This document shows positions 1 to 64,000 of a stretch of 64,000 nucleotides of DNA, piece after piece. Numbering within the stretch: position 1 is the stretch's first letter; each line of letters opens with the position of its first letter. The notes beneath the pieces are model-generated. The model was not told the DNA's origin. It saw nothing but the letters and a program-made list of their open reading frames with translations, and ran no database searches. The DNA lies in assembly GCA_021777565.1 (NCBI GenBank), contig JAJYDJ010000002.1, forward strand, positions 69,082 to 133,081, given 5' to 3'. The position numbers were made by a program, and so were the translations under genes. This DNA is from a bacterium. Lineage in GTDB: Bacteria > Patescibacteriota > Microgenomatia > Levybacterales > UBA12049.

Positions 1-1079
1 CAAATCCAGCTCTTAATCCAATTAATATAGAAGGTAATGCCCAAAATAATAGCAATGTTGTCTCTGGGAGTAATACTGATATCCCAACCATCCTTACTGG
101 ACAACCAAATCATATATTTAATTACTATATTACGAATGCATATATTGGTCCCCTTGAAAACTTGCTTGGATTAACTCCTCTCACAGATTCTCCGTCAATA
201 ATTGGCTATAACTTACTAAATGGCCTCCTTCCAGGTGTTGGCACGCTTTTTGGGACACTTCAAGCAATTTCCCATGGATTGAGTCCTATTGAAGGACTTT
301 TTTATATGATTTCTGCAGATATGGCAGCTCCAGGAGCTACTTTTATGGGTGATCTTGCATCTCGAATAGAAGTAGGAGGTACTAACTTGTGGGCACCAGT
401 ACTTGGGGTAGGGGCGAGTACAGCAGCCTATGCGATTCTTGTCCCTATAATTATGGGGCTTATTAGCCTAAACATAGCAACCATCTTTCAGGTTATTCTT
501 ATCGTTTCTGTATTTATAGGTGTAATTATGCTTCTCATCATGCTCATTAAGGCTTTCATGTCTATCATTTTTTCTACTGTCCTTGCGCCTCTTGCTATTG
601 TTCTTGGTATTTTCCCTGGATCTGGAGAAGGATTTGGACATTGGGCTAAAGGTCTTATTGCAGACTTTCTACTCTTTCCAGCAGTACTTGGATTATTTCA
701 TCTTGGTTATGACATTGCAAGTGTGATCAATACGGATACCACAGGCTTCTTTACTCCGCTCTTCATTCCTTCTAGCCTTCTTAAGGCTACAACCGACCAT
801 GGCTATGGCCAACTAAACTTTGCTCATAGTGGGACAATTAATGGGCTTTCTTTAATTGTAATTTACTTTACAATTTTTGCTGCAGCTTCATTGAGAGATG
901 TTCTTAGGAAGAGTCTCGGAGTTGCTGATAATCCACTAGTTACTGCAGCCATGGGAATAGCTTTGGGTGGGAGTAAACAGGTACAAAGTCGTTTAGGTCT
1001 AAAAATGAGTAAAATACCGGAGCTTAAAAACACAGCTCAGTTCAAAAGTGCAATGCTAGGAAAGATTGGCGGCCCCTAA
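1..1079 (+). CDS. Polytopic membrane protein, VirB6/TrbL-like (T4SS inner-membrane channel component); 5' partial because the reading frame is open to the window edge
   Basis: Frame 3 has no stop from nt 3 to the listed ORF at 162. The protein has more than five hydrophobic helices. It sits immediately upstream of the pilin-like genes and VirB4. The family assignment rests on topology and context only. Confidence 0.4.
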   Translation, partial: NPALNPINIEGNAQNNSNVVSGSNTDIPTILTGQPNHIFNYYITNAYIGPLENLLGLTPLTDSPSIIGYNLLNGLLPGVGTLFGTLQAISHGLSPIEGLFYMISADMAAPGATFMGDLASRIEVGGTNLWAPVLGVGASTAAYAILVPIIMGLISLNIATIFQVILIVSVFIGVIMLLIMLIKAFMSIIFSTVLAPLAIVLGIFPGSGEGFGHWAKGLIADFLLFPAVLGLFHLGYDIASVINTDTTGFFTPLFIPSSLLKATTDHGYGQLNFAHSGTINGLSLIVIYFTIFAAASLRDVLRKSLGVADNPLVTAAMGIALGGSKQVQSRLGLKMSKIPELKNTAQFKSAMLGKIGGP

Positions 1080-1084
1080 CGATA

Positions 1085-2959
1085 ATGAAAAAATATATTT
1101 TTACATCGCTTTTATTTTTAGTATTGTCCTATCTTATATATCTCCCTGAGAACGCTTTTGCTCGCATAAATGCAATCTGTACTACAGATTTTGGGAAAGC
1201 TGATGACCATAGTCTTATGCTCGTAAATTCCTCTTTACCAACTCAAACCCAACCGACACCAACACCAGTTTGTTATTCTCCGCCGGTTTTGAATTACCCA
1301 ACATGCGCCCCAAGCCCAACCTCAATAGCAACTCAACCAACTATTACACCAGCTTCACCAACAACCATTGATCCCATTTTTTTCTCCTATGCAATTACGA
1401 ATCAACTTGATTTTGTTGACAGTCCCAAAAATAATTTATATATAACTAGTAACTATGTCGGACCACAATCACCGACAGGGACTCTCTCTGTACCAGTACC
1501 ATTTCAAAAATACAACGCAGATCTTGGGTTTTATTATAGTTTTATTCCAGGCACAATCCATTTCAGTGATGCCGGGGGAACAACAGGTGCTACAAATGGC
1601 GACTATCATGGGACAAGAACCGATGGGTCCCCATATAGTAGCCAGTGTGAATCGTCAGCTGACCCAGCAATTAACCAAATGTGTGTAAGTAGCACTGATA
1701 TTGACACTCCTGGAGTACACTATCAATCTCTCCCCGACAATCAAAATTCTGCTTGCTATAGCTATTGTGAATGTGGATATCAAATAGGAGATATCACTGT
1801 GACCACGCAAAATGTTGCAAGTGGGACACAGACATTAATTGATTATAGTAAATTACGATTTGCACCAACCGCAGGAGGAGAATTATCTGCCCCACAAATT
1901 AATGTCACCTATCAATCACAAAATTGTGATGTGGGATTTAAAAATTGTAAGCCCGATACCACAATTAGCCCTCAGGTAGTATCTATACCAGGAAAGGTTG
2001 GATACTTCTGTGGAATTGCACATAATACTTATTATGTACTGCAAAGTGCTATCCCACAAATATCATCATCTATTTCTAATACAACACAGTCCTTTGACTC
2101 CCTTTTCCCCGTGCCAGCGGGTAATCAAGTTGAAATAGGATCAACGAAAGAGTCATACTATGGCAGAGAGTTCGGACATGGAATTGACATCGAAAGTAAT
2201 CCTAGTGCAAGTGGTATAACCAATCTCCCCCAAGGGCTAACCAATTCGGATATCCCAACTGTGTGCATGAATCTTGACTATAAAAACAGTGGTCCAAATG
2301 CACAAAATGGAGGAGATCAAGGCATTATTAAATTTGTTCCTGTATTTGGAGCCAACGACTGCAAGCAAATTGGGGCATTAAATTCGTATAGCTGTTGGTT
2401 TGATGGATACGCTACGGTGAATACTTGCCCTCCGGGTACAAGTTATAATAGTAAGGCCAACTGGGGATGGCCATGTTCACAAAACAATAGTACTGATCCT
2501 AAATATCAAGCAGTAACTAGTCCAATACCAAATAGTTTACTTGTCAATCATACTGCTGCTGGTATTAAGTACAGTACCCCCCCTCTCATTTATCCCAGTG
2601 ATGCTATACCAAATATCAATTTATTGACCAATACCTCATTTACTAATATCGAAACAAAAGCTCAATCGTGTGATGCTACGGGCTGTGATACAGCAATAGG
2701 CAGAATCCCTACCGATCCAAAACTTTTTACTGGAAGTATCATGCAATATATTCTGGGATTTAGTGGTATAACTGCACTTATTCTTATTATTCTTGGCGGA
2801 TATGAGTTAATAACATCTCAAGGAGATGAAACAAAAGTGAAAGCAGCTCGAGAGAGAATAACATCTGCTATTATTGGACTTCTCTTTATAATTTTTTCAG
2901 CAACATTCTTACAAATTCTTGGCATAGACATCTTGAACTTGCCTGGATTAGGGAAATAA
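1085..2959 (+). CDS. Secreted Cys/Thr/Asn-rich extracellular protein (about 560 aa) fused to a C-terminal VirB2/TrbC-like pilin hairpin domain
   Basis: N-terminal signal peptide MKKYIFTSLLFLVLSYLIYLPENAFA. Many Cys residues sit in the exported part. The C-terminus ILGFSGITALILIILGGYELITSQGDETKVKAARERITSAIIGLLFIIFSATFL has the same two-helix W/L-I-T-S-Q-G-D-x-K motif as the three downstream small proteins. Confidence 0.5.
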   Translation: MKKYIFTSLLFLVLSYLIYLPENAFARINAICTTDFGKADDHSLMLVNSSLPTQTQPTPTPVCYSPPVLNYPTCAPSPTSIATQPTITPASPTTIDPIFFSYAITNQLDFVDSPKNNLYITSNYVGPQSPTGTLSVPVPFQKYNADLGFYYSFIPGTIHFSDAGGTTGATNGDYHGTRTDGSPYSSQCESSADPAINQMCVSSTDIDTPGVHYQSLPDNQNSACYSYCECGYQIGDITVTTQNVASGTQTLIDYSKLRFAPTAGGELSAPQINVTYQSQNCDVGFKNCKPDTTISPQVVSIPGKVGYFCGIAHNTYYVLQSAIPQISSSISNTTQSFDSLFPVPAGNQVEIGSTKESYYGREFGHGIDIESNPSASGITNLPQGLTNSDIPTVCMNLDYKNSGPNAQNGGDQGIIKFVPVFGANDCKQIGALNSYSCWFDGYATVNTCPPGTSYNSKANWGWPCSQNNSTDPKYQAVTSPIPNSLLVNHTAAGIKYSTPPLIYPSDAIPNINLLTNTSFTNIETKAQSCDATGCDTAIGRIPTDPKLFTGSIMQYILGFSGITALILIILGGYELITSQGDETKVKAARERITSAIIGLLFIIFSATFLQILGIDILNLPGLGK

Positions 2960-2960
2960 T

Positions 2961-3290
2961 ATGAACAATATTGCCTTATCAATTAACGGTGTTCAATATA
3001 ACCTCCCTGGACCAATTGAAAATCTCAACAATGCAGCAGGAAGCCTTGGTGTAAATATTATAAATACTACTATTAACCTTCTTTTCATAATTGCAGTTAT
3101 TATTGCCTTGTTTTATTTAGTTTCTGGGGGAGTTAAGTGGATAATCTCTGGGGGTGATCAAAAAAAAATAGAAGGAGCACGTAATACCATTACATATTCT
3201 GTAATTGGACTTGTACTTGTCTTCATTTCATTTATTATTATGAATTTCCTGTCTAATTTCTTTGGTATTCCTCTTCTTGGGAATTCATAG
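2961..3290 (+). CDS. T4SS pilin-like protein (VirB2/TrbC-like two-helix hairpin)
   Basis: The motif LFYLVSGGVKWIISGGDQKKIEGARNTITYSVIGLVLVFISFIIM is shared with the three neighbouring paralogues. The start codon is 2 nt after the upstream stop. Confidence 0.5.
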   Translation: MNNIALSINGVQYNLPGPIENLNNAAGSLGVNIINTTINLLFIIAVIIALFYLVSGGVKWIISGGDQKKIEGARNTITYSVIGLVLVFISFIIMNFLSNFFGIPLLGNS

Positions 3291-3528
3291 ATCTGCCAAT
3301 GTGCTCAGTATAGGACAAACGGATTAAGTAAAAAATAAATTCTGAAAGAGATGGAAATGCATCTTCTCTGGAGACCATGACATGATATAAACTTTTTCAC
3401 CAGATCAGACAACAAAACAAAGATTGGGTTCATAGAATATACTCATTTTCACAATTAACTACGGCTGATACTACCAACCAGCTTGCCTATTGACAAAATG
3501 TAAAAACTTACCTAGGCTTAATATAGTT

Positions 3529-3933
3529 ATGAAAAAAATAATCGTCTTTGCGAGTAGTCTCGGAGCAGTACTGTCTTTGGCAACCCCAGCATTTGCTACA
3601 GGTGGACTTGGAAGCATTTGCCCTCAAGGTGCATTTGGTAACCTTTGTGGTAATTCACAAAATGCCTTTGGTAGTACTATTAGTTCATTTTTGACTCTTA
3701 TTTTTGTTGTTTCCGCTATCATTGCATTGGTCTTCTTGGTTTTGGGTGGTATCCGTTGGATTACCTCACAAGGAGATGCAAAAAATGTCGGTTCAGCAAG
3801 AGATCAAATTATCAATTCTTTAATTGGTTTAGGAGTTGTATTTATCTCATACATTTTGATTAACGTTATTCTCTACTTCTTTACTGGCGGAAGTCTTAGT
3901 CAAGTCAATATACCAACATTTAACGCTCAATAA
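3529..3933 (+). CDS. T4SS pilin-like protein with a cleavable signal peptide
   Basis: The internal start MKKIIVFASSLGAVLSLATPAFA is signal-peptide-like. The motif LVLGGIRWITSQGDAKNVGSARDQIINSLIGLGVVFISYIL follows. The ORF-track start at 3490 is probably an N-terminal over-extension. Confidence 0.5.
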   Translation: MKKIIVFASSLGAVLSLATPAFATGGLGSICPQGAFGNLCGNSQNAFGSTISSFLTLIFVVSAIIALVFLVLGGIRWITSQGDAKNVGSARDQIINSLIGLGVVFISYILINVILYFFTGGSLSQVNIPTFNAQ

Positions 3934-3939
3934 TCCTCT

Positions 3940-4281
3940 ATGTTTAACTGGGGAACATGCATGCAAGACCCAATCACAGGTGCTACTAATCTGGGTTACT
4001 TGACGTTTAACTGCCTTCCAAATTTTTTTCAAGGGGTCATCCAGACAGCACTCTCATTCGTAGGGATCACTTGTGCTATTTTTATTATTATTGCGGGATT
4101 TAAACTCGTATCCTCACAAGGTGATGCAAAAAAAATTGCAGAAGGGAGAAACACTCTCACATTCGCACTTATTGGACTTGTAGTGGTTATCCTTTCCTTC
4201 ACTATTATTCACTTCTTCTCATACGTTACTGGTTTAGGATGTTTGATGAATCTTAACTTTGGAACTGGTTGTACACAATAG
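3940..4281 (+). CDS. T4SS pilin-like protein
   Basis: The motif IIAGFKLVSSQGDAKKIAEGRNTLTFALIGLVVVILSFTIIH is a paralogue of the three upstream pilin-like domains. Confidence 0.5.
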   Translation: MFNWGTCMQDPITGATNLGYLTFNCLPNFFQGVIQTALSFVGITCAIFIIIAGFKLVSSQGDAKKIAEGRNTLTFALIGLVVVILSFTIIHFFSYVTGLGCLMNLNFGTGCTQ

Positions 4282-4323
4282 GTCTTCTTGCACCAGTTAA
4301 CTCGTCCATAGTAGAGTATATAT

Positions 4324-5688
4324 ATGGACCAAGATATGCGCCATCCCATCCCTCAGGACATTACTGGATTTAAATTTAGATTAGTTGGAGATATTACGCT
4401 GAAACAATTTACTTATCTCGCCATCGGCGGAGGTGCAGCGTGGTTTATCTATTCCCTCCCAGTCTGGGGCGTAGTGAAATATCCAATAGTCGGCATATTT
4501 ACTATTGGAGCTCTCATTCTTACCTTCCTGCCGATCCAAGGCCGTCCTGCAGACGCCATGATTATGTTGTTTTTTAAAACTGTTTTTCGCAATAATCAAT
4601 ATACTAAGCGTCCTAAGAGACCAGCACCTGCTATGACACCAAATCAACCTACCAGTACACCACCAACGCCGGCACCTGCTGCTGCCGAAGCTCAAACACC
4701 ACCCGATATGCTGGCTATACCAGTAATTGATGAATCAGCACTGCACAATGAAGCTGCGTCACAACCGACCTTTCCTGAGCAACCTACCACACCATCTAAG
4801 ACAACCCCTCAGATCGCACCTGAATCACCTATTACGACAGAGCAAACACCTGAAACTCCATCAACAAAGATAGCCATACCTTCACAGCCAGCCATGCCAG
4901 AGACACCTGTTACAACAAGCATGACAGAGCAACCATCAACAGAAGCGCCAACAGCTCCAACCCAACCTGAGACAACGGCCGAAGAGATGACTCAGCCGTC
5001 AGAGATACCTCAATCAGCACCAACAGGTACTCCTACCCCATCGTTTGAAGTGACAGAGATTCATGCACGGCCTCATGATGATAAAGAAGATCTTCTCAAG
5101 CGTATTCAGGAGCTTGAGGCACAACTAAAGGCTCAAGCACAAGAACAACAACCTACTGTGCAAGAGGCAGCGATGCAAGAAACTACTACACAAACAGCTC
5201 CTGAAACGACAGTGCAAGCACTTGATCAACTTCAAACACAGCCTGTTCAGGCACTTGTTGATGCTACGCGAGTAGAGACATCGGAACCTATGAACCCCAC
5301 ACCCGTGGCTGAGCCTGTTACGACACAACCGACGGTTCTAACACCAACACCAACGACGCCTGCGTTGCAATCTAGTGATGTACCAAATATGGTGATTGGC
5401 CAGATTATTGACCCACGTGGATTGCCACTTGCAAATATCTTAGTTGAGATCGTTGATACACAGAAAAACCCGGTGAGAGCTTTTAAGTCAGCACAGAATG
5501 GTCAATTTGCCACAGCGACCCCACTGACAGCAGGCTCTTATCTGCTGATGTGTGAAGATCCCGAAGGAAAGCAGAAATTTCAACCAATGCCTCTTTTGGT
5601 TAATGATACTATCCTCTCCCCTCTCACTATTCAGTCTACCGATGAGCGCGAAGAATTACGAAAAGCACTCTTTACACCCAGTGTATGA
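4324..5688 (+). CDS. PrgI/VirB3-like membrane protein with a roughly 230-aa Pro/Thr/Glu-rich linker and a C-terminal transthyretin/carboxypeptidase-regulatory-like beta-sandwich domain
   Basis: The N-terminus FKFRLVGDITLKQFTYLAIGGGAAWFIYSLP followed by two TM helices resembles the PrgI family and lies directly upstream of VirB4. A low-complexity PT-rich tract follows. The C-terminal VIGQIIDPRGLPLANILVEIVDT...GSYLLMCEDPEGKQ has a CarbopepD_reg-like pattern. Confidence 0.5.
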   Translation: MDQDMRHPIPQDITGFKFRLVGDITLKQFTYLAIGGGAAWFIYSLPVWGVVKYPIVGIFTIGALILTFLPIQGRPADAMIMLFFKTVFRNNQYTKRPKRPAPAMTPNQPTSTPPTPAPAAAEAQTPPDMLAIPVIDESALHNEAASQPTFPEQPTTPSKTTPQIAPESPITTEQTPETPSTKIAIPSQPAMPETPVTTSMTEQPSTEAPTAPTQPETTAEEMTQPSEIPQSAPTGTPTPSFEVTEIHARPHDDKEDLLKRIQELEAQLKAQAQEQQPTVQEAAMQETTTQTAPETTVQALDQLQTQPVQALVDATRVETSEPMNPTPVAEPVTTQPTVLTPTPTTPALQSSDVPNMVIGQIIDPRGLPLANILVEIVDTQKNPVRAFKSAQNGQFATATPLTAGSYLLMCEDPEGKQKFQPMPLLVNDTILSPLTIQSTDEREELRKALFTPSV

Positions 5689-6245
5689 GCCAAATTGTTT
5701 CAACACAAGATTTTACAGAGATAGCGGACATCCAAGGTGATATTGTTGTTATGACCAATGGTGGTGCCTGTATTATTGTGGAAATTTTCTCCACCAACTT
5801 CGCCCTTCTCTCTCAAGATGAACAGATGAGTAAAATCGTTGGCTTTAGTTCTTTTCTTAACTCCATCACGTTCCCGTTACAAATTCTGGTCATCAATAAG
5901 CGTGTTGATATTAGTAACTACATCGCAGTGCTAAAAAGCGAAGAAACACACGCACAAAACCCCGAGGCCAATGCGTACATCAGTGCCTATACCAACTTTG
6001 TACAAAATTTAGTGAAAGATAATATCGTCCTAGATAAACGTTTTTTTGCAGTGATTTCTTATTCTCCGCTTGAATCGGGTGTTATTGGACTTGTCGATCC
6101 AAAAGATATTGTTGAAAAAGCAAAGGCAAGTCTGCAATCCAAAGCACAGTCGGTGCAGAGCCTTCTTACTCGAATGAATTTTCAGTCAAAAATCCTAGCT
6201 GATGATGCATTGAAAGGAGTGTATCTATCACTTTACATACAATAA
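5685..6245 (+). CDS. VirB4 N-terminal domain fragment (split VirB4, part 1)
   Basis: MSQIVSTQDFTEIADIQGDIVVMTNGGACIIVEI...LSQDEQ resembles the start of VirB4/TrbE/CagE. The ORF stops 1 nt before the next ATG. Confidence 0.5.
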   Translation: MSQIVSTQDFTEIADIQGDIVVMTNGGACIIVEIFSTNFALLSQDEQMSKIVGFSSFLNSITFPLQILVINKRVDISNYIAVLKSEETHAQNPEANAYISAYTNFVQNLVKDNIVLDKRFFAVISYSPLESGVIGLVDPKDIVEKAKASLQSKAQSVQSLLTRMNFQSKILADDALKGVYLSLYIQ

Positions 6246-6246
6246 T

Positions 6247-8028
6247 ATGGCAAGCATAGCACCAAAGAAATATACCAAAGAGGAAGTAGTAATCAAAAGA
6301 GTCAATGCTGAGTTGCAAGATAGCATTGCGCCACAGACTATTGAGACAGATTTCTCATACGTAAAAGTAAACGATAAATTCTATCGAACTTTTTTCGTAA
6401 ACGGTTACCCTCGTTATGTCTCAACAAACTGGCTCCAGCCTTTGATTGATTTTAACCACGAGTTAAATATTAGTTTTTTCATTTATCCCTCAGAGTCAGC
6501 TGAAGTGCTTGATAACATCCAGAGAAAGATTGCAGAACTGGAAGCGACACTCTCTTCCAACGCTGATACAGGGAAACCGGTTGATCCTAAAATTACTGCG
6601 ACACTAGAAGACGCGCTTAATATTCAAGAAGAGCTTGCAAAAGGAATAGAAAAATTCTTTCATCTTGGTTTGTATATGACTCTCGTTGGATCAACGCTTG
6701 CTGAGCTCAATACAACTTCAAAACAGTTAACCACAACCCTTGGCTCACTCCTTCTGGCGACACAGCCTGCAACACTACAGATGGAAGATGGCTTTAAAAC
6801 AACTCTTCCTTATGGACTAGATCGCGTACAACAAACAAGAAATATGGATACGACATCTCTGTCGTCCATGTTCCCTTTCTCAAGTGCCACTCTGACGCAA
6901 AATAAGGGGGTTCTATACGGTATTAATGAACAGAACGCCTCACTAGTCGTCTTTGATAGATTCTCCATGGAAAACGCCAATGAAATCGTTTTCGGGAAGT
7001 CTGGTTCTGGGAAGTCTTACCTTATTAAATTAGAAATTTTAAGAACCTTCATGTTTGGGACAGAAGTGATTGTCATCGATCCTGAAAATGAATATGAGCT
7101 GGTGGCCAAGGCGCTGGGAGGAGAATATGTTGCATTCTCTGCTGAGTCTGCTGTGCGCATTAATCCATTTGATCTTTCTGGGATGCATGATGATAGTACC
7201 AATGAACTTGGAGAAAAAATATTATCACTCCACGCTTTACTAAAGATAGCTATGGGAGAGATCTCACCAGTTATGGATGCCATTTTAGATCGTGCTCTTA
7301 TCCAGACCTACGAACAAAAAGGCATTACGCAGGACCCAACAACTCAAAGTAAAACACCACCTATCATGCAGGATTTGTATGACACACTCAATACAATGAA
7401 AGAGACAGAAGCAAAAGAGCTCGCACTGAGACTAGAGAGATTCATTCGTGGGAGTCTTGCTGGATTTTTCAATCAACAATCTAATTTCAATATCACCAAT
7501 CCTCTTACGGTCTTTTCAATTCGTGATGTAGAAGATGAACTCAGACCACTCGTTATGCATATAATCCTTGACTTTATTTGGACTAAAGTTCGAAAAACCC
7601 TCAAAAAGCGTCTTTTGATCGTTGATGAAGCCTGGCTTCTGATGCGCTACGAAGATAGTGCATCTTTTATCTTTGGTATTGCAAAACGAGGACGTAAATA
7701 CTATCTCGGCTTGACTACGGCTACCCAAGATGTGGCTGACTTTTTGAGTACGCAATATGGGAAAGCTATTCTTTCCAACGCTTCTATTCAGATTCTTCTC
7801 AAACAGAGTACAACTGAAATTGATGAAGTTGCCAATATTTTTTATCTTTCACAAAACGAGAGACAATTACTCATGTCAGCTGAGGTTGGAGAAGGACTTT
7901 TCTTTGCTGGGCAGAATCATGTCGCAATACGTGTCGTTGCAGCAAGCTTTGAACATCAAATTATTACCTCAAAACCAGAAGACGTATTGAAAGCAAAAGC
8001 GCTGCTTACTACACCCGAACAGGCATAA
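6247..8028 (+). CDS. virB4: Type IV secretion ATPase VirB4 (TrbE/CagE family), C-terminal two-thirds
   Basis: Walker A GKSGSGKS, IDPENEY, Walker B LLIVDEAW and RKYYLGLTTATQDVAD are characteristic VirB4 motifs. Confidence 0.8.
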   Translation: MASIAPKKYTKEEVVIKRVNAELQDSIAPQTIETDFSYVKVNDKFYRTFFVNGYPRYVSTNWLQPLIDFNHELNISFFIYPSESAEVLDNIQRKIAELEATLSSNADTGKPVDPKITATLEDALNIQEELAKGIEKFFHLGLYMTLVGSTLAELNTTSKQLTTTLGSLLLATQPATLQMEDGFKTTLPYGLDRVQQTRNMDTTSLSSMFPFSSATLTQNKGVLYGINEQNASLVVFDRFSMENANEIVFGKSGSGKSYLIKLEILRTFMFGTEVIVIDPENEYELVAKALGGEYVAFSAESAVRINPFDLSGMHDDSTNELGEKILSLHALLKIAMGEISPVMDAILDRALIQTYEQKGITQDPTTQSKTPPIMQDLYDTLNTMKETEAKELALRLERFIRGSLAGFFNQQSNFNITNPLTVFSIRDVEDELRPLVMHIILDFIWTKVRKTLKKRLLIVDEAWLLMRYEDSASFIFGIAKRGRKYYLGLTTATQDVADFLSTQYGKAILSNASIQILLKQSTTEIDEVANIFYLSQNERQLLMSAEVGEGLFFAGQNHVAIRVVAASFEHQIITSKPEDVLKAKALLTTPEQA

Positions 8029-9109
8029 TAAGATGAAGGAATGATTCATCGTTGGTATTTTTCAACACGGCAGGACTTAACGGTGCGGTCATCTCAAATA
8101 CAACCTCGTCAGTCGAAATTGCATTTACCCCATCTAGTAAAAATCGTGGATTAAACGCTATCGCATTCTCCTCACCCTTGAGTGTCCCTTCAATAGTCAC
8201 CGTACTCTCCCCTACTGATGCTGTCTGGGCAAACATGCGCATCTGGTCTTTATGTAACTCACAGACCAAAACACTGGTGCTGTCCCGTGCAACCACAGAA
8301 CAAATCTTAACAGCTCGAAGCAAATCATCTTTTTTCACGATTATTTTGCTCGAGGCTTCATGGGGAATAATTTTACTATAGCTTGGGAACTCTCCCTCGA
8401 TTTTTCTTCCCGCGATACGTACTCCGTCCTGAACAGCCACAATTTGATTTACCTGGTCTGATAAATAGAATTGAATTGGCATATCTTCTCGCAGTGCCCC
8501 AAGTTCTTTTAAGAATCGCGATGAGAACACAATCCCTTTCTGCTCTTCTCCAGCCTCTTCACGTGGGATACTTACTAAAGAAAGTCTAAATCCATCAGTT
8601 GCGACAAAACGGATTTCATTTTCTTTCCTTTCACACAAAACCCCTGACCAGATCGGCTTAGTTACCTCACTACTGGTAGCAAACAACGTATATTTTGTGA
8701 TTTTCTCCATGTCTTTTGGTTGAAGGGTCAAAAATGCTACTTTAGTTTCCTCAAAAATATCAGGGAATTCATCGGCGGGCTGAACTTGTAATTTACTACT
8801 AATGCTCTCCCCTACTATCTGAATTGTGTTTTGTGCAGATGTTTTAAGGGTAATCTTTCCTTCAGGTACTTGTGATAATAGTTCGAGAAATGTTTTTGCT
8901 GGAACCGCTACTTCCCCTTCTTCATCTACTACACACTGAAACGTTGTTTCTATACTGAGTTCCAAATCTGTTGCAGTAAGAGTAACACTGTCTCCTTTGG
9001 CACGTACAAGAATTGACGACAATATAGGAAGTTGAGTGCGTGTCGAGATACTATGTGCAGTAAGCGCTAAATGTTTTTGTAAAATTCCAGATAAAACAGT
9101 GAACACCAT
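8009..9109 (-). CDS. dnaN: DNA polymerase III beta sliding clamp
   Basis: The length and sequence (LHLIMPVRV at the C-terminus, three-domain clamp pattern) fit DnaN. It lies downstream of dnaA. It overlaps the virB4 3' end by 20 nt in convergent orientation. Confidence 0.9.
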   Translation of the reverse strand: MVFTVLSGILQKHLALTAHSISTRTQLPILSSILVRAKGDSVTLTATDLELSIETTFQCVVDEEGEVAVPAKTFLELLSQVPEGKITLKTSAQNTIQIVGESISSKLQVQPADEFPDIFEETKVAFLTLQPKDMEKITKYTLFATSSEVTKPIWSGVLCERKENEIRFVATDGFRLSLVSIPREEAGEEQKGIVFSSRFLKELGALREDMPIQFYLSDQVNQIVAVQDGVRIAGRKIEGEFPSYSKIIPHEASSKIIVKKDDLLRAVKICSVVARDSTSVLVCELHKDQMRMFAQTASVGESTVTIEGTLKGEENAIAFNPRFLLDGVNAISTDEVVFEMTAPLSPAVLKNTNDESFLHLIMPVRV

Positions 9110-9239
9110 AGATTTATTCTAGTAGTTGTAGTAGTGTACCGGGAAAAGTGGAAAAACGCAAGGGATCGAGGCTAAAATAATGTGGATAACCGTGTGTACA
9201 ACTTTGGGGATGAAATGGGGACAACCCACCTCCTTCTAG
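9110..9239. promoter_or_regulatory. dnaA-dnaN intergenic region with DnaA boxes (candidate oriC or DnaA-box region)
   Basis: A perfect TGTGGATAA (reverse of TTATCCACA) sits at about 9181-9189, and a 7/9 box at about 9147-9155. Two further TTATCCCC boxes lie just inside the dnaA 3' end (about 9240-9247 and 9260-9267). Confidence 0.4.
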
Positions 9240-10622
9240 TTATCCCCTGAGATTTCGAGTTATCCCCATGATCTCCTCATTGAGTTCTGCACTGTTTTTC
9301 AACAGGTTTTCCACCTTTTCGATTCCATGCATAATGGTTGTGTGATCTCGTCCCCCAAGTAAATTCCCAATTTCAACCAGTGTTGTACCTAATTCTTGTT
9401 TAAGAAGAAACATTGTCACTTGTCGTGCCTTGACCAAGGCTGCATCTCGCTTGGGGCCTTTGAGCTGGGTAGGTTTGACATCATAGTACTCACAGGTGCT
9501 TTTAATAATATCGTCTGAGTGCAGGCGGAAACCAATTGGTTTGGCGTCTTTTAATATATTTGAAGCTAGTATTTTCTCTGCAGAGACCTGTCGTGTCTGA
9601 GCCTCAGTCATTACTCGAAGCAACGCTCCCTCAAGGCTTCTCACGTCCTGTTCTTTCTCTGCAATTGCCTTGGCTATCTCAATATCTATGTCATAGCCAA
9701 ACTTCTCTGCCTTTTTCATGATGATTGCGGTACGCATGGCAAAATCTGGTTCTTGAATATCAATGGTTAGCCCCCCAGCAAATCGTGAAGAGAGTCTTGC
9801 TTCAAGTTTTTTAATCTCCTGTGGTGGTTTATCTGAAGTCAGAACAATCTGTCCACCAGCATCGATAATAGCGTTAAAGGTGTGAAAGAGCTCTTCCTGC
9901 ACTTTCTCCTTACCCGAGATGAACTGAATATCATCAATAATGAGCAGATTGGCACTTCTAAAATATCGTTTCATAGCACTCGTATTATTGTTTCGAATGG
10001 CGTCAACAACACGGTTAATAAAATCTTCACTGGTGCAATAAATAATGGTGAGTGAACTGTCTTTTTGGTATGCCTGATTGGCAATGGCGTGCATGATATG
10101 CGTCTTCCCTACTCCGGTTGGACCATACACAAAAAGAGGGTTGTATGATCGCCCTAAGTTATTGGCCACGGTTTGAGCAGAGACATAGGCAAGTTGGTTG
10201 CTGTCTGAGACCGCTAAGTTTTCAAAGGTGAAATCTTTTCGTACGCGTGGAATATGTCCCATACTTGGCATGACTTCCTTTTTCTCAGTGAAGTCAAATT
10301 GGTCTTGCGGGAGTTTCTCTTTTACTTGTTTTTTAACCGTTTTCGTAGCGAACTCAAGTGTTGTAACTGGGGTAGGAGTGTATTTACTCATGGTCTCTTT
10401 CAGAAGGCTTGAAAACTTCTTATCTAAAAAGTCAGCAACGACTGTGGATAACGTCGCAATTTTTACTGTTGAGTCTTGAATTTCTATAACTTCTGATGTT
10501 TTAAAAAATGAAGTAAAATTACCCATGGAAACCTCAGTTTTTATATCCTGGAGCGTTTTCTCCCAAATTTCTTCCGTAGTCATCGTAGACTCAATTAAAG
10601 AATGTGGATAACTTCTTGTCAA
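9240..10622 (-). CDS. dnaA: Chromosomal replication initiator DnaA
   Basis: AAA+ Walker A GPTGVGKTH and box VII are present, together with the C-terminal DNA-binding signature KARQVTMFLLKQELGTTLVEIGNLLGGRDHTTIMH. It starts with TTG, and a perfect DnaA box (10603-10611) overlaps the start region. Confidence 0.95.
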   Translation of the reverse strand: MTRSYPHSLIESTMTTEEIWEKTLQDIKTEVSMGNFTSFFKTSEVIEIQDSTVKIATLSTVVADFLDKKFSSLLKETMSKYTPTPVTTLEFATKTVKKQVKEKLPQDQFDFTEKKEVMPSMGHIPRVRKDFTFENLAVSDSNQLAYVSAQTVANNLGRSYNPLFVYGPTGVGKTHIMHAIANQAYQKDSSLTIIYCTSEDFINRVVDAIRNNNTSAMKRYFRSANLLIIDDIQFISGKEKVQEELFHTFNAIIDAGGQIVLTSDKPPQEIKKLEARLSSRFAGGLTIDIQEPDFAMRTAIIMKKAEKFGYDIDIEIAKAIAEKEQDVRSLEGALLRVMTEAQTRQVSAEKILASNILKDAKPIGFRLHSDDIIKSTCEYYDVKPTQLKGPKRDAALVKARQVTMFLLKQELGTTLVEIGNLLGGRDHTTIMHGIEKVENLLKNSAELNEEIMGITRNLRG

Positions 10623-10669
10623 TAGATCACATAGACACAGGACAAAAGTTTTGGTACAATTACCCTGTT

Positions 10670-10804
10670 ATGGAAAGACTTCGTACCACAAAAGGAACCA
10701 AAAAAGCGCGCAAGCATGGATTCCTTGCTCGTCGCAAAACGGCAAATGGACGCACTGTCATTGCTCGTCGCCGCGCAAAAAATCGCAAAAGAATAGCTCA
10801 GTAA
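10670..10804 (+). CDS. rpmH: 50S ribosomal protein L34
   Basis: MERLRTTKGTKKARKHGFLARRKTANGRTVIARRRAKNRKRIAQ is a canonical L34. The ORF track extends it upstream from a GTG at 10604. Confidence 0.9.
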   Translation: MERLRTTKGTKKARKHGFLARRKTANGRTVIARRRAKNRKRIAQ

Positions 10805-11124
10805 TGTTTGCAAAACCTTTTCGCCTCACTCTTGGCAGACAAAAAATTCTTGGTCAGAGATTCACGTCCCCTACTCTTTCTCTTGTCGTTTCAGATAATG
10901 GTCTCGAGCATAATAGGTATGCCTGTCTTGTGACTAAAAAAGTAGACAAGAGAGCAGTCATTCGTAATCGAATCAGAAGGCTTGTTATTTCAGAACTCCA
11001 GGCGAAACATCTCCAAATTCACCCCAGACATGATCTTTTTTTTATGGCAAAAGTAACACAACAAGATGAAAAACAAATCCAAAGTGATGTCTCATCTCTT
11101 CTTGAACAAGCTCATCTGTTATGA
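10804..11124 (+). CDS. rnpA: RNase P protein component
   Basis: MFAKPFRLTLGRQ...VTKKVDKRAVIRNRIRRL is the RnpA pattern. Its ATG overlaps the rpmH stop (TAATG), the classical rpmH-rnpA arrangement. Confidence 0.85.
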   Translation: MFAKPFRLTLGRQKILGQRFTSPTLSLVVSDNGLEHNRYACLVTKKVDKRAVIRNRIRRLVISELQAKHLQIHPRHDLFFMAKVTQQDEKQIQSDVSSLLEQAHLL

Positions 11125-11333
11125 AATATTTTTTTATTGCCAGTATCTGGATTTATCATGTTATCCTCTCCCCTATTCTTCGTAGTATTGTAGGAACAAA
11201 AAATGTCTGTCGATATACTCCTTCCTGCTCAGAATATGCTCTCGAGCGTTTACAAAAAGACGGGATCAAAAGTCTTCCTGATATTACTCGTCGTTTGCTC
11301 TCGTGTCATCCTTTTGGTACAATACAAAAGTGA
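11121..11333 (+). CDS. yidD: Membrane protein insertion efficiency factor YidD
   Basis: CRYTPSCSEYALE...RRLLSCHPFG is the YidD signature. Confidence 0.8.
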   Translation: MKYFFIASIWIYHVILSPILRSIVGTKNVCRYTPSCSEYALERLQKDGIKSLPDITRRLLSCHPFGTIQK

Positions 11334-12157
11334 AAATAACTGGCATCTTTGCAACTCCTGTTCTTGGCCCAATTACTATCCTTCTAACCAATTTCCTTTT
11401 GATTTTTTATCATGGGTTTGTTTTTGCTAATATTCCTTATGCGCTTGGGTTTTCCATTATTGCGCTGACTTTGTTTTTTAGAATTGTTCTATATCCATTT
11501 ACTGCATCTCAAATCAGAACATCCGTAAAAATGCAAAAAATTGCTCCTCATGTGAATAAGCTCAAAGAACTCCATAAAAATGATTCCAAAAAACTGCAGG
11601 AAGAAACAATGAAACTCTATAAAGAACACGGGGTTAATCCTGCTGCAGGATGTCTGCCTATGATTATCCAGCTTCCCTTTATCTGGGCACTGTATGCGCT
11701 CCTGCAATATGTGGTAAAAACAGCCCCAACACAGGTGCTAACCGCGGTAAATAATGTCGTGTATTTCCCTTTCTTGAAGCTTCCCATGGTATGGGATCAG
11801 CACTTCTTTGGCCTTTCTCTTGGTCAAGCCCCTGCAGACATGTTCAAGCATGGGATGGTATGGATTTTGATCTTCCCAGCACTTACTGCGGCGTTACAGT
11901 TTATTCAATCAAAAATGATGTTTAACACTCCTGCTCCAGAGCCAGGGGCGCAAAAGAAAGACGACCTTTCTAGTGCAATGCAAACTCAATCTCTGTATAT
12001 CTTCCCAATCATGATTGGATTCTTCTCATATACCCTTCCATTTGGTCTCACTCTCTACTGGAATACGTTCACACTTTTTGGTATACTACAACAGTACTTA
12101 GTTGCAGGATGGGGTGGACTTGAATCCCACATTGAGAAATTCCTGCGAAGAAAATAA
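11303..12157 (+). CDS. yidC: Membrane protein insertase YidC (short form)
   Basis: The Oxa1/YidC core is present: ...GCLPMIIQLPFIWALYAL..., with 5 TM helices, in the conserved rnpA-yidD-yidC-jag order. Confidence 0.85.
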   Translation: MSSFWYNTKVKITGIFATPVLGPITILLTNFLLIFYHGFVFANIPYALGFSIIALTLFFRIVLYPFTASQIRTSVKMQKIAPHVNKLKELHKNDSKKLQEETMKLYKEHGVNPAAGCLPMIIQLPFIWALYALLQYVVKTAPTQVLTAVNNVVYFPFLKLPMVWDQHFFGLSLGQAPADMFKHGMVWILIFPALTAALQFIQSKMMFNTPAPEPGAQKKDDLSSAMQTQSLYIFPIMIGFFSYTLPFGLTLYWNTFTLFGILQQYLVAGWGGLESHIEKFLRRK

Positions 12158-12158
12158 T

Positions 12159-12602
12159 ATGGAACAAACAGCAAAAGAACTTATTCAGCAATTCTTCGAC
12201 GTCCTTGACGTTAAGACAGAATTTTCTGTCACAGAGGCAGACGGAGCTATTGAAGTTGAACTTACGGGTGAAGAAAATGGCATGCTCATTGGCTATCACG
12301 GTGAGACACTTGAAGCTCTCCAAGTTTTGATTAGTCTCATGCTTGCAAAAAAGACTGGAAGTTATATGCCAGTTTCCCTTGAAGTTGGTGAATATAAGAA
12401 AAATCGTATTGAACATTTGAAAGAAATAGTTGAGAATATGAAAGCTGACGTACTCAGTCAGCATCGTGCAATTGCATTCCCAAGACTCAAGTCATGGGAA
12501 CGTCGGTTTGTACACACATACCTTAAAGATGATCCAGAAGTTGGTACCCAATCAGAAGGAGAAGGTCGTGACCGCACTCTCTCAATTTATCCAAAAGCAT
12601 AA
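12159..12602 (+). CDS. jag: Jag/KhpB-like RNA-binding protein (KH plus R3H)
   Basis: It has an R3H-like C-terminus and lies immediately after yidC. The start was chosen at MEQTAKE, directly after the yidC stop. Confidence 0.7.
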   Translation: MEQTAKELIQQFFDVLDVKTEFSVTEADGAIEVELTGEENGMLIGYHGETLEALQVLISLMLAKKTGSYMPVSLEVGEYKKNRIEHLKEIVENMKADVLSQHRAIAFPRLKSWERRFVHTYLKDDPEVGTQSEGEGRDRTLSIYPKA

Positions 12603-13785
12603 GCTTCTAGAATATTCTTTTTTTCTTCTTATTTTTTGTTTTCCCATACAACTTGGTAAACATTTTTGGCCCTCATGGAGTTATCTACATGGAGTGAGAC
12701 TTGATTACCTCTCCCCCACACTCTACCTTACCGATATCCTGTCGCTTGTTGTGATCATCCTAGGAAGTATCACTCTGTATAAGACGTCACTTTATAAGTT
12801 CTCTCCTCGATCGCTTGTTTTAGGTGCCTTTTTATTGGTCAGCACAAGTATCAGTATTGCACTGTCATCAAACCCTTTTTTTGGATGGTATGAAATCATA
12901 AAAGGATTCGAATTTGTTTGTTTATTCCTTGTAGCAAAAAATCTTTTCAAAGATAAAAAAATACTAAGTACAAGTATTGTGATTTTGGTTGTAAGTTTGT
13001 TTTTGCAAATTGCACTCGCAAGTTATCAAGTTTTTTTTGCACATAGCGCGGGAGGACTTTTTTGGCTTCTTGGGGAAAGAACATTTGATGTAAGCACTCC
13101 AGGAATTGCACGTGATTCTCTTTCAGGCGTGTTACTTCTTCGTGGATATGGGACCTTTGCACATCCAAATGTTTTTGCGGGATACGTGGTTATTGTGGGC
13201 ATTGCAGCATGGTTTCTTTTTGGGGAAAGTAGATTGCGCTCTGCTCTCCTTTCATTACTCAGTCTTGGCCTCTTAGTAAGTATGAGCCGATTCCCACTTC
13301 TCCTGTGGGTCACATTCCTTACAACCGTCTCGCGCGGCACAGGAAAGATACTGTTTGGTTCCCTTTTTGTTTTGTTCATAGGTCTCCTACTACTTTTTAA
13401 TCCTCTTTCAGATCCGTCTCTTGCCGCAAGATTCGTGTATGTTCAAGACGTGTTTTATCACATCCAAAAGTATCCTCTATTTGGAATGGGGTTCGGAAAT
13501 TTTCTTGCTTTACCGGCGAGATTGGAGGCTGGAATAGGGCTTCCACAACCCGTACACAATGTTTTTCTTCTTATCTTGGATAGTCTTGGAATAGTGGGAT
13601 TTTCTCTTGTCTTAGTAGTGCTGTTTAAAACATTTCAGACCGCAAAAAAAGATAGGATGTCACTTCTGCTTTTTCTTGCCTGGATTGCGCTGGGGAGTTT
13701 TGACCATTATCTTTTGTCTCTTCAGCAGGGTCAACTGCTGACCACCCTTGTTTTTGCACTCATTTGGAGAGAGAATACGGTATGA
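12529..13785 (+). CDS. O-antigen ligase / Wzy-like polytopic membrane protein
   Basis: There are about 10-12 TM helices and a large outward loop containing a conserved His (GYGTFAHPNVFAGY). The start is uncertain: the ORF has no internal Met after the overlap with jag. Confidence 0.5.
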   Translation: MIQKLVPNQKEKVVTALSQFIQKHKLLEYSFFLLIFCFPIQLGKHFWPSWSYLHGVRLDYLSPTLYLTDILSLVVIILGSITLYKTSLYKFSPRSLVLGAFLLVSTSISIALSSNPFFGWYEIIKGFEFVCLFLVAKNLFKDKKILSTSIVILVVSLFLQIALASYQVFFAHSAGGLFWLLGERTFDVSTPGIARDSLSGVLLLRGYGTFAHPNVFAGYVVIVGIAAWFLFGESRLRSALLSLLSLGLLVSMSRFPLLLWVTFLTTVSRGTGKILFGSLFVLFIGLLLLFNPLSDPSLAARFVYVQDVFYHIQKYPLFGMGFGNFLALPARLEAGIGLPQPVHNVFLLILDSLGIVGFSLVLVVLFKTFQTAKKDRMSLLLFLAWIALGSFDHYLLSLQQGQLLTTLVFALIWRENTV

Positions 13786-14216
13786 ATGTCATCCTTATTC
13801 GAACTGATGGAGGATCACGAGGAAACCCTGGTCCAGCAGCCTCAGGGTATGTGATTGAGAAGGACGAGAATGTTATCGCTTCAGAAGGATATCCACTCGG
13901 TGACACAACCAATAATGTTGCTGAATATACTGCCGTGCTTCGTGCCTTTACTTGGTTAGCCTCACATCGGGAATCGATCGGGGATATTTCGGGAATAGAC
14001 CTCCGCATGGATAGCCTCCTTGTGTGCCAGCAGCTTAACGGCGTGTATAAAATAACCAAACCTCATTTACAGGAGATTTATGCTCAGATACAGGCACTTA
14101 TGAAGCAATTCCAGGTGCCAATTACCATAAAGCATGTGTACCGGGAAGAAAACACAAAGGCTGACTGGTTGGTGAACCTTGCGCTAGACAGTAAGATGAC
14201 GGTTTCTCTACAATAA
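13782..14216 (+). CDS. rnhA: Ribonuclease HI
   Basis: MNVILIRTDGGSRGNPGPAASGYVI...NNVAEYTA...N..AD is the RNase H catalytic pattern. Confidence 0.8.
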   Translation: MNVILIRTDGGSRGNPGPAASGYVIEKDENVIASEGYPLGDTTNNVAEYTAVLRAFTWLASHRESIGDISGIDLRMDSLLVCQQLNGVYKITKPHLQEIYAQIQALMKQFQVPITIKHVYREENTKADWLVNLALDSKMTVSLQ

Positions 14217-14220
14217 CAGT

Positions 14221-16884
14221 GTGTCTGCCCCAACAATTACACCAGAAACACAATCCATGGCGCCAATCCTTATTGTTGATAAGGGAGGGTTTTGGGGGGA
14301 GAGAATAGCCGATATTCTCAAGGATTTCTCTCAGGTAGTCCTGGTGTCCCCTCAGGAAAACGAGGCTACAGTCAACCCACTCTTCGTAAAATTTCATGAA
14401 AACATACCACAAATACCATCCGATAATTATTCACACGTGATTATTTTCTGGGATGGGGACAGTGTGACAAAGTTGCTTGTTGAGGCAAGTTTGGAGAAGG
14501 CTAAGGCAGACAATGCACGGATGCTTGTGTTTTTTACACAGAGCACATGGAACAGTGATATCGCGGCAGTGGTGAGACAGCACGGGGGAGTGGTTGGGGT
14601 TATTGGAGATGTATTTGGATCAGGGAGTAGTAGTCTTGCCCACGTACCACTAGATCATTACATTGTTGATGCAAAGAAAAAACATGGTGTCGAGCTTGCA
14701 GATATGGGACTTGTGACGAGAATGCCTATCTCATACAGTGAGACAGTAAAAGCACTCCTGACTCTCATCTTCCAGGAAGATAAACCTGCGCAGATACAAC
14801 TTCTCTACCCAGCAATCCCGACAACTGAATTGGGCTTTTTAAATGCACTAAAAAAGATTGACCCTGAGATTGGAATACGATTTCTTCCAAAAAAAGACTT
14901 GCCGACAACAAGAGAGATACCAGGTGTCTATGTACTCAATGACATTACTGATCCATTGAAAGAACTCCCTGACGTATATGCGCATACGGAAGTCACAAAA
15001 GAGGAAATAGCGGAGTTTGAGGAGCAGGTAAGACAAATGCAACCACCAGCGATAGTAAAGCATATAAAAAAACAAAAGCCGGTAGGGAAATGGTTTGTCT
15101 GGATGGTGAGTACGACGATCCTACTTAGTATTTTTGCCCCGTTGTTACTTCTCTTGGGGGCAGGGGGTTTTTTTCTCTCAGCAAAAAATGCAATTGAGTC
15201 GGGGAATGTTAAACAGAGTATCCAAAGCTTAACGCGAGGAGTGCAGTTAATAGATGGATACCAGGTTACTAGTTCGCCATGGCTACGATTGGCAACAAAT
15301 ATCTTGCCGCAAATACTTCCTTTGTCAGATCGGATCAATGGACTGTCAGTGGTAGGCAATAGTGCTCTGACGATCATGAGTTCTGCGGAAGGTATGACAC
15401 AATCTGGTGGGTATGCATCAGTAAACCTTTCTGAAGTGGGAGCAGTGAGCCGTCTTGGGATACAGCAGTTGCTAACAAATCAATGGCTTGCAGGAGAAAA
15501 AAAGAACTTTTCAATCACTGATATAAACACAACCCTCAGCGCACTTTCTCTTTTGCCTGTCATGGCTCCGCAACAGGGAACAAAACACTATCTTATTCTT
15601 TTCCAGAACAATGCAGAGCTGAGGCCGGGTGGTGGATTTATCGGTTCATACGCCATAGCAGATGTTACTAATGGGCAGTTGGCAAATCTTGATATTAAGG
15701 ATGTCTATGACGCTGATGGACAATTGAAGGGGCATGTTGAGCCACCATTTTTCTATCGACGATATCTGGCGCAACCTCACTTGTATCTGAGAGATAGCAA
15801 TTATGAATTTGATTTTCCAACGAACGCGCAGCATGCAGAGAGCATGCTCCACGCAGAACTTGGTCAGGATGTGGATGGAGTCATTGGCGTTGATCTTTTT
15901 GTTGTACAAGGCTTGTTGCAAGCGGTTGGCCCGGTCTATATTCCAGATTTTCAGGAAACTGTTACTGCAGACACATTCTTTCAACAAGCAGAGTCTCATT
16001 CTCAGGACAATTTCTTTGCAGGGTCCACACAAAAGAAAGATTACTTAGGAAGTGTTGTTCGTGCCCTTATGCCTAAACTCTCAGAGCAGGGGAACATGCT
16101 TTCGCTATCACGTGAACTTTTGAGTCTTGTCCAGAAAAAGCATATTCAGATATATAGTAATGATCAGGCGGCACTGGATATTCTCACCGCATCACATATG
16201 TCAGGTTCAGTTTGGGATGGAAGACCAAAAGGTGCAGGAAGATTAAATGACACGTTGTTTGTTAATGAAGCAAATGTTGGCGTGAACAAAGCGAATCAAG
16301 CAGTTACACGCACGCTTGATCAGACACTCATCGCCAGCAGTGACGGCACACTCTCAGACCAGGTTGTGCTTCAGATACAAAACACTAACCAAGAGGCGAG
16401 CGCTGCTGCAGGCATGTACACGAGTTACGTCCGTTTCCTTATCCCAGATGGTTCTACCCTTAGTACTATTGCTATTGATGGTGGGCTGCAACATGTCGTG
16501 CTTGCCGTGACTGATCCAAAGATATATGAAGGGAAAACATTTAAAGTTGATCCTATGGTGCTAGAAGTGAATCAAACGAGCGAGTTTGGAAAGAAAAGTA
16601 TTGGATTCTTGATCCGTGTTCCACAAAACACCACACAAAACATTCAACTAACGTATCAGCTTCCTTGGAGACTGACCTCTGCACAATCTCTGTTAACGTA
16701 CTCACAGCAACTGATAAAGCAATCTGGTATCGAAAGTATCCCGTATACCTTCCACACCCAATTTAATGGACTCTTTCACGCACTTACCAGTGATGCAGGG
16801 AAGCCAAACAGTGATGGAAGTCTTGAGAAGGCAATTGATTTACAATCAGATGTGACATTTACTTTCCCACTGGCAAGAAATTAA
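14221..16884 (+). CDS. Large bitopic membrane protein: N-terminal cytoplasmic domain (about 285 aa), one TM helix, then an extracytoplasmic DUF4012-like domain
   Basis: The TM helix is WFVWMVSTTILLSIFAPLLLLLGAGGFFLSA. YLILFQNNAELRPGGGFIGSYAIADVTNGQL matches my recollection of the DUF4012 core motif. Confidence 0.45.
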   Translation: MSAPTITPETQSMAPILIVDKGGFWGERIADILKDFSQVVLVSPQENEATVNPLFVKFHENIPQIPSDNYSHVIIFWDGDSVTKLLVEASLEKAKADNARMLVFFTQSTWNSDIAAVVRQHGGVVGVIGDVFGSGSSSLAHVPLDHYIVDAKKKHGVELADMGLVTRMPISYSETVKALLTLIFQEDKPAQIQLLYPAIPTTELGFLNALKKIDPEIGIRFLPKKDLPTTREIPGVYVLNDITDPLKELPDVYAHTEVTKEEIAEFEEQVRQMQPPAIVKHIKKQKPVGKWFVWMVSTTILLSIFAPLLLLLGAGGFFLSAKNAIESGNVKQSIQSLTRGVQLIDGYQVTSSPWLRLATNILPQILPLSDRINGLSVVGNSALTIMSSAEGMTQSGGYASVNLSEVGAVSRLGIQQLLTNQWLAGEKKNFSITDINTTLSALSLLPVMAPQQGTKHYLILFQNNAELRPGGGFIGSYAIADVTNGQLANLDIKDVYDADGQLKGHVEPPFFYRRYLAQPHLYLRDSNYEFDFPTNAQHAESMLHAELGQDVDGVIGVDLFVVQGLLQAVGPVYIPDFQETVTADTFFQQAESHSQDNFFAGSTQKKDYLGSVVRALMPKLSEQGNMLSLSRELLSLVQKKHIQIYSNDQAALDILTASHMSGSVWDGRPKGAGRLNDTLFVNEANVGVNKANQAVTRTLDQTLIASSDGTLSDQVVLQIQNTNQEASAAAGMYTSYVRFLIPDGSTLSTIAIDGGLQHVVLAVTDPKIYEGKTFKVDPMVLEVNQTSEFGKKSIGFLIRVPQNTTQNIQLTYQLPWRLTSAQSLLTYSQQLIKQSGIESIPYTFHTQFNGLFHALTSDAGKPNSDGSLEKAIDLQSDVTFTFPLARN

Positions 16885-17712
16885 TTAGTGTGTAAAAAGG
16901 TGGAAGACTTCAACAAATCCCCAGAAAGCAATGGCGACAAACGCAATACTGCCAATGAGGGCAATGATAGGCTCGCGAACAATTTTGATCGTTCTTGTTG
17001 GTGAAGCAAAAAGTGCCATATTAAGGATCATATGTCCCAAAAAGACACCGGTTGAAAAACTCACAACATTTACAATTGAAAAAAGTGGGATGTAGCCTGC
17101 AAAATCATCAAGACCGAGAATGAAGGGGATAGTGAAAGCAAAAATGATTAACGTGATAAAGGAGGGAAGTGTTGTCGCTTTTGTCCCGGATGCTGGCAGC
17201 AGTACTCGAAGAAGTGGTGCGGTGATTTTATTGATGGGACTTAGTAATTGCACGCCACTCTGAGCAAGTCTCTGTATCAATGAACCGCGTGATGACTCTT
17301 CAAGAATCTCAGAAAGGCCATCCTCGCCCATACGCAGAAGAACAAAGGCAGCAAGAATGATCATAACAGCCAATAGTGGTTGTATCTCCTTAAAGAATGT
17401 CCAGATGATAAGAATAAGAAATGTCCCAAGACCATTACCCAAGGCTGTCCCAACCTCAATAGCTATACGATTTTTCCATCCTTGGTTTTTTGACATAAGA
17501 TTGCCAATAAAAAGTGCAAAATCAATAGAGGTTTTTACATAGATTGTGAACCCGACAAGAATATCCGCGACGTAAAATTGTGGAAAGATTTTGTCTTTAG
17601 TTGGGAAAAGATTAAGGACATGAGTAAGTCCTAGAAGCATAAGAATGAGCACGCCACAAGTGATTGCGGTAAGAAATATAGGAATTAGTTGATTTTTAAT
17701 GGAACTCTTCAT
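16885..17712 (-). CDS. Integral membrane protein, function unknown
   Basis: It has about 7 TM helices. The start was chosen at MKSSIKNQ to abut the nth stop; the ORF-track start at 17787 would overlap nth by 74 nt. Confidence 0.4.
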   Translation of the reverse strand: MKSSIKNQLIPIFLTAITCGVLILMLLGLTHVLNLFPTKDKIFPQFYVADILVGFTIYVKTSIDFALFIGNLMSKNQGWKNRIAIEVGTALGNGLGTFLILIIWTFFKEIQPLLAVMIILAAFVLLRMGEDGLSEILEESSRGSLIQRLAQSGVQLLSPINKITAPLLRVLLPASGTKATTLPSFITLIIFAFTIPFILGLDDFAGYIPLFSIVNVVSFSTGVFLGHMILNMALFASPTRTIKIVREPIIALIGSIAFVAIAFWGFVEVFHLFTH

Positions 17713-17713
17713 G

Positions 17714-18409
17714 TTAGGCACACAGAATGCAGGATGGGTCATTGCAGCGGATTTGTTTGGCTTTTGCCATCCTTTTATTTCTCCCATGTTCTATAAGCAT
17801 ATAAGTAAGTTGATGCCACTGACTTTGTGGGAAGAGTGCCATTAAGTCTTGTTCAATTTTTTCTGGTGTTTTATTTTTTGACAAACCCAAAAGCTGAGAT
17901 TGTTTCATGACGTGTGTGTCAACCGCAATTCCTTCATCAATATGGTAGGCATTGGAGAGAAAGACATTGGCTGTTTTCCTCCCAACTCCTGGTATTGTTG
18001 TCATTTCAGTAATTGTTTTAGGAAGTATCCCATGGAACGTATCAAGGACAACTTTTGCAGCTTTCTGCACGTTATTTGCCTTATTGTGGTAAAACCCAGT
18101 CTGTTTAATATCCTGCTCAAGTTCGTGGAGGGGAGTAAAAGCAAAATTCACTATTTGTACCAGCTCATCATGAGGAAGTTTCACCGTCTTCTCATATGTT
18201 GCATATGTTTGTTTCAGTTCACTGCGTTCTTTTTTAAATTTGGGGAAGAGAAGAGCTGTCACCTCATTTACTTTTTTGTCAGTACACTGAGCAGAGAGAA
18301 TAATTGCGACTAGAAGTTCAAAATGATTACTAAAGTCGAGAACAATGTGAGCATGAGGGTAATGTTTTTGAAGGAGGTCAAAGAGTTTTTGTGCTTCTTG
18401 GGTTGTCAT
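17714..18409 (-). CDS. nth: Endonuclease III (HhH-GPD base-excision glycosylase)
   Basis: LVAIILSAQCTDKKVN and the HhH motif IPGVGRKTANVFL are present. Confidence 0.85.
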   Translation of the reverse strand: MTTQEAQKLFDLLQKHYPHAHIVLDFSNHFELLVAIILSAQCTDKKVNEVTALLFPKFKKERSELKQTYATYEKTVKLPHDELVQIVNFAFTPLHELEQDIKQTGFYHNKANNVQKAAKVVLDTFHGILPKTITEMTTIPGVGRKTANVFLSNAYHIDEGIAVDTHVMKQSQLLGLSKNKTPEKIEQDLMALFPQSQWHQLTYMLIEHGRNKRMAKAKQIRCNDPSCILCA

Positions 18410-18421
18410 ACGGCGAGTATA

Positions 18422-19135
18422 TCATGAATGCTCTGTAAACGTGGCGTATAGTCCAATTCCAACGGCGATAGAAAGATTGAGACTATCGATCACGTCTGTC
18501 TGTTCAATTCTGACTGGTATGCACGACTTGGCAAAGGATTCATCAAGTCCAGCTCCTTCAGGACCAAATACAAGAGTGTAGGGGGGAGTAAAAGTGATAG
18601 ATTGTAACAGCTTTGATCCCGTGAGCATAAACGCATAGCAGGTTCGAGAAAATACTTTTTGGTAATTTTCAAATGTTTGGAAATACATAACGTTTGTGTG
18701 AAAGACCTCGCCCATAGATGCGCGAATAACCCGAGGATCATAGATATCTACTGCAGGAGTGACAATTGCAAGATTATTTGTCGCAAATCCAGACATCGTG
18801 CGGATGATGGTCCCAAGATTGCCGGTATCGCTTGGATTGACAAGAATCACATGATTTTCTTCAGGAATAAGTTGAGTTTGGTATTTTTCAAAAATACCTA
18901 TGACATACGTATTCTCACTTTTACTTAATACTTCGATTTGTTTGTCGTCAATGCGTGAGGGGATATTATGCTTTTTGAGTAGCGCTCTTACTTTTTCTAT
19001 TCCTTCTCCTTGCGCTTTTGATGAGAAGAGAACTTCTTGTACATGTTGGGGTTGGTACGCTAAAAGTCCAATAGTTGGGGATGTCCCAAGCGTATAGGAA
19101 TATGAAAAATCTTTTTTGTATGGTTTATATTTCAT
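18422..19135 (-). CDS. SpoU/TrmH-family RNA 2'-O-methyltransferase
   Basis: LVNPSDTGNLGTIIRTMSGF, ...LVFGPEGAGL and ...IPV are SPOUT motifs. Confidence 0.8.
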   Translation of the reverse strand: MKYKPYKKDFSYSYTLGTSPTIGLLAYQPQHVQEVLFSSKAQGEGIEKVRALLKKHNIPSRIDDKQIEVLSKSENTYVIGIFEKYQTQLIPEENHVILVNPSDTGNLGTIIRTMSGFATNNLAIVTPAVDIYDPRVIRASMGEVFHTNVMYFQTFENYQKVFSRTCYAFMLTGSKLLQSITFTPPYTLVFGPEGAGLDESFAKSCIPVRIEQTDVIDSLNLSIAVGIGLYATFTEHS

Positions 19136-19153
19136 GTGGCAAGTATAGCAAAC

Positions 19154-20326
19154 TTAACGCTTTAGTACTTCAAGACCGGGGAGTGTGCCTTTCTCAATAT
19201 ATTCAAGCATCGCACCTCCACCAGTTGAAATATGAGAGATCTTTTCAAGATATTCTTCTTTTTCGATCGCCGTAATGGTGTCTCCACCGCCGATGAGTGA
19301 ATATACGTGAGGGTTTTGTGTGATGGCATAGTAGAGAAAATCTGTTCCACGTGAAAACTCTGGTTTTGTTGTATCTCCGACAGGTCCATTCCACACGATC
19401 GTATGTCCCATTGCAATGGTCTCTCCCCATATCGCCTGTGTCTCAGGGCCTATATCAAAGATTGAAGCGTTCTGGGGCACTCTAGAGGCCTTACAGACTA
19501 TAGTATTTGTTTCTTGTTGAATAACCACATCAATCGGGAAAAGAATTGTTTTATTTTTTTCTGCTGCTAACTGGAGTAACTGTTTTGCTTCATCAATATA
19601 CTGACTATCAAAAAGACTTGTGCCGATTTCTTTTCCTTGGGCTGCAAAGAATGTGTTTGCAAGCGCGCCACCAATGAGAAGTGTGTCGGCAATATCTAGA
19701 AACTTTTTAATGACTCCAATTTTTGTTTCTACTTTGGCACCACCAATGATTGCAATAAAAGGTTTTTCTGTTTCTTGTAATACTTTATCAATCGCAACAA
19801 CTTCTTCTTTGAGGGCGAGACCGCCGTAAGAGGGAATGAGTTTTGCTACTTCAGTCACAGAAGTTTGTTCCCGGTGGCAGACATCAAAGGCATCTTCTAC
19901 GAAAACATCTGCCAAGGATGCAAGTTTTTTTGCAAACTCAGGATCTTTGTCCAACTCCTGGGGATAAAAACGAATATTTTCAAGAACGAGAATCTGGTTT
20001 GTCTGTTGATTGGCAAATGTCTCTTGGGGTTCTGTTAAGAAGTCATGGATAAGGGTGACGGTAACTTCAGGCAACAGGTGTTGGAGTCTATCGGCAACAA
20101 TTTGCAGAGAATATGTTTCATCCCTTCCCTCAGGTCTACCCAAATGCCCAACACAAATAACCTTATTCTTATCTGCGAGCAATTTTTTTATGGTAGGGAT
20201 ATTTTTTTGGATACGAAGATCATTGGCAATGGTATGGTTTTGATTTAATGAAACATCAAAGTCTGCACGAAGTAGGACTTTCTTTTCGCTGATGCCAGCG
20301 GTGTCAATATAAGTTATCTGCCCCAT
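19154..20326 (-). CDS. pgk: Phosphoglycerate kinase
   Basis: The N-terminus KKVLLRADFDVSL...VICVGHLGRPEG and the C-terminal GGGD/GGGA motifs fit PGK. Confidence 0.95.
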   Translation of the reverse strand: MGQITYIDTAGISEKKVLLRADFDVSLNQNHTIANDLRIQKNIPTIKKLLADKNKVICVGHLGRPEGRDETYSLQIVADRLQHLLPEVTVTLIHDFLTEPQETFANQQTNQILVLENIRFYPQELDKDPEFAKKLASLADVFVEDAFDVCHREQTSVTEVAKLIPSYGGLALKEEVVAIDKVLQETEKPFIAIIGGAKVETKIGVIKKFLDIADTLLIGGALANTFFAAQGKEIGTSLFDSQYIDEAKQLLQLAAEKNKTILFPIDVVIQQETNTIVCKASRVPQNASIFDIGPETQAIWGETIAMGHTIVWNGPVGDTTKPEFSRGTDFLYYAITQNPHVYSLIGGGDTITAIEKEEYLEKISHISTGGGAMLEYIEKGTLPGLEVLKR

Positions 20327-20490
20327 AGTATTATTTGTGAGAAGTTATCCACTTTTCCACATTTTGGTGTGTTTGTGGATAAAGTGAACTGACTCTTGGG
20401 CATACAACATAGGTTTTCCCCATGATTTTCAACAAGTTTTCCACATCTTTGACTGGTGGGTGTAAAACATGTTTTTGTGTATACGACATA
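20327..20490. promoter_or_regulatory. Intergenic region carrying five DnaA-box-like 9-mers
   Basis: The motifs are TTATCCAC (20346-20353), TTTTCCACA (20353-20361), TGTGGATAA (20374-20382), TTTTCCCCA (20414-20422) and TTTTCCACA (20437-20445). Confidence 0.4.
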
Positions 20491-21444
20491 TTATTGATAG
20501 ATTTTTACGACTTCCTCAATTGGTTTACCTTCGCATACCAAAGCGGAAATTGCGTCACAAAGCATAATGCCATCCTGTAATGATTTTTCATGAATATTAC
20601 GTCCCGTTGCGCTCCCACCAGTGCCACCAACAGCAAGCTGTTCAGCGAGGTTTTGAAGGAATACCAGGGGGATGGTCTGCTCACCACCAATACAAACAAC
20701 TCTAGTCCTTCCTGCTGCTTTTACTGCTTGCTGGACAAGCTGCGCACTTGTCTGCGTTTTGGTAGCTGTCGGAGGATATACCTTCACAAAATCAGCACCA
20801 AGACAGGCGCCAACCCCAGCAGCGCCAGCAATCGCCGCTGCGTCTTGCTCATCGCTCTTTTTTAATTCTTTCCCGCGAACATACATCCAAATGATTGCAA
20901 GCATCCCCTGTTCATGTGCTTGTTTTACAACTTGTGCTGCTTCACGAAGATGATACGTTTCATATTCTCCACCAAGATAGACGGTGTATCCAACTCCCAG
21001 GATATTTAGCTTGGATTGTTTTTGAAAATCAACAACATCCTGCACGCTGTACCAAGCAGGACTATAAGGATCAAATTTGTCTTTTGGCAGCAAGTTAGTT
21101 TTAGAGTTTATCTTTACAAGATAGGGGACGTGTGCATAATCGCTTCCATAGCGTGCAATGAGACCAAGTTGAGAAGCAAATACGCCAATCTTTGCTTTGG
21201 ATGCGATCTGAAAAAGATGTTCAGGATTTGCATCCTCAGGAGAGATATTCTCCCCAAAGAAATCTTTGTTTAGATGCTCAACTTTTTGATCACCCGCAAA
21301 AAGCATAAGTCTGCCACTCCCACGAGTCGCGATATCAAAATTGTGATGATACTGTTTCTCTTTGTCACGTGCTACATCAAGTGGAATATGCAGTGTATAA
21401 CTTCCCATACCCTTAGTATGTACAAAAATCATATAAAAAGACAA
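20491..21444 (-). CDS. Class I fructose-bisphosphate aldolase (DhnA/FbaB archaeal type)
   Basis: The DeoC/LacD-like TIM barrel has a Schiff-base Lys region (FVKVYPP). It lies in a glycolytic neighbourhood with pgk. Confidence 0.65.
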   Translation of the reverse strand: MSFYMIFVHTKGMGSYTLHIPLDVARDKEKQYHHNFDIATRGSGRLMLFAGDQKVEHLNKDFFGENISPEDANPEHLFQIASKAKIGVFASQLGLIARYGSDYAHVPYLVKINSKTNLLPKDKFDPYSPAWYSVQDVVDFQKQSKLNILGVGYTVYLGGEYETYHLREAAQVVKQAHEQGMLAIIWMYVRGKELKKSDEQDAAAIAGAAGVGACLGADFVKVYPPTATKTQTSAQLVQQAVKAAGRTRVVCIGGEQTIPLVFLQNLAEQLAVGGTGGSATGRNIHEKSLQDGIMLCDAISALVCEGKPIEEVVKIYQ

Positions 21445-21486
21445 GTCTTACTGTCGTTTCGAGCCTGAACGTGTTACAATTGCACC

Positions 21487-23649
21487 ATGGCACAAACAAC
21501 ATTACCAAAAGAAACAGAACAAAAAATCTATCAAATGTGGGAGGAGGGTGGCTATTTCAAGGCAGATCCTGACAGTGAAAAGAAACCATACTCTCTTCTT
21601 ATGCCCCCACCAAATTTAACTGGAAAACTGCACATGGGTCATGCCATGCAACATTCCATCCTTGATGCGCTGGCCCGATTCAAGCGTATGCAAGGCTATG
21701 ATGTATTGCTCCTTCCTGGGGTGGATCATGCTGGAATTTTGTTTGAAGGGACACTAAACAAACAGCTTGCAAAAGAGAACCTTTCAAAACAGAAATTAGG
21801 CAGAGATGCCTGGATGGAGAAGGCATGGGCATTTAAAGAAGAAAACTACAATGCATTTCATAACACCTGGAAAGTTATTGGCGTGTCTGCTGATTGGTCA
21901 CGAGAAGTATTTACGTTTCAAGAGAGTGTGCAACAGTCAGTGGTGGAAGAGTTTAGAAAGTTCTGGGATCAGGGCTTGTTATATAAAGGTGCTTACATTG
22001 TGCAGTGGTGTCCTAAATGTGGTACAGCAATTGAAGATCTAGAAATGGAATATGAAGAGCGAAAAGAGAAGCTTTACTACGTAAAGTATGCTGTCGAAGG
22101 GAAGAGTGAAGAATTTGTAACAATTGCAACAGCCAGACCGGAAACTATTTTTGCAGATAGTGCTATCGCGGTCTATCCTGGTCACCCAGAGTTTCAACAA
22201 TATGTTGGATCGCTGGTCATAAATCCGCTCACTGGCGCTCAGATTCCAGTGATTGAAGACAAGCGAGTAGATAAAGATTTTGGTACTGGTGCCCTTAAAA
22301 TTACGCCAGGGCATGACCCATTGGATTATGAAGTTGGCAGGGACCATGACCTCCCAATGTTTCATGCGATTGATAAGACAGGGCACATGACGCACCTGGC
22401 TATGTATGGAGATGGGAAAGATGACACCATGGAAGGCTTTACGATTACTGAAGCACGATCCCGAAGTGAGGCTATTCTGCAAGAGCGGGGAGCGATTGAG
22501 AAAATTGAAGAATATACACACTCCGTACCGGTGTGTGAGAGATGCAAGACAACAGTAGAGCCATTGGTTTCTGAGGAATGGTTTGTGAAGATGAAAGATA
22601 TTGCTGCCAAAGCGATAGAACATATTGGCGAAATTAACTTTGCACCAAAACATTACGAAGAGATGCTATCTGATTGGCTCTCAAAGATTCATGATTGGTC
22701 CATCTCTCGTTCTCTCTGGTGGGGACACCGTATCCCTGTCTGGTATTGTGAAAATTCTAACCCAGGACACAAGGTAGGGAAGGATCAAGATTTGGTGATA
22801 TCATTTGCCAAACCTGAAGTGGCCTGTTCGTGTGGTGCACAGAATTGGGTTCAAGATGAACAAGTGCTAGACACGTGGTTCTCAAGTGGCATGTGGCCAC
22901 TCGTTACTCTTGGGTGGCCTGAGAAAACAAAAGAATTTACTAAATATTTCCCATTTGATTTTGAACTGACATCACCTGATATTCGCTATTTATGGATTGC
23001 ACGCATGATTATGCTCGCACTTCATTTCGAGGATAGCATCCCGTTTAAAAACATGTTCTTTCATGGAAGACTTCTTGATTTACAAGGTAGGAAGTTCTCA
23101 AAGTCACTCGGAAATGGTATTGATCCGGATGAACTGCGTGAAGCATGGGGAACAGATGCAATGCGTATGACGCTTTACAGCTATAGTGCACCAGGACGAG
23201 ATGCGAAGGTTAATCGTCAGATTATGGATGAAAGGTGTAAGAGTTATCGAAACTTTGCAACAAAGCTGCAAAACCTGGCAAGATTTATTTATGAATTGAA
23301 ACCAGAGGAGACAGATGGGGAATCGAGTGGACAACACGAAGACGATACAAAAATGAGAGAGAGAATGCAGGGGGTCATTAAGGAAGTGACAGGTTATATT
23401 GATGGATTTCAGCTCCATTTGGCAGTTGACACGCTCTATTCATTTGTGTGGCATGAATTTGCTGATATCTATGTGGAAAGCACCAAATCACGTCGAGCAC
23501 AAGCTCAAGAGACACTGGAATACATTTTCTCAACAAGTTTGACACTCCTGCATCCATTCATGCCGTTTGTGACTGAGGATATTTATCAGAGACTGTATCC
23601 TGAAGAGGCGAGAAAAGCCCCCCTCATGATCAAAACCTGGCCAAAATAG
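21487..23649 (+). CDS. valS: Valyl-tRNA synthetase (short form lacking a C-terminal extension)
   Basis: PPPNLTGKLHMGHAMQHSILDALARFKRMQGYDVLLLPGVDHAGI and KFSKSLGN (the KMSKS motif) are present. Confidence 0.85.
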   Translation: MAQTTLPKETEQKIYQMWEEGGYFKADPDSEKKPYSLLMPPPNLTGKLHMGHAMQHSILDALARFKRMQGYDVLLLPGVDHAGILFEGTLNKQLAKENLSKQKLGRDAWMEKAWAFKEENYNAFHNTWKVIGVSADWSREVFTFQESVQQSVVEEFRKFWDQGLLYKGAYIVQWCPKCGTAIEDLEMEYEERKEKLYYVKYAVEGKSEEFVTIATARPETIFADSAIAVYPGHPEFQQYVGSLVINPLTGAQIPVIEDKRVDKDFGTGALKITPGHDPLDYEVGRDHDLPMFHAIDKTGHMTHLAMYGDGKDDTMEGFTITEARSRSEAILQERGAIEKIEEYTHSVPVCERCKTTVEPLVSEEWFVKMKDIAAKAIEHIGEINFAPKHYEEMLSDWLSKIHDWSISRSLWWGHRIPVWYCENSNPGHKVGKDQDLVISFAKPEVACSCGAQNWVQDEQVLDTWFSSGMWPLVTLGWPEKTKEFTKYFPFDFELTSPDIRYLWIARMIMLALHFEDSIPFKNMFFHGRLLDLQGRKFSKSLGNGIDPDELREAWGTDAMRMTLYSYSAPGRDAKVNRQIMDERCKSYRNFATKLQNLARFIYELKPEETDGESSGQHEDDTKMRERMQGVIKEVTGYIDGFQLHLAVDTLYSFVWHEFADIYVESTKSRRAQAQETLEYIFSTSLTLLHPFMPFVTEDIYQRLYPEEARKAPLMIKTWPK

Positions 23650-23677
23650 GGAAACACAAAAATGTGAGGAATGGGGA

Positions 23678-24361
23678 TTATCCTTCTGATTCTTCAGCTG
23701 CAGCTTCTTCAGTCTTTTCTTCTTCGCCCTCAGTTCCTTCTTCACCTTCTGGAGTCTCCGCACCTTCTTCGCCTTCAGTGACAACTGGTTCTTCTTCAAC
23801 CTCTTCTGGAACGCCGGCTATCTTTACAATGGTCTCCTCGGCACCGGTCAGAATCTCAACGCCTTCTGGGGCTTTCAAATCACCAACAGTGATTCCTTCA
23901 TCAACGGCGGTTAATTTTTCAACGTTGACCACAAAACTTTCTGGAAGATTGGTTGGGAGCGCTTCAACTTCAACCTCGCTGAGAACCTGCATAAGCATGC
24001 CAAGCCCTTCTGTGACTGCTGGGGATTCTCCTTCGAGAACAACGGGGACCATTGAAGTAAGTTTTTCTTTCAAGTTTACTTGCAGAAGGTCTGCGTGGAT
24101 CGGGACTCTTTTGACATAATCATATTGCACATCCTGGATAAGGATTGGGTGCACCTCTCCTGCGATAGTAAGGTCGGTCAAACCGTTGGCGCCTGCTTCT
24201 TTATACAGTGCCATAAAAGTTTTAGTGTCTGCTTGAAGCGCCATGGGTTCAGTCCCAGCGCCATATAAATGAAGTGGGAGAATGCCTTTCGCACGAAGCT
24301 GTTTCACTTTTTTGCCCGTGACACTTCGTACATCTGCGGAAAGCTGATATCTTTTTTGCAT
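23678..24361 (-). CDS. rplY: 50S ribosomal protein L25 / general stress protein Ctc, with an acidic C-terminal tail
   Basis: MQKRYQLSADVRSVTGKKVKQLRAKGILPLHLYGAG is the L25 N-terminus. Confidence 0.85.
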   Translation of the reverse strand: MQKRYQLSADVRSVTGKKVKQLRAKGILPLHLYGAGTEPMALQADTKTFMALYKEAGANGLTDLTIAGEVHPILIQDVQYDYVKRVPIHADLLQVNLKEKLTSMVPVVLEGESPAVTEGLGMLMQVLSEVEVEALPTNLPESFVVNVEKLTAVDEGITVGDLKAPEGVEILTGAEETIVKIAGVPEEVEEEPVVTEGEEGAETPEGEEGTEGEEEKTEEAAAEESEG

Positions 24362-24416
24362 GCTGATATTATACCGGATGGATGACTTTTCTGCAAACGT
24401 AAGCTACGATAGGGGC

Positions 24417-24899
24417 ATGCGTATCTTAGGAATCGATCCCGGAATTGGAAGAACCGGTTGGGGAATCATTGATACAGACGGCCAAAAATCAACAGTTGTT
24501 GCGTATGGGTGTATAGAAACTGAACCAAAATCAGAAACTCCAGGGAGGCTTTTTGCACTCTACGATGAAGTGACAAACATAATGAAAGAATACTCGCCTG
24601 AAGCATTCTCTATTGAAGATCTTTTCTTCAACAAAAATGTTACGACAGCGCTGACGGTGGGGCAGGCTCGAGGAGTAATTATTCTGGCCGCGGTACAGCA
24701 CAATCTTCCTGTTGCGGTATATACACCCCTACAAGTAAAAATGGCACTCACAGGCTATGGTAGGGCAGAAAAATCACAAGTAGGGAAAATGGTACAGCTA
24801 ATACTTAAACTGCCCAAAATTCCAACACCCGATGATACCGCTGATGCCCTGGCTATAGCACTTACTCATGGGATGAGCTATAAGATGAAGCGAAAGTGA
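24417..24899 (+). CDS. ruvC: Holliday junction resolvase RuvC
   Basis: MRILGIDPGIGRTGWGII is the RuvC start. The ORF-track start at 24360 looks over-extended. Confidence 0.85.
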   Translation: MRILGIDPGIGRTGWGIIDTDGQKSTVVAYGCIETEPKSETPGRLFALYDEVTNIMKEYSPEAFSIEDLFFNKNVTTALTVGQARGVIILAAVQHNLPVAVYTPLQVKMALTGYGRAEKSQVGKMVQLILKLPKIPTPDDTADALAIALTHGMSYKMKRK

Positions 24900-24944
24900 C
24901 CTTTCCTATTTGTATTTTTTTCTGCTATTCTTGAGAAGTAAATT

Positions 24945-25499
24945 ATGATTGGAAGTCTTCGTGGTACAGTACTATCTCTGAGCGGTGGCATATTACTTCT
25001 GGATGTTCATGGGGTTGGGTATCGTGTCTTTGTCCCAGTTTCACTTTTAAGTAAGAAGGTGGGAGATGAAGTCATTATCTATACGCATTTACATGTAAAG
25101 GAAGATGCGCTTGATCTTTTTGGATTTGAAAATCCAGATGAGCTTTCCCTTTTTGAGAAACTCATTACAGTTTCGGGCGTTGGTCCCAAAACAGCACTTG
25201 GTGTATTTACCCTTGGCACTGGACAAGAGATTGTTACGGCACTGGAAAAAGGGGATGTCGCATTTTTTACTCGAGTCCCTCGTCTGGGAACAAAGAATGC
25301 GCAGAAGATTATTGTAGAACTCAAGGGAAAGATCGATCTGTCTGATATGAATGTCGGCGCAGGAGACAGAGACGTGGTTGATGCCCTGATTGGCTTTGGA
25401 TTTAGCGAAAAGGAAGCTCGAGATGCTCTCAAACTGGGTGATGCCAATGCCGAAACCTCAACTCGTATAAAAATGGCATTAAAAAATTTGGGGAGATAA
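24945..25499 (+). CDS. ruvA: Holliday junction branch-migration protein RuvA
   Basis: MIGSLRGTV...GVGYRV and the HhH pair are present. Confidence 0.9.
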   Translation: MIGSLRGTVLSLSGGILLLDVHGVGYRVFVPVSLLSKKVGDEVIIYTHLHVKEDALDLFGFENPDELSLFEKLITVSGVGPKTALGVFTLGTGQEIVTALEKGDVAFFTRVPRLGTKNAQKIIVELKGKIDLSDMNVGAGDRDVVDALIGFGFSEKEARDALKLGDANAETSTRIKMALKNLGR

Positions 25500-25502
25500 T
25501 CT

Positions 25503-26501
25503 ATGGAAGAAAATATATTTGATCCAGTGATTGTGCAAGAAGAAGAAAAACTGTTTGCATCTTTACGGGCAGACAATTGGGATAGCTTCTTAGGACAAGA
25601 AGGAATAAAAGAATCATTACATGTTGCCATCACTGCTGCAAAGAAGCGCAATGAGGCTATGGAGCATGTTCTTTTTTATGGGCCCCCGGGTTTGGGCAAA
25701 ACCACACTTTCTCATTTGATTGCGAAAGAAATGGGTACGAATATCCGCGTGACGAGTGGCCCCGCCATTGAAAGAGCGGGAGATCTGGCAGCCATTCTAA
25801 CTAATCTTGAGAAAGGGGATATTTTGTTTATTGATGAGATTCACAGACTGCGCACTCAAATTGAAGAAACGTTATATTCTGCCATGGAAGACTATGCACT
25901 AGATATCGTGGTTGGCAAAGGGCCGTCTGCACGAACACTTCGTATTGATTTACCCCAATTCACACTCGTTGGTGCGACGACAAAAGCAGGAAGCCTTTCA
26001 GGGCCTTTGAGAGATCGTTTCGGTGTGGTGCATCGACTTAATTTTTATAGCCCTGAGGAAATCATGAAAATTCTTGAGTCAGCTGCAGAGAAATTGCACA
26101 TTACTATAGATAAACCAAGTCTTCGTGCCCTGGCTGATAGGTCACGTGGGACGCCTCGTATTGCCTTGAGACTCTTGAAGAGAGTGCGAGATATGGCACA
26201 GATTCAAGATATTTCCCATGTTAACGAACATATTACTGCGCAAGCACTTTCACTGTTATCTATTGACGAAAAAGGCTTGGATGACTTGGACAGACGGTAT
26301 CTGTCCTCTATAATACATATGCACCGAGGTGGGCCAGTTGGTGTTGAAACATTGGCCGCGAGCCTGTCAGAAGATATAGGGACACTTGAGGAAGTAGTTG
26401 AGCCATATTTGTTGCAAATTGGATTCTTACAGAAAACCCCACGTGGGAGAGTGGCTAATGACAGCGCGTACTCGCACCTTCATGTTGAAAAAAAAGTATG
26501 A
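25503..26501 (+). CDS. ruvB: Holliday junction helicase RuvB
   Basis: GPPGLGKTTLSHLIAKEMG and DEIHRL are the RuvB motifs. Confidence 0.95.
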   Translation: MEENIFDPVIVQEEEKLFASLRADNWDSFLGQEGIKESLHVAITAAKKRNEAMEHVLFYGPPGLGKTTLSHLIAKEMGTNIRVTSGPAIERAGDLAAILTNLEKGDILFIDEIHRLRTQIEETLYSAMEDYALDIVVGKGPSARTLRIDLPQFTLVGATTKAGSLSGPLRDRFGVVHRLNFYSPEEIMKILESAAEKLHITIDKPSLRALADRSRGTPRIALRLLKRVRDMAQIQDISHVNEHITAQALSLLSIDEKGLDDLDRRYLSSIIHMHRGGPVGVETLAASLSEDIGTLEEVVEPYLLQIGFLQKTPRGRVANDSAYSHLHVEKKV

Positions 26502-27376
26502 TACTTCTCAAAAGCAAACATCATCAACTCAAACCTCACGAACACCAAACTATCACACTTACTGATGGGAGACTTTTGGGATTTGCAGAATATGGTGATC
26601 CAAAAGGGAGCCCATTATTTTATTTCCATGGGTGGCCAGGCTCACGACTTCGTATATCATCCCTTGATGAGGATGCAAAAGCAGCCGGGATTCGCATGAT
26701 TAGTCTTGATAGACCCGGGTATGGCCTCTCTACGTATAAAAAGGAGAGACAACTGCTTGATTGGCCAGATGATGTTACTGCCCTCGCCGATCATCTCAAG
26801 ATAAAAAAATTTGCTATTGCTGGAATATCGGGAGGAGGGCCATATGCGGCCGTGTGCGCATACAAGATCCCAGAAAGGCTCACGAAAGTAGGTATCGTAG
26901 TAGGACTTGCTCCAACATATGTGCCAGGTGTTTTGAGTGACATGCCACTTGCTTATAAGGCAGGGTGGGCAAATTACGCAAAGTCACCAGTAATCGCCCA
27001 TATTGGTTCATCATTTCATCATTTAGCTGTCAAATTCCCTTTGGGATTATCTGATCCATTCTCTCCAAAAGTAGATAGAAATGTTATTGGTCCACAGCGC
27101 AAAGAGTCTTTAGTCAGTCTTCGCGAGGCATTCCGACAAGGGAGAAAAGGTCCGGCGCGGGATCTTATGATTTATAGCAAAGACTGGGGATTTGATTTGA
27201 GGGATATTCATGTACCAGTGCATCTTTGGTATGCACAAAAAGACAAAAATGTTCCTGTGACGATGGGTGAATATTACCACAAACAAATTAAGGGAAGTAC
27301 GCTTGTGATATACCCACAAGAAGGTCACATGGTATCCATAACGCACGCAAAAGAAATATTTGAAGTACTCTCTTAA
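26498..27376 (+). CDS. Alpha/beta-fold hydrolase (proline-iminopeptidase-like)
   Basis: HGWPGS and the nucleophile elbow GISGGG are present. Confidence 0.6.
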   Translation: MILLKSKHHQLKPHEHQTITLTDGRLLGFAEYGDPKGSPLFYFHGWPGSRLRISSLDEDAKAAGIRMISLDRPGYGLSTYKKERQLLDWPDDVTALADHLKIKKFAIAGISGGGPYAAVCAYKIPERLTKVGIVVGLAPTYVPGVLSDMPLAYKAGWANYAKSPVIAHIGSSFHHLAVKFPLGLSDPFSPKVDRNVIGPQRKESLVSLREAFRQGRKGPARDLMIYSKDWGFDLRDIHVPVHLWYAQKDKNVPVTMGEYYHKQIKGSTLVIYPQEGHMVSITHAKEIFEVLS

Positions 27377-29724
27377 AGAGTAAGATGGAATATCTCCTGT
27401 AAGAAAGGTGTAAAAGTAAGTAAACATTGGAGCAAGATAGTAAGAATTGCTGTCCCAATAAGAAACATATTTGAAAATATTTTTTGCTTTCCACGCACAA
27501 CAAAAACAAGAACAATTTCCATAACGATTAAAAAGTTAAAGACAACTGTTCGTGCGATAGAGACTCCAAGAACATGATCTAACTGCGAGAAGAGGAAGAA
27601 GCAAAGGCTGGCAAGAAAGGTCCCTGCCGTCAGGACAAATATGAGCCTTTTACTTGTTAAGAAATGATCGCGTATTGCATGGGGATGGCTATTTTTTAGC
27701 ACACCATCGTGGGGATCATTAGCAAGTGCAAGGGCTGGAAGTCCATCAGTAATAAGGTTGATCCAGAGAATTTGTGTGGGCAGAAGTGGCATGTCTGTAT
27801 TGCCAAAGGTGGCAAACATCACGAGTAGGAGTTCTCCTAAATTGCCACTGACAAGATAAGTAATTGCTTTCACGACGTTGGCATATATTCTTCTTCCTTC
27901 ATGAACCGCAGAAACAATGGTTGCAAAGTTATCATCCTGAAGGACAATATCACTTGCTTCACGCGCGACATCGGTCCCTTTTTCTCCCATCGCGAGTCCA
28001 ACATTTGCTTGTTTCAGGGCGAGGGCATCATTCACTCCATCACCAGTAACCCCAACCAGGTGGCCAGCGCTTTGAAATGCTTTTACTAGGCGAAGTTTAT
28101 GTTCCGGCGTTGTCCTTGCAAAGAGATTTGTTGTTTCAATAGTCTGCAAAAGATCGGCATCATTCATCTCATCAATCTCGCTCCCTGTTACAACATGAGA
28201 AGATTTTTGTGTGATGCCAACATCCTGCGCAATTGACTCAGCCGTGAGGGGATTGTCTCCTGTAACCATAACAACACGAATACCAGAATTGTGCGCATCA
28301 TCTACCGCCTGTTTTGCCTCCTTACGAGGAGGATCGTAAAGACAAAGAAATCCTAAGAAGGTTAAGTTCTCCTCAATCTCCGTTCGGGAAAATTTTTTGC
28401 CCTTAGTAATTCCTTTTTGTGCTGCAGCAATAACACGCAGCCCTTTTGCTGCATACGATTGATAGCGCCTTGTTAAAGATTCTTTTTCACTTTCAGAAAT
28501 ACGACACATGTTCAGAATACTCTCTGGAGCGCCACGGGAGATGACTAATGTTTTTTTGTGATACGATGCTATCGTTGTAATACTTTTTGTTTTGGGATTA
28601 AAAGTGTATTCATCAATAATCTCGATTGGTTCATCGATATATTCGTTCCCTTGTTCAGTAGCCCAGAGAAGGAGTGCCCCATCTGTCTTATCTCCAATGA
28701 TGCGTGGTTGTCCGTGTTGGTCAGTTATATGGGCAGTGTTACCGATCATACATGCGTGAATTAGCTCATGTAAAAACTTCTTTTGCGGCACCCAAACATC
28801 TTTAACTTTCATATCGTTTTGAGTAATTGTCCCGGTTTTATCTGTCAGGATAACCGTAATTGCGCCAATAGTCTCTATACTGGAAAGTCGCCTCACAATT
28901 GCATGCTTTTGTGCCATGCGGTTGGTCCCCAAAGAGAGTGCAATAGTTATAACAACAGGCAGGCTCTCTGGGATTGCGGCAACGCTGATACTAATAACCA
29001 ATAAAATAAGGGGATACAAGTCTTTGCCATAGGCGATGCCTGCAGGAAGGATAAGGAGGGCCATTAAAAGGGCGAATAAAGAAAGGATACGGGTAAGTCC
29101 TGAAATCTGGTGCTGGAGTGGTGTTTCTTCCTCGGTGACGGTGCCAAGCGTGGTAGAGATTTGCCCAAGCTTGGTTGTTTTACCTATTTTGACAACCTCC
29201 ATCACCCCTTTCCCCTTTGCAACAAAGGTCCCCATTAATACCTCCTCCTGAATAGACTTTGAGACCGGAAGCGATTCTCCAGTTACCAGTGATTCATCAA
29301 TTTCAATTTGGGTAGCCCGTTTTAAAAATCCATCTGCAGGGATGCGGTCTCCCTCGTTAAGTATGACGATGTCCCCTGGAACAAGTTGACTACTTTCTGT
29401 CTCAAATGTTTTTCCATTTCGAATAACAACGCAGCGAGGTTGAGAAAATTGTTTAAGTTTTTCAATTGCTTTTTCTGCTTTAAATTCTTGATAGAAACCT
29501 AACGTTGCACTTAGAAGAACAATAAAAAGGATGAATATACCATCCAGTGGTTCATGAATGGCAAATGAGAAGAGAGCACCCAGAGCAAGAATGCCATTGA
29601 TAAGTGTAGGGAACTGTCTTAAAAAGAGTTTTTGTGTCGTAAATCTTCTCTCAACAGATAATGCATTCTCCCCAAAAGTGTTTCGCAGCTTTAAATAGTC
29701 TTCGTTGCTGAGACCTCGTTCCAT
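27373..29724 (-). CDS. P-type cation-transporting ATPase (type II, Ca2+/Mg2+-like)
   Basis: DKTGTITQN, TGDNPLTA and GDGVNDALALK are the P-type motifs. Confidence 0.9.
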   Translation of the reverse strand: MERGLSNEDYLKLRNTFGENALSVERRFTTQKLFLRQFPTLINGILALGALFSFAIHEPLDGIFILFIVLLSATLGFYQEFKAEKAIEKLKQFSQPRCVVIRNGKTFETESSQLVPGDIVILNEGDRIPADGFLKRATQIEIDESLVTGESLPVSKSIQEEVLMGTFVAKGKGVMEVVKIGKTTKLGQISTTLGTVTEEETPLQHQISGLTRILSLFALLMALLILPAGIAYGKDLYPLILLVISISVAAIPESLPVVITIALSLGTNRMAQKHAIVRRLSSIETIGAITVILTDKTGTITQNDMKVKDVWVPQKKFLHELIHACMIGNTAHITDQHGQPRIIGDKTDGALLLWATEQGNEYIDEPIEIIDEYTFNPKTKSITTIASYHKKTLVISRGAPESILNMCRISESEKESLTRRYQSYAAKGLRVIAAAQKGITKGKKFSRTEIEENLTFLGFLCLYDPPRKEAKQAVDDAHNSGIRVVMVTGDNPLTAESIAQDVGITQKSSHVVTGSEIDEMNDADLLQTIETTNLFARTTPEHKLRLVKAFQSAGHLVGVTGDGVNDALALKQANVGLAMGEKGTDVAREASDIVLQDDNFATIVSAVHEGRRIYANVVKAITYLVSGNLGELLLVMFATFGNTDMPLLPTQILWINLITDGLPALALANDPHDGVLKNSHPHAIRDHFLTSKRLIFVLTAGTFLASLCFFLFSQLDHVLGVSIARTVVFNFLIVMEIVLVFVVRGKQKIFSNMFLIGTAILTILLQCLLTFTPFLQEIFHLTL

Positions 29725-29788
29725 ATATCTATCGTACCAAAACTACACCTCTATGGAAAAAGGTATAGTTTTTGGTAAAAAAAGACTT

Positions 29789-30052
29789 TTATCTTCGCTT
29801 CTTTTGTAGGCTGTTCCACAGCATAGCAAAAAGATATCCAGCAAGATATCCGATGCCAAAGGTAACGAGTATAAGAAGTCCTGCTTGAGTTGCATTAAAC
29901 CCAGTCACATGATACACAGGTGTGATCATATGGAGCCAGAAAATCCAGTCGATAAGTGGCTGCGCAAGGCCAATAAAAATCAAAAGACTCCAGAACGCAT
30001 GCCATCCACCAAGGAACAGACCGACAATTAGACCAACTTTGTTCTCTTTCAT
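29789..30052 (-). CDS. Small hydrophobic protein (2-3 TM), hypothetical
   Basis: The call rests on hydrophobicity and a clean intergenic fit only. Confidence 0.3.
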   Translation of the reverse strand: MKENKVGLIVGLFLGGWHAFWSLLIFIGLAQPLIDWIFWLHMITPVYHVTGFNATQAGLLILVTFGIGYLAGYLFAMLWNSLQKKRR

Positions 30053-30093
30053 CTAACTCACCTCCCTTCATATCTAGTATAGATACAAATTTG

Positions 30094-31620
30094 TCACAAT
30101 GTAAATTCCTGTTTTTGTCTATATTGAAGGCTTTCTGCTATGTGGTGCTCAAAAATCTCTTCTGATCCTTCAAGATCTGCTATTGTTCTCGCGAGCTTGA
30201 TAACTCGATTGTAGCTTCTTGCAGACAGGTGCAAATTCTCAATTGAGAGTTTCAGTAGCTGTATACAAGGATCAGATAATCTGCAGTGCATACCTACTTC
30301 TTTTGAACCCATGTCAGCATTACACGTGAGTGGCGTCCCTGCAAATCTTTCCAGTTGTCTATCCCGAGCTTTTTGTACACGCGCTCGGATGGTTTCTGAA
30401 CTTTCTTGCTCTTGTGGAGAGCTGGTAAGTTTATCAACCGGAACTGCAGGGACATCAATATGAATATCTATGCGGTCCAGAAGTGGCCCAGAAATTCGCT
30501 TCTGATAGCGAAGAATATGAAGCGGTGAGCATGAACAGGTGTGTGTAGTGTCTCCCAGGTATCCACAAGGACAAGGATTGAGTGCGGCAATGAGCATAAA
30601 CTTACAAGGGAATGTAGTCCGTCCTTTCGCTCTACTAATAGTAACGAAACCATCCTCCAAGGGTTGTCTGAGCCCTTCCAGCACAGTGCGTGGGAACTCA
30701 GGGAGTTCATCCAGGAAGAGAATACCACGATGTGCAAGGGATATCTCTCCTGGTCTAGGAGAAGTTCCTCCCCCGATAAGACCGATGTGGGAGATCGTAT
30801 GGTGAGGAGCACGAAACGGGCGCGTTTGTTTTATCCCATCTTGATCTAAAAGCCCAGCAATACTATAAATTTTAGTGATTTCAATCATTTCAGAGAATGT
30901 CATGGTGGGCAGAATTGAGGGGAAGGTACGTGCTAGAAGGGTTTTCCCAGCACCTGGTGGACCTTTAAATAGTATGTTGTGTCCTCCTGCCGCGGCGATT
31001 TCAAGTGCTCTTTTGGCTTGTTCCTGTCCTTTGATGTCTGCTATGTCATGAGGGTAGGTCTTCACAGGCGTCATTTCTGGTGGTTGTACCTGGGATGGTT
31101 CAATACTTTTTTGATTGGTCAGATGAAAATAAAGTTGGTGTAGAGATGTAATGGGATAGATATTCACACCAGAAATAACAGTAGCCTCGCGCACATTCTC
31201 CTCGGGGAGGAAGCATTCTTTTATATGTCTTTCCCTCGCCATAAGTATTTGTGGGAGGACACCAGTACATCTTCTTAGTTTCCCATCCAAAGACAATTCT
31301 CCGATAAAAAGACTGTGTGTTGTGCTAACTTGGAGCTGCCCTGTGGCGATAAGTATACCAATGGCGATGGGGAGATCATATTGTGGACCTTCTTTTGGAA
31401 GGTCTGCGGGAGCGAGATTAACTGTTATTCGTTTCGCTGGGAAATCTGCTCCAGAATTTTTGAGAGCAGCACGAACTCTTTCTCGCGACTCTTCAATTGC
31501 TTTGTCAGGAAGGCCAACAATGGTGAAGCCAGGAAGCCCGCTTGAAGCAATATCAACTTCAACCTCAATGGGAATTGCATCAAGTCCAACAATTGCTGCT
31601 GACCAAACTTTTGCTAGCAT
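30094..31620 (-). CDS. comM: Mg-chelatase-like AAA+ ATPase, YifB/ComM family
   Basis: The N-terminal Lon-like domain (MLAKVWSAAIVGLDAIPIEVEVD), Walker A GPPGAGKT and the C-terminal Mg_chelatase_C domain are present. Confidence 0.9.
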   Translation of the reverse strand: MLAKVWSAAIVGLDAIPIEVEVDIASSGLPGFTIVGLPDKAIEESRERVRAALKNSGADFPAKRITVNLAPADLPKEGPQYDLPIAIGILIATGQLQVSTTHSLFIGELSLDGKLRRCTGVLPQILMARERHIKECFLPEENVREATVISGVNIYPITSLHQLYFHLTNQKSIEPSQVQPPEMTPVKTYPHDIADIKGQEQAKRALEIAAAGGHNILFKGPPGAGKTLLARTFPSILPTMTFSEMIEITKIYSIAGLLDQDGIKQTRPFRAPHHTISHIGLIGGGTSPRPGEISLAHRGILFLDELPEFPRTVLEGLRQPLEDGFVTISRAKGRTTFPCKFMLIAALNPCPCGYLGDTTHTCSCSPLHILRYQKRISGPLLDRIDIHIDVPAVPVDKLTSSPQEQESSETIRARVQKARDRQLERFAGTPLTCNADMGSKEVGMHCRLSDPCIQLLKLSIENLHLSARSYNRVIKLARTIADLEGSEEIFEHHIAESLQYRQKQEFTL

Positions 31621-31649
31621 TATTTTATGCTAACAATCCCGTGAATATA

Positions 31650-32636
31650 TTACTGTGAGAGAAGTCGTAGAATTTGTTTTGCGAGCTTATCTGAATCATG
31701 GCGGATGATACTTCTGGTTAATGTATCAGCTTTATTTTTTTCAATTGTCTTTCTCGTAATGATATTTCCGTGAAGCAGTGTATGTGACTTTTTTGATAAA
31801 TTGTCTTGCACTGGAACTTCACCAAATTGTCGATACCACTCTCGTGTTTCTTCCGTTGGCTTGCCTGTGTTGATCAATACATGGGTTATGGTTTTATCGC
31901 CAAGATAGAGAGAAAGATCATCCAAATGGTCTTGTGCACTGTAGTCAGTTGTTTGACCTTTTTTAGTCATAAGATTCATGACAAAAAGTTTTTTCGCAGG
32001 AGATTTTTGTAATGCGTGAATAATGCCTTTAACCAAGAGATTGGGGATGATACTGGTATAGAGGTCTCCCGGACCAAGCACTACGAGGTCAGCTGATAGG
32101 ATTGCTTGAATCGCATCAGGATTGGCAGTAGCGTGAGGAGTAAGAAATGCCTTTTTGATACGTGGTCTGTTTACTTGTGCTTCAACTTCATCAATGTGTG
32201 TCTCACCAGTAATCACTGTACCGTCCACAAGTGTAACGCATAGTTGTGCTTGGTCAAACGTAACGGGGATGACATTTCCTTGGATGTGTAAAATGTCTGC
32301 CGCTTGCTTAATTGCATCTTTCATCGTCCCTGTTGTTTTCTCAAGTGCTGATAGAAAGATGTTGCCAAAGGTATGTCCTTTGAGTGAACCCTCAGTGAAA
32401 CGGTACATAAAAAGCTCTCGAAGTGTCTGAGATGAGTGGGAAAGTGCAACTAGACACTGTCTGACATCTCCCGGTGGAAGCACCCCGAGTTCGTCACGTA
32501 GTTTGCCACTTGATCCACCACTGTCCATCATGGTGACGATGGCACTAAGATCAACTGGATATTTTTTTAGACCGGACAGTGTCACAAATGTGCCTGTCCC
32601 GCCACCAATGATGACGATGCGCGGATTTTTTTTCAT
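31650..32636 (-). CDS. YvcK/CofD-family gluconeogenesis factor-like protein
   Basis: RIVIIGGGTGTFVTLSGLK...MMDSGGSSGKLR is the family pattern. The start was chosen at MKKNPR, abutting the glmS stop. Confidence 0.8.
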   Translation of the reverse strand: MKKNPRIVIIGGGTGTFVTLSGLKKYPVDLSAIVTMMDSGGSSGKLRDELGVLPPGDVRQCLVALSHSSQTLRELFMYRFTEGSLKGHTFGNIFLSALEKTTGTMKDAIKQAADILHIQGNVIPVTFDQAQLCVTLVDGTVITGETHIDEVEAQVNRPRIKKAFLTPHATANPDAIQAILSADLVVLGPGDLYTSIIPNLLVKGIIHALQKSPAKKLFVMNLMTKKGQTTDYSAQDHLDDLSLYLGDKTITHVLINTGKPTEETREWYRQFGEVPVQDNLSKKSHTLLHGNIITRKTIEKNKADTLTRSIIRHDSDKLAKQILRLLSQ

Positions 32637-32637
32637 G

Positions 32638-34404
32638 TTATTTGACGGTAACTGATTTTGCGAGATTACGTGGTTTGTCAGGATCGGCAACACCTCTTTG
32701 CAGAGAAAGGAAATAGCCAAGTAGTTGCAGGGGTATGACTTGTGTAATTAAGGGAATGCCGGTATCTTTCACTTGAATCCATTCATCGAAAATTGGTGAG
32801 TTTTTGGGAGAAATTCCGATGATATATCCACCTCGTGACTTGAGTTCCATAGCATTTGACAAGATAGCCGCATGCGTCTCGTCTTGGGGCGCGATAACGA
32901 TACACGGGGTCCCTTTGTCGATAAGAGCGATTGGGCCATGTTTTATTTCTCCTCCTGCAAGCCCTTCTGCATGTATATAGCTTACTTCCTTAATCTTTAG
33001 TGCTCCCTCCAGTGCCGTCGCATAAGACATACCACGACCAATCAAATACACGTGTTCATGCCGTGCGATTTTTTTTGCAATAGAGCGTAATGTTTTTGTT
33101 GTGTTTGGTTTCAGTAAACGTTGAATTTCTTGGGCACTTTCCAAAAGTTTCTTTTGTCCTGTTTGACTGTCCTTTGCAATGGCATATGCAAGATACGTAA
33201 GTACAGCAATTTTTGCTGTATAGGCTTTGGTTGATGCGACTGCTTTCTCGGGACCTGCCTGCAAAAGAATTGTCTGATCAGCGAGTCGATAGATGGTGGA
33301 GCCAAGCGTGTTAACAATTGCCAGGATTTTACTTCCCTTCTTTTTGGCACGAGTAAGTGGCTCGACAATATCGATGGTTTCTCCTGATTGTGAGAGAGGA
33401 ATAATAAGGCTGTCTGGAGTAAGAAAATCTTCCAGATACATAAATTCTGAGGCAGGGGCCATATTGACATGAATGTGGGCAATTTTTGAAAAAAGATACG
33501 TGCCTGCGAGACAGGCGTATGATGCAGTGCCACTTCCAATAAAGAAGGTGCCAAATGCATGCTCGATACGAGGAGCTTGTTTCTCAATGAGTTCTTTTTG
33601 TGTTTTAGCAATGGTACGAATAACTTGTGGCTGTTCGGCAATTTCCTTAAGCATGAAATGCTTATAGTTTCCTTTTGTGACGTGAGATTGTTGCCATGAT
33701 ACAGTCTCGAAATATTCTTTAATGTGTTTGTCCGTGTCGATATGCTCAAGTACCAACGAGTTCTCTCCCAAGATAGCAAGCTCATGATCGTTGAGAAAAA
33801 GAAGGGTATTTGTATAGGGGAGGATGCCCACTGCATCTGATGCAATAAAGTATTCATCTTGTCCCTTCCCAATGACGATAGGAGAACCATTTTTAACAAC
33901 GAAAATCTCTTTTGTTCTCTGGTAGAGAATAACAAGTGCGGAAAGTCCGCGCAATCTCTGGAACGTTTTTTTAACAGCATTTTTGATAGGACTGTGTTTT
34001 ACATACTCTTCAAGTAAATGGGGGACGACTTCGGTGTCAGTGTCAGAGGTGAAATGATGCCCTTTTTTTAGTAACTCTTCTTTTAGCTCTTGATAGTTCT
34101 CGATAATGCCATTGTGTAAGACAGCAATCTCCTCGTTGCAGTCCAGATGTGGGTGGGCATTCTTCTCAAATACGCCTCCATGGGTTGCCCAGCGGGTATG
34201 GCCTATCCCAATTGTTCCACCAGAGAGTTTGAGTTGTTTCTTATCAATCTTGCCAGTTTGCCTTTGTCTTTGAAGTTTCTGGTTGCTATTTAAAATAGCG
34301 ATCCCCCATGAGTCATAGCCGCGATACTCAAGTGTCTGGAGCCCTTTGAAGATCATTTCAGGTGCATTGGTTTTTGTCCCAATGTAGCCAAAAATACCAC
34401 ACAT
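32638..34404 (-). CDS. glmS: Glutamine--fructose-6-phosphate aminotransferase
   Basis: MCGIFGYIG is the Ntn Cys2 start. The ORF-track N-terminal extension to 34524 is implausible because the catalytic Cys must be residue 2. Two SIS domains are present. Confidence 0.95.
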   Translation of the reverse strand: MCGIFGYIGTKTNAPEMIFKGLQTLEYRGYDSWGIAILNSNQKLQRQRQTGKIDKKQLKLSGGTIGIGHTRWATHGGVFEKNAHPHLDCNEEIAVLHNGIIENYQELKEELLKKGHHFTSDTDTEVVPHLLEEYVKHSPIKNAVKKTFQRLRGLSALVILYQRTKEIFVVKNGSPIVIGKGQDEYFIASDAVGILPYTNTLLFLNDHELAILGENSLVLEHIDTDKHIKEYFETVSWQQSHVTKGNYKHFMLKEIAEQPQVIRTIAKTQKELIEKQAPRIEHAFGTFFIGSGTASYACLAGTYLFSKIAHIHVNMAPASEFMYLEDFLTPDSLIIPLSQSGETIDIVEPLTRAKKKGSKILAIVNTLGSTIYRLADQTILLQAGPEKAVASTKAYTAKIAVLTYLAYAIAKDSQTGQKKLLESAQEIQRLLKPNTTKTLRSIAKKIARHEHVYLIGRGMSYATALEGALKIKEVSYIHAEGLAGGEIKHGPIALIDKGTPCIVIAPQDETHAAILSNAMELKSRGGYIIGISPKNSPIFDEWIQVKDTGIPLITQVIPLQLLGYFLSLQRGVADPDKPRNLAKSVTVK

Positions 34405-34479
34405 AGGTGTTTGTATCATAACACAATTTTCTGTTGCATTTGCAATGCACCAAGCGAATGGTACAATGAGCCTAACTTT

Positions 34480-36237
34480 ATGGATAATGTGAGTACGGTA
34501 CGCGAGAGAACGGATATTGTTCAATTAATTGGAAGTTTTATTACCTTGAAAAAAATGGGTGGAAATTTTAAAGCACCTTGTCCATTTCATCAGGAAAAAA
34601 CCCCATCTTTTGTCGTCTCCCCAGAAAGACAAATCTGGCATTGTTTTGGCTGTCAAAAAGGAGGAGACGTATTTACCTTCATCATGGAATATGAGCATGT
34701 GGAATTCCCTGAGGCACTCAAAATTCTCGCAGACAGAGCGGGGATTACACTACAAAACAACTTTGATAGTAAAAATGCATCCAAGAGAGAACTTTTGCTA
34801 GAGATAAATCGATTGGCAGGAGAATATTATCATTTTCTTTTGACCAAACACGCTGTTGGTGAGAAAGCACGAGAGTATCTCAAAAAACGTGGGATCAATG
34901 AAAAACTTTGGGAAACATTTCAAATAGGTTTTGCTCCCAAAGGAGCAAATTTATATCAGTATCTTACCCAAAAAAAGCACCTTCATCCCCAGGACATTGC
35001 TGATGCAGGACTCAGTGCTGGTATGAGAAAAAATATGGATTTCTTTCAAAACAGGCTAACCTTTGCCCTCTGTGACCATCGTGGTAATATTTTGGGCTTC
35101 TCAGGAAGGGCAATTGATACAGATTTTTTTGGAGGCAAGTATATTAATACACGTGAGACAGATATCTATCACAAGGGTGAGGCCTGTTTCGGTCTCAATA
35201 TTACAAAGGATGAAATCAAAAAGAAAAATCAGGTCATGGTGATGGAAGGAGAATTTGATGTTATGAGTTCTTTCCAGGAGGGAGTAGGGAATGTCATTGC
35301 TTTAAAAGGAACCGCATTTACCAAAATGCAGGCGAAGCTTTTGAAGCGCTTTTGTAATAAAGTTACCCTGTGTCTGGACATGGATAGTGCGGGACAGGAT
35401 GCTCTGCGTAGAAGTGTCCCTGTGCTTGAAGAGGAAGATATGACGATTACAGCTGTGGTACTCCCTAGCGGGAAAGACCCTGATGAGCTTGCTCGTGAAG
35501 ATCCGATTGCCTTAAGAAAGGCACTAGAGGATGATTCGCCAATTTATGATGTCCTCTTGCAGCAATTTATGCATCTTTTTGATGGGAAGACGATCGAAGG
35601 GAAAAAACAGATTTCATCACAGTTCCTCTCTTATCTTACGACAGTGCAAAATGAAGTGGTGAAGGATCACTATCTCAAGCTTTTAGGAAAATCACTTGAT
35701 GTCTCAGTGGAGGTACTGATGCGGGAGTTTGAGAAAGCTCAAAGGGTACAGTCTCTTGGGAAGGATACTCCTATGGTGGTCAGTGAAGAGAAAAAATCTC
35801 GTCAGGACATGCTGGAGGAATACACGCTTGCGATACTTGTGCAACAATCCCAGCCTCAAATGATTATTCGAGCCCAGCAAGAGCTGTTTTCACGACTTTC
35901 TTGGCATATCCCTTCCCGAGGCAAGCTTATACAGTCATTACTGAGTTTGACTGACTATCAGCCAGCTCAGTTTGCATCTACTCTGGCCTCAGAGTTGGTC
36001 CCTGTCTTTGATATGGCTTTTTTGCAGCCGATAGCTTCATTTACTCAGGATGAAGCTGAGAAAGAGTGTGTAAAAAGTGTAAAGGAGCTCATCTCATTAT
36101 CTCTCAGACAGCAGATGAAAGAGGTCTCTGAGGAGATACAGGTTCAAGAAAAGGCGAATAATGAAGAAAAAATCGCTCAACTGGAGGAACAACTATCGAA
36201 AATTATGCAAGAAATTGCCCATATTGAAAAGCCGTAG
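34480..36237 (+). CDS. dnaG: DNA primase
   Basis: The zinc ribbon CPFHQEKTPSF...HCFGCQKGGD and a TOPRIM region are present. The start was chosen at MDNVSTV to leave a divergent promoter with glmS. Confidence 0.9.
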   Translation: MDNVSTVRERTDIVQLIGSFITLKKMGGNFKAPCPFHQEKTPSFVVSPERQIWHCFGCQKGGDVFTFIMEYEHVEFPEALKILADRAGITLQNNFDSKNASKRELLLEINRLAGEYYHFLLTKHAVGEKAREYLKKRGINEKLWETFQIGFAPKGANLYQYLTQKKHLHPQDIADAGLSAGMRKNMDFFQNRLTFALCDHRGNILGFSGRAIDTDFFGGKYINTRETDIYHKGEACFGLNITKDEIKKKNQVMVMEGEFDVMSSFQEGVGNVIALKGTAFTKMQAKLLKRFCNKVTLCLDMDSAGQDALRRSVPVLEEEDMTITAVVLPSGKDPDELAREDPIALRKALEDDSPIYDVLLQQFMHLFDGKTIEGKKQISSQFLSYLTTVQNEVVKDHYLKLLGKSLDVSVEVLMREFEKAQRVQSLGKDTPMVVSEEKKSRQDMLEEYTLAILVQQSQPQMIIRAQQELFSRLSWHIPSRGKLIQSLLSLTDYQPAQFASTLASELVPVFDMAFLQPIASFTQDEAEKECVKSVKELISLSLRQQMKEVSEEIQVQEKANNEEKIAQLEEQLSKIMQEIAHIEKP

Positions 36238-36270
36238 GAATATTCTTGCAATATTTGCTATAATAGGCAC

Positions 36271-37353
36271 ATGCAAAAGGCCCCACCAGTTGTCAATGAT
36301 ATTACTACGTCTGCAAAGAAGAGGGGATATATTACCCAAGAAGAAATTTTAAATATTTTTGCTAAGCCTGAAGAGCATCTTGAAGAGCTTGATGAATTGT
36401 ATGCAAAGCTCCTAGCAATGGACATTGATGTCTTTGAGTCAACTGCCCAACAGGATGACACTACAAAACCTATTGCCGATCTTGAAAAAGAATTAGAAGC
36501 ACTGACGGTGTTGACTGAAGGATCAGTTTCAGACCCAGTGAGAATGTATCTAAAAGAGATCGGACGGATTCCACTTTTGACATTTGATCAAGAAATAGAA
36601 TTGGCTAAAAAGGTAGAAAAAGGTGATGAAGTAGCAAAACAAAAACTTACAACTGCCAATCTTCGATTGGTTGTCTCTATTGCAAAAAAATATGTTGGGA
36701 GAGGACTGACCTTGTTGGATTTGATTCAAGAAGGGAACCAAGGACTTATTCGTGCTGTTGAGAAATATGATTGGCGAAGAGGATTTAAGTTCTCAACGTA
36801 TGCCACTTGGTGGATTCGACAGTCAATTACTCGTGCTATTGCTGACCAGGCTCGTACTATTAGAATTCCTGTTCATATGGTAGAAAACATTAATCGCTTT
36901 TTGAGAATGTCTCGAAAGTTGATGCAGGATTTGGGCCGCGAACCAACCCCTGAGGAAGTAGCAAAAGCACTTGGTATTGATGCAGAGAAAGCAATGGAAA
37001 TTATCAAGATTTCTCAAGAGCCAGCAAGTCTTGAAATGAGTATTGGTGATGAAGACGATAGTAGACTAGGAGATTTTATCTCAGATACGACTAAACCTAC
37101 CCTTTTTGATGAAGCTTCGCGTGAGCTTCTTAAAGAACAAGTAGAAAAAGTGCTTGAGTCTCTGTCAGAGCGTGAAAGAAGAGTCCTTGAAGAGCGATTT
37201 GGGCTCAGAGATGGCAAACCAAAGACTTTGGAAGAAGTTGGTAAGTTATTTGCGGTTACCCGTGAACGTATTCGACAGATTGAAGCAAAAGCGCTGCGGA
37301 AATTGCGCCATCCGACCCGTGCGCACCTCCTAAAAGACTATCTTGAATCATAA
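36271..37353 (+). CDS. rpoD: RNA polymerase primary sigma factor (short, lacks region 1.1)
   Basis: [30 protein letters not shown] and region 4 are present, in dnaG-rpoD operon order. Confidence 0.95.
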
Positions 37354-37391
37354 AACTTGACAGGAGGCTCTATTTTGAGTACCTTGTAAGT

Positions 37392-37841
37392 ATGATCACA
37401 AAAATGATTGCCCCTCTTGTCAGCATGCTTCCTGCAACTCCAGTTTACGCACATTGTGATGTTCCTTGTGGGATCTATGACCCAAAACCAGCCCAAATTG
37501 CTGCAGCAACAGTATTGAAGATGGTTCAGAAGCTTGCTGCACTTACCCCACCAAATCCAAGTTCGACGCCACAGGATATTCTTAATTATCAAAATGACAC
37601 AACGCGCATGATCTGGACGAAAGAGGAGCATGCACGCAAATGCAAAACTGAACTCTACATCCTTTGGTCAGATTATTTTAAACCAGAGCATCTCGAAAAG
37701 TTCCCTGATTTACACACAAAATTCTGGACTGCAGTAAAATTGTGCAGCGAAAATAAGCAACATGTCAGTGAAGAATCTGCACAGAAGTTGATTGCTGCTG
37801 TTGATGAAATTGCTCAGATGTTTGTTGAGAGCAAGAAATAA
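37392..37841 (+). CDS. sodN: Nickel-containing superoxide dismutase precursor
   Basis: A propeptide is followed by the Ni-hook HCDVPCGIYDP (H-C-x-x-P-C-G-x-Y), which becomes the mature N-terminus after cleavage. Confidence 0.8.
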   Translation: MITKMIAPLVSMLPATPVYAHCDVPCGIYDPKPAQIAAATVLKMVQKLAALTPPNPSSTPQDILNYQNDTTRMIWTKEEHARKCKTELYILWSDYFKPEHLEKFPDLHTKFWTAVKLCSENKQHVSEESAQKLIAAVDEIAQMFVESKK

Positions 37842-37846
37842 CTCCT

Positions 37847-38149
37847 GTGAAATTTCTTCCATTTGGTATCTTCAAAGTTGTTGGCACGAGTATGTCCCCA
37901 CTCTATACCCCCGGGATGCGTATCCTTGTTTGGAGATGGTTCCGTTTACTAAAACCAGGTGATGTTGTTGTACTTTCTGATCCCCGAGATGGGAGAAGGA
38001 TCGTTAAAAGAGTTGAGAAAATACTTGATGGGGATCTAGAAGAAAAATATCATGTTCTTGGTGATAATAAAAATGAGAGCACAGACAGTCGTGTCTTTGG
38101 GCCTGTCTCAAAAGAATCTATCTTGGGAAAAGTTGTTTGGCACGGATAG
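37847..38149 (+). CDS. sodX: NiSOD maturation peptidase SodX (signal-peptidase-I / S26-like)
   Basis: GTSMSP (Ser nucleophile), a KR motif (IVKRV) and GDN...S.DSR are present. It lies immediately downstream of sodN. Confidence 0.7.
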   Translation: MKFLPFGIFKVVGTSMSPLYTPGMRILVWRWFRLLKPGDVVVLSDPRDGRRIVKRVEKILDGDLEEKYHVLGDNKNESTDSRVFGPVSKESILGKVVWHG

Positions 38150-38150
38150 T

Positions 38151-39164
38151 TTACTTCTTTACGCGCAGAAGAATGTAGCGAAACGTGTCAGCGAAACGGT
38201 ACAGTTGATACAAGAAGGGTGATACCACCAGATCATAACTTCCCACAAACGTGTAGATATGTGACCCATATCGGACTTTAAAATCATGAAACCCATACCA
38301 AGGATCTTTTGGGTCAGCATCAGGGCCAAGCGAACCCCACATGTCAAAAAGCTCACAGTGCTGTTTCTTCCCAAACCGTATCACTTCCCACATCATTAAA
38401 TTTGGTGCCATAACATTGCGGAATTCTCTCGTAGAGTCGCCATAGGGATAGTACATCTTCTCTTTGAAAAGAAAGATGATCCATGTTGCAAGCGTTTTTT
38501 TTTCGTACATGGCCTTGAATAAATGAGCACTGAGCACATCATTGTGAGGCTCATGTGAGAGGGTTTCCCACATTTTTTTGAAATAGTTCTCAGAGTGGGC
38601 AAAAAAACCCTGTCGTTTAGTTGTTTCCTCCATGAGTGTCCAGAAGGTGTGGAGTGCTTCATCTGAATTGTCTTCAACGATTTCAACACCATGGCGCTGT
38701 GCCACCTTGATGTTATATCGCGTTTTGGGATGCATATTTTCCATGAGTGCCTTCTCATCAGGAGTCAGATCCAGAAGTAGTGTGTGCTGGGGGAAAAGTG
38801 GGTGGTGTGATGGTGTACACCCAAGACCGTGCATCAATGTCTTATTCTCTTTGCTGCTTGGCGCGTCAGGCTCAATTTGTATAAAAATACATTTATGTTT
38901 TTCTCCAATCCGTTTAAGTTGCTCAATGCTTTCTCTGTCAGGTAGTACTGACTTTGGATAGTAGCCTATTGTATAAGGAAGGCGTGGAATGGGATGAATA
39001 GTCAATTGTATTGTTTTGACAAGTTTTTTTTTCTCAAATTTCCCCATTCTTACTACTTTTACCCCTGTTTTTTCACGAAAAAGCCCCCATGAAGAGGTTT
39101 GCAATGGATGGTTTGCTATCTTGTCCATTGCTCCAAAATCTTTTTCAGTAATTTCTTGCCACAT
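38151..39164 (-). CDS. FemAB/FemX-family peptidoglycan interpeptide-bridge aminoacyltransferase
   Basis: The N-terminus ...PLQTSSWGLFREKTGVKVVRM matches the FemAB LQS..W...K pattern. Its size fits the family. Confidence 0.65.
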   Translation of the reverse strand: MWQEITEKDFGAMDKIANHPLQTSSWGLFREKTGVKVVRMGKFEKKKLVKTIQLTIHPIPRLPYTIGYYPKSVLPDRESIEQLKRIGEKHKCIFIQIEPDAPSSKENKTLMHGLGCTPSHHPLFPQHTLLLDLTPDEKALMENMHPKTRYNIKVAQRHGVEIVEDNSDEALHTFWTLMEETTKRQGFFAHSENYFKKMWETLSHEPHNDVLSAHLFKAMYEKKTLATWIIFLFKEKMYYPYGDSTREFRNVMAPNLMMWEVIRFGKKQHCELFDMWGSLGPDADPKDPWYGFHDFKVRYGSHIYTFVGSYDLVVSPFLYQLYRFADTFRYILLRVKK

Positions 39165-39165
39165 A

Positions 39166-41007
39166 TTAAAAATACTCTGGGTAAATATCGTCGTCGTATC
39201 TCTCTGTATTATATTTCATACTGTTCATACGTTGCACACCAGTTTTTGGTAAGTCCAGTAAAAAGCGAGAGATGATGCTGGTAGTTCTTTGGCCAAAAAA
39301 GAGGCGTTTTCGTGCGTAGGTCAAAAAAAGTTTCTTTTTTGCTCGCGTAATCCCTACATACGCAAGGCGTCTTTCTTCCTCAATCTCCTGTTTGTCCATA
39401 AGTGATCTGCTATGGGGGAAAATCCCTTCCTCCATCCCTATCATGAAGACAATTGGGAATTCCAACCCTTTTGCCGCGTGAAGGGTCATAAACGTGACGG
39501 CGTCAGTCTCTACCAGTCCGGGGGCACTTTCTTGCTCAACAAGTGAAACATTTTCAAGAAATTCAGTCAGCAGGGGGAACATACTCGCAACAGAGCGGAG
39601 TTCTTTAATGTTTTCAAGCCTTGCCCTGTCTTCTTCATCGTGTTCGTCATACATATCAAGGTAATTGGTTGCCGCAATCACCTCATCAAGAATATCTAAG
39701 GTCTGTTTCCCTGAAATGCCAGCAATACTTTCACAATAGTCTAAGAATTTTTTTGTTCTTCCCTTTCCAAGCTTCTCAACACGCTTGAAAGAGACACTGT
39801 CTTGTGGATTAGCAATACTGCGTAGTAAGCTCAAAACGTCTTTGACTTCTTTTCTCTCATAAAATCTGGTGCCTCCGACTAATTTATAAGGGATGCCATA
39901 ATGTAAAAAAACTTCTTCAAGAGCGCGTGATTGAGCATTCATGCGATACAACACTGCAATGTCGCTGAGATCACCGGCATGTTCTTTGACGTATTTGGCA
40001 ATAAACAGTGCTTCATCTTGCTCTGTCCCACATTCATGAACAATAACATCTTCTCCTTCGCCATTTTCAGTCCATAGATGAAGAATTGGATGGGATGTGT
40101 TTTTTTCAATGACGTTGGTGGCGGCATTTAAAATTTTTTGGGTTGATCGATAATTTTGAGAAAGTTTATAGACTTTTGCAGTAGGGAAATCTGATTGGAA
40201 TTTTTGCAAATTGGTAAAATCAGCACCACGCCAGGAGTAAATACTCTGAGAGAAATCGCCGACAACGCACAGGTTTTTTCTCTCTCCGGCAAGGAGTCGT
40301 GCAATCATGTATTGGGCTTTATTCGTATCCTGATACTCATCAATGAGGATATAGTGAAAAGTCTCTTGGTATTTTTTTAGAATCTGAGGAAAATTCTCAA
40401 AAAGGTTCACGACAAGCATGAGAAGATCATCGAAATCAACAGCATTTTTCTCTTTAAGAAGCCTTTGATAGGTTCGATATACTAACCCGGCCGTCTCTTG
40501 ATAATGGCCTCTGGCAATCTCAGAGAATTCTTGGGGACCCAGTAGCTCGTTTTTGGCTCCTGAAATAGTAGCCAGCATGCTCCCAGGCTTATATTCTTTA
40601 GTAGAAATATCAAGAAAATGCATGGCTTCTTTAATGACGTCTTCCTGATCTGATGAATCATAGATGCTGAAAGCAGTTTCATATCCAAGGTGATTGGCGT
40701 AGATACGTAATATTCGTGCACATAATGAATGGAATGTCGCTACAAGAGGTTTATCACTGGTAACCTGTTGCTCTCTAAGAAGTGTGTGGATACGTTCCTG
40801 CATCTCCTTGGCAGCCTTATTTGTAAACGTGACCGCCAGGATTTCATTTGCCGATACATGATGATTGGCAATAAGGTATGCGACCCGATGGGTAAGAACT
40901 TTTGTCTTTCCACTGCCTGCTCCCGCCAAAATAATACAAGGGCCATCTGTATGTGTTACTGCTTCTTGTTGATCTTGATTAAGCTGCTTGAGAAGTGAAT
41001 CATTCAT
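39166..41007 (-). CDS. pcrA: ATP-dependent DNA helicase PcrA/UvrD
   Basis: AGAGSGKTKVLTHRVAYLI...AVTFTNKAA and helicase motifs II-VI are present. The start was chosen at MNDSLLKQ to avoid a divergent overlap with tpiA. Confidence 0.9.
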   Translation of the reverse strand: MNDSLLKQLNQDQQEAVTHTDGPCIILAGAGSGKTKVLTHRVAYLIANHHVSANEILAVTFTNKAAKEMQERIHTLLREQQVTSDKPLVATFHSLCARILRIYANHLGYETAFSIYDSSDQEDVIKEAMHFLDISTKEYKPGSMLATISGAKNELLGPQEFSEIARGHYQETAGLVYRTYQRLLKEKNAVDFDDLLMLVVNLFENFPQILKKYQETFHYILIDEYQDTNKAQYMIARLLAGERKNLCVVGDFSQSIYSWRGADFTNLQKFQSDFPTAKVYKLSQNYRSTQKILNAATNVIEKNTSHPILHLWTENGEGEDVIVHECGTEQDEALFIAKYVKEHAGDLSDIAVLYRMNAQSRALEEVFLHYGIPYKLVGGTRFYERKEVKDVLSLLRSIANPQDSVSFKRVEKLGKGRTKKFLDYCESIAGISGKQTLDILDEVIAATNYLDMYDEHDEEDRARLENIKELRSVASMFPLLTEFLENVSLVEQESAPGLVETDAVTFMTLHAAKGLEFPIVFMIGMEEGIFPHSRSLMDKQEIEEERRLAYVGITRAKKKLFLTYARKRLFFGQRTTSIISRFLLDLPKTGVQRMNSMKYNTERYDDDIYPEYF

Positions 41008-41048
41008 AGATATAATGAAAAGACGATAGCCTCGTACCCTATTGTACC

Positions 41049-41702
41049 ATGAAGCCACTTGTTATTATTGCGAATTGGAAATCACATAAAACGTCTGCAG
41101 AGGCACTTTCCTGGTGGCAGGTCTTTTCAGAGAAGCATCAACCAGATACGACGATAATTATTCTTGCCGTGCCTTATACACTCCTCCCTATTCTTGCGCC
41201 TGTTGTTTCCAGTCGACCCGATGTCTTTTTGGCAGCACAAGATATGTCTCCGTTTGATGAAAGTGCTCATACAGGAGAGGTGTCTGGGCAGCAAATTAAA
41301 GAATTTGCAAAATATGTCCTCATTGGCCATTCAGAAGTGAGAAAAGAGACTGGAGAAACAGTAGATATGCGCAGGCAAAAGATCCTGCAGGCTCAAGTCT
41401 CAGGGTTGACCCCTTTTGTTTTCTACGGTGGAACTGACGATACGTTATTGCAGTCGCCATTTCTTGTCTATGAACCGCCTGGTGCGATCAGTCCAAACCC
41501 TCCTGAGACACCAGAGGAGGTTGCCCGTATGACAGAGGCAATGCATCTATCATCACCCGAATCAAGGATACTCTATGGTGGTAATGTCACCCCAGAGAAT
41601 GTAAAATCTTATGTGACGCTGCCCCTTGTTGAAGGGGTTGTTATCGGGCGAGCGAGTCTGGACCCACTTGAGTTTTTGGAACTAATAGCACATGCACAAT
41701 AG
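41049..41702 (+). CDS. tpiA: Triosephosphate isomerase (short form)
   Basis: The start IIANWKSHKT, the His region VLIGHSEVR and YEPPGAI are present. Confidence 0.75.
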   Translation: MKPLVIIANWKSHKTSAEALSWWQVFSEKHQPDTTIIILAVPYTLLPILAPVVSSRPDVFLAAQDMSPFDESAHTGEVSGQQIKEFAKYVLIGHSEVRKETGETVDMRRQKILQAQVSGLTPFVFYGGTDDTLLQSPFLVYEPPGAISPNPPETPEEVARMTEAMHLSSPESRILYGGNVTPENVKSYVTLPLVEGVVIGRASLDPLEFLELIAHAQ

Positions 41703-42873
41703 ACGCAAAAGACGATGGATTCCACTTGTTGTGACACTCCTTGTTGTAGGGGTTATTGGTTATGCTCTCTTCCAGACTATCAACCACCCGGGGAAAGTTA
41801 TGCAATTGGTGACTGGGAAAAAATCACTGATTGCAGAAGTGAATGGGAGAACAAACGTGCTGCTTCTTGGAATTGGTGGAGGCAATCATGATGGTCCTAA
41901 TTTGACGGACACAATCATGTTGGCATCTCTGGACCGAGCGACAAATGATGTAACACTCGTCTCTATCCCACGTGATCTTTGGACTGTAGATAGTAATGGC
42001 AACGGAGGTAAGATCAACAGAATGTATGCGGTCGGGCAGGAAGTAGATAACCCCAAAGATGGTCTTTTTCTTGCTTCACAAACGGTTACTCAGGTGACAG
42101 GACAACCTATTCAATACGCATTTCGACTCGATTTTGATGGATTCACAAAAGTAATTAATCTCCTTGGTGGCATTGATGTACAGGTGGAGCGAACGCTTGA
42201 TGATTATGCCTACCCAATTGAAGGGAAAGAAGATGATACCTGTGGATATACGCCAGATCAACTCAAGGAATTCGCCGCTCAAATTGCCTCAGGGAGCGCA
42301 GATGATACCGCGATTTTTAGTTGCCGATACATGCATCTGCATGTTGATAAAGGGTTACAACATATGGATGGAGATCTTGCTCTTCGATTTGTCAGATCTC
42401 GACATGCTGCCGGTCCTGAAGGGACAGACTTTGCCAGAAGTCATAGGCAACAGCTTGTTATTGAAGCGGTACGAAATAAAATTTTCTCCATAGGGACTCT
42501 CACGGATATAAATAAGCTAATGGGCTTGTATAACATTGTTCAGAGCAGTATTGATACCAATATCCCACAAAATACGATCCCAGAATGGGTAGATATTCTT
42601 AGGGGTATGCAAAAGACTGCAATCCATACGGCTGTCATTGACTTTGGAGATAGTGACACCGGAAGATATGGATTGTTGGATTTGGCACCAATAGAGGCAC
42701 AATATAACTATGGATCAGTATTAATTCCTCGTCTTGGAGGTACGGATTACTCGGAGATTCATGCCTTTGTTACCTGCGAACTTGCGACTGGGAACTGCCC
42801 AATTGGGCCAACACCATTTGCAAGTCCTGAACCAACGGCAACTCCAAGTGGAACTCTAAAGCAGGCAAAGTAA
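41692..42873 (+). CDS. LytR-CpsA-Psr (LCP) family cell-wall glycopolymer ligase
   Basis: An N-terminal TM anchor is followed by LLLGIGGGNHDGPNLTDTIMLASLD...VSIPRDLW. Confidence 0.85.
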   Translation: MHNRRKRRWIPLVVTLLVVGVIGYALFQTINHPGKVMQLVTGKKSLIAEVNGRTNVLLLGIGGGNHDGPNLTDTIMLASLDRATNDVTLVSIPRDLWTVDSNGNGGKINRMYAVGQEVDNPKDGLFLASQTVTQVTGQPIQYAFRLDFDGFTKVINLLGGIDVQVERTLDDYAYPIEGKEDDTCGYTPDQLKEFAAQIASGSADDTAIFSCRYMHLHVDKGLQHMDGDLALRFVRSRHAAGPEGTDFARSHRQQLVIEAVRNKIFSIGTLTDINKLMGLYNIVQSSIDTNIPQNTIPEWVDILRGMQKTAIHTAVIDFGDSDTGRYGLLDLAPIEAQYNYGSVLIPRLGGTDYSEIHAFVTCELATGNCPIGPTPFASPEPTATPSGTLKQAK

Positions 42874-42893
42874 CTCTCCTGGATCTATTAAAA

Positions 42894-45005
42894 CTACTGT
42901 ATTTGGAAGATCTGTGTATCTTGATTGGAGTAGATGAGTGTTCCCATTTGATAGAATTTGTCTTCATTCAGATTGGTGTATTTCTTTCTTTCCAGCCCGC
43001 CAATATATATGAGGGTGACATTGTATTTTTGCATAAGAGATTTGGCAGTTGCTATATCGGTTGTCTCATAGATCGTCTGGATGTCCTGCATGCGTGGTGG
43101 GAGAGGGTTATAGCTTCCGCGCCATAACCACTCATGTACTGTCCATCCAAGTACGGTGGGCAACCCCGTATTGGCTGAAATGCGTGCATAGTTTGTATAT
43201 GAGTCACCTTGTGCCTCCAGGATAACTGGTTGTCCAGTAATGTTGTGATTTAGCCATATTACTGCTGCATAGTCTTGTGGATAGTCGTTGGCAAGATAGG
43301 TAAGTCCATACAGCCCACTGGGAGGTGTTGAAAAATTATAATATCCAGGAATTGCAAGATATGGATAAATAAGTGCAGGGGTAATAAGAATAAGGGAGGC
43401 TAAAAGAAAAGGAAGGACATAGATTCTCTTGAGTGACTTTGCAATACGAGCTATCGTATATGCGCTTGCCATACCAAAAAGCATGAAGGACTGATAGGTG
43501 AGTTTAAACATCGTGTTTGCACGGTAGTGCTCAGGGTAAATGTCTTTCATATAGAGGAATTCTGGAATGAGGACTAAAATAAAACCAACTGCAAAAAGAC
43601 AAATCACGAAGATATCAATTGGATTTTGTTGTTTTTTCTGTCTCTTCATAAAGAAAAGAAAACTGATAAACAGAATGAAAGGAATTCCCCAAAGAATAAA
43701 GAGCTGATACAGAGGGGACCTCTGGCAGTGGTTTGGCTCAAAAAGAAACGGCCCAAGGTGCCCAATATTTGTGAGGAAGGTAGGTGCACATAAGACGCCA
43801 ATGCCTGAGACAAGCTCACTCGCATTGAAAAATGCAGAAAAAGGGCGGGAGAGGATGAAAAATGTGAGTAAAGGAACACCCAAATGGATTGCCATACTCT
43901 TCCAATCATCTTTAATAAATACCAGAAGTAGGACAATCCAGAATCCAAAATAAATGAGACTATCCCATGCGTTGGTCATGTACATAATAGACAGTAAAAA
44001 GCCTAAAAATACGAGAAAATAAACATGCTGGCGTTGCAATTTTTGATTTATATAGTCTTTGACATAGATAAAGGCAAGGCCAACAAAAAGAAGTACATTT
44101 GGAATATCTAAAACATGCCCATGCAGGTCAGAAACAATAAATGAATAGATAGGGAATTCATGGATAGTATGATAAATAAAGCGTGTTGCATTTGGATACC
44201 AATAGCTATTTGGAAATGTGAATGGACTAAATACTAATTGCCACAGTGGGACTGGGTTCTCATTCGGATAGGCCACGAAAAACGCATAGAGACTGTGTAA
44301 GTTTCCTCCACAGGCGACAAGAAATCCCCCAATGAGTCCGGCAATAGTACTTGCTATCGCAAGCGAACGGGCCATGGTCTTGCCACTGAGAACAAGTCGT
44401 GTGAGATTCGTGACCAGAGAAAATGAGAGAGTAAACGTGAATGAGAAAAGAGTCGCGAGCATGAGGTTATAGGTGATGGCACTATCTAAAAATGATAGTT
44501 TTGTGATTACAGCAGTAGTGAGGTGTCCGAAATAGTAGTAATTGATTGGCAACGGTGCATACCACATGTCTTTAGGGGGAAAGTATGTCGTTCTAAGAAT
44601 GGTATTTAAGAATCCAAAGTCCATATATTTTTCTAGCCCAAAAATGTCTGGCTGGAAGCTCCTTACCTGTGCCCAAACACAAAGAAGTGCAAAAAAGAGG
44701 ATTTCCTCTCCAAGAAAAACGCGGATGTCTTTTGATGTAATACGTTTATCCCAATATAGGAGATTGATTGCAAGAAGAAAGCCCATCACGCCTATAATAG
44801 TGTAATGAGTAAACGGGAGTAGATGAAAAATTCCAAGAATAAAGACAAGAAAACTTGTTGTGGTGAGCGAAAAAACCTTTGCAAAAAGGTACCCTTTGTC
44901 AAAAAAAGAGGCAAAGACACGTGTTGTAATGGGGATGAAAATGATCCCACTGATAAAAAGCCAAAACCACCAGATAATAAGTGATTGAAAGTCAATCTGT
45001 GTCAT
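42894..45005 (-). CDS. DUF2298 / Chlor_Arch_YYY-family polytopic membrane protein (putative GT-C-like glycosyltransferase)
   Basis: There are about 20 TM helices. The conserved stretch PLPINYYYFGHL carries the eponymous YYY motif. Confidence 0.55.
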   Translation of the reverse strand: MTQIDFQSLIIWWFWLFISGIIFIPITTRVFASFFDKGYLFAKVFSLTTTSFLVFILGIFHLLPFTHYTIIGVMGFLLAINLLYWDKRITSKDIRVFLGEEILFFALLCVWAQVRSFQPDIFGLEKYMDFGFLNTILRTTYFPPKDMWYAPLPINYYYFGHLTTAVITKLSFLDSAITYNLMLATLFSFTFTLSFSLVTNLTRLVLSGKTMARSLAIASTIAGLIGGFLVACGGNLHSLYAFFVAYPNENPVPLWQLVFSPFTFPNSYWYPNATRFIYHTIHEFPIYSFIVSDLHGHVLDIPNVLLFVGLAFIYVKDYINQKLQRQHVYFLVFLGFLLSIMYMTNAWDSLIYFGFWIVLLLVFIKDDWKSMAIHLGVPLLTFFILSRPFSAFFNASELVSGIGVLCAPTFLTNIGHLGPFLFEPNHCQRSPLYQLFILWGIPFILFISFLFFMKRQKKQQNPIDIFVICLFAVGFILVLIPEFLYMKDIYPEHYRANTMFKLTYQSFMLFGMASAYTIARIAKSLKRIYVLPFLLASLILITPALIYPYLAIPGYYNFSTPPSGLYGLTYLANDYPQDYAAVIWLNHNITGQPVILEAQGDSYTNYARISANTGLPTVLGWTVHEWLWRGSYNPLPPRMQDIQTIYETTDIATAKSLMQKYNVTLIYIGGLERKKYTNLNEDKFYQMGTLIYSNQDTQIFQIQ

Positions 45006-45019
45006 AGTGATAGTATATC

Positions 45020-45565
45020 TTATCTCTTATTTGCTATATCTTGAATATCTGTTGTTGCAAAGAGATTAGGGAGTATTTTTTTATTCTCAGTATGGTTGTA
45101 CCAGAAAAAGAGCGTCTGCGGATTTTTGTGTGCCAGATAGGTTACTAGGGCAAGATCATCATCAATATACCGTTCAATTTTTTTCTTTTTTATCATCATG
45201 TCTTTAAAAAAGTGTGGTTGCTCGTTTTCGAAGTTAAAGAAAAGTTCGGTGAACACATCAGTGAGCCCATACTTTTTTGCAAGGGCATGTGTTTGACGTT
45301 TTAAAAATCCGAACCTGCTTGAGATGAGATAAAGCTCATGCTTATTCTCATTGTGCAGTTTTTGAAGAAAGGACAGGTTTCTTTTAATTGGAAGTCGAAG
45401 GAAAGGAAGGTGTAATAGTTGTCTACCTTTTTGCTCAATCTTACCTGGAATGCGATACCTGAGTGTTGTATGATCTTTCTCTTTATAAAATGTGTCAAAC
45501 ACCCATTCGGGAACTACAGGTGGATAGTGAATAATGACGTTATCCAGGTCAAATCCGAGTCTCAT
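45020..45565 (-). CDS. HAD-superfamily hydrolase (5'(3')-deoxyribonucleotidase-like)
   Basis: Motif I FDLDNV lies at the N-terminus, and a late Lys / DDD motif is present. The start was chosen at MRLGFDLDN to abut the upstream stop. Confidence 0.5.
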   Translation of the reverse strand: MRLGFDLDNVIIHYPPVVPEWVFDTFYKEKDHTTLRYRIPGKIEQKGRQLLHLPFLRLPIKRNLSFLQKLHNENKHELYLISSRFGFLKRQTHALAKKYGLTDVFTELFFNFENEQPHFFKDMMIKKKKIERYIDDDLALVTYLAHKNPQTLFFWYNHTENKKILPNLFATTDIQDIANKR

Positions 45566-46605
45566 GGTAACAATCTCTCGATCACATCGAGGATTCCGAA
45601 GTTCCATCCAACTCGATGGGTCATACCTTTCCTGTTTTTGATTTCCTCACGATGTTTGGCATACCAGTCGTATGACTCAATGAGCAAGTCTTTATCAGAT
45701 TTTTGTGCTTTCCAGCCAAGTAGCTTTTCGGCTTTTTCTGTTGAAACGTAAGAATCTACCGGTAAGGTTCTGTAGTGCCATTCTGCAATAGGAGAGAGGT
45801 TCAGTTTATCAAAGAGCGCCAATATAATCTGAGATGGCTTAACAGGGAGACCAAGTATTCTTGATTTTGATTTCGCAAATTTGATTGTGGCACCAAGGTC
45901 TTCATTCCATGTCCCAAAGTTCTTTGCACCAATATTAAATGTCTCTCCATGAACTTTTGCTGTCAGTGCTTTAAGGATTGCATCTGCAATGTCTCCAACC
46001 CAGAGAAGCTGGTATTTATTATTCCCATCGCCTAAAATGACCACTGGTTTCCCTGTATAGATGGCGTCAAACCAGATTTGAAACACACCAAGTCTCTCCA
46101 CTCCCAGAAATGTCTTTGGGCGAATGATATTACATTGCAGCCCTTCTTTTTCGTATGCACGACAAAGGTTCTCTCCTGCGATTTTAGATTCACCATAATA
46201 CCCAATTGGATCAAGTGGAGCTTCTTCAGTTTCTGGCCATACTTTTGGTACGCCATAGACGGCAGTAGAAGAGATATAAACAAGGCGCTTTATCTTTTGT
46301 TTTTTTGCTGCAAGCAATACTTTCTCAGTCCCATAAATGTTGGTGCTGAATATTTTTTCTTTGGTTCTTTGAATTGGGAGGGCTGCTGCCGCATGGACAA
46401 CATAATCAATCCCTTTCAGTGCTTTTGTGATGCTTTCTTGATCTCTTACGTCTGCTTGGACGACAGTCACTTTGTCTTTGAGATCTTCTGCGGTGAGAGG
46501 GGCTATATCATACAACGTGACATCATATCCTTGTTTGAGGGCCAGACGAGCAACGTGGCAGCCCAGGAAGCCGGTGCCGCCAGTAATCAGAAGTTTCTTC
46601 ATCAT
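45562..46605 (-). CDS. NAD-dependent nucleotide-sugar epimerase/dehydratase (extended SDR)
   Basis: LLITGGTGFLGCHVARLA and YxxxK are present. Confidence 0.85.
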   Translation of the reverse strand: MMKKLLITGGTGFLGCHVARLALKQGYDVTLYDIAPLTAEDLKDKVTVVQADVRDQESITKALKGIDYVVHAAAALPIQRTKEKIFSTNIYGTEKVLLAAKKQKIKRLVYISSTAVYGVPKVWPETEEAPLDPIGYYGESKIAGENLCRAYEKEGLQCNIIRPKTFLGVERLGVFQIWFDAIYTGKPVVILGDGNNKYQLLWVGDIADAILKALTAKVHGETFNIGAKNFGTWNEDLGATIKFAKSKSRILGLPVKPSQIILALFDKLNLSPIAEWHYRTLPVDSYVSTEKAEKLLGWKAQKSDKDLLIESYDWYAKHREEIKNRKGMTHRVGWNFGILDVIERLLP

Positions 46606-46607
46606 AC

Positions 46608-48161
46608 TTATTGTACTATCTCTCCTATTTCGAATGCAATTGATTTATTGGGGTAGTAAACAGTATGTTCTAGTTTGAAGTGGTATTGTGGATGCTTGCT
46701 CAGATAATCTGGAGTAAGTGCAAAAAGCTGTTTTGTCCCCAGAATCTGTTTGTCCTCGACCTGTCCAATACTGCATTGAGGACACCCTTGTGGCGCATAG
46801 AATTTAAGAAAAATACTAGGTGCATTGAATTCAGGCTGGAGAACAAGGTCATGATACTCATGTTGATGAGCAACAAAATACGTCATGACGTCCCTTGCTC
46901 CATATTGCCAGCCCCAGAAATCTGAAGAGTAGGCGTTATAGTGGGTAACATAGGCCTGTGTGTAGGTGAAAACTGAAAGAATAATAGCTATCCCGGTGAG
47001 AACAATAACTCCGTCTGAAAAGTATTGCCTGACTGCTTGAAGTCGTCTTATGAGGTGCACCATTCCCATTGCTGTGAGAATTTGCAAAGGAATAACCCCA
47101 ATGATCGATCGTGTTGCTTGAGGGGTGTTATCCAAGGTAAACATGCTTCCCAGGGGATACAGGAGCAGCCAAAGCAGAAGAAAGATTCCTGACTTTGTTG
47201 GTTTCCTGATTATTTCGATAACAGCCCAAAGGATAAATGGTAGTTGGATAAAAAATAGTTCTCCAAAGCCTTTTACTGAGTGCCTAGTGATAAATTGCCC
47301 TGGCATATCAATATCACCTTTGAGAAAGAGAAAGTCGGCTGAGAAATGCTGGAAATAACTTGATGCAATATGCTCAAGAGTCGTCCCTGTTGTTGGTGGA
47401 TGGGCAAAGATACTTACTTGATTCCACCTTGCCAGCCCGGAATCGGAGAAGAAATTCTGAAAGAAAGGTAAGAGTATGTACCCAAGGAGAATTGCACCAA
47501 AAATAACATGTTTGTAATGTGTACGCAGAAAGGTTCGATACATAATAAGAAGCCCTATCCCAAGTGCTGGAATAAACAGTCTTGCAGGAAAGTAACTATA
47601 GAAAGCGAGTGCAAAACAGAGAATTGAAGGGAAAAGAAATCGTATGTTTCTTTGTGCGCGCAGGAATAGATAACTTGCGAGTGTGGTGAAAAAGACATAT
47701 GGCATTAATCCTTCAAGTGCTACCCTACTAAAATGGATATCCCAGGGGGAGATAGCCAGTGAAAACATTGCTAGAAACGCTAGCATCTCTTTATTTTTGT
47801 CTGTGTGAAAAAGTTCTCTGGTTAATAAGAAAATGGCAATAAGCCCAAGCGTACCATAGAGGGCAGAAGGGAGCCTGGTGGCAAACTCGTTTAACCCGAA
47901 AACAGCAATGCTTGGGACCGTGCTGTATATTTCAATTGGGCCTTTATATTCACCAAAAGCCCTAAAGAAAACTGGGAAAACAGTACCAAACTCATCCTTC
48001 CCTTGGGTGAGGATGGTGTAGGCATTATATCCGATAGATGCTTCATCACAAAAAAACCCTGCTGGGATCGCGCCGAGTTTATAGAAACGAAGAGAAACTC
48101 CAATCAAGAGAATGCCTAAGAATATGAGGCTTGCTGCAAAGATTTGTATGTGCTTTTTCAT
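46608..48161 (-). CDS. GT-C glycosyltransferase, family 39-like (PMT_2 / ArnT-like)
   Basis: FFCDEASIGYNAY...FGEYKGPIEIY...EFATRLPSALYGTLGLIAIFLLTREL matches the PMT_2 N-terminal loop with its DE motif. Confidence 0.7.
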   Translation of the reverse strand: MKKHIQIFAASLIFLGILLIGVSLRFYKLGAIPAGFFCDEASIGYNAYTILTQGKDEFGTVFPVFFRAFGEYKGPIEIYSTVPSIAVFGLNEFATRLPSALYGTLGLIAIFLLTRELFHTDKNKEMLAFLAMFSLAISPWDIHFSRVALEGLMPYVFFTTLASYLFLRAQRNIRFLFPSILCFALAFYSYFPARLFIPALGIGLLIMYRTFLRTHYKHVIFGAILLGYILLPFFQNFFSDSGLARWNQVSIFAHPPTTGTTLEHIASSYFQHFSADFLFLKGDIDMPGQFITRHSVKGFGELFFIQLPFILWAVIEIIRKPTKSGIFLLLWLLLYPLGSMFTLDNTPQATRSIIGVIPLQILTAMGMVHLIRRLQAVRQYFSDGVIVLTGIAIILSVFTYTQAYVTHYNAYSSDFWGWQYGARDVMTYFVAHQHEYHDLVLQPEFNAPSIFLKFYAPQGCPQCSIGQVEDKQILGTKQLFALTPDYLSKHPQYHFKLEHTVYYPNKSIAFEIGEIVQ

Positions 48162-48162
48162 A

Positions 48163-49866
48163 TTAGAATCTTTTAAAAATCATTACTTTCGGATGATCGT
48201 ATACGGTAAATGATTCATCCGCACTTTGATCATAGATGGGAATATTGAGAACGGGAATAGTTGGGTATGAGCTGAACTCAGCAACTTCGTGAAACCCTAA
48301 TTCACCTGAGAATAGTTTGTGATAGTACTCGGCGGTTGTTGGATAACAACGATACGCAGGGACATTGTCACATTTCGTAAGCTTTTGTAACGGCACATAA
48401 AGCCTGTTGGAGGCGAGAATGATATAACTACTCTGTGCAACTTGTGCATTAATCTCTGTCCATTTCTGCGTACTTTCAGGATCATATAGTTTTAATGTTT
48501 GGGTTGTGTACATACTGTTATCTCCCAGTGGGAGGCTGTCATCCCAGTGTTCAACCGCAATAGTAGTGCCATGAGGGATATTGGTATAGATCCATTGGGT
48601 GGCAGTTACTCGTGTATGTGGACGGGTGTATATAGCAAAAAAGGTAATGAGCCAGAGAAGCATACTTGAAAGAAATAGTATTGTTGTTGGGATTGAAATA
48701 ATGAATTTTTCTTCGTGTAATATTTTTGCAATATCTGTGAGAATATATCCAATAAGTAGTGCAAAGAATGGGTATAGTGGCGCCATATATCTGATCCACC
48801 CTACCGCAAATTTCCCTACGACAAGAAAATAACTAATGATAAATACGGCAACGATCAGTTCTTGCGCCCAATGAAATTGTTTTTCTTTATGCCAGACTAC
48901 ACGGATGAAGGAGAGTAATCCAAACATCAAAAGAATACCCATGACAGGTCCAAGTCCCCAGAGGAAGATTTGTTTAGCTTCATAGAAGTAGGGAATGATA
49001 TGTACATATTGTAGTGTGTAGGGGAAAATGAAAGGATTATAAGTCATTGCCGATTGCTCCAGTGTTTGTGCCCAGAATGTTTTAAAATCTATAAGCGCGT
49101 AAGGTTCACATACAATAAATGTAATTCCGGTAAAAAAGACCATAAGTAATCCATCGGTAAAAAGGGATTTTATGAACTTTTTAGCATAGGGAGACCAGGT
49201 CTCAATGCGATGGGGTCTTTTTATAAATACAAGAAGAAAATCTGCAGACAAGGTCATACTCATAGCTGCAACGAGTGCAATGGCACTTGTTTTTGTGGCT
49301 AATGCAGCTCCAAAAACAATACCAATAAGTATCGCTCGTAGTGGGGTTGGTCTCTCATACCAGCGCAAAAGTAAGAAAATGGTGGCGGTCATCAGACACG
49401 TGAGTGGAATATCTACTGCATAGAAATGACTTAATTGCACTGGCAACACACTAATACAGTAGGCAAAAGCGCCTAAAAGTCCGAGGGCACTATTTTTCAA
49501 TTTTCTTCCGATGAGAAAAATAAGAAAAATGGTTACCGTATCCGCAAGGGCAGAAAGGTATCTCCCCAGTATCGTAATGCCATCATACCCTTGAAGATAT
49601 GTATTTTGGGTAAGCACACTAATACCCTTTAATGCATAGATGGGCAAGCTCCCATAGGCAAAAAAATGAGGATTGAGAGGAGAGTCAGTTGAAAGAAAGT
49701 CAGCAACAGAGAGTGGTAGCGTGAGTGGCAGCGCATAAAGGACGATTGCCCGTTCATCAGGGTGAAGGTGATAGCCACCATCCCAGTTCACATTGTACGT
49801 GCGTAAGAAAAACCCTAATGAGAGAATACAAAAAAGCAAAAAAGGTACGAGTTTTTTATGTTGCAT
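48163..49866 (-). CDS. GT-C-fold polytopic membrane glycosyltransferase candidate (HPDER motif), paralogue A
   Basis: There are about 13 TM helices. The first loop GYHLHPDERAIV and FFAYGSLPIY are shared with the next gene. Confidence 0.45.
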   Translation of the reverse strand: MQHKKLVPFLLFCILSLGFFLRTYNVNWDGGYHLHPDERAIVLYALPLTLPLSVADFLSTDSPLNPHFFAYGSLPIYALKGISVLTQNTYLQGYDGITILGRYLSALADTVTIFLIFLIGRKLKNSALGLLGAFAYCISVLPVQLSHFYAVDIPLTCLMTATIFLLLRWYERPTPLRAILIGIVFGAALATKTSAIALVAAMSMTLSADFLLVFIKRPHRIETWSPYAKKFIKSLFTDGLLMVFFTGITFIVCEPYALIDFKTFWAQTLEQSAMTYNPFIFPYTLQYVHIIPYFYEAKQIFLWGLGPVMGILLMFGLLSFIRVVWHKEKQFHWAQELIVAVFIISYFLVVGKFAVGWIRYMAPLYPFFALLIGYILTDIAKILHEEKFIISIPTTILFLSSMLLWLITFFAIYTRPHTRVTATQWIYTNIPHGTTIAVEHWDDSLPLGDNSMYTTQTLKLYDPESTQKWTEINAQVAQSSYIILASNRLYVPLQKLTKCDNVPAYRCYPTTAEYYHKLFSGELGFHEVAEFSSYPTIPVLNIPIYDQSADESFTVYDHPKVMIFKRF

Positions 49867-49871
49867 ACAAA

Positions 49872-51464
49872 TTATGTTCGTTTAAAAATAAAAACTACTG
49901 GTCTGTCAAACACGGTTGCCGTTTCTTCAAACCACAAAGGATCTCCCCAGTAGGTAAGCTTGCACAACAGGTCACAAGGAGTTTGATACACCAGGGTGAA
50001 AGCTCCGCTCGTTTCAAATAAGCTTTGATAAAGAGGAGATGTAACTGGGAAAAGCTGAGGACTTGAAAGTCGTGCCTTCATGATGCGCTGGCTTGGAAGA
50101 ATAAATACATCAGCGTTTTGAAATACACTTTTTACTTTTGCAGCTGCTGTCTGGTCTGTGTCAGCGCCATACATGTCAGGGAGTTGGATATGTGGGAAAT
50201 ACACATTAAAAGGGATAATACCTAGGTCATATGGCTCTCCCATGACGATGTTAGGATTTAAGAGATGTGTATTGGCCCATGCTGCGGCACTCACTCGTGT
50301 GTCTGGAGAGAAAAACACGGTTTTTGTATAAGCAACTGACCAAAGCATGCTCCCTGCAAGAAGAGAGAAGAGGCAGACACGCATGAGTATTTTGTGTGAA
50401 GTTGCTGACAGTGTCTGCATACACCAGGCAATAAGAAGATACATAAATGGAAGTAGTGGCATCATATACCTGGTCCATTTCACAAAAAGAAACGCATTAC
50501 TGAAAAATAAAAAGAAAATAAAACTCACAAGAAGGAGGAGACGATAGTCTGCTTTTCTCGTGCGCAGTGACCAAAAGAGGACATAAAAGAGAGAGAAAAT
50601 GCCAGCAGCATATCCAACTGGATTTAAAAGGAAGGGAAGCACATGCATGAGCTGGTAAATGCCAGGGGTGGTTTGAAGAAATCCTTGGGTGTAAAAAACA
50701 GGGAGTGTGCCTAACGCAACAGAAGACTCATAGTGAATTGAGTCAAGAAATTCCTTCGTGTCCAGAAGAACAAAAGGATTGGTAAGCGCATAGATCCCTC
50801 CACTAATGAGCAAAGTAAGAAAAAAGTGTAAGAGATGTTCTTGTTTGGGGGATGTGAAATAGCGGACTAAAAAAAGAAGGAATGGGAAGAGTAAAAAGGG
50901 CAGATATGAAACTTTTGTCCCAACCAATAATCCAAGCAGTACGGCCATCCAAAAGGTATGTTGCGCTGAGTTCTTTTTGATGCACCCAGCAAAAAAATAA
51001 AAAAACCACACCATAAGAAAGCACTGCCACATCTCAAACGTGCCGAAGTGAGCAAACTGTATGGCGCCGATACTAAATGTCCAAAGGGTAGCAGCAATAC
51101 GTGCTGCAGATATCCCCCAAAACTTCTTGCTTATAATATAAAGACTTATTAGTGTACCAATACTCAAGAGCGCTGAGATGGTTCTGAGCATAAAGAGTGC
51201 TTGGTCAAACGTAAGAGATGTCTCACGGAACTTTGCAATGGCGAGACCCAGAAAAAAAGTTATATACATTGGCATTGACCCATAGGCAAAAAAATGAGGA
51301 TTTAATTGGGTCGGGAAATTAAGCTGAGTGATACTATAAATGATATTCCTCTCGTCTGGATGAAAGAAAAAAGGTGCCCCCCATAATAAATTTACAAATG
51401 AAAGAAATGCGCAGACAATAACTAAGAGTATTATTATTTTAGAGGGCATGCTCACATGGATCAT
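49872..51464 (-). CDS. GT-C-fold polytopic membrane glycosyltransferase candidate (HPDER motif), paralogue B
   Basis: FFFHPDERNIIY and FFAYGSMPMY are present, in the same architecture as 48163..49866. Confidence 0.45.
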   Translation of the reverse strand: MIHVSMPSKIIILLVIVCAFLSFVNLLWGAPFFFHPDERNIIYSITQLNFPTQLNPHFFAYGSMPMYITFFLGLAIAKFRETSLTFDQALFMLRTISALLSIGTLISLYIISKKFWGISAARIAATLWTFSIGAIQFAHFGTFEMWQCFLMVWFFYFFAGCIKKNSAQHTFWMAVLLGLLVGTKVSYLPFLLFPFLLFLVRYFTSPKQEHLLHFFLTLLISGGIYALTNPFVLLDTKEFLDSIHYESSVALGTLPVFYTQGFLQTTPGIYQLMHVLPFLLNPVGYAAGIFSLFYVLFWSLRTRKADYRLLLLVSFIFFLFFSNAFLFVKWTRYMMPLLPFMYLLIAWCMQTLSATSHKILMRVCLFSLLAGSMLWSVAYTKTVFFSPDTRVSAAAWANTHLLNPNIVMGEPYDLGIIPFNVYFPHIQLPDMYGADTDQTAAAKVKSVFQNADVFILPSQRIMKARLSSPQLFPVTSPLYQSLFETSGAFTLVYQTPCDLLCKLTYWGDPLWFEETATVFDRPVVFIFKRT

Positions 51465-51510
51465 ATTATCTTCTATTGTACAATGTTACGCACAACAATT
51501 GAACAAAGAG

Positions 51511-52773
51511 TTATGAAGCACTTACCAACCCAGCGACCTTCTCCCCTAACTCAACAGCATAGTTAGTCCCACGATCCCATGGATATACTTGTTGCATGTT
51601 TGCAAGATAGACATGGTTGATTGGGGTTGGCAGTGGAGGAATTTGTTCTGAGTAGTGAACAGGGATGATAGGTTGTGCGAAAGGTACGGCATATGTTTTT
51701 ACGTCTATAACATTCTTCTCATACCCTGGATGAATTTTTTGGAGATATGGATCAAACTCTTTCATAAGCGCTTTCTCGGAGAGCGAGAAGTAAGGATGAT
51801 CTTTGGCAAGATAATTGCCAAGATAGACAATCGTTTCATTATTGTAGTGGCTCTTCCCCATAAAGTGGGTATGTTCAACAATTGCAAGAAGTGGGGCCTT
51901 ACTGTCACATACATTAAGCCAATAGATGTTATCAGGTAGAAAATCTTTCTTCATGCGCACAATTGCGACCAGTGCTCCCAAGGACTCAAGATTTTGCAGT
52001 TTTTTAACATATTGTGATGGCAGTTGTGGTGCCATTTTGGCAAAGACACCAGAAGGGAGTGTCACAATAACACGATCAAAAACTCCTTCTTTACCAACGG
52101 TTACTTTCCCGGCTTTCTCGGTAATGGAATCAACTGTCGTGTTGTACACAATCGTTCCTCCCTTTTGTTTAATCGTGTCAGCGAGTTTCTCGGCAAACGC
52201 TAAAAATCCGCCTTCAGGATAGGCAAGTGAGGTGGTCCTTTTTGTTACACGTGCCCAAAACCAAGCAAGAGAGATTTTGGGGACAAAAGAACGAAACTTA
52301 CCTATCAGAAGTGGTTCCCAAATCATTTTATATGCTCTTTCTCCCATGGTCATTGAAAGATATGATGCTGCTGTCACACTCTCTAGTGGTTTCCAAAATG
52401 GATTGTATCGAAGAAGGGCAAGAGAAATACCCATGCGCAGCCTGTCAAGGAGAGGGAGTTTGTTAAATGTGAGAAGCGTTAACGGGGAGTCGAGTTGCTG
52501 CATAGTGCCATTGATATATGAGGATGTATTTGGCCTTTTGATAAGAACTGGTGCACCAATCTCGTGTGCCAAATTGATAACGGCAGCATCGTTGGTGAAC
52601 CAGTGGTGATAAAAGTACTCTAACGTCCAATCCCATTCTTTCTCTTTATATCCAAGCGCAAGGCCACCAGGAGCACTGTCACGCTCAAAGATGGTAACAT
52701 TGTGTCCTTCTTGCAAGAGCTTATATGCAGCGCTTAGTCCTGTGAATCCTGCTCCGATAATGGCGATTTTCAT
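51511..52773 (-). CDS. FAD/NAD(P)-binding oxidoreductase (amine-oxidase / protoporphyrinogen-oxidase / Glf-like Rossmann family)
   Basis: MKIAIIGAGFTGLSAAYKL...TIFERDSAPGG is the dinucleotide-binding motif followed by GG. The substrate is unknown. Confidence 0.65.
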   Translation of the reverse strand: MKIAIIGAGFTGLSAAYKLLQEGHNVTIFERDSAPGGLALGYKEKEWDWTLEYFYHHWFTNDAAVINLAHEIGAPVLIKRPNTSSYINGTMQQLDSPLTLLTFNKLPLLDRLRMGISLALLRYNPFWKPLESVTAASYLSMTMGERAYKMIWEPLLIGKFRSFVPKISLAWFWARVTKRTTSLAYPEGGFLAFAEKLADTIKQKGGTIVYNTTVDSITEKAGKVTVGKEGVFDRVIVTLPSGVFAKMAPQLPSQYVKKLQNLESLGALVAIVRMKKDFLPDNIYWLNVCDSKAPLLAIVEHTHFMGKSHYNNETIVYLGNYLAKDHPYFSLSEKALMKEFDPYLQKIHPGYEKNVIDVKTYAVPFAQPIIPVHYSEQIPPLPTPINHVYLANMQQVYPWDRGTNYAVELGEKVAGLVSAS

Positions 52774-52778
52774 ACTCC

Positions 52779-54149
52779 TTATAATACTGAAAACATGAAG
52801 AGTAAGCTACCAGTAATTACGACACCTACGCCAATAAGCCCAACCATGAATGTGTTTTCTGGCCCCGTGCTTGGAAGTCCTGTCGGCTTGAGTGTTGGAC
52901 TGGTACTGCGAGTTGGGCTAAGAACAATAGTTGGGGAGGTCGATGCGGCAGGTGTCGTCGTTATCGCTGCTGTTGGTACAGGCGTATCGGTTGGGGTAAG
53001 TGATGGAGCCAGGGTTGCAGACGGCGTTGCTGTTTGGTTTACCTGTGTCCCTGCGGCATACACGGTAAAGTGATTGGTGATGGCACGAATAATCCCCGAG
53101 GCATCTTTCGTAGTTATGGTAATTGTGTGGTCCCCAGGGGTAAGTTGTTGATTTGGTCGATAGCTCCAGTTTCCAAGAGCATCTGCTGAGACGGATGCAG
53201 AAATTGCTTGATCAGAGTGAATCTCAATTTGCACTGATGAGTTTGGGAGAGCAGTCCCTTTAAAGACTGGTTGTTGATCTGTATAGGTTGCATTCTCCTT
53301 AGGAGAGGTGATTTGCACGGTTATATTTGTATCGATATTGGTGACAAATTGTGGGAACTTCGCTGCAAACGCACTTGCGGCACTTGATGCAACTGGCTCA
53401 ACACTCGTTGTGAAATCATAGTTATTCCCAAGAGTTATTTGTGGGACAACGGCATTGCTAAAGTTGGTGAGTACTTGAGAAGTGCTTGTTGGTCCATAAA
53501 ATTGAAGTTGTATAGCGGAATTTGATGCTAACGGTACATATTGCGTTAAGTCGCTGGAACGCAAGGTGTTCGTTGGGATTGCATAGGTTCCGGTAGTCTT
53601 GACGAGTGTTGAAAGGATTTGCCCATTTGGGCTAGACATCAGGACGTAACTATCTGTTGGTTTTGTCCCATCTGGCAGAATGAGAGTCCCTGATACTGCT
53701 GCTTGAGTGAGTGGTTGATCAGAAATGGTTGGCCCTGTCGTCGCAGTAAATGGTGAATTCTGGTTGAGGAAGGTATTCTCGCCAGAGGTGATGGAGAAGG
53801 TATAGTGTGTTAATGGTCTGAGTCCACGTGCTGTGATACTGTGTAGCTGGTAGGAGAGCGGCTTACCTGTGGCCTGATCGCGATCATCCAGTACGACGTG
53901 GGTTGCGCCTGTTTCATCTACCAAAGAAATTGTACCTATGACTGATGCTTCAGTGCGGTAGACAACCGTAAAGCTCTCGTCGGTAACGTTGGTAACTTGA
54001 AAATCATGTGGCTGGTTGCTTGGCGCAGCTCCCGAGAAAAGCTTAACTCCTGTTTGGACCAAGAATGTTGTCCCTGCAAGGCCACCAATGATCAACAGAA
54101 GTCCCAAGAATCCTGGTATTTTTTTCTCCCACGTGCTTATTGTGCTCAT
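52779..54149 (-). CDS. Surface protein with an N-terminal signal anchor and a C-terminal LPSTG sorting-signal-like motif
   Basis: The sequence ends ...KPTGLPSTGPENTFMVGLIGVGVVITGSLLFMFSVL with no basic tail. The middle is Thr/Ser/Pro-rich. Confidence 0.55.
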   Translation of the reverse strand: MSTISTWEKKIPGFLGLLLIIGGLAGTTFLVQTGVKLFSGAAPSNQPHDFQVTNVTDESFTVVYRTEASVIGTISLVDETGATHVVLDDRDQATGKPLSYQLHSITARGLRPLTHYTFSITSGENTFLNQNSPFTATTGPTISDQPLTQAAVSGTLILPDGTKPTDSYVLMSSPNGQILSTLVKTTGTYAIPTNTLRSSDLTQYVPLASNSAIQLQFYGPTSTSQVLTNFSNAVVPQITLGNNYDFTTSVEPVASSAASAFAAKFPQFVTNIDTNITVQITSPKENATYTDQQPVFKGTALPNSSVQIEIHSDQAISASVSADALGNWSYRPNQQLTPGDHTITITTKDASGIIRAITNHFTVYAAGTQVNQTATPSATLAPSLTPTDTPVPTAAITTTPAASTSPTIVLSPTRSTSPTLKPTGLPSTGPENTFMVGLIGVGVVITGSLLFMFSVL

Positions 54150-54493
54150 TATTTTGTCCCTCCTGGCGTTGGTGTTGCGGATGAAGTTGACAGTGGTGTT
54201 GGCGTAGCAGAAACACTTGCAATAAAAACAAGTACGGGGGTTGGGGTTGGCACTGCTGTGGGTGCCGCGGCAGTAGTTGGCGCTACGAGTATTTGTATTG
54301 GTGTTACTGCGAGCCTGCTAGAAAGCGTATTCATGGTTTTGGTATCAAAAGTTCCGTTGATTGGGATAACTTGTTCATTGACTGTTTCACTAATAGTTGA
54401 TGTAGTAAGGCGTTGCATAATACTGAAAATAATCCATGCTATAACTAGTATAACGGTCGCTGCAAGGACAAAGATAAGATCATTTCGTTTCAT
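54149..54493 (-). CDS. Small bitopic membrane protein with a Pro/Thr/Ala-rich tail
   Basis: It has an N-terminal TM helix and lies downstream of the pilO-like gene. Confidence 0.35.
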   Translation of the reverse strand: MKRNDLIFVLAATVILVIAWIIFSIMQRLTTSTISETVNEQVIPINGTFDTKTMNTLSSRLAVTPIQILVAPTTAAAPTAVPTPTPVLVFIASVSATPTPLSTSSATPTPGGTK

Positions 54494-55104
54494 AAACTTT
54501 TTTGTGCGTACGCTCTTCCTTTTATTGTAGCGCGAAAATTCCCTTTTGGTTGTGAGGAGAAAGAAAGGCTATCGATAGTGATCACTCGAGAGAGGTTAGT
54601 CATGTCTTTCATAAAAAGAATAGTACTTGGATAGGTCCCTTCCACGTTCATGCTAAATACAAATGAGAGTGGCTTATCATTCTGAGATTGAGAGAATTCA
54701 ACTGGGAAGATTTGTAGATACGTGAGAGAGATATTATCTCTTTTTGCCAGCCCTTGTAATAGTCCGGCAACACCTAACGTATCAGGGGAGTCAGGGATTG
54801 CCTGAAGAGCGAGAGGGAGACTAGTTTGGATAGTTGGATAGGCTTTTTGGAGGGAAAAAATGGATGCGATCTTGGTATCAAGTTGCTGGCTCACTGTTTG
54901 CTCATCACTTAATTGTTTTTGCAGTTCAGCAATAGTAGATAGGGTTGGGTTAATTGCAAAAAGTCCGAAGCCAGCACATGCCACGAGGGTAAAGGCGAGT
55001 GTAGTAAATTTACCGACTCTTTCTTCACCAAATTTTGGAATAATTCTCCCAACCAGCGCACCGGCTGGGATCCTATTAAATACAGATGACGTATTTGTGC
55101 TCAT
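54490..55104 (-). CDS. PilO-like type IV pilus assembly protein
   Basis: It has an N-terminal TM helix, then a coiled coil (ELQKQLSDEQTVSQQLDTK), then a C-terminal domain. The size and topology fit PilO. Confidence 0.45.
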   Translation of the reverse strand: MSTNTSSVFNRIPAGALVGRIIPKFGEERVGKFTTLAFTLVACAGFGLFAINPTLSTIAELQKQLSDEQTVSQQLDTKIASIFSLQKAYPTIQTSLPLALQAIPDSPDTLGVAGLLQGLAKRDNISLTYLQIFPVEFSQSQNDKPLSFVFSMNVEGTYPSTILFMKDMTNLSRVITIDSLSFSSQPKGNFRATIKGRAYAQKSL

Positions 55105-55652
55105 AAAATTGGTGCAATATTTTTTTGTGTAAGAGAAACAACTACGTTAACAATCCCAAGAGAGGGCTTATCGTCAATTTTATCAACACTTGTTGTCATC
55201 GTATCTGTTAAGTTACGCAGTTTATCGACAAATTGAGAGGCGCTTATCGCAGAGGTAAATTGCACATCTATACGGGTTGTCCCACCGGTCATGCTTAAGC
55301 TGTTGAGTGTAGCTGATTCCGGGATTGCCTGTAAAATTGCCTGTATTCGACTTTGCATTTGTGTATTCACTCCTTCAGCTTTTTGGATAAGCTGGAGACG
55401 GGTCTGAACATTGCGATATTTCTGCTCTTGTTGATTCATTGCAGCAACCAATGCCAATTTTTGCTTTACCTGGTCCTTGGTATCGACAATTTGTTTATCA
55501 AGGCTAAATCGATACCCAAATGCAACCAGTGCAACCAGTTCGGTTAGGACAACAAGTACTCTTCCAATAGTGACAGCCCACGCTAAGGTTTTATCAATAA
55601 GTTGGATTTTTCTTCCACGATATAAATTTACCTGGTTTTCAGGGTTTGGCAT
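55101..55652 (-). CDS. PilN-like type IV pilus assembly protein
   Basis: A short cytoplasmic N-terminus (VNLYRGRK, INLLP-like) is followed by a TM helix and a coiled coil. Confidence 0.45.
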   Translation of the reverse strand: MPNPENQVNLYRGRKIQLIDKTLAWAVTIGRVLVVLTELVALVAFGYRFSLDKQIVDTKDQVKQKLALVAAMNQQEQKYRNVQTRLQLIQKAEGVNTQMQSRIQAILQAIPESATLNSLSMTGGTTRIDVQFTSAISASQFVDKLRNLTDTMTTSVDKIDDKPSLGIVNVVVSLTQKNIAPIL

Positions 55653-55702
55653 ATATTTAGTCTACGTGGTGGGAAATATATTGTCAAAAGAAGAGGAGGA
55701 TA

Positions 55703-55948
55703 TTATTTACTCTTTGTCCCAAGGAGTTTTGAGATTGCAGATTTGATACGTGCTGCCTTATTCTTATGGATGAGATGACGCTTTGCTGCTTTATCTGCAG
55801 CCTTATATGCTAGAGAGACATTTTCTGGGGTTGGATGAGTTGTTGATTCTTTTAAGGCCTTTTTCAAGGTTGTCTTAATCGAACGATTTGCAACTGTTCG
55901 CTTGACATCTTTACGTAATTTTTTCTGCGCTGATTTAATGATTGGCAT
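55703..55948 (-). CDS. rpsT: 30S ribosomal protein S20
   Basis: MPIIKSAQKKLRKDVKRTVANRSIKT is the S20 start. Confidence 0.85.
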   Translation of the reverse strand: MPIIKSAQKKLRKDVKRTVANRSIKTTLKKALKESTTHPTPENVSLAYKAADKAAKRHLIHKNKAARIKSAISKLLGTKSK

Positions 55949-55984
55949 AATAAGATTGTAGCATGTTATACTGTAAATCACAAT

Positions 55985-57649
55985 ATGTCTACTGCTGCAT
56001 TACTGAAAAAAGGGTTATCACTTCTTCTCAAAAGGCAGACAAATATTCTCTCTGCGGCCCTTGTTATCATGATGACCGTTGTGTTGTCTCAAGTGCTTGG
56101 ATTAGTGAGGCAAAGACTGTTAGTCGGAGAATTTGGCGCTTCCAACATCCTTGGCGTTTATCTTGCTTCCTCACGTCTGCCGGATCTCCTTTTTCAAGTA
56201 ATCATCGCCGGAGGCCTCTCATCAGCATTCATCCCAGTATTCTCTGATTTCCTTGTGGCACAGAAAAAAGAAGAGGGCTTTAAATTTGCTTCCTCTCTTC
56301 TAATATTGTTGTCACTCTCATTTATAGGTATCGCAAGTGTATTCTTTATATTCTCGCAGTTCTTTGCATCTTTGATTGCACCTGGATTCTCACATTCAGA
56401 GATAGTCCTCATGGGTGAGTTGATGCGCATTATCTTCTTTGGAGAAGTTCTGTTTATGCTTGGGTGTTTTTTTGCAGCACTCTTGCAGTCATTTGATCAC
56501 TTTCTCATCCCAGGTATCGCGGCAGCTACCTATAACTTAGGGATCATTCTTGGTATTCTCTTCTTGAGTCCGTTCTTTGGAATTTTCTCAGCTGCGTATG
56601 GTGTCCTTTTGGGTGGTGTTTTCTTTATCTTGGTACAAGTGCCACTGCTATGGCGCGTTGGGTATCGATTTTCTTTTGTTATTGATATTGGCAGTAGTGC
56701 CATAAAGAAAATATTCTCACTCATGTGGCCACGAACGATCTCTCTGGGTATTTTTCAACTGGGCAGCTTGCTGACGGTAACACTGATTTCCTTTCTTGCT
56801 GATCCAGGAAGAAAATACGTGATTTTTGACTATGCTCAAACATTGGCTTTTGCGCCTGTTGGGTTATTTGGTCAGACGATGGCCCAGGCAGCTTTCCCGG
56901 TTCTTTCTAGAGAGAGAAACAAGCCAGATGAGTTTCGCCAAACTTTTTTAACGAGTTTTTACCAGCTTTTTTATCTGGTAATGCCTTTTTCAGTGCTTTT
57001 TATCGTGCTTCGCATTCCGGTCATTAGGCTTATTTATGGAGCAGAGCAGTTTGACTGGAGTGCAACGGTGTTGACCAGTAGGCTTTTGGCTTTGTTTACT
57101 CTCGGACTTTTTGCGCAAGCGTTGACCTATCTTGTTGGTAGAGCATTTTATGCCATGTATGACACCAAAACACCACTACTCATTGGTGGACTGAGTACTA
57201 TTGTTATGCTGGTGGGTAGCTTTTTTGCTATCGTGACGTTCCATTTTGATATTCAGAGCCTTGCCCTTATTTATTCACTCGCAAGCATGCTACAGCTCTT
57301 CCTGTTGGTTTATCTATTGCAGAAAAAAACTGGAAGATTTCTTGATCTTGATTTCTTTCTCTCTGTGGGTAAGATTTTGATAGCAACACTTTGTATGGGT
57401 GTTGCATTGTATGTTCCAATCAAGCTACTTGATAAACTTGTGTTTGATACGACCCACACTATTAATTTAATTATTCTCACAGGTATCTCAAGTATTTTGG
57501 GTATGGCAATGTATTTATTCCTCACATGGCTTCTTCGAGTGAAAGAGGCAGGGATGTTCCTCATTCTCTTTAAAAAGCTTGGTAATTGGCAGTCAATCTT
57601 GTCGACCAGCGATGAGCTTTTAAGTACCCCATCCAAACAACAGAGTTAG
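55985..57649 (+). CDS. murJ: Lipid II flippase MurJ/MviN
   Basis: There are 14 TM helices. The N-terminus ...LSAALVIMMTVVLSQVLGLVRQRLL and the overall size fit MurJ. Confidence 0.85.
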   Translation: MSTAALLKKGLSLLLKRQTNILSAALVIMMTVVLSQVLGLVRQRLLVGEFGASNILGVYLASSRLPDLLFQVIIAGGLSSAFIPVFSDFLVAQKKEEGFKFASSLLILLSLSFIGIASVFFIFSQFFASLIAPGFSHSEIVLMGELMRIIFFGEVLFMLGCFFAALLQSFDHFLIPGIAAATYNLGIILGILFLSPFFGIFSAAYGVLLGGVFFILVQVPLLWRVGYRFSFVIDIGSSAIKKIFSLMWPRTISLGIFQLGSLLTVTLISFLADPGRKYVIFDYAQTLAFAPVGLFGQTMAQAAFPVLSRERNKPDEFRQTFLTSFYQLFYLVMPFSVLFIVLRIPVIRLIYGAEQFDWSATVLTSRLLALFTLGLFAQALTYLVGRAFYAMYDTKTPLLIGGLSTIVMLVGSFFAIVTFHFDIQSLALIYSLASMLQLFLLVYLLQKKTGRFLDLDFFLSVGKILIATLCMGVALYVPIKLLDKLVFDTTHTINLIILTGISSILGMAMYLFLTWLLRVKEAGMFLILFKKLGNWQSILSTSDELLSTPSKQQS

Positions 57650-57693
57650 ACCTATTTGCCTACCGATACCCACTTCTCGTATACTACGGCCAT

Positions 57694-59433
57694 ATGACAT
57701 CCCAACAAACCATACGTAATTTTGCCATTATTGCCCATATTGACCATGGTAAATCGACCCTCTCAGATCGTTTTTTGGAACTGACAGGCACAATTGAGCA
57801 CGACAAACTGGTTAGGCAAGAGCAGTTTTTAGACCAAAATCCCATTTCCAGAGAACGTGGGATTACTATTAAACTGGCTCCGGTGCGCATGAAGTATCGC
57901 TATCATGAGAGTGAATACGCACTTAATCTGATTGATACGCCAGGTCACGTGGATTTTTCATACGAAGTATCTCGTACTTTGGCTGCGTGTGAAGGGGCAA
58001 TCCTATTGGTCGATGCCACGAAAGGGGTACAGGCACAAACTGTAGCCCACTTGAGAGAAGCCAGAAAACAAAATCTTGTTATTATTCCTGCTATCAACAA
58101 GATCGATGCCCCGATGGCAATGCCAGAAAAGACAGTGAAGCAACTTGAACTGCTCGGCTTTGCAAAAGAGCAGATGAGCTTTATTTCAGCTCGAACTGGT
58201 GAAGGCGTGCAGGATCTTTTAAACAGAGTAGTTGATCAGCTGCCAGCGCCAATAGGAGTAGAGCAGAACAGTCTTCGGGCACTCGTTTTTGATGCGGTGT
58301 ATGACGAGCATCGTGGTGTCATCGCCTTTGTACGTATTGTAGATGGCAGTTTAAAAACAGGGGACAGCATCCGTTTTATGCAGAGTGATGAAAGAACAAA
58401 CGTTCTGGATTGTGGTATTTTTACTCCAAGTCTTCTCACACAAGGGCAGTTGACCACCGGAGCTATTGGATATGTTGTTACTGGAATTAAAGATATTAGA
58501 AAAGCGAGGGTAGGAGATACTATCACTGTCTTTGGCCCGCAAGCAGCGAGTGAACCACTCCCTGGATATAGCACCCCGAAACCAATGGTGTTTTTTGGGA
58601 TTTATCCTCGCAGTACTGATGAATTATTGCTTCTAAGGCAATCAATTGAAAAACTTGCGCTTATGGATGCATCGATTACGTATCACGAAGAATATTCATC
58701 TTTCCTTGGGAGTGGGTTCCGTGTCGGATTTTTAGGTTTGCTGCATGCAGATATTTTCAAGCAACGTTTAGTAAGAGAGTTTCATGTAGATCCATTATTT
58801 ACGCTCCCTCAAGTGCTCTATGAAAAAAATGCAGAAGGTAATTTTGAAGAGCCATTTATGCGACTGACTATATTAGTCCCGACCGACTATGTGGGCGGTG
58901 TGATGACGGTGTGTCAGAAAAAACGTGGGGAGCTAACAGGCATGGAATATCAGGATACGAACGTGACTCTTACGTATGAGATGCCATATGCGTCCTTTCT
59001 CAAAGGATTATCACCGGACTTAAAATCAGTCTCCGCGGGATATGCGAGTATTGATTACGAAACGATTGGTTATCGAACCGCTGACCTTGTCCCACTTGAA
59101 GTGCGAGTAAACGATGTCCCTGTTGATGTATTGTCGGAGTATGCGTATCGGGATGAAGCAGAATATCTTGGGCGTGAAAAAGTAGCCAAGCTCAAAGAAG
59201 CGCTTCCTCGCCAGCAGATTAGACAAATCCTCCAGTGTGCAATTTATGGGAAAATTGTTGCGCGTGAAGATATTCCACCCTACCGTAAAGACGTGTTAGC
59301 CAAGATGAGTGGAGGAGATAGAACACGAAAAGACAAACTTTTGGAAGCGCAGAAAAAAGGCAAAAAGAAGATGCAGACAATTTCAAAGATTGATATTCCA
59401 CAGGAAGCATTATTTGGATTGTTAAATACTTAA
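57694..59433 (+). CDS. lepA: Elongation factor 4
   Basis: IRNFAIIAHIDHGKSTLSDR and DTPGHVDF are present, and the length matches LepA. Confidence 0.95.
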   Translation: MTSQQTIRNFAIIAHIDHGKSTLSDRFLELTGTIEHDKLVRQEQFLDQNPISRERGITIKLAPVRMKYRYHESEYALNLIDTPGHVDFSYEVSRTLAACEGAILLVDATKGVQAQTVAHLREARKQNLVIIPAINKIDAPMAMPEKTVKQLELLGFAKEQMSFISARTGEGVQDLLNRVVDQLPAPIGVEQNSLRALVFDAVYDEHRGVIAFVRIVDGSLKTGDSIRFMQSDERTNVLDCGIFTPSLLTQGQLTTGAIGYVVTGIKDIRKARVGDTITVFGPQAASEPLPGYSTPKPMVFFGIYPRSTDELLLLRQSIEKLALMDASITYHEEYSSFLGSGFRVGFLGLLHADIFKQRLVREFHVDPLFTLPQVLYEKNAEGNFEEPFMRLTILVPTDYVGGVMTVCQKKRGELTGMEYQDTNVTLTYEMPYASFLKGLSPDLKSVSAGYASIDYETIGYRTADLVPLEVRVNDVPVDVLSEYAYRDEAEYLGREKVAKLKEALPRQQIRQILQCAIYGKIVAREDIPPYRKDVLAKMSGGDRTRKDKLLEAQKKGKKKMQTISKIDIPQEALFGLLNT

Positions 59434-60302
59434 AGCGCTAAAAGAAGAATACCTCCAACTGTTATAAGTGCTCCGACAATTCCAGTTCCAATAATAATCT
59501 CAGATGGTCCGGTACTCGGAAGTTGTTTGGTCCCTGTTGGAGACGGGGTTGCAACTGATTTTGTCGGTGTCGCTGACGTCGACGAGGATGGCGTAACGGT
59601 TACACCACCGCCAGTACCACCACCAGTACCTCCACCCGTTCCTCCGCCACCGCTTGTGGGTTGTGTTGGGACTGGTGTCTCAGTTGGTGTTGGTGCACCG
59701 GTTGGTCCTGGTGTCGGAGTTGGGACAGGGAGAATTGTAATGCTTGCATCATTTGCACTAGCGAGTACATTCTCTGCAGGTTGATCAGAACTTGCGATAG
59801 AGAGAATTTGGGTATTACTCTGATCAAATCGCAGAATTGGTGTGAGATTAGTATCTGTTGGCGAGGCTGCGGTGAAGTTAAGGTTGCCAATCAGGATCTG
59901 ACTTGAACCAGTGAGTGGTCGTCCGGTTGCGCCGATAGACATAGTGACCTTTACTTCACAGATATTTGACTGGCATGAGACCGTTGGGCCATCAAGAGTG
60001 GTAGGAAGTTGTGCTTGATAATCCGTCAAGACTGATGCAGAACTTGCTACCGATAGCTTGTCACTATCATAGGTAATGCCTAATCGAACAAAAGAAACAA
60101 CGTTGTTGTTTGGCGTTACATAGATCCCTACACGCACAGTATCACCCACATAAAACTGCTTCGTTAGTCCAAAAGAGAGAGTAGTAGATTTGGCAGCACC
60201 AATTTGACGCGACGTCTGTTGTTGCAAGAACATAATAGTGACGGGGACGGCAAGAAGTACTAGGAGGAATCCACCAAGCAAAAATAGTCTACCACGTGAC
60301 AT
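59430..60302 (-). CDS. Surface protein with a Gly/Thr-rich repeat and a C-terminal LPSTG sorting-signal-like motif
   Basis: The sequence ends ...KQLPSTGPSEIIIGTGIVGALITVGGILLLAL. A (GGGT)n tract is present. Confidence 0.55.
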   Translation of the reverse strand: MSRGRLFLLGGFLLVLLAVPVTIMFLQQQTSRQIGAAKSTTLSFGLTKQFYVGDTVRVGIYVTPNNNVVSFVRLGITYDSDKLSVASSASVLTDYQAQLPTTLDGPTVSCQSNICEVKVTMSIGATGRPLTGSSQILIGNLNFTAASPTDTNLTPILRFDQSNTQILSIASSDQPAENVLASANDASITILPVPTPTPGPTGAPTPTETPVPTQPTSGGGGTGGGTGGGTGGGVTVTPSSSTSATPTKSVATPSPTGTKQLPSTGPSEIIIGTGIVGALITVGGILLLAL

Positions 60303-60384
60303 ACATCCATCGTATGAGATATATATAGTACTGTCAAGGAAGTGAGGCCGTTTTGAAACTTAATAGAAAAGAGACTGAGGGTAG

Positions 60385-60413
60385 TTGACCTCAAAATCTC
60401 TTTTGAGTATAAT
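60385..60413 (+). promoter_or_regulatory. Sigma-70-type promoter of groES-groEL with an inverted repeat in the spacer
   Basis: TTGACC (60385-60390), a 17-nt spacer and TATAAT (60408-60413) are present. The spacer is CTCAAAA-TCTC-TTTTGAG. Confidence 0.6.
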
Positions 60414-60439
60414 TTGAGCAGTCTTCAATAAATTTTACT

Positions 60440-60727
60440 ATGACTGTAACACCACTTTTTGATAATGTTTTAATTGAGCCGCTAGAGAGCGAAACTCAGA
60501 CCGCATCTGGACTCTATTTGCCTGACAACGCTAAAGAAAAACCTCAGATGGGTAAAGTTGTCGCTGTTGGGAAAGGGAAAGTACATCCTGATGGGAAAGT
60601 AACTGCTATGGTCGTCACCGTTGGTCAGACTGTTGTGTACAAGCAGTGGGGTGGCACCGAGGTAAAAGTCGATGGAAAAGATATGAAACTGGTAAGTCAG
60701 GAGGATATCCTGGCAGTCGTTGCATAA
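60440..60727 (+). CDS. groES: Co-chaperonin GroES
   Basis: LFDNVLIEPLE...GKVVAVG is the GroES pattern. Confidence 0.95.
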   Translation: MTVTPLFDNVLIEPLESETQTASGLYLPDNAKEKPQMGKVVAVGKGKVHPDGKVTAMVVTVGQTVVYKQWGGTEVKVDGKDMKLVSQEDILAVVA

Positions 60728-62371
<1,644 letters not shown>

Positions 62372-62394
62372 ATTATACCTGCTATACTTACTTC

Positions 62395-63249
62395 ATGCCT
62401 CTGTGGTTACTTTTTACGCTGTTAAGTATCTTAGGTTGGTCCTTTGGTGAGTTTTTTGCCAAGAAGGGGTTTGATGATGTCACGCCTGTCTGGACAAATA
62501 TCATCGCTTGCTGGCTGGGATTTTTGGTATATCTTCCGATTATTTTCATTTTTGGCAGGTCTTCACTGGTTCCGATAAATGGAGTAAATATTGTGTTCAT
62601 TACTATCGCGTGCATATGCTATCTGAGTTATTTTTATGCTCTTTCTAAAGGCAAGCTTGCCCTTACTACAACAGTGCTTTCAACCTACCCTTTGGTGACC
62701 ATCGTTTGTGCACAGCTTTTCTTGCATGAGCACGTCACCTTGCCTCAGACGATTGGTATTGGTCTTATTCTCGTAAGTGTCGTGGCACTTGGTATACAAG
62801 AGGCTTTACTCCAAAAAGAACGATTTGTCTGGGGGAACTGGCTTCTATGGGGATTTTTTGCTGCATTTCTCAACGGGATCGCAGACTTTCTTAATAAAGT
62901 GGTGATAAATCAAGTTGGCGCGTTTTCTCAGTCACTTGCATTTATTCTCATTATCCAGTTTGTATGTCTTGGGAATTACCTCTGGGACAAAAAGGGAAGG
63001 AAGCTTCCAAAATTGAACCTGAGACACCTCTTCCCGACACTTGTTGGAGGATTGCTTGTTGCTGCTGGCACTATGGCCATGCTTTTTGCCTTCCAATATG
63101 GACCGGCTACCGTCGTAGCTCCGGCAACTTCGGCATATGTTGTCGTCACGATCCTTTTGTCTTTTATTTTCTTGAAAGAGAAGGTAAGTTCTATACAGTT
63201 TTTGCTTATGGTGACGACCCTTTTAGGGGTGTTCTTACTAAGTCGATAA
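62395..63249 (+). CDS. EamA/DMT-superfamily transporter
   Basis: There are 10 TM helices in a two-fold EamA-like arrangement. Confidence 0.65.
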   Translation: MPLWLLFTLLSILGWSFGEFFAKKGFDDVTPVWTNIIACWLGFLVYLPIIFIFGRSSLVPINGVNIVFITIACICYLSYFYALSKGKLALTTTVLSTYPLVTIVCAQLFLHEHVTLPQTIGIGLILVSVVALGIQEALLQKERFVWGNWLLWGFFAAFLNGIADFLNKVVINQVGAFSQSLAFILIIQFVCLGNYLWDKKGRKLPKLNLRHLFPTLVGGLLVAAGTMAMLFAFQYGPATVVAPATSAYVVVTILLSFIFLKEKVSSIQFLLMVTTLLGVFLLSR

Positions 63250-63290
63250 CAAGCTTGTTTTCAGGCACAGTTATGCTATACTGGTGACGA

Positions 63291-64000
63291 ATGAAAACCA
63301 TAATCGCGCGAGTAAGAGAACATGCCCGTGACGTCCTCAAGGATTCTTCAGACATACTGACCTTGGATACAAAAGCAATTGATACCAATCTTATCCCACG
63401 ACTTGAAGAGCTCCACAAGGTGTGGACAAAGCTTCCTTTTACCAGAGGCCATCGACCGTTTGACCAGGACCTTGGACTTGTCGTGTTTTACAACGTCATG
63501 AATTTTTGTTTTCAGGACCCAAAAACCAAACATGAATATACCTACACTACCCAAGCAGGGAAAAAGTTGACACGCTCAACAGCCTTTTTTGATGCTCTTT
63601 CCGAGGCACCTGTTGACTGGAACGATCCAAAAGCAGTGCGCCGCATAACTCTTGAGAAATGGATGAAATGGACACAGCAATCAGATAAGAATGTGTTATA
63701 TATGGGCAAAGAGCGTCTAGAAAAGGCAATAGGATTTGCCAACTTTCTTATAGAAAAAGGATATCCATCAGTGGTTGCTTTTGTTGAGGCCGATCAACTG
63801 GATGCACAAAACATGATATATGCCTTTATCGAAAGTGGATACTACGGAGATGAGTTCCTAAAGCGTGCGCAGCTTACTATTCGTTCGATTAATGAAATTA
63901 TGATTGCGCACAGGCACCTCCATATCAAAAGAGTGGAGCTTTTAACCTGTATGGCAGACTATCGTCTTCCACAGGTGTTTTATAATACCGGCGTTGTCCT
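63291..64000 (+). CDS. Hypothetical protein, 3' partial because the reading frame is open to the window end (possibly DUF2419/Qng1-like queuosine-salvage family)
   Basis: The ATG at 63291 has no stop through position 64000. The family suggestion comes from memory of a DYRxPQ-type C-terminal motif and is weak. Confidence 0.35.
   Translation, partial: MKTIIARVREHARDVLKDSSDILTLDTKAIDTNLIPRLEELHKVWTKLPFTRGHRPFDQDLGLVVFYNVMNFCFQDPKTKHEYTYTTQAGKKLTRSTAFFDALSEAPVDWNDPKAVRRITLEKWMKWTQQSDKNVLYMGKERLEKAIGFANFLIEKGYPSVVAFVEADQLDAQNMIYAFIESGYYGDEFLKRAQLTIRSINEIMIAHRHLHIKRVELLTCMADYRLPQVFYNTGVV

Follow-up and report, generated by a model that had tools for sequence, protein, structure and literature searches.

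The locus analysed here raises the question of what a type IV secretion system (T4SS) does when it is encoded next to the chromosomal replication genes and in the company of no recognisable DNA-processing gene. It occupies the first 8,028 positions of a 64,000-nucleotide stretch of contig JAJYDJ010000002.1, the whole of which was analysed and is referred to as the window.

Organisation of the locus

Positions 1–8028 carry eight genes, collinear and all on the plus strand (Table 1). The preliminary description had counted seven; their order and common strand were borne out, but the TrsD-like gene g7 had been overlooked. Packing is operon-like, with intergenic gaps of −4 to 42 nt and a single exception of 238 nt ahead of g4, which contains the sequence TTGACA-17-TAGGCT. 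Promoter and terminator scans of positions 1–11000 returned 20 and 5 sites, respectively, versus 26.7 and 8.1 in shuffled controls, and could not be used to delimit operons. Across the whole window, Rfam and tRNA scans gave no match. At its downstream end the cluster abuts dnaN and dnaA, as first described: the 3′ ends of g8 and dnaN overlap by 20 nt, dnaA follows, and the GC skew changes sign near 10–12 kb. At the upstream end, the expectation that the cluster continues beyond the window holds only for a short distance, covering the N-terminal 227 aa of g1 and a single membrane ORF of 182 aa; the genes beyond these in the 10 kb inspected are unrelated.

Table 1. Genes of the T4SS-like cluster and of the adjoining replication region (window coordinates).
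Gene	Position	Strand	Product and remarks
g1	<3..1079	+	Frame open to window edge; C-terminal 358 aa of the 584-aa polytopic membrane protein P0001, putative divergent VirB6-like platform subunit
g2	1085..2959	+	624 aa; signal peptide, ~520-aa ectodomain, C-terminal VirB2-type pilin hairpin (PF18895)
g3	2961..3290	+	109-aa VirB2-type pilin (PF18895)
g4	3529..3933	+	134-aa VirB2-type pilin (PF18895); length per source-contig gene call
g5	3940..4281	+	113-aa VirB2-type pilin (PF18895); 106 aa if second ATG is the start
g6	4324..5688	+	454-aa PrgI/VirB3-like protein (PF12666 below cut-off; family and model support)
g7	5685..6245	+	186-aa soluble TrsD-like protein; N-terminal domain of VirB4 as its own gene
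g8	6247..8028	+	593-aa VirB4 ATPase, monoderm CD1110 type (NF045971)
dnaN	8009..9109	-	From ORF list; DNA_pol3_beta domains in gene table; convergent with g8
dnaA	9240..10622	-	From ORF list; gene call ends at window 10583
rpmH, rnpA, yidD, yidC	after dnaA	+	From gene table

A VirB4 ATPase encoded by two genes

The product of g8 matched the CD1110-family VirB4 model NF045971 at 385.4 bits (cut-off 325), with model positions 180–733 aligned, and PF19044 at 102 bits. Both nucleotide-binding motifs are intact (Walker A, GKSGSGKS, at 250; Walker B, LLIVDE, at 456). The closest relative of solved structure is VirB4 of the Firmicute Thermoanaerobacter (4AG5; E 1e-42), compared with E 3e-5 (26 bits) for the MPF-T protein TrwK. 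No FtsK or HerA chain was matched in the PDB at E ≤ 1e-3, and the one HerA-related match was to the generic DUF87 domain (37 bits versus 385 for VirB4), so that the original assignment to VirB4 rather than to FtsK/HerA holds. The nearest VirB4 relatives (45–72% identity) come from Levybacteria, Microgenomates and Shapirobacteria MAGs, in agreement with the CPR origin proposed at the outset; among the 80 nearest genomic relatives the named records are Patescibacteria MAGs, many others bearing generic or apparently wrong taxon titles. Judged by profile scores and nearest relatives, this VirB4 appears to be of MPF-FATA ancestry and to group with the VirB4s of Patescibacteria.

The first ~180 positions of the full-length VirB4 model have no counterpart in g8. 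The protein encoded by g7 aligns to positions 109–230 of the VirB4_plasma model NF045975 (E 3.4e-6), matches NF041427 (TrsD/TraD) at E 8.7e-6, well under the curated cut-off of that family, and has a precomputed TraC-like match (PF26593) on record. It is 44% identical to its orthologue in one of the closest relatives (L001); against the PDB it gave spurious ubiquitin matches alone. In 67 of the 70 related loci whose flank permits the check, virB4 is immediately preceded by a TrsD-like gene. A truncated pseudogene was considered for g8 and ruled out, because g7 supplies the missing region and the split is kept in these 67 loci.

In the same set of 70, a PrgI-like gene lies within 4 kb of virB4 in 55, and a convergent dnaN just downstream of it in 52. 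With dnaN and the TrsD-like gene conserved at these frequencies, the arrangement cannot be put down to chance. In the two closest relatives (L001 and L002) virB4 is followed by genes for a weak-CHAP protein (606 aa in L002; the L001 counterpart has 1,096 aa and no Pfam match) and a Big_5 protein; tblastn with these genes against the window gave no match at E ≤ 1e-3.

The membrane subunits

Directly upstream of the g7–g8 pair, g6 encodes a protein that as a single sequence stays below the cut-offs of both PF12666 (PrgI; 23.1 versus 27 bits) and PF13620 (24.9 versus 32.3 bits). PF12666 is present in 47 of 50 homologues, however, and most of them have PF13620 too, which upholds the earlier description of the protein as PrgI-like. 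It consists of a membrane hairpin, a disordered linker of ~250 aa rich in Pro, Thr, Gln and Glu, and a C-terminal transthyretin/CnaB-like β-sandwich. In the AF2 model the hairpin is formed by two helices (18–44 and 49–68) and the β-sandwich spans residues 355–440 (pLDDT about 95); Foldseek matched the latter to carboxypeptidase D and CnaB2 domains (E 1.5e-5). Homologue family, model and gene position together identify g6 as a VirB3/PrgI homologue.

The partial and the full-length g1 product gave no direct match in Pfam or NCBIfam. A word-indexed homologue search returned only the protein itself; its family was recovered by exhaustive HMMER search, and a profile built from that family matched no PDB sequence. 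The best fold match is the VirB6 platform, the predicted model being of only moderate confidence (pLDDT 65.6). From family-level and fold evidence g1 is recognisable as a probable divergent VirB6-like protein, as had been proposed. VirB6 has been reported to be scarce in Microgenomatia (PMC12102498). Going beyond that study and PMC10633639, the predicted model suggests that fold can identify a divergent VirB6 in this group and that its ‘missing’ VirB6 may be recoverable in this way.

The pilin array

Whether the pilin-like proteins match any T4SS pilin model had been set beforehand as the point on which their assignment would turn. All four exceed the gathering score of T4SS_pilin, PF18895 (26.6 bits), with 28.1 (g2), 43 (g3), 38.1 (g4) and 29.9 bits (g5), and the four paralogues are confirmed. 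In g2 the match covers residues 550–611 within a hairpin of two TM helices (550–620). The g3 product has two TM helices (28–64 and 74–107) and no obvious signal peptide, g4 has a canonical Sec signal peptide (MKKIIVFASSLGAVLSLATPAFA) and predicted TM segments, and g5 narrowly misses the cut-off of NF045849, the Mbov_0395 pilin-like conjugal transfer protein (38.8 versus 40 bits). A pilin profile run against PDB sequences matched no solved VirB2/TraA or other pilin.

Pairwise identity among the four paralogues is 24–36%; the published mean within pilin arrays is 25% (PMC12102498). The four-gene array is kept in about 18 genomes, and 57 of 72 pilins from related loci find their best match in the window paralogue of equal array position (~18 by chance), with g3 orthologous by position to the second gene of the relatives' arrays. 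Positional best matches combined with low identity among paralogues point to old, specialised subunits rather than recent duplicates. The four pilins thus appear to be orthologous by array position, a result that goes beyond PMC12102498 and PMC10633639.

The first pilin differs from the others in its ectodomain, which is rich in Cys, Pro, Thr and Ser. A Pfam scan found no domain in it, and a search of 5.8 billion proteins returned a single distant homologue. In about 18 related loci the leading gene of the array encodes a long pilin fusion (136–642 aa). When compared by BLASTP with 15 orthologous ectodomains, the g2 ectodomain matched none, whereas the g2 pilin domain matched in all 15 cases. 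By these comparisons the ectodomain seems to evolve far faster than the pilin domain to which it is joined. A large, fast-evolving ectodomain of this kind could be an adhesin, a point likewise beyond the two studies just cited, and the fusion is a testable candidate for host recognition. A domain of 520 aa would be difficult to accommodate in a helical fibre unless the g2 subunit is rare.

Missing conjugation components

Neither relaxase, VirD4/TcpA nor VirB11 was found among window ORFs of at least about 180 aa or among the genes called in the preceding 10 kb, 74 kb in total. For the window this agrees with the preliminary description, which had looked to the upstream region for VirD4, VirB11, a relaxase or a muramidase; none is encoded within these 10 kb. 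Pfam and NCBIfam gave no match within the cluster to a VirB8-like protein or a VirB1-like cell-wall hydrolase, and none was found in the window. The machine may be incomplete here, or it may be completed by genes elsewhere in the ~953-kb genome.

An origin from a mobile element (ICE or plasmid remnant) was ruled out, base composition being uniform and the position beside dnaN/dnaA kept across many species. As this position is fixed across class-level divergence, the locus does not belong to a mobile element.

Proposed function and alternatives

We consider it probable, by analogy with characterised machines, that the locus encodes a monoderm, MPF-FATA-derived T4SS of Patescibacteria forming a pilus or tube for host contact and exchange, and not for conjugative DNA export. 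The system derives from conjugative machines of monoderms, and what is encoded here would be its cytoplasmic-membrane core and fibre only. In this model VirB4 is divided between the TrsD-like N-terminal protein and the motor, the hairpin of g6 would tether the ATPase to the membrane, g1 would provide the assembly platform, and g2–g5 would make up the fibre. As in R388 and Agrobacterium, the pilins would enter the membrane as helical hairpins, to be pulled out at the VirB6 platform by VirB4, the sole ATPase, and polymerised into a pilus or tube that would span the wall and reach the host cell. The g2 ectodomain would be displayed outside the fibre, and g2 probably serves in host recognition as a minor subunit or at the tip. 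The fibre would act in contact and exchange with the host bacterium. A role other than classical conjugation, as far as sequence comparison can indicate one, matches the published view (PMC10633639, PMC12102498).

A more specific proposal is offered tentatively, and we judge it rather improbable in its full form. In the Levybacteria-like lineage the four pilins would be fixed and specialised, not interchangeable variants. The first-position pilin would be a new VirB2–adhesin fusion whose hypervariable ectodomain, as long as 640 aa and carried on a T4SS fibre, sets host specificity and replaces the VirB5 or PrgB-type adhesins not found in Patescibacteria. VirB2/3/4/6 without a wall hydrolase would then be the smallest gene set for such a fibre.

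An import machine is a less likely explanation. VirB2/3/4/6 would here pull host DNA, RNA or other macromolecules into a nucleotide-auxotrophic epibiont, in the manner of ComB or Ced. VirB2, VirB3, VirB4 and a putative VirB6 are indeed present in the locus, and no VirD4, VirB11 or relaxase was found in the 74 kb searched, a gene content that we take to resemble that of Helicobacter ComB. The Ced import ATPases provide little encouragement, CedB reaching just 58 bits in the cluster (cut-off 700) and CedD 27 bits (cut-off 600), and the sequence gives no sign of transport direction. Uptake through a pilus conduit has been speculated upon (PMC12857230), and a 2026 preprint ties VirB4 to the transfer of macromolecules in a parasite that feeds on RNA (10.64898/2026.06.21.733656). 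On the other hand, deletion of comEC in Southlakia ends competence and not viability, yet the T4SS is essential (Wang 2023, as cited in PMC12857230); the essential role of the T4SS is therefore not ComEC-linked transformation.

Still less probable is an exporter of protein effectors, in which toxins or host-manipulating proteins are injected into the bacterial host and the pilins serve only as channel or for attachment. Protein export was suggested by Wang et al. (PMC10633639), and Ptl and Brucella VirB are T4SSs that secrete proteins although they have no coupling protein (PMC12102498, PMC12857230). In most systems effector export nevertheless needs such a protein and none was found in the 74 kb searched, nor was a candidate effector, chaperone or immunity gene recognised in or beside the cluster.

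A conjugative or mobilising T4SS with relaxase, coupling protein and oriT elsewhere in the genome is very improbable: the VirB4 does belong to a conjugative family (NF045971) and VirD4 homologues are distant from virB4 in many Patescibacteria genomes, but the 74 kb searched hold no relaxase or coupling gene, the locus has the same base composition as the rest of the window, relaxases were detected in just 103 of 3,035 genomes, and in Southlakia the distant t4cp homologue is non-essential, in contrast to other T4SS genes (PMC12102498).

Comparison with known systems

The proposed host-contact pilus can be compared with four groups of machines. With the MPF-T systems of R388 and Agrobacterium VirB (7O3V, 8RT9, 8RTD) the locus would share the roles of VirB6 platform, membrane-associated VirB3 and VirB4, and VirB2 pilin hairpin. 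It differs from them in having no outer-membrane core (VirB7/9/10), VirB5 tip protein, VirB11 or VirD4; its VirB4 is only distantly related to theirs, and no sequence similarity could be detected between its pilins and those of solved structure. Helicobacter pylori ComB and archaeal Ced are T4SS-derived and, like the locus, are without relaxase or coupling protein; the locus may also share their inward mode of working. The window ATPase is far under the CedB and CedD model cut-offs, which sets Ced apart. ComB includes VirB7–10 homologues and belongs to a diderm.

Resemblance is closer to the MPF-FATA systems (TrsD–TrsE of pGO1/pSK41, CD1110 of C. difficile CTn2, PrgI/PrgJ of pCF10, and Mycoplasma ICE). 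The window VirB4 scores best with the CD1110 and Mycoplasma ICE VirB4 models, the TrsD-like protein is encoded separately, like that of pGO1, the VirB3 analogue belongs to the PrgI family, and the pilin-like NCBIfam matches are to Mycoplasma ICE Mbov_0395. Unlike the conjugative members of this group, the cluster lies on neither a plasmid nor an ICE, and the search of the window turned up no relaxase, VirD4/TcpA, VirB8-like protein (PrgL/TraM), VirB1-like hydrolase or PrgB-type adhesin. Conversely, the cluster has pilins of VirB2 type, generally missing from conjugative systems of Gram-positive bacteria (PMC12102498, PMC12857230).

The best fit is with the T4SS clade of Patescibacteria itself. 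Quinonero-Coronel et al. 2025 (PMC12102498) described it as MPF-FATA-derived, with TrsD beside VirB4, pilin arrays, no relaxase and proximity to dnaA/dnaN. Wang et al. 2023 (PMC10633639) found a T4SS with a series of pilins and without recognisable coupling or relaxase proteins to be essential for epibiotic growth of Southlakia. A pilus conduit has been proposed in a review (PMC12857230), and tube-like structures seen between a parasite of Patescibacteria type and its host are described in a 2026 preprint (10.64898/2026.06.21.733656). The locus and that of Ca. Southlakia epibionticum ML1 (SEML1_0006-0019) have in common an MPF-FATA VirB4, an adjoining TrsD-like gene, PrgI/VirB3, probably VirB6, tandem divergent PF18895 pilins, no relaxase or coupling protein nearby, and adjacent dnaN, dnaA, rnpA and rpmH. 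The Southlakia array has six pilins and the present one four. Peptidase and lysozyme homologues follow virB4 in Southlakia, whereas here virB4 meets dnaN directly and the 74 kb contain neither. The 520-aa ectodomain on the first pilin is a fusion that PMC10633639, PMC12102498 and PMC12857230 do not mention.

In all, the locus fits well as an ordinary member of the known chromosomal, relaxase-free T4SS/pilus cluster that typically lies beside the replication origin in ultra-small Patescibacteria (CPR). This T4SS belongs to the small set of machines established as essential to the epibiotic life of a very large and mostly uncultured part of bacterial diversity. Although the system is not of a new kind, the window offers a clean and compact example from the Microgenomatia, with nine genes, virB4 set against dnaN and no hydrolase, which could serve as a minimal reference set.

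Results

Eight closely packed plus-strand genes, g1 to g8, make up the part of the cluster lying in the window, with a spacing of -4 to 42 nt and, as the one exception, a gap of 238 nt ahead of the third pilin gene, g4. The preliminary description had counted seven collinear genes and had overlooked the TrsD-like g7 (186 aa); it correctly placed a continuation of the set past the 5' edge, where the N-terminal 227 aa of g1 and a further ORF were found, followed by unrelated genes. This ORF is probably part of the T4SS operon, which brings the cluster to nine genes. The minus-strand HTH protein beyond it could be a regulator; the same set of domains is also known from the N-terminal region of IS630-type transposases. 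An amino-acid permease and more unrelated genes follow.

The gap before g4 is the only sizeable one in the cluster, and g4 is the only pilin with a canonical signal peptide. Immediately 5' of the g4 start codon the gap contains TTGACA-17-TAGGCT, which was missed by a consensus promoter scan as its -10 element has 3/6 matches; this candidate internal promoter could drive a major pilin.

Coordinates of features in the window, in the source contig including DNA upstream of the window edge (L081) and in the closest relatives of the locus (L001, L002)
Feature	Position	Strand	Remarks
g1-g8	1-8028	+	
g1	frame open to first base of window	+	complete protein (P0001) 584 aa
Gap before g4	3291-3528		
g6	4324-5688	+	
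dnaN	8009-9109	-	overlaps 3' end of g8 by 20 nt
PMT_2-type trio and neighbouring genes	42894-51464	-	517, 567 and 530 aa
PilO-like gene row	52779-55652	-	PilO-like PF04350, E 2.5e-7
LPXTG protein	59430-60302	-	290 aa; PF00746, E 3.9e-4, barely past cut-off
Two-TM ORF	L081 9456-10004	+	182 aa; overlaps g1 start; weak DUF5673 match
HTH protein	L081 8598-9029	-	143 aa; HTH_23, HTH_29, HTH_33
Extra genes between virB4 and dnaN	L001 11767-17839		
Extra genes between virB4 and dnaN	L002 11761-14321		
ATPase and OmpR-type regulator	L001 3724-5121		5' of pilin array

The ATPase had been read as VirB4, and g8 indeed scores 385 bits against the CD1110 family of VirB4 ATPases (cut-off 325; model positions 180-733), with both Walker motifs intact (A, GKSGSGKS; B, LLIVDE). 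The g7 protein matches TrsD/TraD (E 8.7e-6) and aligns to positions 109-230 of a full-length VirB4 model. Since g7 covers the N-terminal region and g8 the rest, a single VirB4 is split over two genes, as it likewise is in pGO1-type systems.

No direct Pfam or NCBIfam match was obtained with g1. An exhaustive HMMER search showed its family to be large (2,726 representative clusters at E<=1e-3), and eight of 40 aligned members match TrbL/VirB6 (PF04610; best E 7.6e-6). In nine loci, VirB6-like genes of this family are located at most 10 kb upstream of virB4. A VirB6-like identity of g1 is likely but not proven.

The score of g6 against PrgI (PF12666) is 23.1 bits, under the cut-off of 27, and the protein also matches a carboxypeptidase-regulatory-like domain. 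PF12666 is present in 47 of 50 homologues and PF13620 in most. In the predicted structure a helical hairpin (residues 18-68) and a beta-sandwich (residues 355-440) are modelled with confidence and are separated by a disordered linker of ~250 residues rich in Pro, Thr, Gln and Glu; the sandwich resembles transthyretin-like and CnaB domains (E 1.5e-5). The hairpin model and the domains of the homologues together support g6 as PrgI-like at the family level. Its family strictly conserves an N-terminal motif, H-P-I-P-Q-x-x-T-G-F-x-F-x-L-x-G; the C-terminal sandwich is conserved too and has many invariant residues. Two TM helices would place the sandwich in the cytoplasm, yet the CnaB/transthyretin-like fold is typical of extracellular proteins.

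The four pilin paralogues named earlier, g2 to g5, all exceed the PF18895 (T4SS_pilin) gathering score of 26.6 bits (28.1, 43.0, 38.1 and 29.9, respectively), and each shows the two-helix hydrophobic hairpin expected for a VirB2-type pilin. The four-gene array is kept in about 18 genomes, in the order of a long fusion (136-642 aa), a ~110-aa pilin, a ~135-155-aa pilin with signal peptide and a ~100-118-aa pilin. Pilins of other genomes found their best match in the window paralogue of the same position in 57 of 72 cases, while the window paralogues share just 24-36% identity; the four subunits are therefore old and individually conserved, and their orthology follows array position. Among 5.8 billion proteins, just one distant homologue of the g2 ectodomain was found. 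In BLASTP the ectodomain showed no similarity to any of 15 orthologous ectodomains, and the g2 pilin domain matched 15/15. In established pilus structures the N-terminus of a VirB2-type fibre faces outward, so the ectodomain would be displayed on the surface; by analogy, g2 could plausibly be an adhesin serving as a minor or tip subunit.

At 45-72% identity, the 80 genomic sequences most closely related to g8 come from MAGs. Where the name is informative, it is Levybacteria, Microgenomates, Shapirobacteria, Daviesbacteria or Paceibacteria; for many of the rest the record title is generic or evidently incorrect. Many related records (L001, L002, L008, L010, L013 and others) are titled, for example, 'uncultured Gammaproteobacteria' or 'Pseudomonadales'; by gene content and nearest named relatives they are Patescibacteria and appear mislabelled. 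Of the 70 loci whose flanks were long enough, 67 have TrsD immediately 5' of virB4, 55 a PrgI-like gene within 4 kb and 52 a convergent dnaN downstream. Direct abutment of virB4 and dnaN, as in the window, occurs in nine of those 52, and in most others 2.7-5.5 kb intervene. In L001 and L002 this interval encodes a membrane protein of 606-1096 aa (weak CHAP domain in L002, E 2.3e-4; no Pfam match in L001), a Big_5 Ig-like protein and others, and in the closest relatives an ATPase and an OmpR-type winged-helix regulator precede the pilin array. The window contains no match to any of these. The conserved synteny and a base composition uniform throughout the window indicate an old, chromosomal, vertically inherited locus; a mobile element was rejected on the same grounds.

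Beyond dnaN lie dnaA and then rpmH, rnpA, yidD and yidC. GC skew changes sign at 10-12 kb of the window, as a replication origin would cause. The operon lies on the negative-skew strand and points at the origin, implying transcription head-on to replication. This orientation, together with the prevalent virB4/dnaN convergence, sits uneasily with the published proposal that closeness to the origin serves mainly high expression.

In the 12-64 kb part of the window, the large ORFs that do not overlap were scanned against Pfam and proved to be housekeeping and envelope genes (PGK, LeuRS, RuvABC, DnaG, a sigma factor, UvrD, MurJ, LepA, GroEL, glycosyltransferases, PilN/PilO-like proteins), with no domain of a relaxase, of a VirD4/TraG coupling protein or of VirB11. 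The upstream flank, proposed earlier as a place to look for these, likewise held no DNA-processing gene, and their reported absence thus extends over 74 kb (window and flank). The window contains no tRNA genes and no Rfam families at gathering threshold. A row of PilO-like, weakly PilN-like and Big_13 Ig-like proteins resembles part of a cluster for type IV pilus assembly, but no PilB, PilT or PilC is nearby in the window. Three tandem PMT_2-type membrane glycosyltransferase paralogues adjoin a DUF2298 membrane protein and an NAD-dependent epimerase, which looks like an envelope glycosylation cluster. One protein bears an LPXTG cell-wall anchor motif at its C-terminus, which fits a monoderm envelope that uses sortase.

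Discussion

The most likely reading of the locus is a fibre-building module. VirB4 (g7 and g8), anchored through the VirB3-like g6, would pull membrane-embedded pilins out at the VirB6-like platform and polymerise them into a fibre reaching the host. We hold this pilus or contact-conduit mechanism to be moderately probable. Import of host macromolecules is unlikely and export of effectors slightly more so; conjugation, with its genes encoded at a distance, is very improbable, no DNA-processing gene lying within the 74 kb.

The locus is almost certainly a member of the Patescibacteria T4SS and agrees with published systems almost point for point. The T4SS of Southlakia epibionticum (SEML1_0006-0019), essential for epibiotic growth by Tn-seq, carries several pilins in series, and neither a coupling protein nor a relaxase could be recognised in it (Wang et al., 2023, PMC10633639). 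A survey of 3,035 genomes (Quinonero-Coronel et al., 2025, PMC12102498) placed the Patescibacteria VirB4s in a monophyletic clade within MPF-FATA, with TrsD as the commonest associated component of all and with PrgI/VirB3 and VirB6 homologues as well; 441 VirB2 arrays of 2-11 genes, notably in Microgenomatia and Saccharimonadia; near absence of relaxases; and enrichment, in Microgenomatia and Paceibacteria, of dnaN, dnaA, rnpA and rpmH beside virB4. A 2025 review treats such systems as a new T4SS subgroup with a possible pilus conduit (PMC12857230). The reading offered in the preliminary description, with a suggested non-conjugative role, is therefore right and not new. Slightly beyond these accounts go a VirB6, reported scarce in Microgenomatia, that is likely but not proven to be present in a divergent family identifiable from its fold; the positional orthology of the pilins; the hypervariable ectodomain that the first pilin carries as a fusion, no T4SS adhesin having been reported in the phylum; the conserved linker and beta-sandwich extending the PrgI-like protein; and the compactness of the locus, which has no hydrolase. 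These are refinements of a known system, not a new kind.

Follow-up and report, generated by a model that had tools for sequence, protein, structure and literature searches.

The 624-aa protein encoded by ORF 1085..2959 of the window (the whole stretch of DNA analysed, 64,000 nucleotides) combines a signal peptide, a large Cys-rich ectodomain and a C-terminal VirB2-like pilin hairpin. In our judgement there is an even chance that it is a modular minor pilin, in which a conserved assembly module carries a swappable, disulfide-rich, host-facing domain, and a candidate tip or cap. In the array, the gene of the pilin class to which it belongs always takes first place, directly after the gene for a VirB6-like protein. 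On this class, the ectodomain is altogether different from lineage to lineage and in some cases near-absent. The bacterium is a tiny, host-dependent member of the Patescibacteria, and since related genomes join an unrelated outer domain to the same hairpin, the protein is a candidate for host recognition by these bacteria.

Gene context and domain layout

The gene lies within a T4SS operon with genes for a VirB6-like protein, pilins, a PrgI/VirB3-like protein, TrsD and VirB4 (Table 1). The ORF is uninterrupted and starts at the first ATG past an in-frame stop, 5 nt past the upstream gene's stop codon; the ORF itself stops 1 nt ahead of the next ATG. The upstream VirB6-like protein (584 aa in full) has no Pfam match. 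Small pilin 3 has an alternative upstream TTG at 3490 which would give 147 aa. The PrgI-like protein contains a long low-complexity linker followed by a C-terminal CarboxypepD_reg-like beta-sandwich, a pairing which recurs in relatives. An Rfam scan of the window gave no match.

Table 1. Features of the T4SS locus and domains of the 624-aa protein.
Feature	Coordinates	Strand	Length or residues	Basis or comment
VirB6-like polytopic membrane protein, 3' part	1..1079	+		Position, hydrophobicity; cut by window edge
Position-1 T4SS pilin, modular (signal peptide + ectodomain + VirB2-like hairpin)	1085..2959	+	624 aa	
Sec-type signal peptide	1085..1162	+	residues 1-26	KK, hydrophobic core, AFA before R; read by eye
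Lineage-specific N-terminal extension	1163..1639	+	residues 27-185	Alignments
Cys-scaffolded core	1640..2494	+	residues 186-470	Common to four family members
Small beta-rich disulfide module	2321..2494	+	residues 413-470	Model; tentatively CBM14/peritrophin-A-like
Pro-rich stalk between core and hairpin	2495..2668	+	residues 471-528	Poorly conserved; alignments; pLDDT <50
Cys loop (C529..C534) and 'DTAIGxIxT' pre-helix element	2669..2716	+	residues 529-544	Hallmark of position-1 class
VirB2-like helix-loop-helix	2717..2917	+	residues 545-611	HMM, alignment, hydropathy, AlphaFold
C-terminal tail GIDILNLPGLGK, plus stop	2918..2959	+	residues 612-624	Conserved among position-1 pilins
Small pilin 2	2961..3290	+	109 aa	PF18895; without classical signal peptide
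Small pilin 3	3529..3933	+	134 aa from ATG 3529	PF18895; signal peptide
Small pilin 4	3940..4281	+	113 aa	PF18895
PrgI/VirB3-like membrane protein	4324..5688	+	454 aa	Two Pfam matches, both under their cut-offs
TrsD/TraC-like protein	5685..6245	+	186 aa	Resembles N-terminal part of VirB4, as separate gene
VirB4-family ATPase	6247..8028	+	593 aa	NCBIfam CD1110-type, 385 bits, above cut-off

The N-terminus, MKKYIFTSLLFLVLSYLIYLPENAFA followed by R, reads by eye as a Sec signal peptide, with an AlphaFold helix at residues 2-19. The ectodomain (~514-520 aa, 55 kDa) is acidic (pI 4.6) and contains 18 Cys, which amount to 2.9% of the whole protein and 3.5% of the ectodomain. The label 'Cys-rich' is thus moderate, yet real for an exported bacterial protein. 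Nine disulfides would be expected if all 18 Cys were paired, and the mature protein, if uncleaved, would have about 64 kDa. Overall, the 624-aa protein is composed of 10.1% Ser, 9.9% Thr, 8% Pro, 8% Gly and 6.6% Asn. The same domain order is found in P0002 (753 aa), P0003 (416 aa) and the product of the first pilin gene of locus L010 (411 aa). The N-terminal extension includes a Pro/Thr-rich stretch (~50-95) and is missing from P0003 and L010, the compact homologues. The core contains the motifs N..C (197-200), CYSYCEC (224-230), GYFCG (306-310), TVC (392-394), KFVPVFGANDC (416-426), C.F (437-439) and WGWPC (460-464), and has insertions at ~231-300 and ~311-390 which only the window protein and P0002 possess. 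Neither internal repeats in the ectodomain nor paralogues elsewhere in the window were found.

The C-terminal pilin hairpin

Residues 550-611 match the Pfam family PF18895 (T4SS_pilin) over profile positions 10-70 of 71 (E 2.2e-6), with 28.1 bits and a small margin over the gathering cut-off of 26.6. Homologues score 26.7-36.5 bits against this family, and all three downstream ORFs (2961..3290, 3529..3933, 3940..4281) score 29.9-43 bits. An HMM built from the window's hairpins gives E-values of 1e-23 to 1e-30 for position-1 orthologues. The earlier note had claimed similarity of the C-terminus to the three downstream proteins, and this holds in a MAFFT alignment, where the four hairpins of the locus have 26-35% identity and share the invariant pattern G..S.GD...R...IGL..S. 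The family context, VirB4 and VirB3/PrgI-like genes in one T4SS cluster, is also present at the window locus. A PF18895 pilin would be expected to be small and single-domain (~100-170 aa precursor), a pattern which the 624-aa protein breaks, the hairpin being only its last ~80 residues.

Hydropathy analysis revealed hydrophobic stretches at ~550-578 and ~590-620, and AlphaFold with a 20-sequence alignment placed helices at 545-577 and 582-611 (pLDDT 86-92). The inter-helix loop consists of SQGD followed by the basic KVKAARER. The Cys loop/DTAIGxIxT element ahead of the helices is modelled as a beta-hairpin (pLDDT 74-79). PF04956 (TrbC/VirB2) does not match the window protein at E <0.1; it is weakly matched by four of 83 related long pilins (E <1e-3, all below cut-off), for example L016 at E 2.9e-4. 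A search of PDB sequences with the hairpin profile gave no real relatives. Reading the C-terminal 'LPGLGK' as a sortase (LPxTG) or PGF-CTERM signal was rejected, since the residues are wrong and it sits after the membrane helix, not before it.

The first pilin of the array in related genomes

About 20 related Microgenomatia/Levyibacteria genomes have the genes arranged as VirB6-like, long pilin, at least three small pilins, PrgI, TrsD, VirB4, dnaN. This arrangement recurs with three to five small pilins, and a long pilin (199-753 aa) invariably comes first among the pilin genes. In Saccharibacteria such as S. epibionticum or TM7x, the first gene of the array seems to encode two hairpins in tandem (L037, L047). 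Extended PF18895 proteins account for 57 of the 235 pilin-domain ORFs in the retrieved loci, a frequency biased towards the position-1 class because the retrieval motif was taken from the window hairpin itself.

The position-1 hairpins are monophyletic (16/16). Their mean between-genome identity is 54.8%, compared with 24-27% identity to positions 2-4. Clade and high identity together indicate a specialised subunit and not a spare pilin copy. The earlier note had taken the C-terminus for a copy of the downstream two-helix motif. As a T4SS-pilin hairpin it is genuine according to PF18895 and the alignment, but it represents a separate, more conserved paralogue class.

Position-1 versions of only 127-167 aa have the same hairpin and Cys-loop/DTAIG element with almost no ectodomain, and in these short pilins the Cys loop directly follows the signal peptide. 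This marks the ectodomain as an add-on module. The earlier note had asked whether relatives carry the fusion or separate genes: the fusion recurs and short position-1 pilins exist, but a detached ectodomain gene was not found. A divergently transcribed gene for a ~1000-aa protein beside the short position-1 pilins was considered as such and rejected, as its product is charged, Cys-free and without signal peptide. The fusion, which had been called unusual, is real and conserved in relatives; it is no one-off but the normal state of the first array gene in this clade.

For the ectodomains, we clustered 57 long proteins with C-terminal pilin from related loci together with P0001 and P0003. In this set they fall into at least 20 clusters unrelated by BLAST. 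Comparison by hhalign of the window ectodomain family with 11 other position-1 clusters showed no similarity (probability at most 0.6%), the two halves of the window family giving a probability of 98.5% (E 2e-15) as within-family control. A single divergent ectodomain superfamily is thus rejected for these 11 clusters at the sensitivity of hhalign. All position-1 ectodomains contain 6-30 Cys, which is consistent with extracellular folding. In the two closest genomes, the ectodomain has 34-38% identity in alignable blocks, as against 31% for the VirB6-like protein. As the ectodomain is no more diverged than the VirB6-like protein, 'hypervariable' means domain replacement across the clade and not fast point evolution.

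Relatives and fold of the ectodomain

A word-indexed search of 5.8 billion proteins returned as ectodomain relatives only the protein itself and P0002, and exhaustive phmmer with residues 27-550 against 1.84 billion representatives only P0002 and P0003. A profile search with alignment A3 found only the query, and a JGI metagenome scan with N-domain motifs gave no match. Since these searches yielded so few relatives, the ectodomain family is tiny, with four distinct members including that of L010.

No relatives of the ectodomain were found in Pfam or PDB. Full-length AlphaFold modelling with three sequences gave a mean pLDDT of 34 and was unusable for the ectodomain (<50). When residues 380-624 were modelled with 20 sequences, only the hairpin and a single small module came out resolved; this module (~420-480, pLDDT 71-81) is the sole confidently modelled part of the ectodomain. 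Foldseek searches of PDB and BFVD revealed nothing significant, and neither the ectodomain profile nor that of the small module retrieved a real relative from the PDB sequences. The exported Cys-rich domain of unknown fold, as the earlier note had it, was borne out for about 520 residues.

For an isolated 65-aa segment, the sole Pfam match was to CBM_14 (E 0.024, 15.2 bits, below the cut-off of 22.1); the corresponding segments of the three homologues did not match CBM_14. The top Foldseek matches are chitin-binding modules (8in6, 6so0, 1dqc; chitin-binding type-2 proteins in BFVD) with E of at least 0.25 and 23-48 aligned columns. Residues ~434-464 (SYSCWFDG..TVNTCPPGTSYNS..WGWPC) resemble the core pattern of CBM14/peritrophin-A/tachycitin, but every score for the window segment is below significance and the family profile finds no CBM14 chain in PDB. 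We tentatively take a CBM14-like fold of the ~60-residue module as a weak hint and a lead only.

Proposed role and alternative readings

In a cultivated relative, the one species tested, epibiotic growth requires both the T4SS and its pilin array (PMC10633639). Neither VirB5 nor a PrgB-type adhesin was detected in Patescibacteria T4SSs (PMC12102498). VirB5 of the R388 model nucleates pilus growth on VirB6 and comes to lie at the tip (PMC12857230).

We propose that the 624-aa protein would be exported by Sec, with removal of the signal peptide, and that the ectodomain would fold outside the cell with disulfides. The hairpin would reside in the membrane, its two ends facing outward and the basic loop facing the cell interior, as in VirB2/TraA. 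The VirB4/VirB3/VirB6-like machine would then extract it into the first layer of a pilus, or of a cell-wall-spanning conduit, made of pilins 2-4. Because T4SS pili grow from the base, subunits incorporated first end up distal, and the ectodomain would be displayed as a tip or cap contacting the host cell surface. Going by the geometry of the F pilus, the filament surface available to a single hairpin subunit measures only a few square nanometres. There would be no room for a 55-kDa domain on all of the subunits, so that a terminal or sparse position is favoured on steric grounds. The position-1 pilin would functionally stand in for the missing VirB5 tip protein, by the logic of FimH-type two-domain adhesins, in which a receptor-binding domain is joined to a pilin domain. 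We infer the tip or adhesin role from topology, from steric reasoning and from the conserved hairpin as opposed to the hypervariable ectodomains.

A wider proposal is possible, if somewhat doubtful: T4SS pili or conduits of Patescibacteria would generally be capped by a covalent pilin-adhesin fusion replacing VirB5 as nucleator and tip, the swappable, disulfide-rich ectodomain would chiefly determine to which host cell the epibiont attaches and on which it feeds, and its exchange on a constant hairpin would drive host-range evolution across the radiation.

Rather unlikely, in our view, is a membrane-anchored surface protein, with the hairpin as a two-helix anchor or docking element of the VirB6-like channel which is never extracted. 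The ectodomain of such a protein could be a static adhesin, part of the outer vestibule of the channel or a cell-wall spacer. A T4SS pilus has not been seen on any Patescibacterium; it has never been demonstrated for these monoderm systems, and its existence is a hypothesis (PMC12857230). The Pro-rich stalk of ~58 residues resembles the wall-spanning linkers of surface proteins, and the extracellular beta-sandwich on a long linker in the neighbouring PrgI-like protein raises the possibility of a machine with decoration at the membrane. A mere anchor, however, would not need 55% hairpin conservation, a specific Cys-loop/DTAIG element and a conserved C-terminal tail, and the ectodomain-less versions at the same operon position argue that the hairpin has its own function in the pilin set.

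The long pilin might also co-polymerise with pilins 2-4 along the filament, its ectodomains serving multivalent binding or shielding. Every subunit of VirB2-type pili has its N-terminus at the outer surface, as in the F and T pilus structures; the four conserved paralogue classes suggest a heteropolymer, and Magasanikbacteria arrays contain two to four long pilins consecutively. We consider such a decorated shaft distinctly unlikely, as a 55-kDa domain per ~8-kDa hairpin would be expected to clash sterically above sparse occupancy, and the first place in the operon, right after the VirB6-like gene, suits an initiator better.

Cleavage of the ectodomain after export, as a giant pro-region which delays assembly or a secreted factor released at the machine, would leave Cys loop and hairpin as mature pilin. 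Processing of canonical pilins is indeed extensive, with removal of a 51-aa leader from F TraA and trimming of RP4 TrbC at either end, and the short homologues start exactly at the Cys loop after the signal peptide. Yet sequence inspection found no second signal-peptidase-like site or other cleavage motif ahead of C529, and an ectodomain with conserved Cys kept across four diverged homologues would be a costly leader, which makes a precursor very unlikely.

The probability that two genes were merged by frameshift or misassembly, the sequencing join considered in the earlier note, is virtually nil: the frame is continuous, the identical 624-aa protein occurs in three independent ENA assemblies (in one on a 953-kb contig), and P0002, P0003, L010 and dozens of positional orthologues have the same architecture, so that the fusion is genuine.

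Comparison with known systems

The locus corresponds to the VirB2-like pilin arrays described for Patescibacteria (Wang et al. 2023, PMC10633639; Quinonero-Coronel et al. 2025, PMC12102498), which have the same PF18895 family and VirB6-like/PrgI/TrsD/VirB4 operon, are located beside dnaA/dnaN and contain 2-11 divergent pilins. In these studies the pilins figure as small proteins and no adhesins were detected, and no mention of a large-ectodomain pilin, position-specific paralogue classes or ectodomain swapping was found in them. An adhesin or tip protein of the Patescibacteria T4SS has not been identified to date (PMC10633639, PMC12102498, PMC11665869). The position-1 class with its interchangeable Cys-rich ectodomains is a testable candidate for the host-contact element. 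Our data suggest that the four pilin paralogues hold fixed structural roles, as opposed to the antigenic variants proposed so far.

With VirB2/TrbC/TraA (PF04956) the protein shares a signal or leader peptide, two hydrophobic helices with a short basic loop, and VirB3/VirB4/VirB6 neighbours. Those pilins, however, measure ~70-120 aa in mature form, some with head-to-tail cyclisation, and this cannot be reconciled with a 520-aa N-terminal domain. No pilin-ectodomain fusions in T4SSs were found in the literature searched.

In its proposed role, the protein resembles VirB5/TraC, with pilus nucleation on VirB6, location at the tip end and target-cell contact (PMC12857230). VirB5, in contrast, is a separate, mostly helical soluble protein without pilin fusion; the 624-aa protein has no VirB5/TraC match in Pfam/NCBIfam, and its ectodomain profile no relative among PDB sequences. 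TraN, which functions in F-type mating-pair stabilisation and contacts the recipient surface, is likewise an exported protein of ~600 aa with many conserved cysteines encoded by a T4SS. It is, however, an outer-membrane protein of diderms without pilin hairpin, and no TraN HMM in Pfam/NCBIfam matches the 624-aa protein at E <0.1.

A receptor-binding module covalently attached to a pilin module is found in FimH and PapG as well as in Streptococcus sanguinis PilB/PilC, ETEC CofB and Vibrio cholerae TcpB. FimH-type adhesins and modular type IV pilins are low in copy number, incorporated first and displayed at the tip. The window protein shares with them the design logic only, as pilin folds and assembly machines are unrelated. 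The extra module of type IV pilins lies on the C-terminal side of the pilin helix, that of the window protein on the N-terminal side of a VirB2-type hairpin. Chaperone-usher pili and type IV pili are known to use the plan 'receptor domain plus pilin domain'; the 624-aa protein would be, to our knowledge, the first VirB2-type pilin to follow it.

The long pilin and its ectodomain

The reading frame of the long pilin is uninterrupted and packed tightly against both neighbours. Residues 550–611 match the T4SS pilin family PF18895 (28.1 bits, gathering threshold 26.6), and the three downstream ORFs also exceed this threshold. All four proteins match the NCBIfam mycoplasma-ICE model 'pilin-like conjugal transfer protein', below its cut-off. 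When the four hairpins were aligned, pairwise identities of 26–35% and an invariant skeleton (G..S.GD...R...IGL..S) were found. AlphaFold, based on a 20-sequence alignment, models the two helices of the long pilin at residues 545–577 and 582–611 (pLDDT 86–92). Inspection by eye suggests a Sec signal peptide at the N-terminus (KK, hydrophobic core, AFA|R). The mature ectodomain (514 aa, 54.7 kDa, pI 4.6) has 18 cysteines; it contains no internal repeats, and no paralogue is encoded elsewhere in the window. These results bear out the earlier note, which had described a secreted protein with a Cys-rich extracellular domain fused to the hairpin of the downstream pilins. The protein agrees with PF18895 in sequence, topology and context and is not a small single-domain protein.

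The tail after helix 2, (V/I)D(I/L)L.(I/L)PG(F/L)(G/S)(K/R), is conserved in position-1 pilins and partly in pilin 2. Its position rules out a sortase or PGF-CTERM signal.

The fusion is not an artefact, as the identical 624-residue protein occurs in three separate assemblies and three homologues keep the order signal peptide, Cys-rich domain, hairpin. The possibility of a sequencing join, of which the earlier note had seen no sign, is thereby removed. The homologues are P0002 (753 aa; 73% identity in the hairpin, 34–38% in alignable ectodomain blocks), P0003 (416 aa, identical to a gene in locus L006) and the first pilin gene of L010, a Levyibacteriota genome (411 aa). All four family members have a common cysteine scaffold (N..C, CY..C.C, GY.CG, DC, C.F, C, GWPC, C). 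The compact members show that the long pilin is a core of ~290 residues to which two large insertions and an N-terminal extension (160 residues, partly Pro/Thr-rich) are added.

Exhaustive sequence searches with the ectodomain return its own family only, with nothing in Pfam, NCBIfam or PDB sequences, and AlphaFold models it with pLDDT below 50. The model is moderately confident for residues ~420–480 only, which it shows as a small beta-rich disulfide module. Its sole Pfam match is CBM_14, below threshold (E 0.024). Among its best Foldseek matches in PDB and BFVD, chitin-binding modules are prominent (EHEP, CBM14 of chitotriosidase, tachycitin, baculoviral chitin-binding type-2 proteins), all with E ≥0.25. 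A profile of the four homologous segments found no chitin-binding chain in PDB. A CBM14-like, chitin-binding module is a lead rather than a finding; if true, binding of a GlcNAc polymer would make sense for host cell wall contact.

Coordinates of features in the window and in related loci
Feature	Coordinates	Strand	Size	Remarks
Long pilin (position 1)	1085..2959	+	624 aa	
Tail after helix 2	2918..2956			
Small pilin 2	2961..3290			
Small pilin 3	3529..3933			
Small pilin 4	3940..4281			
PrgI/VirB3-like protein	4324..5688		454 aa	
TrsD/TraC-like and ATPase genes	5685..8028		186 aa, 593 aa	
Operon end and dnaN/dnaA region	8009..12157			
dnaN	8009..9109	minus		
dnaA	9240..10622	minus		
L001, tandem VirB6-like paralogues	3..3051		>411 aa, 602 aa	
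L037, tandem-hairpin pilin	1063..2139		359 aa	
L047, tandem-hairpin pilin	2257..3045		263 aa	
L045, N-terminal-hairpin protein	2024..3916		631 aa	Big_5 Ig-like domains
L045, N-terminal-hairpin protein	3942..12263		>2774 aa	143 cysteines; runs off contig
L062, interrupted array	1934..7233			nadD-like, nadE-like genes

Operon and genomic setting

The gene upstream of the long pilin, truncated by the window edge, encodes a polytopic membrane protein of 584 aa, which has no Pfam match and is VirB6-like by position and hydrophobicity only. This protein matches both VirB6-like paralogues that stand in tandem upstream of the long pilin in L001, the genome encoding P0002. The three small pilins are followed by a PrgI/VirB3-like protein, a TrsD/TraC-like protein and a VirB4 ATPase (NCBIfam CD1110 type, 385 bits). 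The PrgI/VirB3-like protein contains a Pro-, Thr- and Gln-rich linker of low complexity (~250 residues) and ends in a CarboxypepD_reg-like beta-sandwich (E 2.6e-5, below cut-off). PrgI combined with CarboxypepD_reg was flagged in relatives too; an extracellular domain on a VirB3-like protein is unusual. VirB4 appears to be split across two genes. The first, which is TrsD/TraC-like, has its match in the N-terminal region of mycoplasma VirB4 and shares a few bases with the beginning of the ATPase gene region. This fits the TrsD component that has been reported in Patescibacteria. Small pilins 2 and 4, whose uncharged N-tails run straight into helix 1, appear to lack a classical signal peptide, while pilin 3 and the long pilin appear to have one, so that the subunits may use different membrane-insertion routes.

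The operon is the Patescibacteria T4SS of Quinonero-Coronel et al. (2025; PMC12102498), which is related to the monoderm MPF-FATA class, lies near dnaA, lacks a relaxase and has arrays of 2–11 VirB2-like pilins. Southlakia epibionticum requires its counterpart of this system for epibiotic growth (PMC10633639). Both papers state that no adhesins were detected, and we found no pilin with a large additional domain mentioned in either.

The window is chromosomal DNA of a small-genome bacterium (GC ~40%), and the same sequence is present on a 953-kb contig. The 3′ end of the operon directly adjoins dnaN/dnaA, which meet rpmH, rnpA, yidD and yidC on the opposite strand near the minimum of cumulative GC skew (at about 10–12 kb). 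The secretion cluster thus lies directly beside the replication origin, an arrangement already described in some Patescibacteria (PMC12102498). The remaining genes are housekeeping genes. The locus has its nearest relatives in metagenome-assembled genomes under the names Levyibacteriota, Microgenomates, Roizmanbacteria or 'Patescibacteria group', which places the organism in the Patescibacteria (CPR), probably in class Microgenomatia. A Patescibacteria-type T4SS/pilin locus next to dnaN is also present in many GTDB genomes titled 'uncultured Gammaproteobacteria bacterium' (L008, L009, L012, L013, L016, L017, L019–L021, L023, L025 and others); these titles look like taxonomic mislabels.

Pilin classes and ectodomain diversity

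A scan of one genome per GTDB species with the family motifs yielded 56 loci, all Patescibacteria-like, and every ORF in them was searched with an HMM built from the window hairpins. Long C-terminal-pilin proteins make up 57 of 235 pilin ORFs, in 38 of the 56 loci; these frequencies are biased, as the retrieval motif came from the position-1 hairpin class. About 20 loci have the gene order of the window, and in every one of them the pilin array opens with the gene for the long pilin (199–662 aa; 753 aa in P0002). When 62 hairpins from 16 loci were aligned, those of position 1 formed an exclusive clade. They are the best-conserved class, with 54.8% mean identity between genomes and 24–27% to positions 2–4. 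Position-3 hairpins are also monophyletic (within-position identity 52%; 16 genomes, the window with L007–L023 and L035), and identity between positions is 24–37%. By sequence, the four pilin genes of the window are not interchangeable copies. Exclusive clades at positions 1 and 3 across 16 genomes favour a heteromeric structure in which the pilins have fixed roles over the antigenic variation considered in the literature.

Close relatives of the position-1 hairpin occur in proteins of 127–167 aa, in which a short Cys loop comes immediately after the signal peptide and leads into the motif DTAIGxIxT and the hairpin. At least two of these short proteins share the operon context of the long pilin. 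The long pilin has the same loop and motif (C529..C534, DTAIGRIPT), which places its ectodomain as an insertion between signal peptide and loop. The ectodomains of the 57 proteins, the long pilin and P0003 fall into at least 20 clusters without BLAST similarity. In profile–profile comparison, the window family gave probabilities of ≤0.6% against 11 other clusters (within-family control 98.5%). No position-1 ectodomain tested against Pfam contained a domain, and all have 6–30 cysteines.

In two Saccharibacteria loci (L037, L047) the first array gene has two hairpins in tandem, a different way of enlarging the position-1 subunit. Eighteen proteins in the 56 loci have an N-terminal hairpin and a long tail, and in Uhrbacteria (L045) these C-terminal extensions are very long. 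Magasanikbacteria and relatives (L038, L041, L044, L049, L050, L053–L057) have 9–10 pilin genes per array, starting with two to four C-terminal-hairpin proteins of 230–380 aa whose ectodomains form two conserved families of their own. In lineages with a short position-1 pilin, nadD-like and nadE-like genes (CTP_transf_like, NAD_synthase) interrupt the array (L062; ERZ1426827 contig of protein P0005). These lineages also have a divergently transcribed gene between the VirB6-like gene and pilin 1; its product (~1000 aa) is highly charged and Cys-free, with a C-terminal hydrophobic segment.

A possible role for the long pilin

The analysis shows how the protein and its operon are built, that its hairpin belongs to a separate and conserved class, that the ectodomain is replaceable and that versions lacking one exist. 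By analogy with VirB2/TraA pilins, the hairpin would insert in the membrane with both termini outside and a basic loop inside. From this topology the ectodomain would lie on the outer side of the membrane and, once the pilin is assembled, on the outer surface of any filament. The protein might instead stay in the membrane as a non-polymerised, anchored surface protein, which is conceivable but rather less probable than assembly at a tip. If polymerised, the long pilin should be a minor subunit, as a 55-kDa domain per ~8-kDa hairpin could not be packed at full occupancy. In the R388 model, a tip protein nucleates the T4SS pilus on VirB6 and growth proceeds from the base (PMC12857230). The long pilin gene is the first of the array, right after the VirB6-like gene, and these systems have no detectable VirB5. 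Together with the topology and the steric argument, this suggests that the long pilin may form the first, distal layer, a tip or cap showing a lineage-specific binding domain to the host. We consider the overall reading, a tip or cap presenting a candidate host-binding domain, to be about evenly balanced. Sparse decoration of the shaft by such a minor subunit seems unlikely, and a cleaved precursor more unlikely still.

Patescibacteria T4SS and their pilin arrays are already known. In the literature searched, we found no description of a VirB2-type pilin with a large ectodomain, of position-specific pilin classes or of ectodomain swapping. Nothing detected identifies the long pilin as a member of PF04956, as VirB5 or TraN, or as a bona fide CBM14 protein. 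Within an essential machine it is a concrete candidate for recognition of the host, a functional role that we infer throughout. A conserved assembly module joined to an exchangeable outer module is found in FimH-type two-domain adhesins, modular type IV pilins and phage receptor-binding proteins. The long pilin resembles them in its constant assembly part and exchangeable outer part.

Follow-up and report, generated by a model that had tools for sequence, protein, structure and literature searches.

The window analysed here, a 64,000-nucleotide stretch of a Microgenomatia genome, opens within a run of forward-strand genes that, judged by content and position, is a chromosomal, origin-proximal type IV secretion system (T4SS) of Patescibacteria. 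At its edge lies the 3' part of a gene (1..1079, +) whose product, a multi-pass membrane protein of 584 aa, has a signal peptide; the gene is cut by the window boundary and present as a full-length copy in the related locus L084. This protein has no Pfam match and is a candidate VirB6 analogue by position and topology; VirB6 is rarely detectable in Microgenomatia T4SSs (PMC12102498). Four VirB2-like pilin genes follow (1085..4281, +; individually 1085-2959, 2961-3290, 3490-3933 and 3940-4281), which match T4SS_pilin PF18895 with E values of 2e-6 to 5e-11, the first encoding a 624-aa protein whose pilin domain is C-terminal. Downstream of the gene under study (4324..5688, +) comes a TrsD/TraC-like gene (5685..6245, +; 186 aa; NCBIfam TrsD NF041427, E 8.7e-6; PF26593 TraC-like), whose start overlaps the preceding stop codon (ATGA) and whose product also matches positions 109-230 of a VirB4 model. 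A 593-aa VirB4-family ATPase (6247..8028, +) matches P-loop_TraG (E 4e-29) and, at 385 bits (E 5e-115), clears the cutoff of 325 for the NCBIfam CD1110-family VirB4. The Pfam-identified dnaN and dnaA (8009..10622, -) mark the replication origin beside the operon, and the cumulative GC-skew minimum falls at ~10-12 kb in the window. A monoderm-type VirB4 with TrsD, an array of PF18895 pilins and proximity to dnaA and the origin are thus found together. No relaxase or VirD4 was found among 20 further large window ORFs scanned, and an Rfam scan of the window returned no match.

The ORF at 4324..5688 ends in a stop codon after 454 aa and encodes a VirB3/PrgI-type subunit with a C-terminal extension of ~360 residues, for which 50 database homologues were recovered (best E 3e-52). 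The first-pass annotation had remarked that the protein far exceeds the normal size for its family, and rightly so, as VirB3/PrgI proteins are of 10-15 kDa with short ends (PMC12857230) while this protein and its orthologues measure 454 and 314-505 aa. Its size accordingly makes it an extended variant and not a canonical member. Its N-terminal 90 residues (4324..4593, +) are otherwise typical. PrgI PF12666 matches aa 8-87 of the window protein below its gathering score (E 1.1e-4; 23.1 bits against 27), and all 34 of 34 aligned relatives match the same model (best E 3.5e-12), with P0010 exceeding the cutoff at 28.1 bits; identity between these relatives and the window protein is 42-54% across the module. 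AlphaFold2 predicts the hairpin expected of VirB3/PrgI, with membrane helices at aa 22-44 and 49-67 followed by an amphipathic helix at aa 76-88. Residues 26-72 are hydrophobic in all relatives, and invariant columns in their alignment include an N-tail motif, HPIPQDxTGFxFxLxG, and a GRP motif after the membrane helices. The gene order PrgI, TrsD with overlapping start and VirB4 holds in the window and in related loci. A profile of the N-terminal domain found no significant match among PDB sequences, solved VirB3 structures included, and Foldseek with the full-length model returned matches to the C-terminal beta-sandwich only.

Between the PrgI module and the C-terminal domain the full-length AlphaFold2 model is disordered at 90-250 and 286-355, with a helix in between. 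The first linker, delimited at aa 95-250 (4606..5073, +), has pLDDT below 50 and is rich in P (22%), T (19%), A (12%) and E (10%) with a net charge of -11; its length and composition vary among orthologues. The second linker, aa 286-355 (5179..5388, +), comprises 24% T, 16% P and 11% Q, and lacks a VRKIPxxMxKSxGxP motif that most orthologues carry there. The intervening conserved amphipathic or coiled-coil helix, aa 251-285 (5074..5178, +; DKEDLLKRIQELEAQLKAQAQEQQ), is modelled in two stretches, 251-274 and 276-285, and block means of pLDDT across aa 251-280 run from 70 to 87. Its consensus in relatives is AHxKxxELEKxLxExxxQKExLExEL, with L261 and Q267 conserved in at least 90%. The first-pass description of a tract of P, T, E, A and Q holds for composition (68% of aa 95-355), but the tract is ~260 rather than ~230 aa long and is not uniform, as the conserved helix of ~35 residues sits inside it. 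An origin of the linker in DNA tandem repeats was considered and set aside, nothing beyond a 15-nt AACACC run being found in the gene, and the segment ADAMIMLFFKTVF is too short and too amphipathic for a third membrane helix.

The C-terminal domain, aa 356-437 (5389..5634, +), is a seven-strand beta-sandwich of the transthyretin/prealbumin or CarboxypepD_reg type, spanning 358-437 in the full-length model. Modelled alone, the C-terminal region reaches a mean pLDDT of 84 and exceeds 90 across the sandwich. The top Foldseek matches in the PDB, all at probability 1.00 and with E values of 9e-5 to 1e-3, are the transthyretin-like domains of carboxypeptidases D, N and M, CnaB2, transthyretin and hydroxyisourate hydrolase. 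CarboxypepD_reg PF13620 matches aa 358-418 of the window protein below its gathering score (E 2.6e-5; 24.9 bits against 32.3), and 34 of 34 aligned relatives match it at E <= 1e-3 (best E 1.7e-8). A profile of the domain also retrieves carboxypeptidase M (E 1.2e-4) and the SdrD B domain (E 2.5e-3) from PDB sequences. The fold proposed in the first-pass annotation is thus borne out by structure prediction, structural search and the domain profile. The protein ends in a conserved helix and tail, aa 438-454 (5635..5685, +), of the form S-x-D-x-REELRKALF, in which the helix is modelled at 441-450 and S438, D440, R442, E443, L445, R446, L449 and F450 are invariant in the alignment of relatives. This terminal helix is invariant across orders. 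The C-terminus has no LPXTG motif, and a sortase-anchored surface protein was rejected. In bacteria the sandwich fold occurs mostly outside the cell, in CnaB domains, SdrD, pilins, the S-layer protein SlaB and carboxypeptidase domains, and stands in this respect as a counterpoint to the cytoplasmic model developed below.

The unusual length alone would fit an assembly or annotation artefact in which a short PrgI gene had been joined to an unrelated downstream gene. This explanation is refuted by the distribution of the architecture. Several independent contigs, originating in different samples and one of them 953 kb long, encode an identical protein, and both domains lie within a single ORF of 314-505 aa in 84 of 86 related loci, the two exceptions (L082 and L083) being frameshift-ridden assemblies. 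Among the 50 database homologues, 42 are annotated with both PF12666 and PF13620. Relatives are present in ~427 species genomes; the named genomes among the best 80 of these are Levy-, Gottesman- and Woesebacteria, all of the class Microgenomatia. The C-terminal domain is matched by 294 cluster representatives at E <= 1e-30 and lies at the extreme C-terminus in nearly all. The extended architecture is consequently the rule in class Microgenomatia; the first-pass view of it as unusual applies to T4SSs generally but not within this class. The same annotation had allowed that the C-terminal part might prove to have no detectable fold, and that relatives might lack the extension. As the fold is detected and the relatives carry it, neither is the case.

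A more serious alternative sees in the extension no more than a passive spacer or an aid to oligomerisation that binds no specific partner, for instance with coiled coil and sandwich stabilising a VirB3 hexamer or setting the position of the machine, or supposes that the protein is processed and its halves act apart. Poor conservation of the linker sequence would suit a spacer, and the head would seem to be replaceable in kind, since the 300-aa PrgI of Southlakia has a helical extension instead. However, the sandwich and terminal helix are conserved to the same degree as the PrgI module (mean column identity 65% against 61%), which argues for a specific, conserved interaction. Processing might be read from the N-only and C-only ORF calls found in databases, and searches with either domain alone return mostly short proteins of 75-216 aa. 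Fragmentation, gaps in the assembly or artefactual frameshifts nevertheless explained every split ORF examined. The cases of the C-terminal domain as a stand-alone gene product resolved into contig-end fragments, an N-run gap or frameshifts, and the ORF of locus L081, broken by a run of N, is really one of 314 aa. We therefore regard both forms of this explanation as improbable.

On which side of the membrane the extension lies is central to its function. In orthologues the N-tail carries on average 2.6 K+R residues and the 30 residues behind the second membrane helix 3.9, against 0.8 for the 8-residue loop; the invariant Arg of GRP follows that helix directly. The excess of flank over loop K+R is at least 3 in 84 of 84 orthologues, which by the positive-inside rule, like homology an indirect guide, supports an N-in/C-in hairpin. 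A hairpin of two helices places the C-terminus on the side of the N-terminus, and no third hydrophobic membrane segment was found in 82 orthologue linkers scanned, nor a signal peptide in the extended PrgI protein. The whole extension is therefore most likely cytoplasmic, and for the linker, whose side the first-pass annotation had left to a topology check, the same rule favours the cytoplasm in all 84 orthologues. The topology of VirB3 itself has reportedly been addressed by experiment, by Mossey et al. in 2010. VirB3 proteins extend a short way into the cytoplasm at either end (PMC12857230) and bind the VirB4 N-domain one-to-one (PMC12857230; PMC9259494).

Locus L051 offers a second, independent indication. 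Directly after virB4 it encodes an 840-aa protein with two N-terminal transthyretin-like domains, the second homologous to the PrgI C-terminal domain (pairwise E 1e-6; ~1e-8 with other orthologues); a linker and then the sole membrane helix (aa 465-484) come next. The count of K+R falls from 10 in the 60 aa ahead of this helix to 1 in the 60 aa behind it, and Cys are concentrated in the C-terminal domain (12, compared with 1 on the N-side). Orthologues of that C-terminal domain show transglycosylase-like and M23-like motifs and possess only a short N-tail and the membrane helix. From charge bias, Cys distribution and these orthologues, the homologous sandwich of L051 must lie on the cytoplasmic side of a single-pass membrane hydrolase. 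This marker comes from a single genome: no further L051-type hydrolase with N-terminal sandwiches was found in the 86 loci, and a metagenome scan gave no close relatives of its N-region.

The first-pass annotation had imagined a stalk and head projecting from the inner membrane and possibly spanning the cell wall. Such an arrangement would require an N-out/C-out hairpin, with the linker passing through peptidoglycan and S-layer and the head sitting in the outer conduit or touching the pilus or host cell, in place of a VirB8-like wall part. In Patescibacteria T4SSs a wall-spanning component recognisable as VirB8-type is largely missing (PMC12102498), so that an external stalk would fill an obvious gap, and a linker of 110-290 aa, the range across the family, could span the envelope. 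The structural neighbours found by Foldseek are mainly surface proteins, and the linker of the window protein is Pro/Thr-rich. That richness is not shared by the family, with a Pro+Thr content of 35% here against a family median of 16%; in its strong form it is a trait of the window protein alone and thus not a conserved wall-spanning feature. The positive-inside bias of all 84 orthologues and the GRP Arg favour cytoplasmic flanks, neither a signal peptide nor a third membrane segment offers a way out, the termini of canonical VirB3 are cytoplasmic and bind VirB4, and the homologous L051 sandwich is on the cytoplasmic side. The extension is also Cys-free in 79 of 85 proteins, whereas the hydrolase domain encoded in the L051 operon, which is clearly exported, has 12 Cys. 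An outright VirB8 analogue was discarded, as VirB8 is single-pass and N-in/C-out whereas this protein has two membrane helices, and the C-terminal domain is transthyretin-like rather than NTF2-like. Together these observations speak against the wall-spanning proposal, and we consider an extracellular head unlikely, though better placed than a passive spacer.

Our results instead favour a model in which the extension is probably a docking module tethered in the cytoplasm to the VirB3 anchor of the Microgenomatia T4SS. The N-terminal 90 residues would do the canonical work of VirB3, with hairpin and amphipathic helix in the membrane, and would hold against it the VirB4 ATPase and TrsD, the latter presumed to be the split-off N-terminal piece of VirB4. 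To this the lineage would have added a flexible linker, the amphipathic helix, the transthyretin-like sandwich and the invariant terminal helix REELRKxLF. By analogy with plasmid R388, each machine may contain six copies, and each tether would have the length to extend down along the exterior of the VirB4 barrel. What the module binds is a matter for speculation; a conserved partner might be VirB4, TrsD, the cytoplasmic region of the operon hydrolase, a secretion substrate or an adaptor. The extension may also compensate for VirB8 tails, VirB11 and an operon-encoded coupling protein, all missing from these systems. In a bolder form of the docking model, which we put forward tentatively as a possibility, the sandwich and terminal helix would be a built-in cytoplasmic receptor or assembly arm, six VirB3-anchored flexible arms capturing substrates or holding an outer VirB4/TrsD layer and so functionally replacing coupling protein, VirB11 and VirB8 tails. 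A hint that several parts may be docked to one hub by the same module comes from the L051 hydrolase, whose cytoplasmic tail bears the related sandwich.

No T4SS other than that of Patescibacteria has so far been shown to be required for growth of the cell that carries it, and PrgI is among the essential genes of Ca. Southlakia (PMC10633639; PMC12857230). The Patescibacteria system works with no dedicated coupling protein, VirB11 or clear VirB8. That its VirB3 anchor bears a large, strongly conserved add-on across one class, and a different one in Saccharimonadia, makes the REELRKxLF helix and the sandwich's invariant surface natural baits for a partner, whether substrate, adaptor or machine part. 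The finding also corrects the intuition by which a stalk and head of this kind would have to lie outside the cell.

Both the component and the locus type are already known; what is new here is the beta-sandwich-bearing extension on a T4SS VirB3. The Patescibacteria T4SS locus of Quinonero-Coronel et al. 2025 (PMC12102498) has the same MPF-FATA-related VirB4, TrsD, PrgI/VirB3 and several PF18895 pilins, and like the window operon it adjoins dnaA with no relaxase nearby. Neither an extended VirB3/PrgI C-terminus nor a CarboxypepD_reg domain on that protein is mentioned in the paper, where the word 'carboxypeptidase' has 0 occurrences. PrgI of Enterococcus faecalis pCF10 (PF12666), the VirB3 homologue of Gram-positive MPF-FATA T4SSs, fits the same profile as the N-terminal module, likewise has two membrane helices and then a helix, and is encoded just upstream of a VirB4-type ATPase gene (PMC12857230). 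It is only 117 aa long with short tails, against 454 aa and a ~360-aa extension here, and the window operon places trsD between the PrgI gene and virB4. TrwM/VirB3 of R388, seen by cryo-EM as a hairpin wrapping the VirB4 N-terminal domain with one copy per central VirB4 (PMC9259494), presumably shares the role of our N-terminal domain, which has no detectable sequence match to it or any other PDB chain. TrwM has no extra domain, and R388 has VirB8 tails, VirB11 and VirD4 whereas the window operon lacks all three. VirB3-VirB4 fusions in some conjugative systems, cited in PMC12102498, illustrate that a large cytoplasmic polypeptide can continue the VirB3 C-terminus. The part added there is an ATPase, which the present one is not, and no such fusion was found in Patescibacteria (PMC12102498).

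Another related case is SEML1_0010 of Ca. Southlakia epibionticum ML1 (Saccharimonadia), a PrgI family protein essential for epibiotic growth (PMC10633639). It too is extended, its 903 nt encoding ~300 aa of which residues 5-90 form the PrgI domain, and its gene neighbours those for putative TrsD and VirB4, close to where the genome numbering begins. Compared by annotation only, its extension is a small helical domain (ECOD TFIIS-domain-2/KIX-like) and not a beta-sandwich. The sandwich itself has the same seven-strand fold as the transthyretin-like domains of metallocarboxypeptidases D, M and N and the CnaB-type domains known from Gram-positive surface proteins (PF13620 and relatives), with query-normalised TM-scores of 0.5-0.6 in Foldseek but a sequence identity of only 14-22%. 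It differs from them in its fusion to a T4SS membrane anchor, in its probably cytoplasmic location, and in family-specific invariant motifs, NILVExxD and PxRAFKTNxLGQF, together with the terminal helix.

The ATG-initiated ORF at 4324..5688 (+) encodes a 454-aa protein that is the VirB3/PrgI anchor of a VirB4/TrsD-driven T4SS with a conserved linker-helix-sandwich-helix extension. Its Pfam matches to PF12666 (PrgI; residues 8-87, E 1.1e-4, 23.1 bits) and PF13620 (CarboxypepD_reg; residues 358-418, E 2.6e-5, 24.9 bits) fall below the gathering scores of 27 and 32.3, respectively. Both domains are matched by all 34 of 34 aligned relatives, with best E of 3.5e-12 and 1.7e-8 respectively, and as profile-based assignments they are solid at family level. 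AlphaFold2 predicts for the full-length protein two helices long enough to cross the membrane (22-44 and 49-67), then an amphipathic one at 76-88, disorder at 90-250, a helix at 251-285, further disorder at 286-355, a beta-sandwich at 358-437 and a last helix at 441-450. Pro, Thr, Glu, Ala and Gln make up 68% of residues 95-355, and a search for a DNA tandem repeat underlying this linker found none. The hairpin-linker-head anatomy read by the first-pass annotation is thus borne out by ORF, composition and model, with the addition of a conserved helix within the linker. The proposed VirB3/PrgI identity is likewise upheld by the profile match, hairpin, trailing helix and gene position, as is the remark on unusual length: at 454 aa this is not the small protein with short tails typical of PrgI/VirB3, and it is best classed as an extended variant.

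The extension recurs in orthologues and is no local oddity. A whole-protein database search returned 50 relatives of 300-523 aa, 42 of them already annotated with PF12666 and PF13620. When one genome per species was scanned, relatives turned up in 427 genomes, those named among the best 80 of the 427 being Levybacteria/Levyibacteriota, Gottesmanbacteria, Woesebacteria and 'Microgenomates group'. When every ORF of 86 related loci was scanned by HMM, both modules fell within one ORF in 84 (314 to 505 aa, median 420), the two exceptions being assemblies in which VirB4 is likewise broken up by frameshifts; the gene order pilins, PrgI, TrsD, VirB4 is kept. At E <= 1e-30, an exhaustive profile search with the C-terminal domain matches 294 cluster representatives. 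Almost all are 230-535 aa long and end in the domain; a few are giant multi-repeat CarboxypepD_reg proteins that score via summed repeats. Alignment reveals two strongly conserved blocks, the N-terminal module (HPIPQDxTGFxFxLxG and GRPxDxM) and the last 115 residues (PNxxxGxxxDxRGNxLxNILVExxD, PxRAFKTNxLGQF and, at the very C-terminal end, S-x-D-x-REELRKxLF), joined by a variable linker with one alignable helix. Mean column identity is 65% over the sandwich and terminal helix versus 61% over the PrgI module, and a head conserved to this degree suggests a conserved partner. Titles of many of the metagenome-assembled records carrying the operon (L015-L017, L019-L021, L023, L027, L028 and others among the loci, from binchicken/SRP co-assemblies) read 'uncultured Gammaproteobacteria bacterium', almost certainly a placeholder or mislabel on a Patescibacteria-type operon.

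Orthologue linkers span 112-287 aa (median 201). The linker described here is the richest of all in Pro and Thr (35% versus a median of 16%), with a net charge of -22, whereas those of most orthologues are rich in Lys, Glu and Gln instead. Most orthologues also carry two short conserved linker motifs (family alignment columns ~140-160 and ~540-560) that are absent or degenerate in this protein: L-D-x-K/R-E-x-x-F near the start of the linker, and VRKIPxxMxKSxGxPxxPD directly before the sandwich, absent from residues 286-355. These may be short linear binding motifs.

The suggestion of a carboxypeptidase-regulatory or transthyretin-like fold is confirmed by prediction, structural search and profile matches. 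AlphaFold2 applied to residues 338-454 with 30 aligned sequences gives seven strands and a terminal helix at a mean pLDDT of 84, exceeding 90 over the sandwich. Top Foldseek matches in the PDB (E 9e-5 to ~2e-3, probability 1.00) are the transthyretin-like domains of carboxypeptidases D, N and M, a CnaB2 domain, SlaB, the B-type domains of UafA and SdrD, transthyretin and 5-hydroxyisourate hydrolase. A profile search by sequence alone picks up carboxypeptidase M (E 1.2e-4) and SdrD (E 2.5e-3).

On which side of the membrane the extension lies decides its mechanism, and five lines of evidence make a cytoplasmic location probable. Two membrane helices place both termini on one side. Across 84 orthologues, K+R counts average 2.6 in the N-tail and 3.9 in the 30 residues that follow the second membrane helix, versus 0.8 in the 8-residue loop; the flanks exceed the loop by at least 3 in 84 of 84. 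An invariant Arg (GRP) comes directly after the second membrane helix. No third hydrophobic segment occurs in the 82 linkers scanned (top 19-residue Kyte-Doolittle mean 1.55). The topology of Agrobacterium VirB3 has reportedly been studied experimentally with PhoA/GFP, by Mossey et al. in 2010, a study cited in PMC12102498. Canonical VirB3 has short extensions at both ends, both of them cytoplasmic, and wraps the cytoplasmic N-domain of VirB4 one-to-one (PMC12857230; PMC9259494). The proposal that stalk and head span the cell wall is disfavoured by the hairpin, this charge distribution, the lack of a third hydrophobic segment, canonical VirB3 and an independent cytoplasmic marker in the related locus L051, even though bacterial relatives of the fold are mostly surface proteins, the T4SS has no clear VirB8-type wall component and the marker comes from one genome.

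That marker is an 840-aa protein encoded directly after virB4 (L051 12273-14795), with two N-terminal transthyretin-like domains and no signal peptide. The first matches Pfam CarboxypepD_reg (E 2.3e-5) and the second is homologous to the PrgI C-terminal domain (KTNALGSFA...; pairwise E 1e-6, and E ~1e-8 against Gottesmanbacteria-type orthologues). After a long charged linker comes one membrane helix (aa 465-484), with K+R of 10 in the 60 residues before the helix versus 1 in the 60 after, and 12 Cys in the C-terminal domain versus 1 on the N-side. Orthologues of the C-terminal domain in loci L043 and L017 are preceded by just a short basic N-tail and membrane helix and contain LWIEE(S/T)G (transglycosylase-like), L017 also HLHWEF (M23-like), while Pfam detects Peptidase_M23 in the equivalent L081 protein. 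These motifs, together with the published peptidase and lysozyme homologues after virB4 in Southlakia (PMC12102498), underlie the assignment of such C-terminal domains as wall hydrolases. The K+R asymmetry, Cys distribution and hydrolase-like C-terminal domain predict an N-in/C-out protein with cytoplasmic sandwiches. The PrgI-type sandwich seems to have been reused here, as a rare case, on a second membrane protein of the T4SS; a metagenome scan turned up no close relatives of this protein's N-region. In Gottesmanbacteria-type loci, the M23-like hydrolases encoded after virB4 (L071 11796-14009, L063 11875-14196, L067 11969-14218, L068 9458-11656) have a single membrane helix preceded by ~500 N-terminal residues, a region that by eye appears alpha-helical and is predicted to lie in the cytoplasm. 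Membrane parts that carry large cytoplasmic additions seem to be a recurrent trait of these T4SSs.

By analogy with R388 (PMC9259494), each machine would hold six copies, each dangling a flexible arm into the cytoplasm, and a linker of ~200 residues could stretch as far as the base of the VirB4 barrel. Speculatively, the arm could dock one of the machine parts: VirB4, TrsD, or the operon's membrane hydrolase by its cytoplasmic region, where the L051 protein has a domain of this type. Alternatively it could hold a substrate or adaptor. It may assume tasks that in other systems fall to VirB8 tails, VirB11 or the coupling protein.

The operon begins with a 182-aa membrane protein (L084 4457-5005 in a related locus; weak DUF5673 match), followed by a multi-pass membrane protein of 584 aa that bears a signal peptide (window 1-1079, cut by the window edge; full gene L084 5002-6756). 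The latter has no Pfam match and by position is a candidate for the 'missing' VirB6 of Microgenomatia. Four VirB2-like pilin genes (PF18895) lie upstream of the PrgI gene. One of the four (1085-2959, +) encodes a 624-aa protein in which a C-terminal PF18895 pilin domain (aa 550-611) is the sole recognisable part, with ~540 unassigned residues before it; at the head of the pilin array, this protein could be an outsized pilin or a fusion that serves as tip or adhesin. Downstream, VirB4 function is split: a 186-aa TrsD-like ORF (5685..6245, +; NF041427 E 8.7e-6; PF26593, TraC-like) matches the N-terminal part of a VirB4 model (positions 109-230), and a 593-aa VirB4-family ATPase of the CD1110 family (6247..8028, +; E 5e-115, above cutoff) matches from ~position 180 or 282 on, depending on the model. 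The TrsD start sits inside the PrgI stop codon (ATGA) and its own stop is 1 nt from the VirB4 start, which suggests translational coupling. The convergent 3' ends of VirB4 and dnaN overlap by 20 nt (8009-8028), so the operon runs directly into origin-region genes: dnaN and dnaA on the opposite strand, then rpmH, rnpA, yidD and yidC. The cumulative GC-skew minimum falls at ~10-12 kb of the window, and the other large ORFs scanned are housekeeping or other chromosomal genes. Beyond the origin genes lie a Wzy_C-like membrane protein (12466-13785) and an 887-aa DUF4012 protein (14221-16884, +), possibly with envelope or polysaccharide functions; neither has a bearing on the extension.

The locus is the chromosomal, origin-proximal Patescibacteria T4SS of Quinonero-Coronel et al. 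2025 (PMC12102498), described there as an MPF-FATA(monoderm)-related VirB4, TrsD, PrgI/VirB3 and several VirB2-like pilins with no relaxase. The locus type is known; what is new is the extended PrgI/VirB3 component, an instance of domain accretion rather than a novel type of machine. Quinonero-Coronel et al. say nothing of an extended VirB3 ('carboxypeptidase' occurs 0 times), and a full-text search found no papers combining PrgI with 'carboxypeptidase regulatory'. SEML1_0010, an essential Southlakia gene of 903 nt listed as 'PrgI family protein', combines PF12666 (residues 5-90) with a small helical domain later in the sequence (Wang et al. 2023 supplementary tables, PMC10633639). PrgI is therefore likewise extended in Southlakia, but by a small helical domain, whereas the Microgenomatia-type genomes sampled have the sandwich as their head. 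Extended PrgI is thus a general yet undiscussed trait of Patescibacteria, and one that gives a testable handle on an essential, mechanistically obscure secretion system.

Follow-up and report, generated by a model that had tools for sequence, protein, structure and literature searches.

The 64-kb stretch of DNA analysed here (hereafter, the window) very probably carries, at positions 37392-38149, the canonical sodN-sodX cassette of a Levybacteria-like CPR bacterium, in which a cut made by the SodX protease would release a cytoplasmic nickel superoxide dismutase (NiSOD) with its Ni-hook at the N-terminus, the whole residing in a conserved, vertically inherited locus. As judged from its sequence and from the predicted structure of its product, the segment 37392-37841 is an ordinary, intact NiSOD gene. 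The features of the pair are as follows.

37392-37841, plus strand: sodN, NiSOD precursor of 149 aa, ATG start (PF09055 and TIGR02753)
37392-37451, plus strand: propeptide MITKMIAPLVSMLPATPVYA, 20 residues, its predicted removal making His21 residue 1
37452-37478, plus strand: Ni-hook HCDVPCGIY, residues 21-29, with the predicted ligands His1, Cys2 and Cys6, plus Asp3 and Tyr9
37452-37838, plus strand: mature NiSOD, 129 aa, predicted four-helix bundle
37847-38149, plus strand: sodX, NiSOD maturation protease of 100 aa, GTG start (TIGR02754, S26 family)
37889-37891, plus strand: codon of SodX Ser15, predicted nucleophile, in a G-T-S-M-S-P motif
38006-38008, plus strand: codon of SodX Lys54, predicted general base, in a K-R box

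The identity of SodN, which the original prediction had deduced from the hook, is borne out by both family models. Specifically, the protein matched the Pfam model PF09055 Sod_Ni with 153.1 bits (cut-off 25; E 7e-45) and the sodN equivalog model TIGR02753 with 176 bits (cut-off 90; E 5e-52), the latter match spanning residues 1-149 of the protein and positions 1-144 of the 145 in the model, leader included; these E-values, along with that of 1e-19 for SodX (see below), exclude a chance resemblance. The only solved structures that were matched by the sequence are Streptomyces NiSOD entries (1Q0D, E=1e-19, phmmer). An AF2 model built on 50 homologues had a mean pLDDT of 91.9 and a pTM of 0.78, and the top 16 matches of this model in a Foldseek search of the PDB all were NiSOD chains (E from 1e-7 to 3e-6; target-normalised TM 0.86-0.92), NiSOD structures being alone at E<0.1 and the first match of a different kind appearing at E=0.14. 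In the AF2 model, the protein is folded into a right-handed four-helix bundle. The core motif LWSDYFKPEH is conserved, and the R..K/LW.D.FK..H framework is invariant in 80/80 related loci, by which we mean here and below the best 80 (51-68% identity) of the 326 loci that encode a sodN relative when one genome per GTDB species is considered. One public gene call of sodN yields a protein of 145 aa, from an alternative ATG at 37404; with this start, the leader would count 16 residues as opposed to 20.

The N-terminus of SodN reads MITKMIAPLVSMLPATPVYA, followed by HCDVPCGIYDPKPAQ..., such that the hook HCDVPCGIYDP occupies residues 21-31 and the codon of His21 lies at 37452-37454. The residues H1, C2, D3, P5, C6, G7 and Y9 of this hook are invariant in all 80 related loci as well as in the Streptomyces enzyme (1Q0D), and likewise in the alignment of 50 homologues, and, of the 120 database proteins closest to SodN, 119 have a hook of the form HCD[VI]PCGIYD. 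The claim that the hook is preceded by a cleavable propeptide, compatible with a mature His1, also stands: His21 aligned with residue 1 of the crystallised mature Streptomyces NiSOD (1Q0D), the tripeptide V-Y-A directly precedes the hook His, and Ala occupies position -1 in 119/119 hook-bearing homologues among the 120 closest proteins, with V/A/I predominating at -3. The combination of Ala at -1 with a small or aliphatic residue at -3 makes the site suitable for a peptidase of the S26 family; by analogy with the characterized systems, cleavage would occur between Ala20 and His21.

The gene for such a peptidase appears to be at hand, in agreement with the proposal that the S26-like gene downstream is sodX. 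It starts 5 nt past the stop codon of sodN, and the best model for its product is TIGR02754 sod_Ni_protease (70.6 bits, cut-off 63.25, E 1e-19), with residues 10-98 of the protein covering positions 2-90 of the 90 in the model; the Pfam model Peptidase_S26 was passed as well (60.9 bits). The Ser/Lys dyad is retained: Ser15 aligned with the SM-P box of a solved signal peptidase I, and Lys54 is followed by a GDNxxxSxDSR box at residues 72-82. Since a word-based search for SodX homologues returned as few as 6 proteins, conservation was assessed on the 70 SodX sequences from related loci, where K54 is present in 70/70 and S15, M16 and P18 in 69-70, and conservation at G72, N74, S78, D80 and S81 is 90% or higher. 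One public gene call of SodX (P0125) is an 85-aa protein that starts at Met16; because this start drops the catalytic Ser, the GTG at 37847 is to be regarded as the functional start. The AF2 model of SodX is of moderate confidence (pLDDT 68.5) and matches S26 signal peptidases and the LexA/UmuD fold. By analogy, SodX would be the enzyme that cleaves pre-SodN at the Ala-His bond.

The proposed pathway can be envisaged as follows. SodN would be translated as a 149-aa (or 145-aa) precursor, and SodX, a soluble S26 Ser/Lys peptidase, would cut this precursor past Ala20, turning His21 into the new N-terminus. The nickel ion, Ni(II/III), would then be wrapped by the amine and imidazole of His1, the amide and thiolate of Cys2 and the thiolate of Cys6, and the mature enzyme would cycle between Ni(II) and Ni(III), dismutating superoxide in the cytoplasm. 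This scheme of maturation and nickel ligation is that of the Streptomyces and Prochlorococcus systems, to the extent that PMC8346466 relays the original work (Eitinger 2004, Barondeau 2004). By analogy with these two enzymes, SodN presumably binds nickel, dismutates superoxide and assembles into a homohexamer.

The organism that carries the cassette appears to be a CPR bacterium, as originally predicted, the evidence coming from the relatives of LepA, the gene set and the gene order. Of the LepA relatives that carry a name (62-72% identity), almost all belong to the Patescibacteria group, Levybacteria, Parcubacteria or Saccharimonadales, one being titled Eisenbacteria, and the shared gene order (see below) indicates Levybacteria specifically. 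Public assemblies with a sequence identical to that of the window exist, one of them being a 953,194-nt contig (ENA ERZ27236897, k141_2336031, roughly 69,118-133,117). The window contains dnaA and dnaN with a change of sign in the GC skew, marking the replication origin, a cluster of CPR-type T4SS pilin, TraC-like and TraG genes, a few glycolytic genes (PGK, TIM and a DeoC-type aldolase), the peptidoglycan genes MurJ and FemAB, parts of a type IV pilus, and several PMT_2/DUF2298 membrane proteins; when it was scanned with Rfam and for tRNA genes, no match of any kind was obtained, so that it shows neither rRNA nor tRNA genes.

The surroundings of the cassette, together with one more distant gene that bears on metal transport, are listed here.

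27373-29724, minus strand: P2-type cation ATPase
34411-36237, plus strand: dnaG, upstream of sodN (Pfam)
36271-37353, plus strand: rpoD, 38 nt upstream of sodN (Pfam)
38151-42873, mixed strands: downstream neighbourhood of a FemAB-family gene (minus), a uvrD/pcrA-like helicase gene (minus), tpiA (plus) and LytR_cpsA_psr (plus)
38151-39164, minus strand: the FemAB-family gene, converging on sodX with a 1-nt gap

The pair follows dnaG-rpoD on the same strand, beyond the 38-nt gap, just as had been noted originally. These two genes are context and lie outside the sodN-sodX system, and their linkage to it is particular to this genome: among the related loci, only one (L051) has rpoD within 6 kb, on the opposite strand. 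A consensus scan of the rpoD-sodN gap gave no promoter-like or terminator-like site, and the co-transcription of sodN-sodX with dnaG-rpoD may be presumed. By eye, a TTGACA-17 nt-TACCTT arrangement can be seen to end 5 nt before the sodN ATG; it fails the criteria of the scan and is not relied on here. The downstream side is kept in many relatives. FemAB on the minus strand is found in 42/80 related loci and, together with UvrD on the same strand, in 36/80; most of the FemAB/UvrD loci also retain TIM on the plus strand, and many of them LytR on the plus strand as well. Of the Levybacteria-labelled loci, 15/16 have the FemAB-UvrD neighbourhood. Clustering of the open reading frames located within ~4 kb of sodN in the 80 loci revealed a small membrane protein that recurs in 41 of them, with methyltransferase matches at sub-threshold level only, and a TrxB-like gene just upstream of sodN in 12, which fits a role in oxidative stress.

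The distribution of the family was surveyed in several ways. A word-indexed search retrieved 4127 homologous proteins at E<=1e-3, and an exhaustive search identified 783 NiSOD clusters among 50%-identity representatives. The best 80 of the 326 species-level loci comprise 16 Levybacteria, 5 Daviesbacteria, 11 entries of the 'Patescibacteria group', 3 Chloroflexota and 34 records titled 'uncultured Gammaproteobacteria', besides several single Parcubacteria-group lineages and Saccharimonadia. Since the Levybacteria gene order is present in 19/34 of the records titled 'uncultured Gammaproteobacteria', these titles are probably placeholders; nearly all of the best 80 loci appear to belong to Patescibacteria. 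Hence, the rarity implied by the original prediction, which had pointed to actinomycetes, cyanobacteria and marine bacteria, was overstated: NiSOD with SodX is widespread in Levybacteria and Daviesbacteria and in other Patescibacteria, and is already automatically annotated there, close homologues being named 'superoxide dismutase, Ni [Candidatus Daviesbacteria bacterium]' by NCBI. In a neighbour-joining (NJ) tree, which is rough and carries no support values, the SodN of the window and all sequences from Levybacteria and Daviesbacteria form one tight Microgenomates clade. The nearest neighbours of this clade are a Parcubacteria/Saccharibacteria group, a Limnocylindria sequence and an Acidimicrobiia cluster (P0142), while representatives with the Streptomyces-type hook HCDLPCGVY and those with the hook HCDGPCGVY branch elsewhere. 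The latter are, presumably, cyanobacterial or marine, one of their clusters (P0141) having a Tara member.

Native composition, synteny and the NJ clade, taken together, point to old vertical inheritance of sodN within Levybacteria and not to recent transfer. A recent horizontal acquisition from a donor outside the CPR, such as an actinobacterium, a cyanobacterium or a marine proteobacterium, seems very improbable, even though NiSOD is patchy across bacteria, three Chloroflexota loci (L063, L071 and L077) and the above Acidimicrobiia cluster fall near the CPR sequences, and the dnaG-rpoD linkage upstream is absent in the relatives. It is opposed by the GC content of sodN (0.418) and sodX (0.416), which is the same as in the genes around them, and by GC3 values of 0.373 and 0.327, respectively, both of which are in the range of the window (mean 0.364, sd 0.034), as well as by the downstream neighbourhood common to 36-42 related species-level loci and by an identity of 59-68% within the Microgenomates clade versus ~35-39% to Streptomyces in structure alignments. 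The phylogenetic check for horizontal acquisition that was originally suggested yielded no sign of a recent event, as the SodN of the window falls inside the Microgenomates clade of the unsupported NJ tree. An ancient transfer, with a CPR ancestor as the recipient or the donor, may in contrast have taken place. The least likely of all the alternatives is that sodN is a decaying or non-functional remnant that has kept its hook and is inactive, for instance, for lack of nickel. This view would find some comfort in the loss of Glu17 and Arg47 (discussed below) and in the survey of nickel importers: no NikABCDE, NiCoT, HupE/UreJ or CbiMNQO genes were found in the 64-kb window or within ~10 kb on either side of it (~84 kb altogether), as examined by comparing ~44 large open reading frames of the window with Pfam and by inspecting precomputed Pfam calls for the ~10 kb beyond each end. 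However, both open reading frames are intact, 37 positions of SodN are invariant and 32 nearly invariant among the 50 homologues, and the catalytic residues of SodN and SodX are invariant across 70-80 species-level loci, all of which speaks for purifying selection.

Two further alternatives concern the maturation step. It is very unlikely that the reading frame at 37847-38149 encodes a general type I signal peptidase, similar to LepB/SipS, that adjoins sodN by chance. The protein does pass the generic model TIGR02227 sigpep_I_bact (63.5 bits, cut-off 47), and among solved structures it comes closest to signal peptidases; still, TIGR02754 scores best and above its own cut-off, the whole protein is 100 aa long with just 14 residues N-terminal to Ser15, which leaves no room for a membrane anchor of the LepB type, the large inserted beta-domain seen in P0128-P0130 is missing, and a sodX homologue is found directly 3' of sodN in 70/80 related loci. 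We consider it less likely still that NiSOD, with its leader serving as a Sec-type signal peptide, is exported to protect the cell surface or the interface with the host. A basic K4 followed by the mostly hydrophobic stretch MIAPLVSMLPA and then by the V-Y-A motif could be read in this way, and CPR cells are described in the literature as attached to hosts. The hydrophobic stretch, however, is short and interrupted by a Ser and two Pro residues; similar leaders occur family-wide in NiSOD, cytoplasmic precedents included, and the leader is part of the TIGR02753 model from its position 1 onwards; and SodX, having no membrane anchor, should act in the cytoplasm. The preferred reading thus remains that of a canonical cassette with a SodX-processed, cytoplasmic NiSOD.

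For such an enzyme, a source of nickel is required, and acquisition of nickel by the organism may be inferred. The P2-type cation ATPase listed above is the sole metal-transport candidate in the scanned region and shows no heavy-metal signature, and no transporter was found among the recurrent open reading frames within ~4 kb of sodN in the 80 loci. Nickel is included among the metal-ion transporters of representative groundwater CPR MAGs in a study that also cites work on CorA in Mg/Ni/Co transport (PMC8672522). As to other defences against oxidative stress, the window and the ~10 kb flanking it on each side showed no second SOD, and a thioredoxin gene paired with one for thioredoxin reductase is located ~6 kb past the right end of the window.

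The sodN-sodX pair consists of textbook genes and adds nothing new to the biology of NiSOD; that the cassette is broadly present and syntenic in Microgenomates is a small, under-reported fact that would not surprise a specialist. In a published survey, the phyla bearing sodN are listed without CPR (PMC8346466), the papers on CPR that were found single out only the Fe/Mn SOD (PMC8672522, PMC10172142), and the preprint version of PMC8672522 names sodN merely within a list of SOD genes. Our search of the searchable open literature found no paper in which NiSOD is mentioned together with CPR terms, and in the literature searched there were no biochemical data on any CPR NiSOD. The pair can be taken as a reliable marker of the fact that this Levybacteria-like organism meets oxygen-derived superoxide, and it indicates a trace need for nickel despite a genome of ~0.95 Mb; nickel may be a nutrient that these episymbionts draw from the host or from the environment. 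[quoted passage not shown] It is conceivable, albeit rather doubtful, that, in a whole class-level CPR clade comprising Levybacteria and other Microgenomates, the ancestral defence against superoxide, and possibly the only one, is NiSOD with SodX as opposed to Fe/Mn SOD, held at a fixed chromosomal position. If so, these supposedly anaerobic fermenters would be regularly exposed to oxygen and would need nickel, a need that would have gone unrecognised so far.

Among the known systems, the NiSODs of Streptomyces coelicolor and S. seoulensis (1T6U, 1Q0D) share with SodN the H-C-D-x-P-C-G-x-Y-D-P hook that begins at the first mature residue, the short propeptide ending in Ala, the four-helix bundle, the LWSDYFKP.H motif and an adjacent gene for an S26-type protease. 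At the ~35-39% identity given above, SodN differs from them by 13 residues inserted to separate helices 1 and 2 further, by additional conserved Cys residues at mature positions 64 (80/80 loci) and 98 (71/80), and by a leader of 20 aa versus one of 14 aa in Streptomyces. Glu17 and Arg47 of the Streptomyces enzyme form a second-sphere pair that hydrogen-bonds His1. In SodN, these residues are replaced by Ala17 and His60, so that the mark of the actinobacterial subtype is lacking; the E/R pair at 17/47 is confined to the representatives with the HCDLPCGVY hook, A/H being the commonest state elsewhere. Judging from these features, the sodN of the window belongs to the non-actinobacterial, 'long' subtype of NiSOD, which leaves its membership in the family unaffected. 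The idea that the loss of Glu17 and Arg47 together with the extra Cys is a novelty specific to CPR was considered and rejected, as these traits are common to many non-actinobacterial representatives. For Streptomyces, regulation by Nur or by a sodF small RNA is described (PMC3919588).

The cyanobacterial and marine NiSODs, e.g. that of Prochlorococcus marinus MIT9313, also resemble the system of the window: they too are of the long form, with Ala17, a leader of ~20 residues and sodX directly downstream, and they too are found in organisms whose genomes are small and which may have no SOD other than NiSOD. The differences are in the hook, which is HCDGPCGVY in the presumed cyanobacterial/marine representatives as opposed to HCDVPCGIY in the window, in the position of Arg47, which is mostly Gln or Glu in those representatives and His60 here, in the separate branch that they form in the NJ tree, and in the host, which in our case is a non-photosynthetic CPR bacterium. 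The sodX gene of P. marinus MIT9313 was required for NiSOD activity in heterologous expression, according to the account of Eitinger 2004 given in PMC8346466.

Finally, the Fe/Mn SODs of CPR, such as SodFM1 of Wolfebacteria (PMC10172142) and K04564 in groundwater Patescibacteria (PMC8672522), fulfil the same role as NiSOD, the removal of superoxide in ultrasmall bacteria with reduced genomes, and their use as markers of exposure to oxygen in CPR has been proposed. They are, however, unrelated to NiSOD in fold, metal and maturation; SodFM needs neither a protease nor a propeptide.

One public gene call for SodX (database entry P0125) comprises 85 aa and begins with Met16, so that it lacks Ser15, the predicted nucleophile. 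An active SodX needs the GTG start at position 37847. In locus L082, sodX is uncalled and a 49-aa ORF is called there instead.

Genes around sodN and sodX, in window coordinates unless a locus is named
37847-37891, + strand: sodX from the GTG start to the Ser15 codon, for comparison of the start with P0125
L012 (a related locus) 6751-7401, + strand: example of a third ORF downstream of sodX
L072 (a related locus) 2814-3788: example of a thioredoxin-reductase-like gene (Pyr_redox_2) next to sodN
L083 (same genome as the window) 15996-17250: trxA-trxB pair, ~6 kb beyond the right-hand edge of the window

A third same-strand ORF follows sodX in 41 of the 80 related loci considered, which are the best 80 of 326. 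Its product, of ~175-216 aa, has a hydrophobic N-terminus and only methyltransferase-like Pfam matches, all of them sub-threshold; it may be an accessory of the cassette. The ORF is missing downstream of sodX in the window, where sodX abuts FemAB. On the other side of the cassette, again among the best 80 of 326, the thioredoxin-reductase-like gene lies immediately 5' of sodN in 12 loci (L072 and 11 others) and an RNase H-like gene is also found 5' of sodN in 7. In these 12 loci and in the genome of the window, with its trxA-trxB pair, the redox-defence genes tend to lie near one another.

As to the origin of these relatives, 34 of the 80 closest GTDB loci (best 80 of 326) carry the title "uncultured Gammaproteobacteria bacterium" (TPA_asm MAGs; L001, L005, L007, L011, L014, L016, L019, L020, L023, L025 and others). 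However, 19 of these 34 show the Levybacteria-type order sodN-sodX-FemAB-UvrD-TIM-LytR, and their SodN sequences are nested among those of Levybacteria. The taxonomy in these titles seems to be a placeholder or an error.

Other features of the window
1085-8028: type IV secretion-like gene cluster of the CPR type
1085-2959 and 3490-3933, plus two small ORFs in between: several T4SS_pilin ORFs
5685-6245: TraC-like gene
6247-8028: TraG P-loop ATPase
8009-12157: replication-origin region, from gene set and GC skew
8009-9109, - strand: dnaN
9240-10622, - strand: dnaA
~10.6-12.2 kb, + strand: rpmH-rnpA-yidD-yidC, facing dnaN and dnaA
13764-14216: small RNase H/RVT_3-like ORF, directly before the DUF4012 gene
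14221-16884: DUF4012 protein, 887 aa, directly after that ORF
27373-29724, - strand: P-type ATPase, 783 aa, with Cation_ATPase_N and Cation_ATPase_C domains

The sign of the GC skew switches at ~10-12 kb. The sole metal-transport candidate within the 64-kb window is the P-type ATPase, which belongs to the P2, Ca/Mg-like class and, since a heavy-metal-binding domain is absent from it, is not an obvious route for Ni.

Two comparisons with known systems can be made. The type IV secretion-like cluster is similar to the Patescibacteria T4SS of bioRxiv 10.1101/2025.01.22.634366. The window SodN, in mature numbering, differs from the Streptomyces NiSOD in having two additional conserved cysteines, Cys64 (80/80 related loci) and Cys98 (71/80; both counts for the best 80 of 326), which raises the question of whether they may form a disulfide or a second metal site. 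Furthermore, Glu17 of the Streptomyces enzyme is replaced by Ala17, and Arg47 by His (mature residue 60); across the NiSOD family these two positions co-vary, the E/R state standing against the A/H state.
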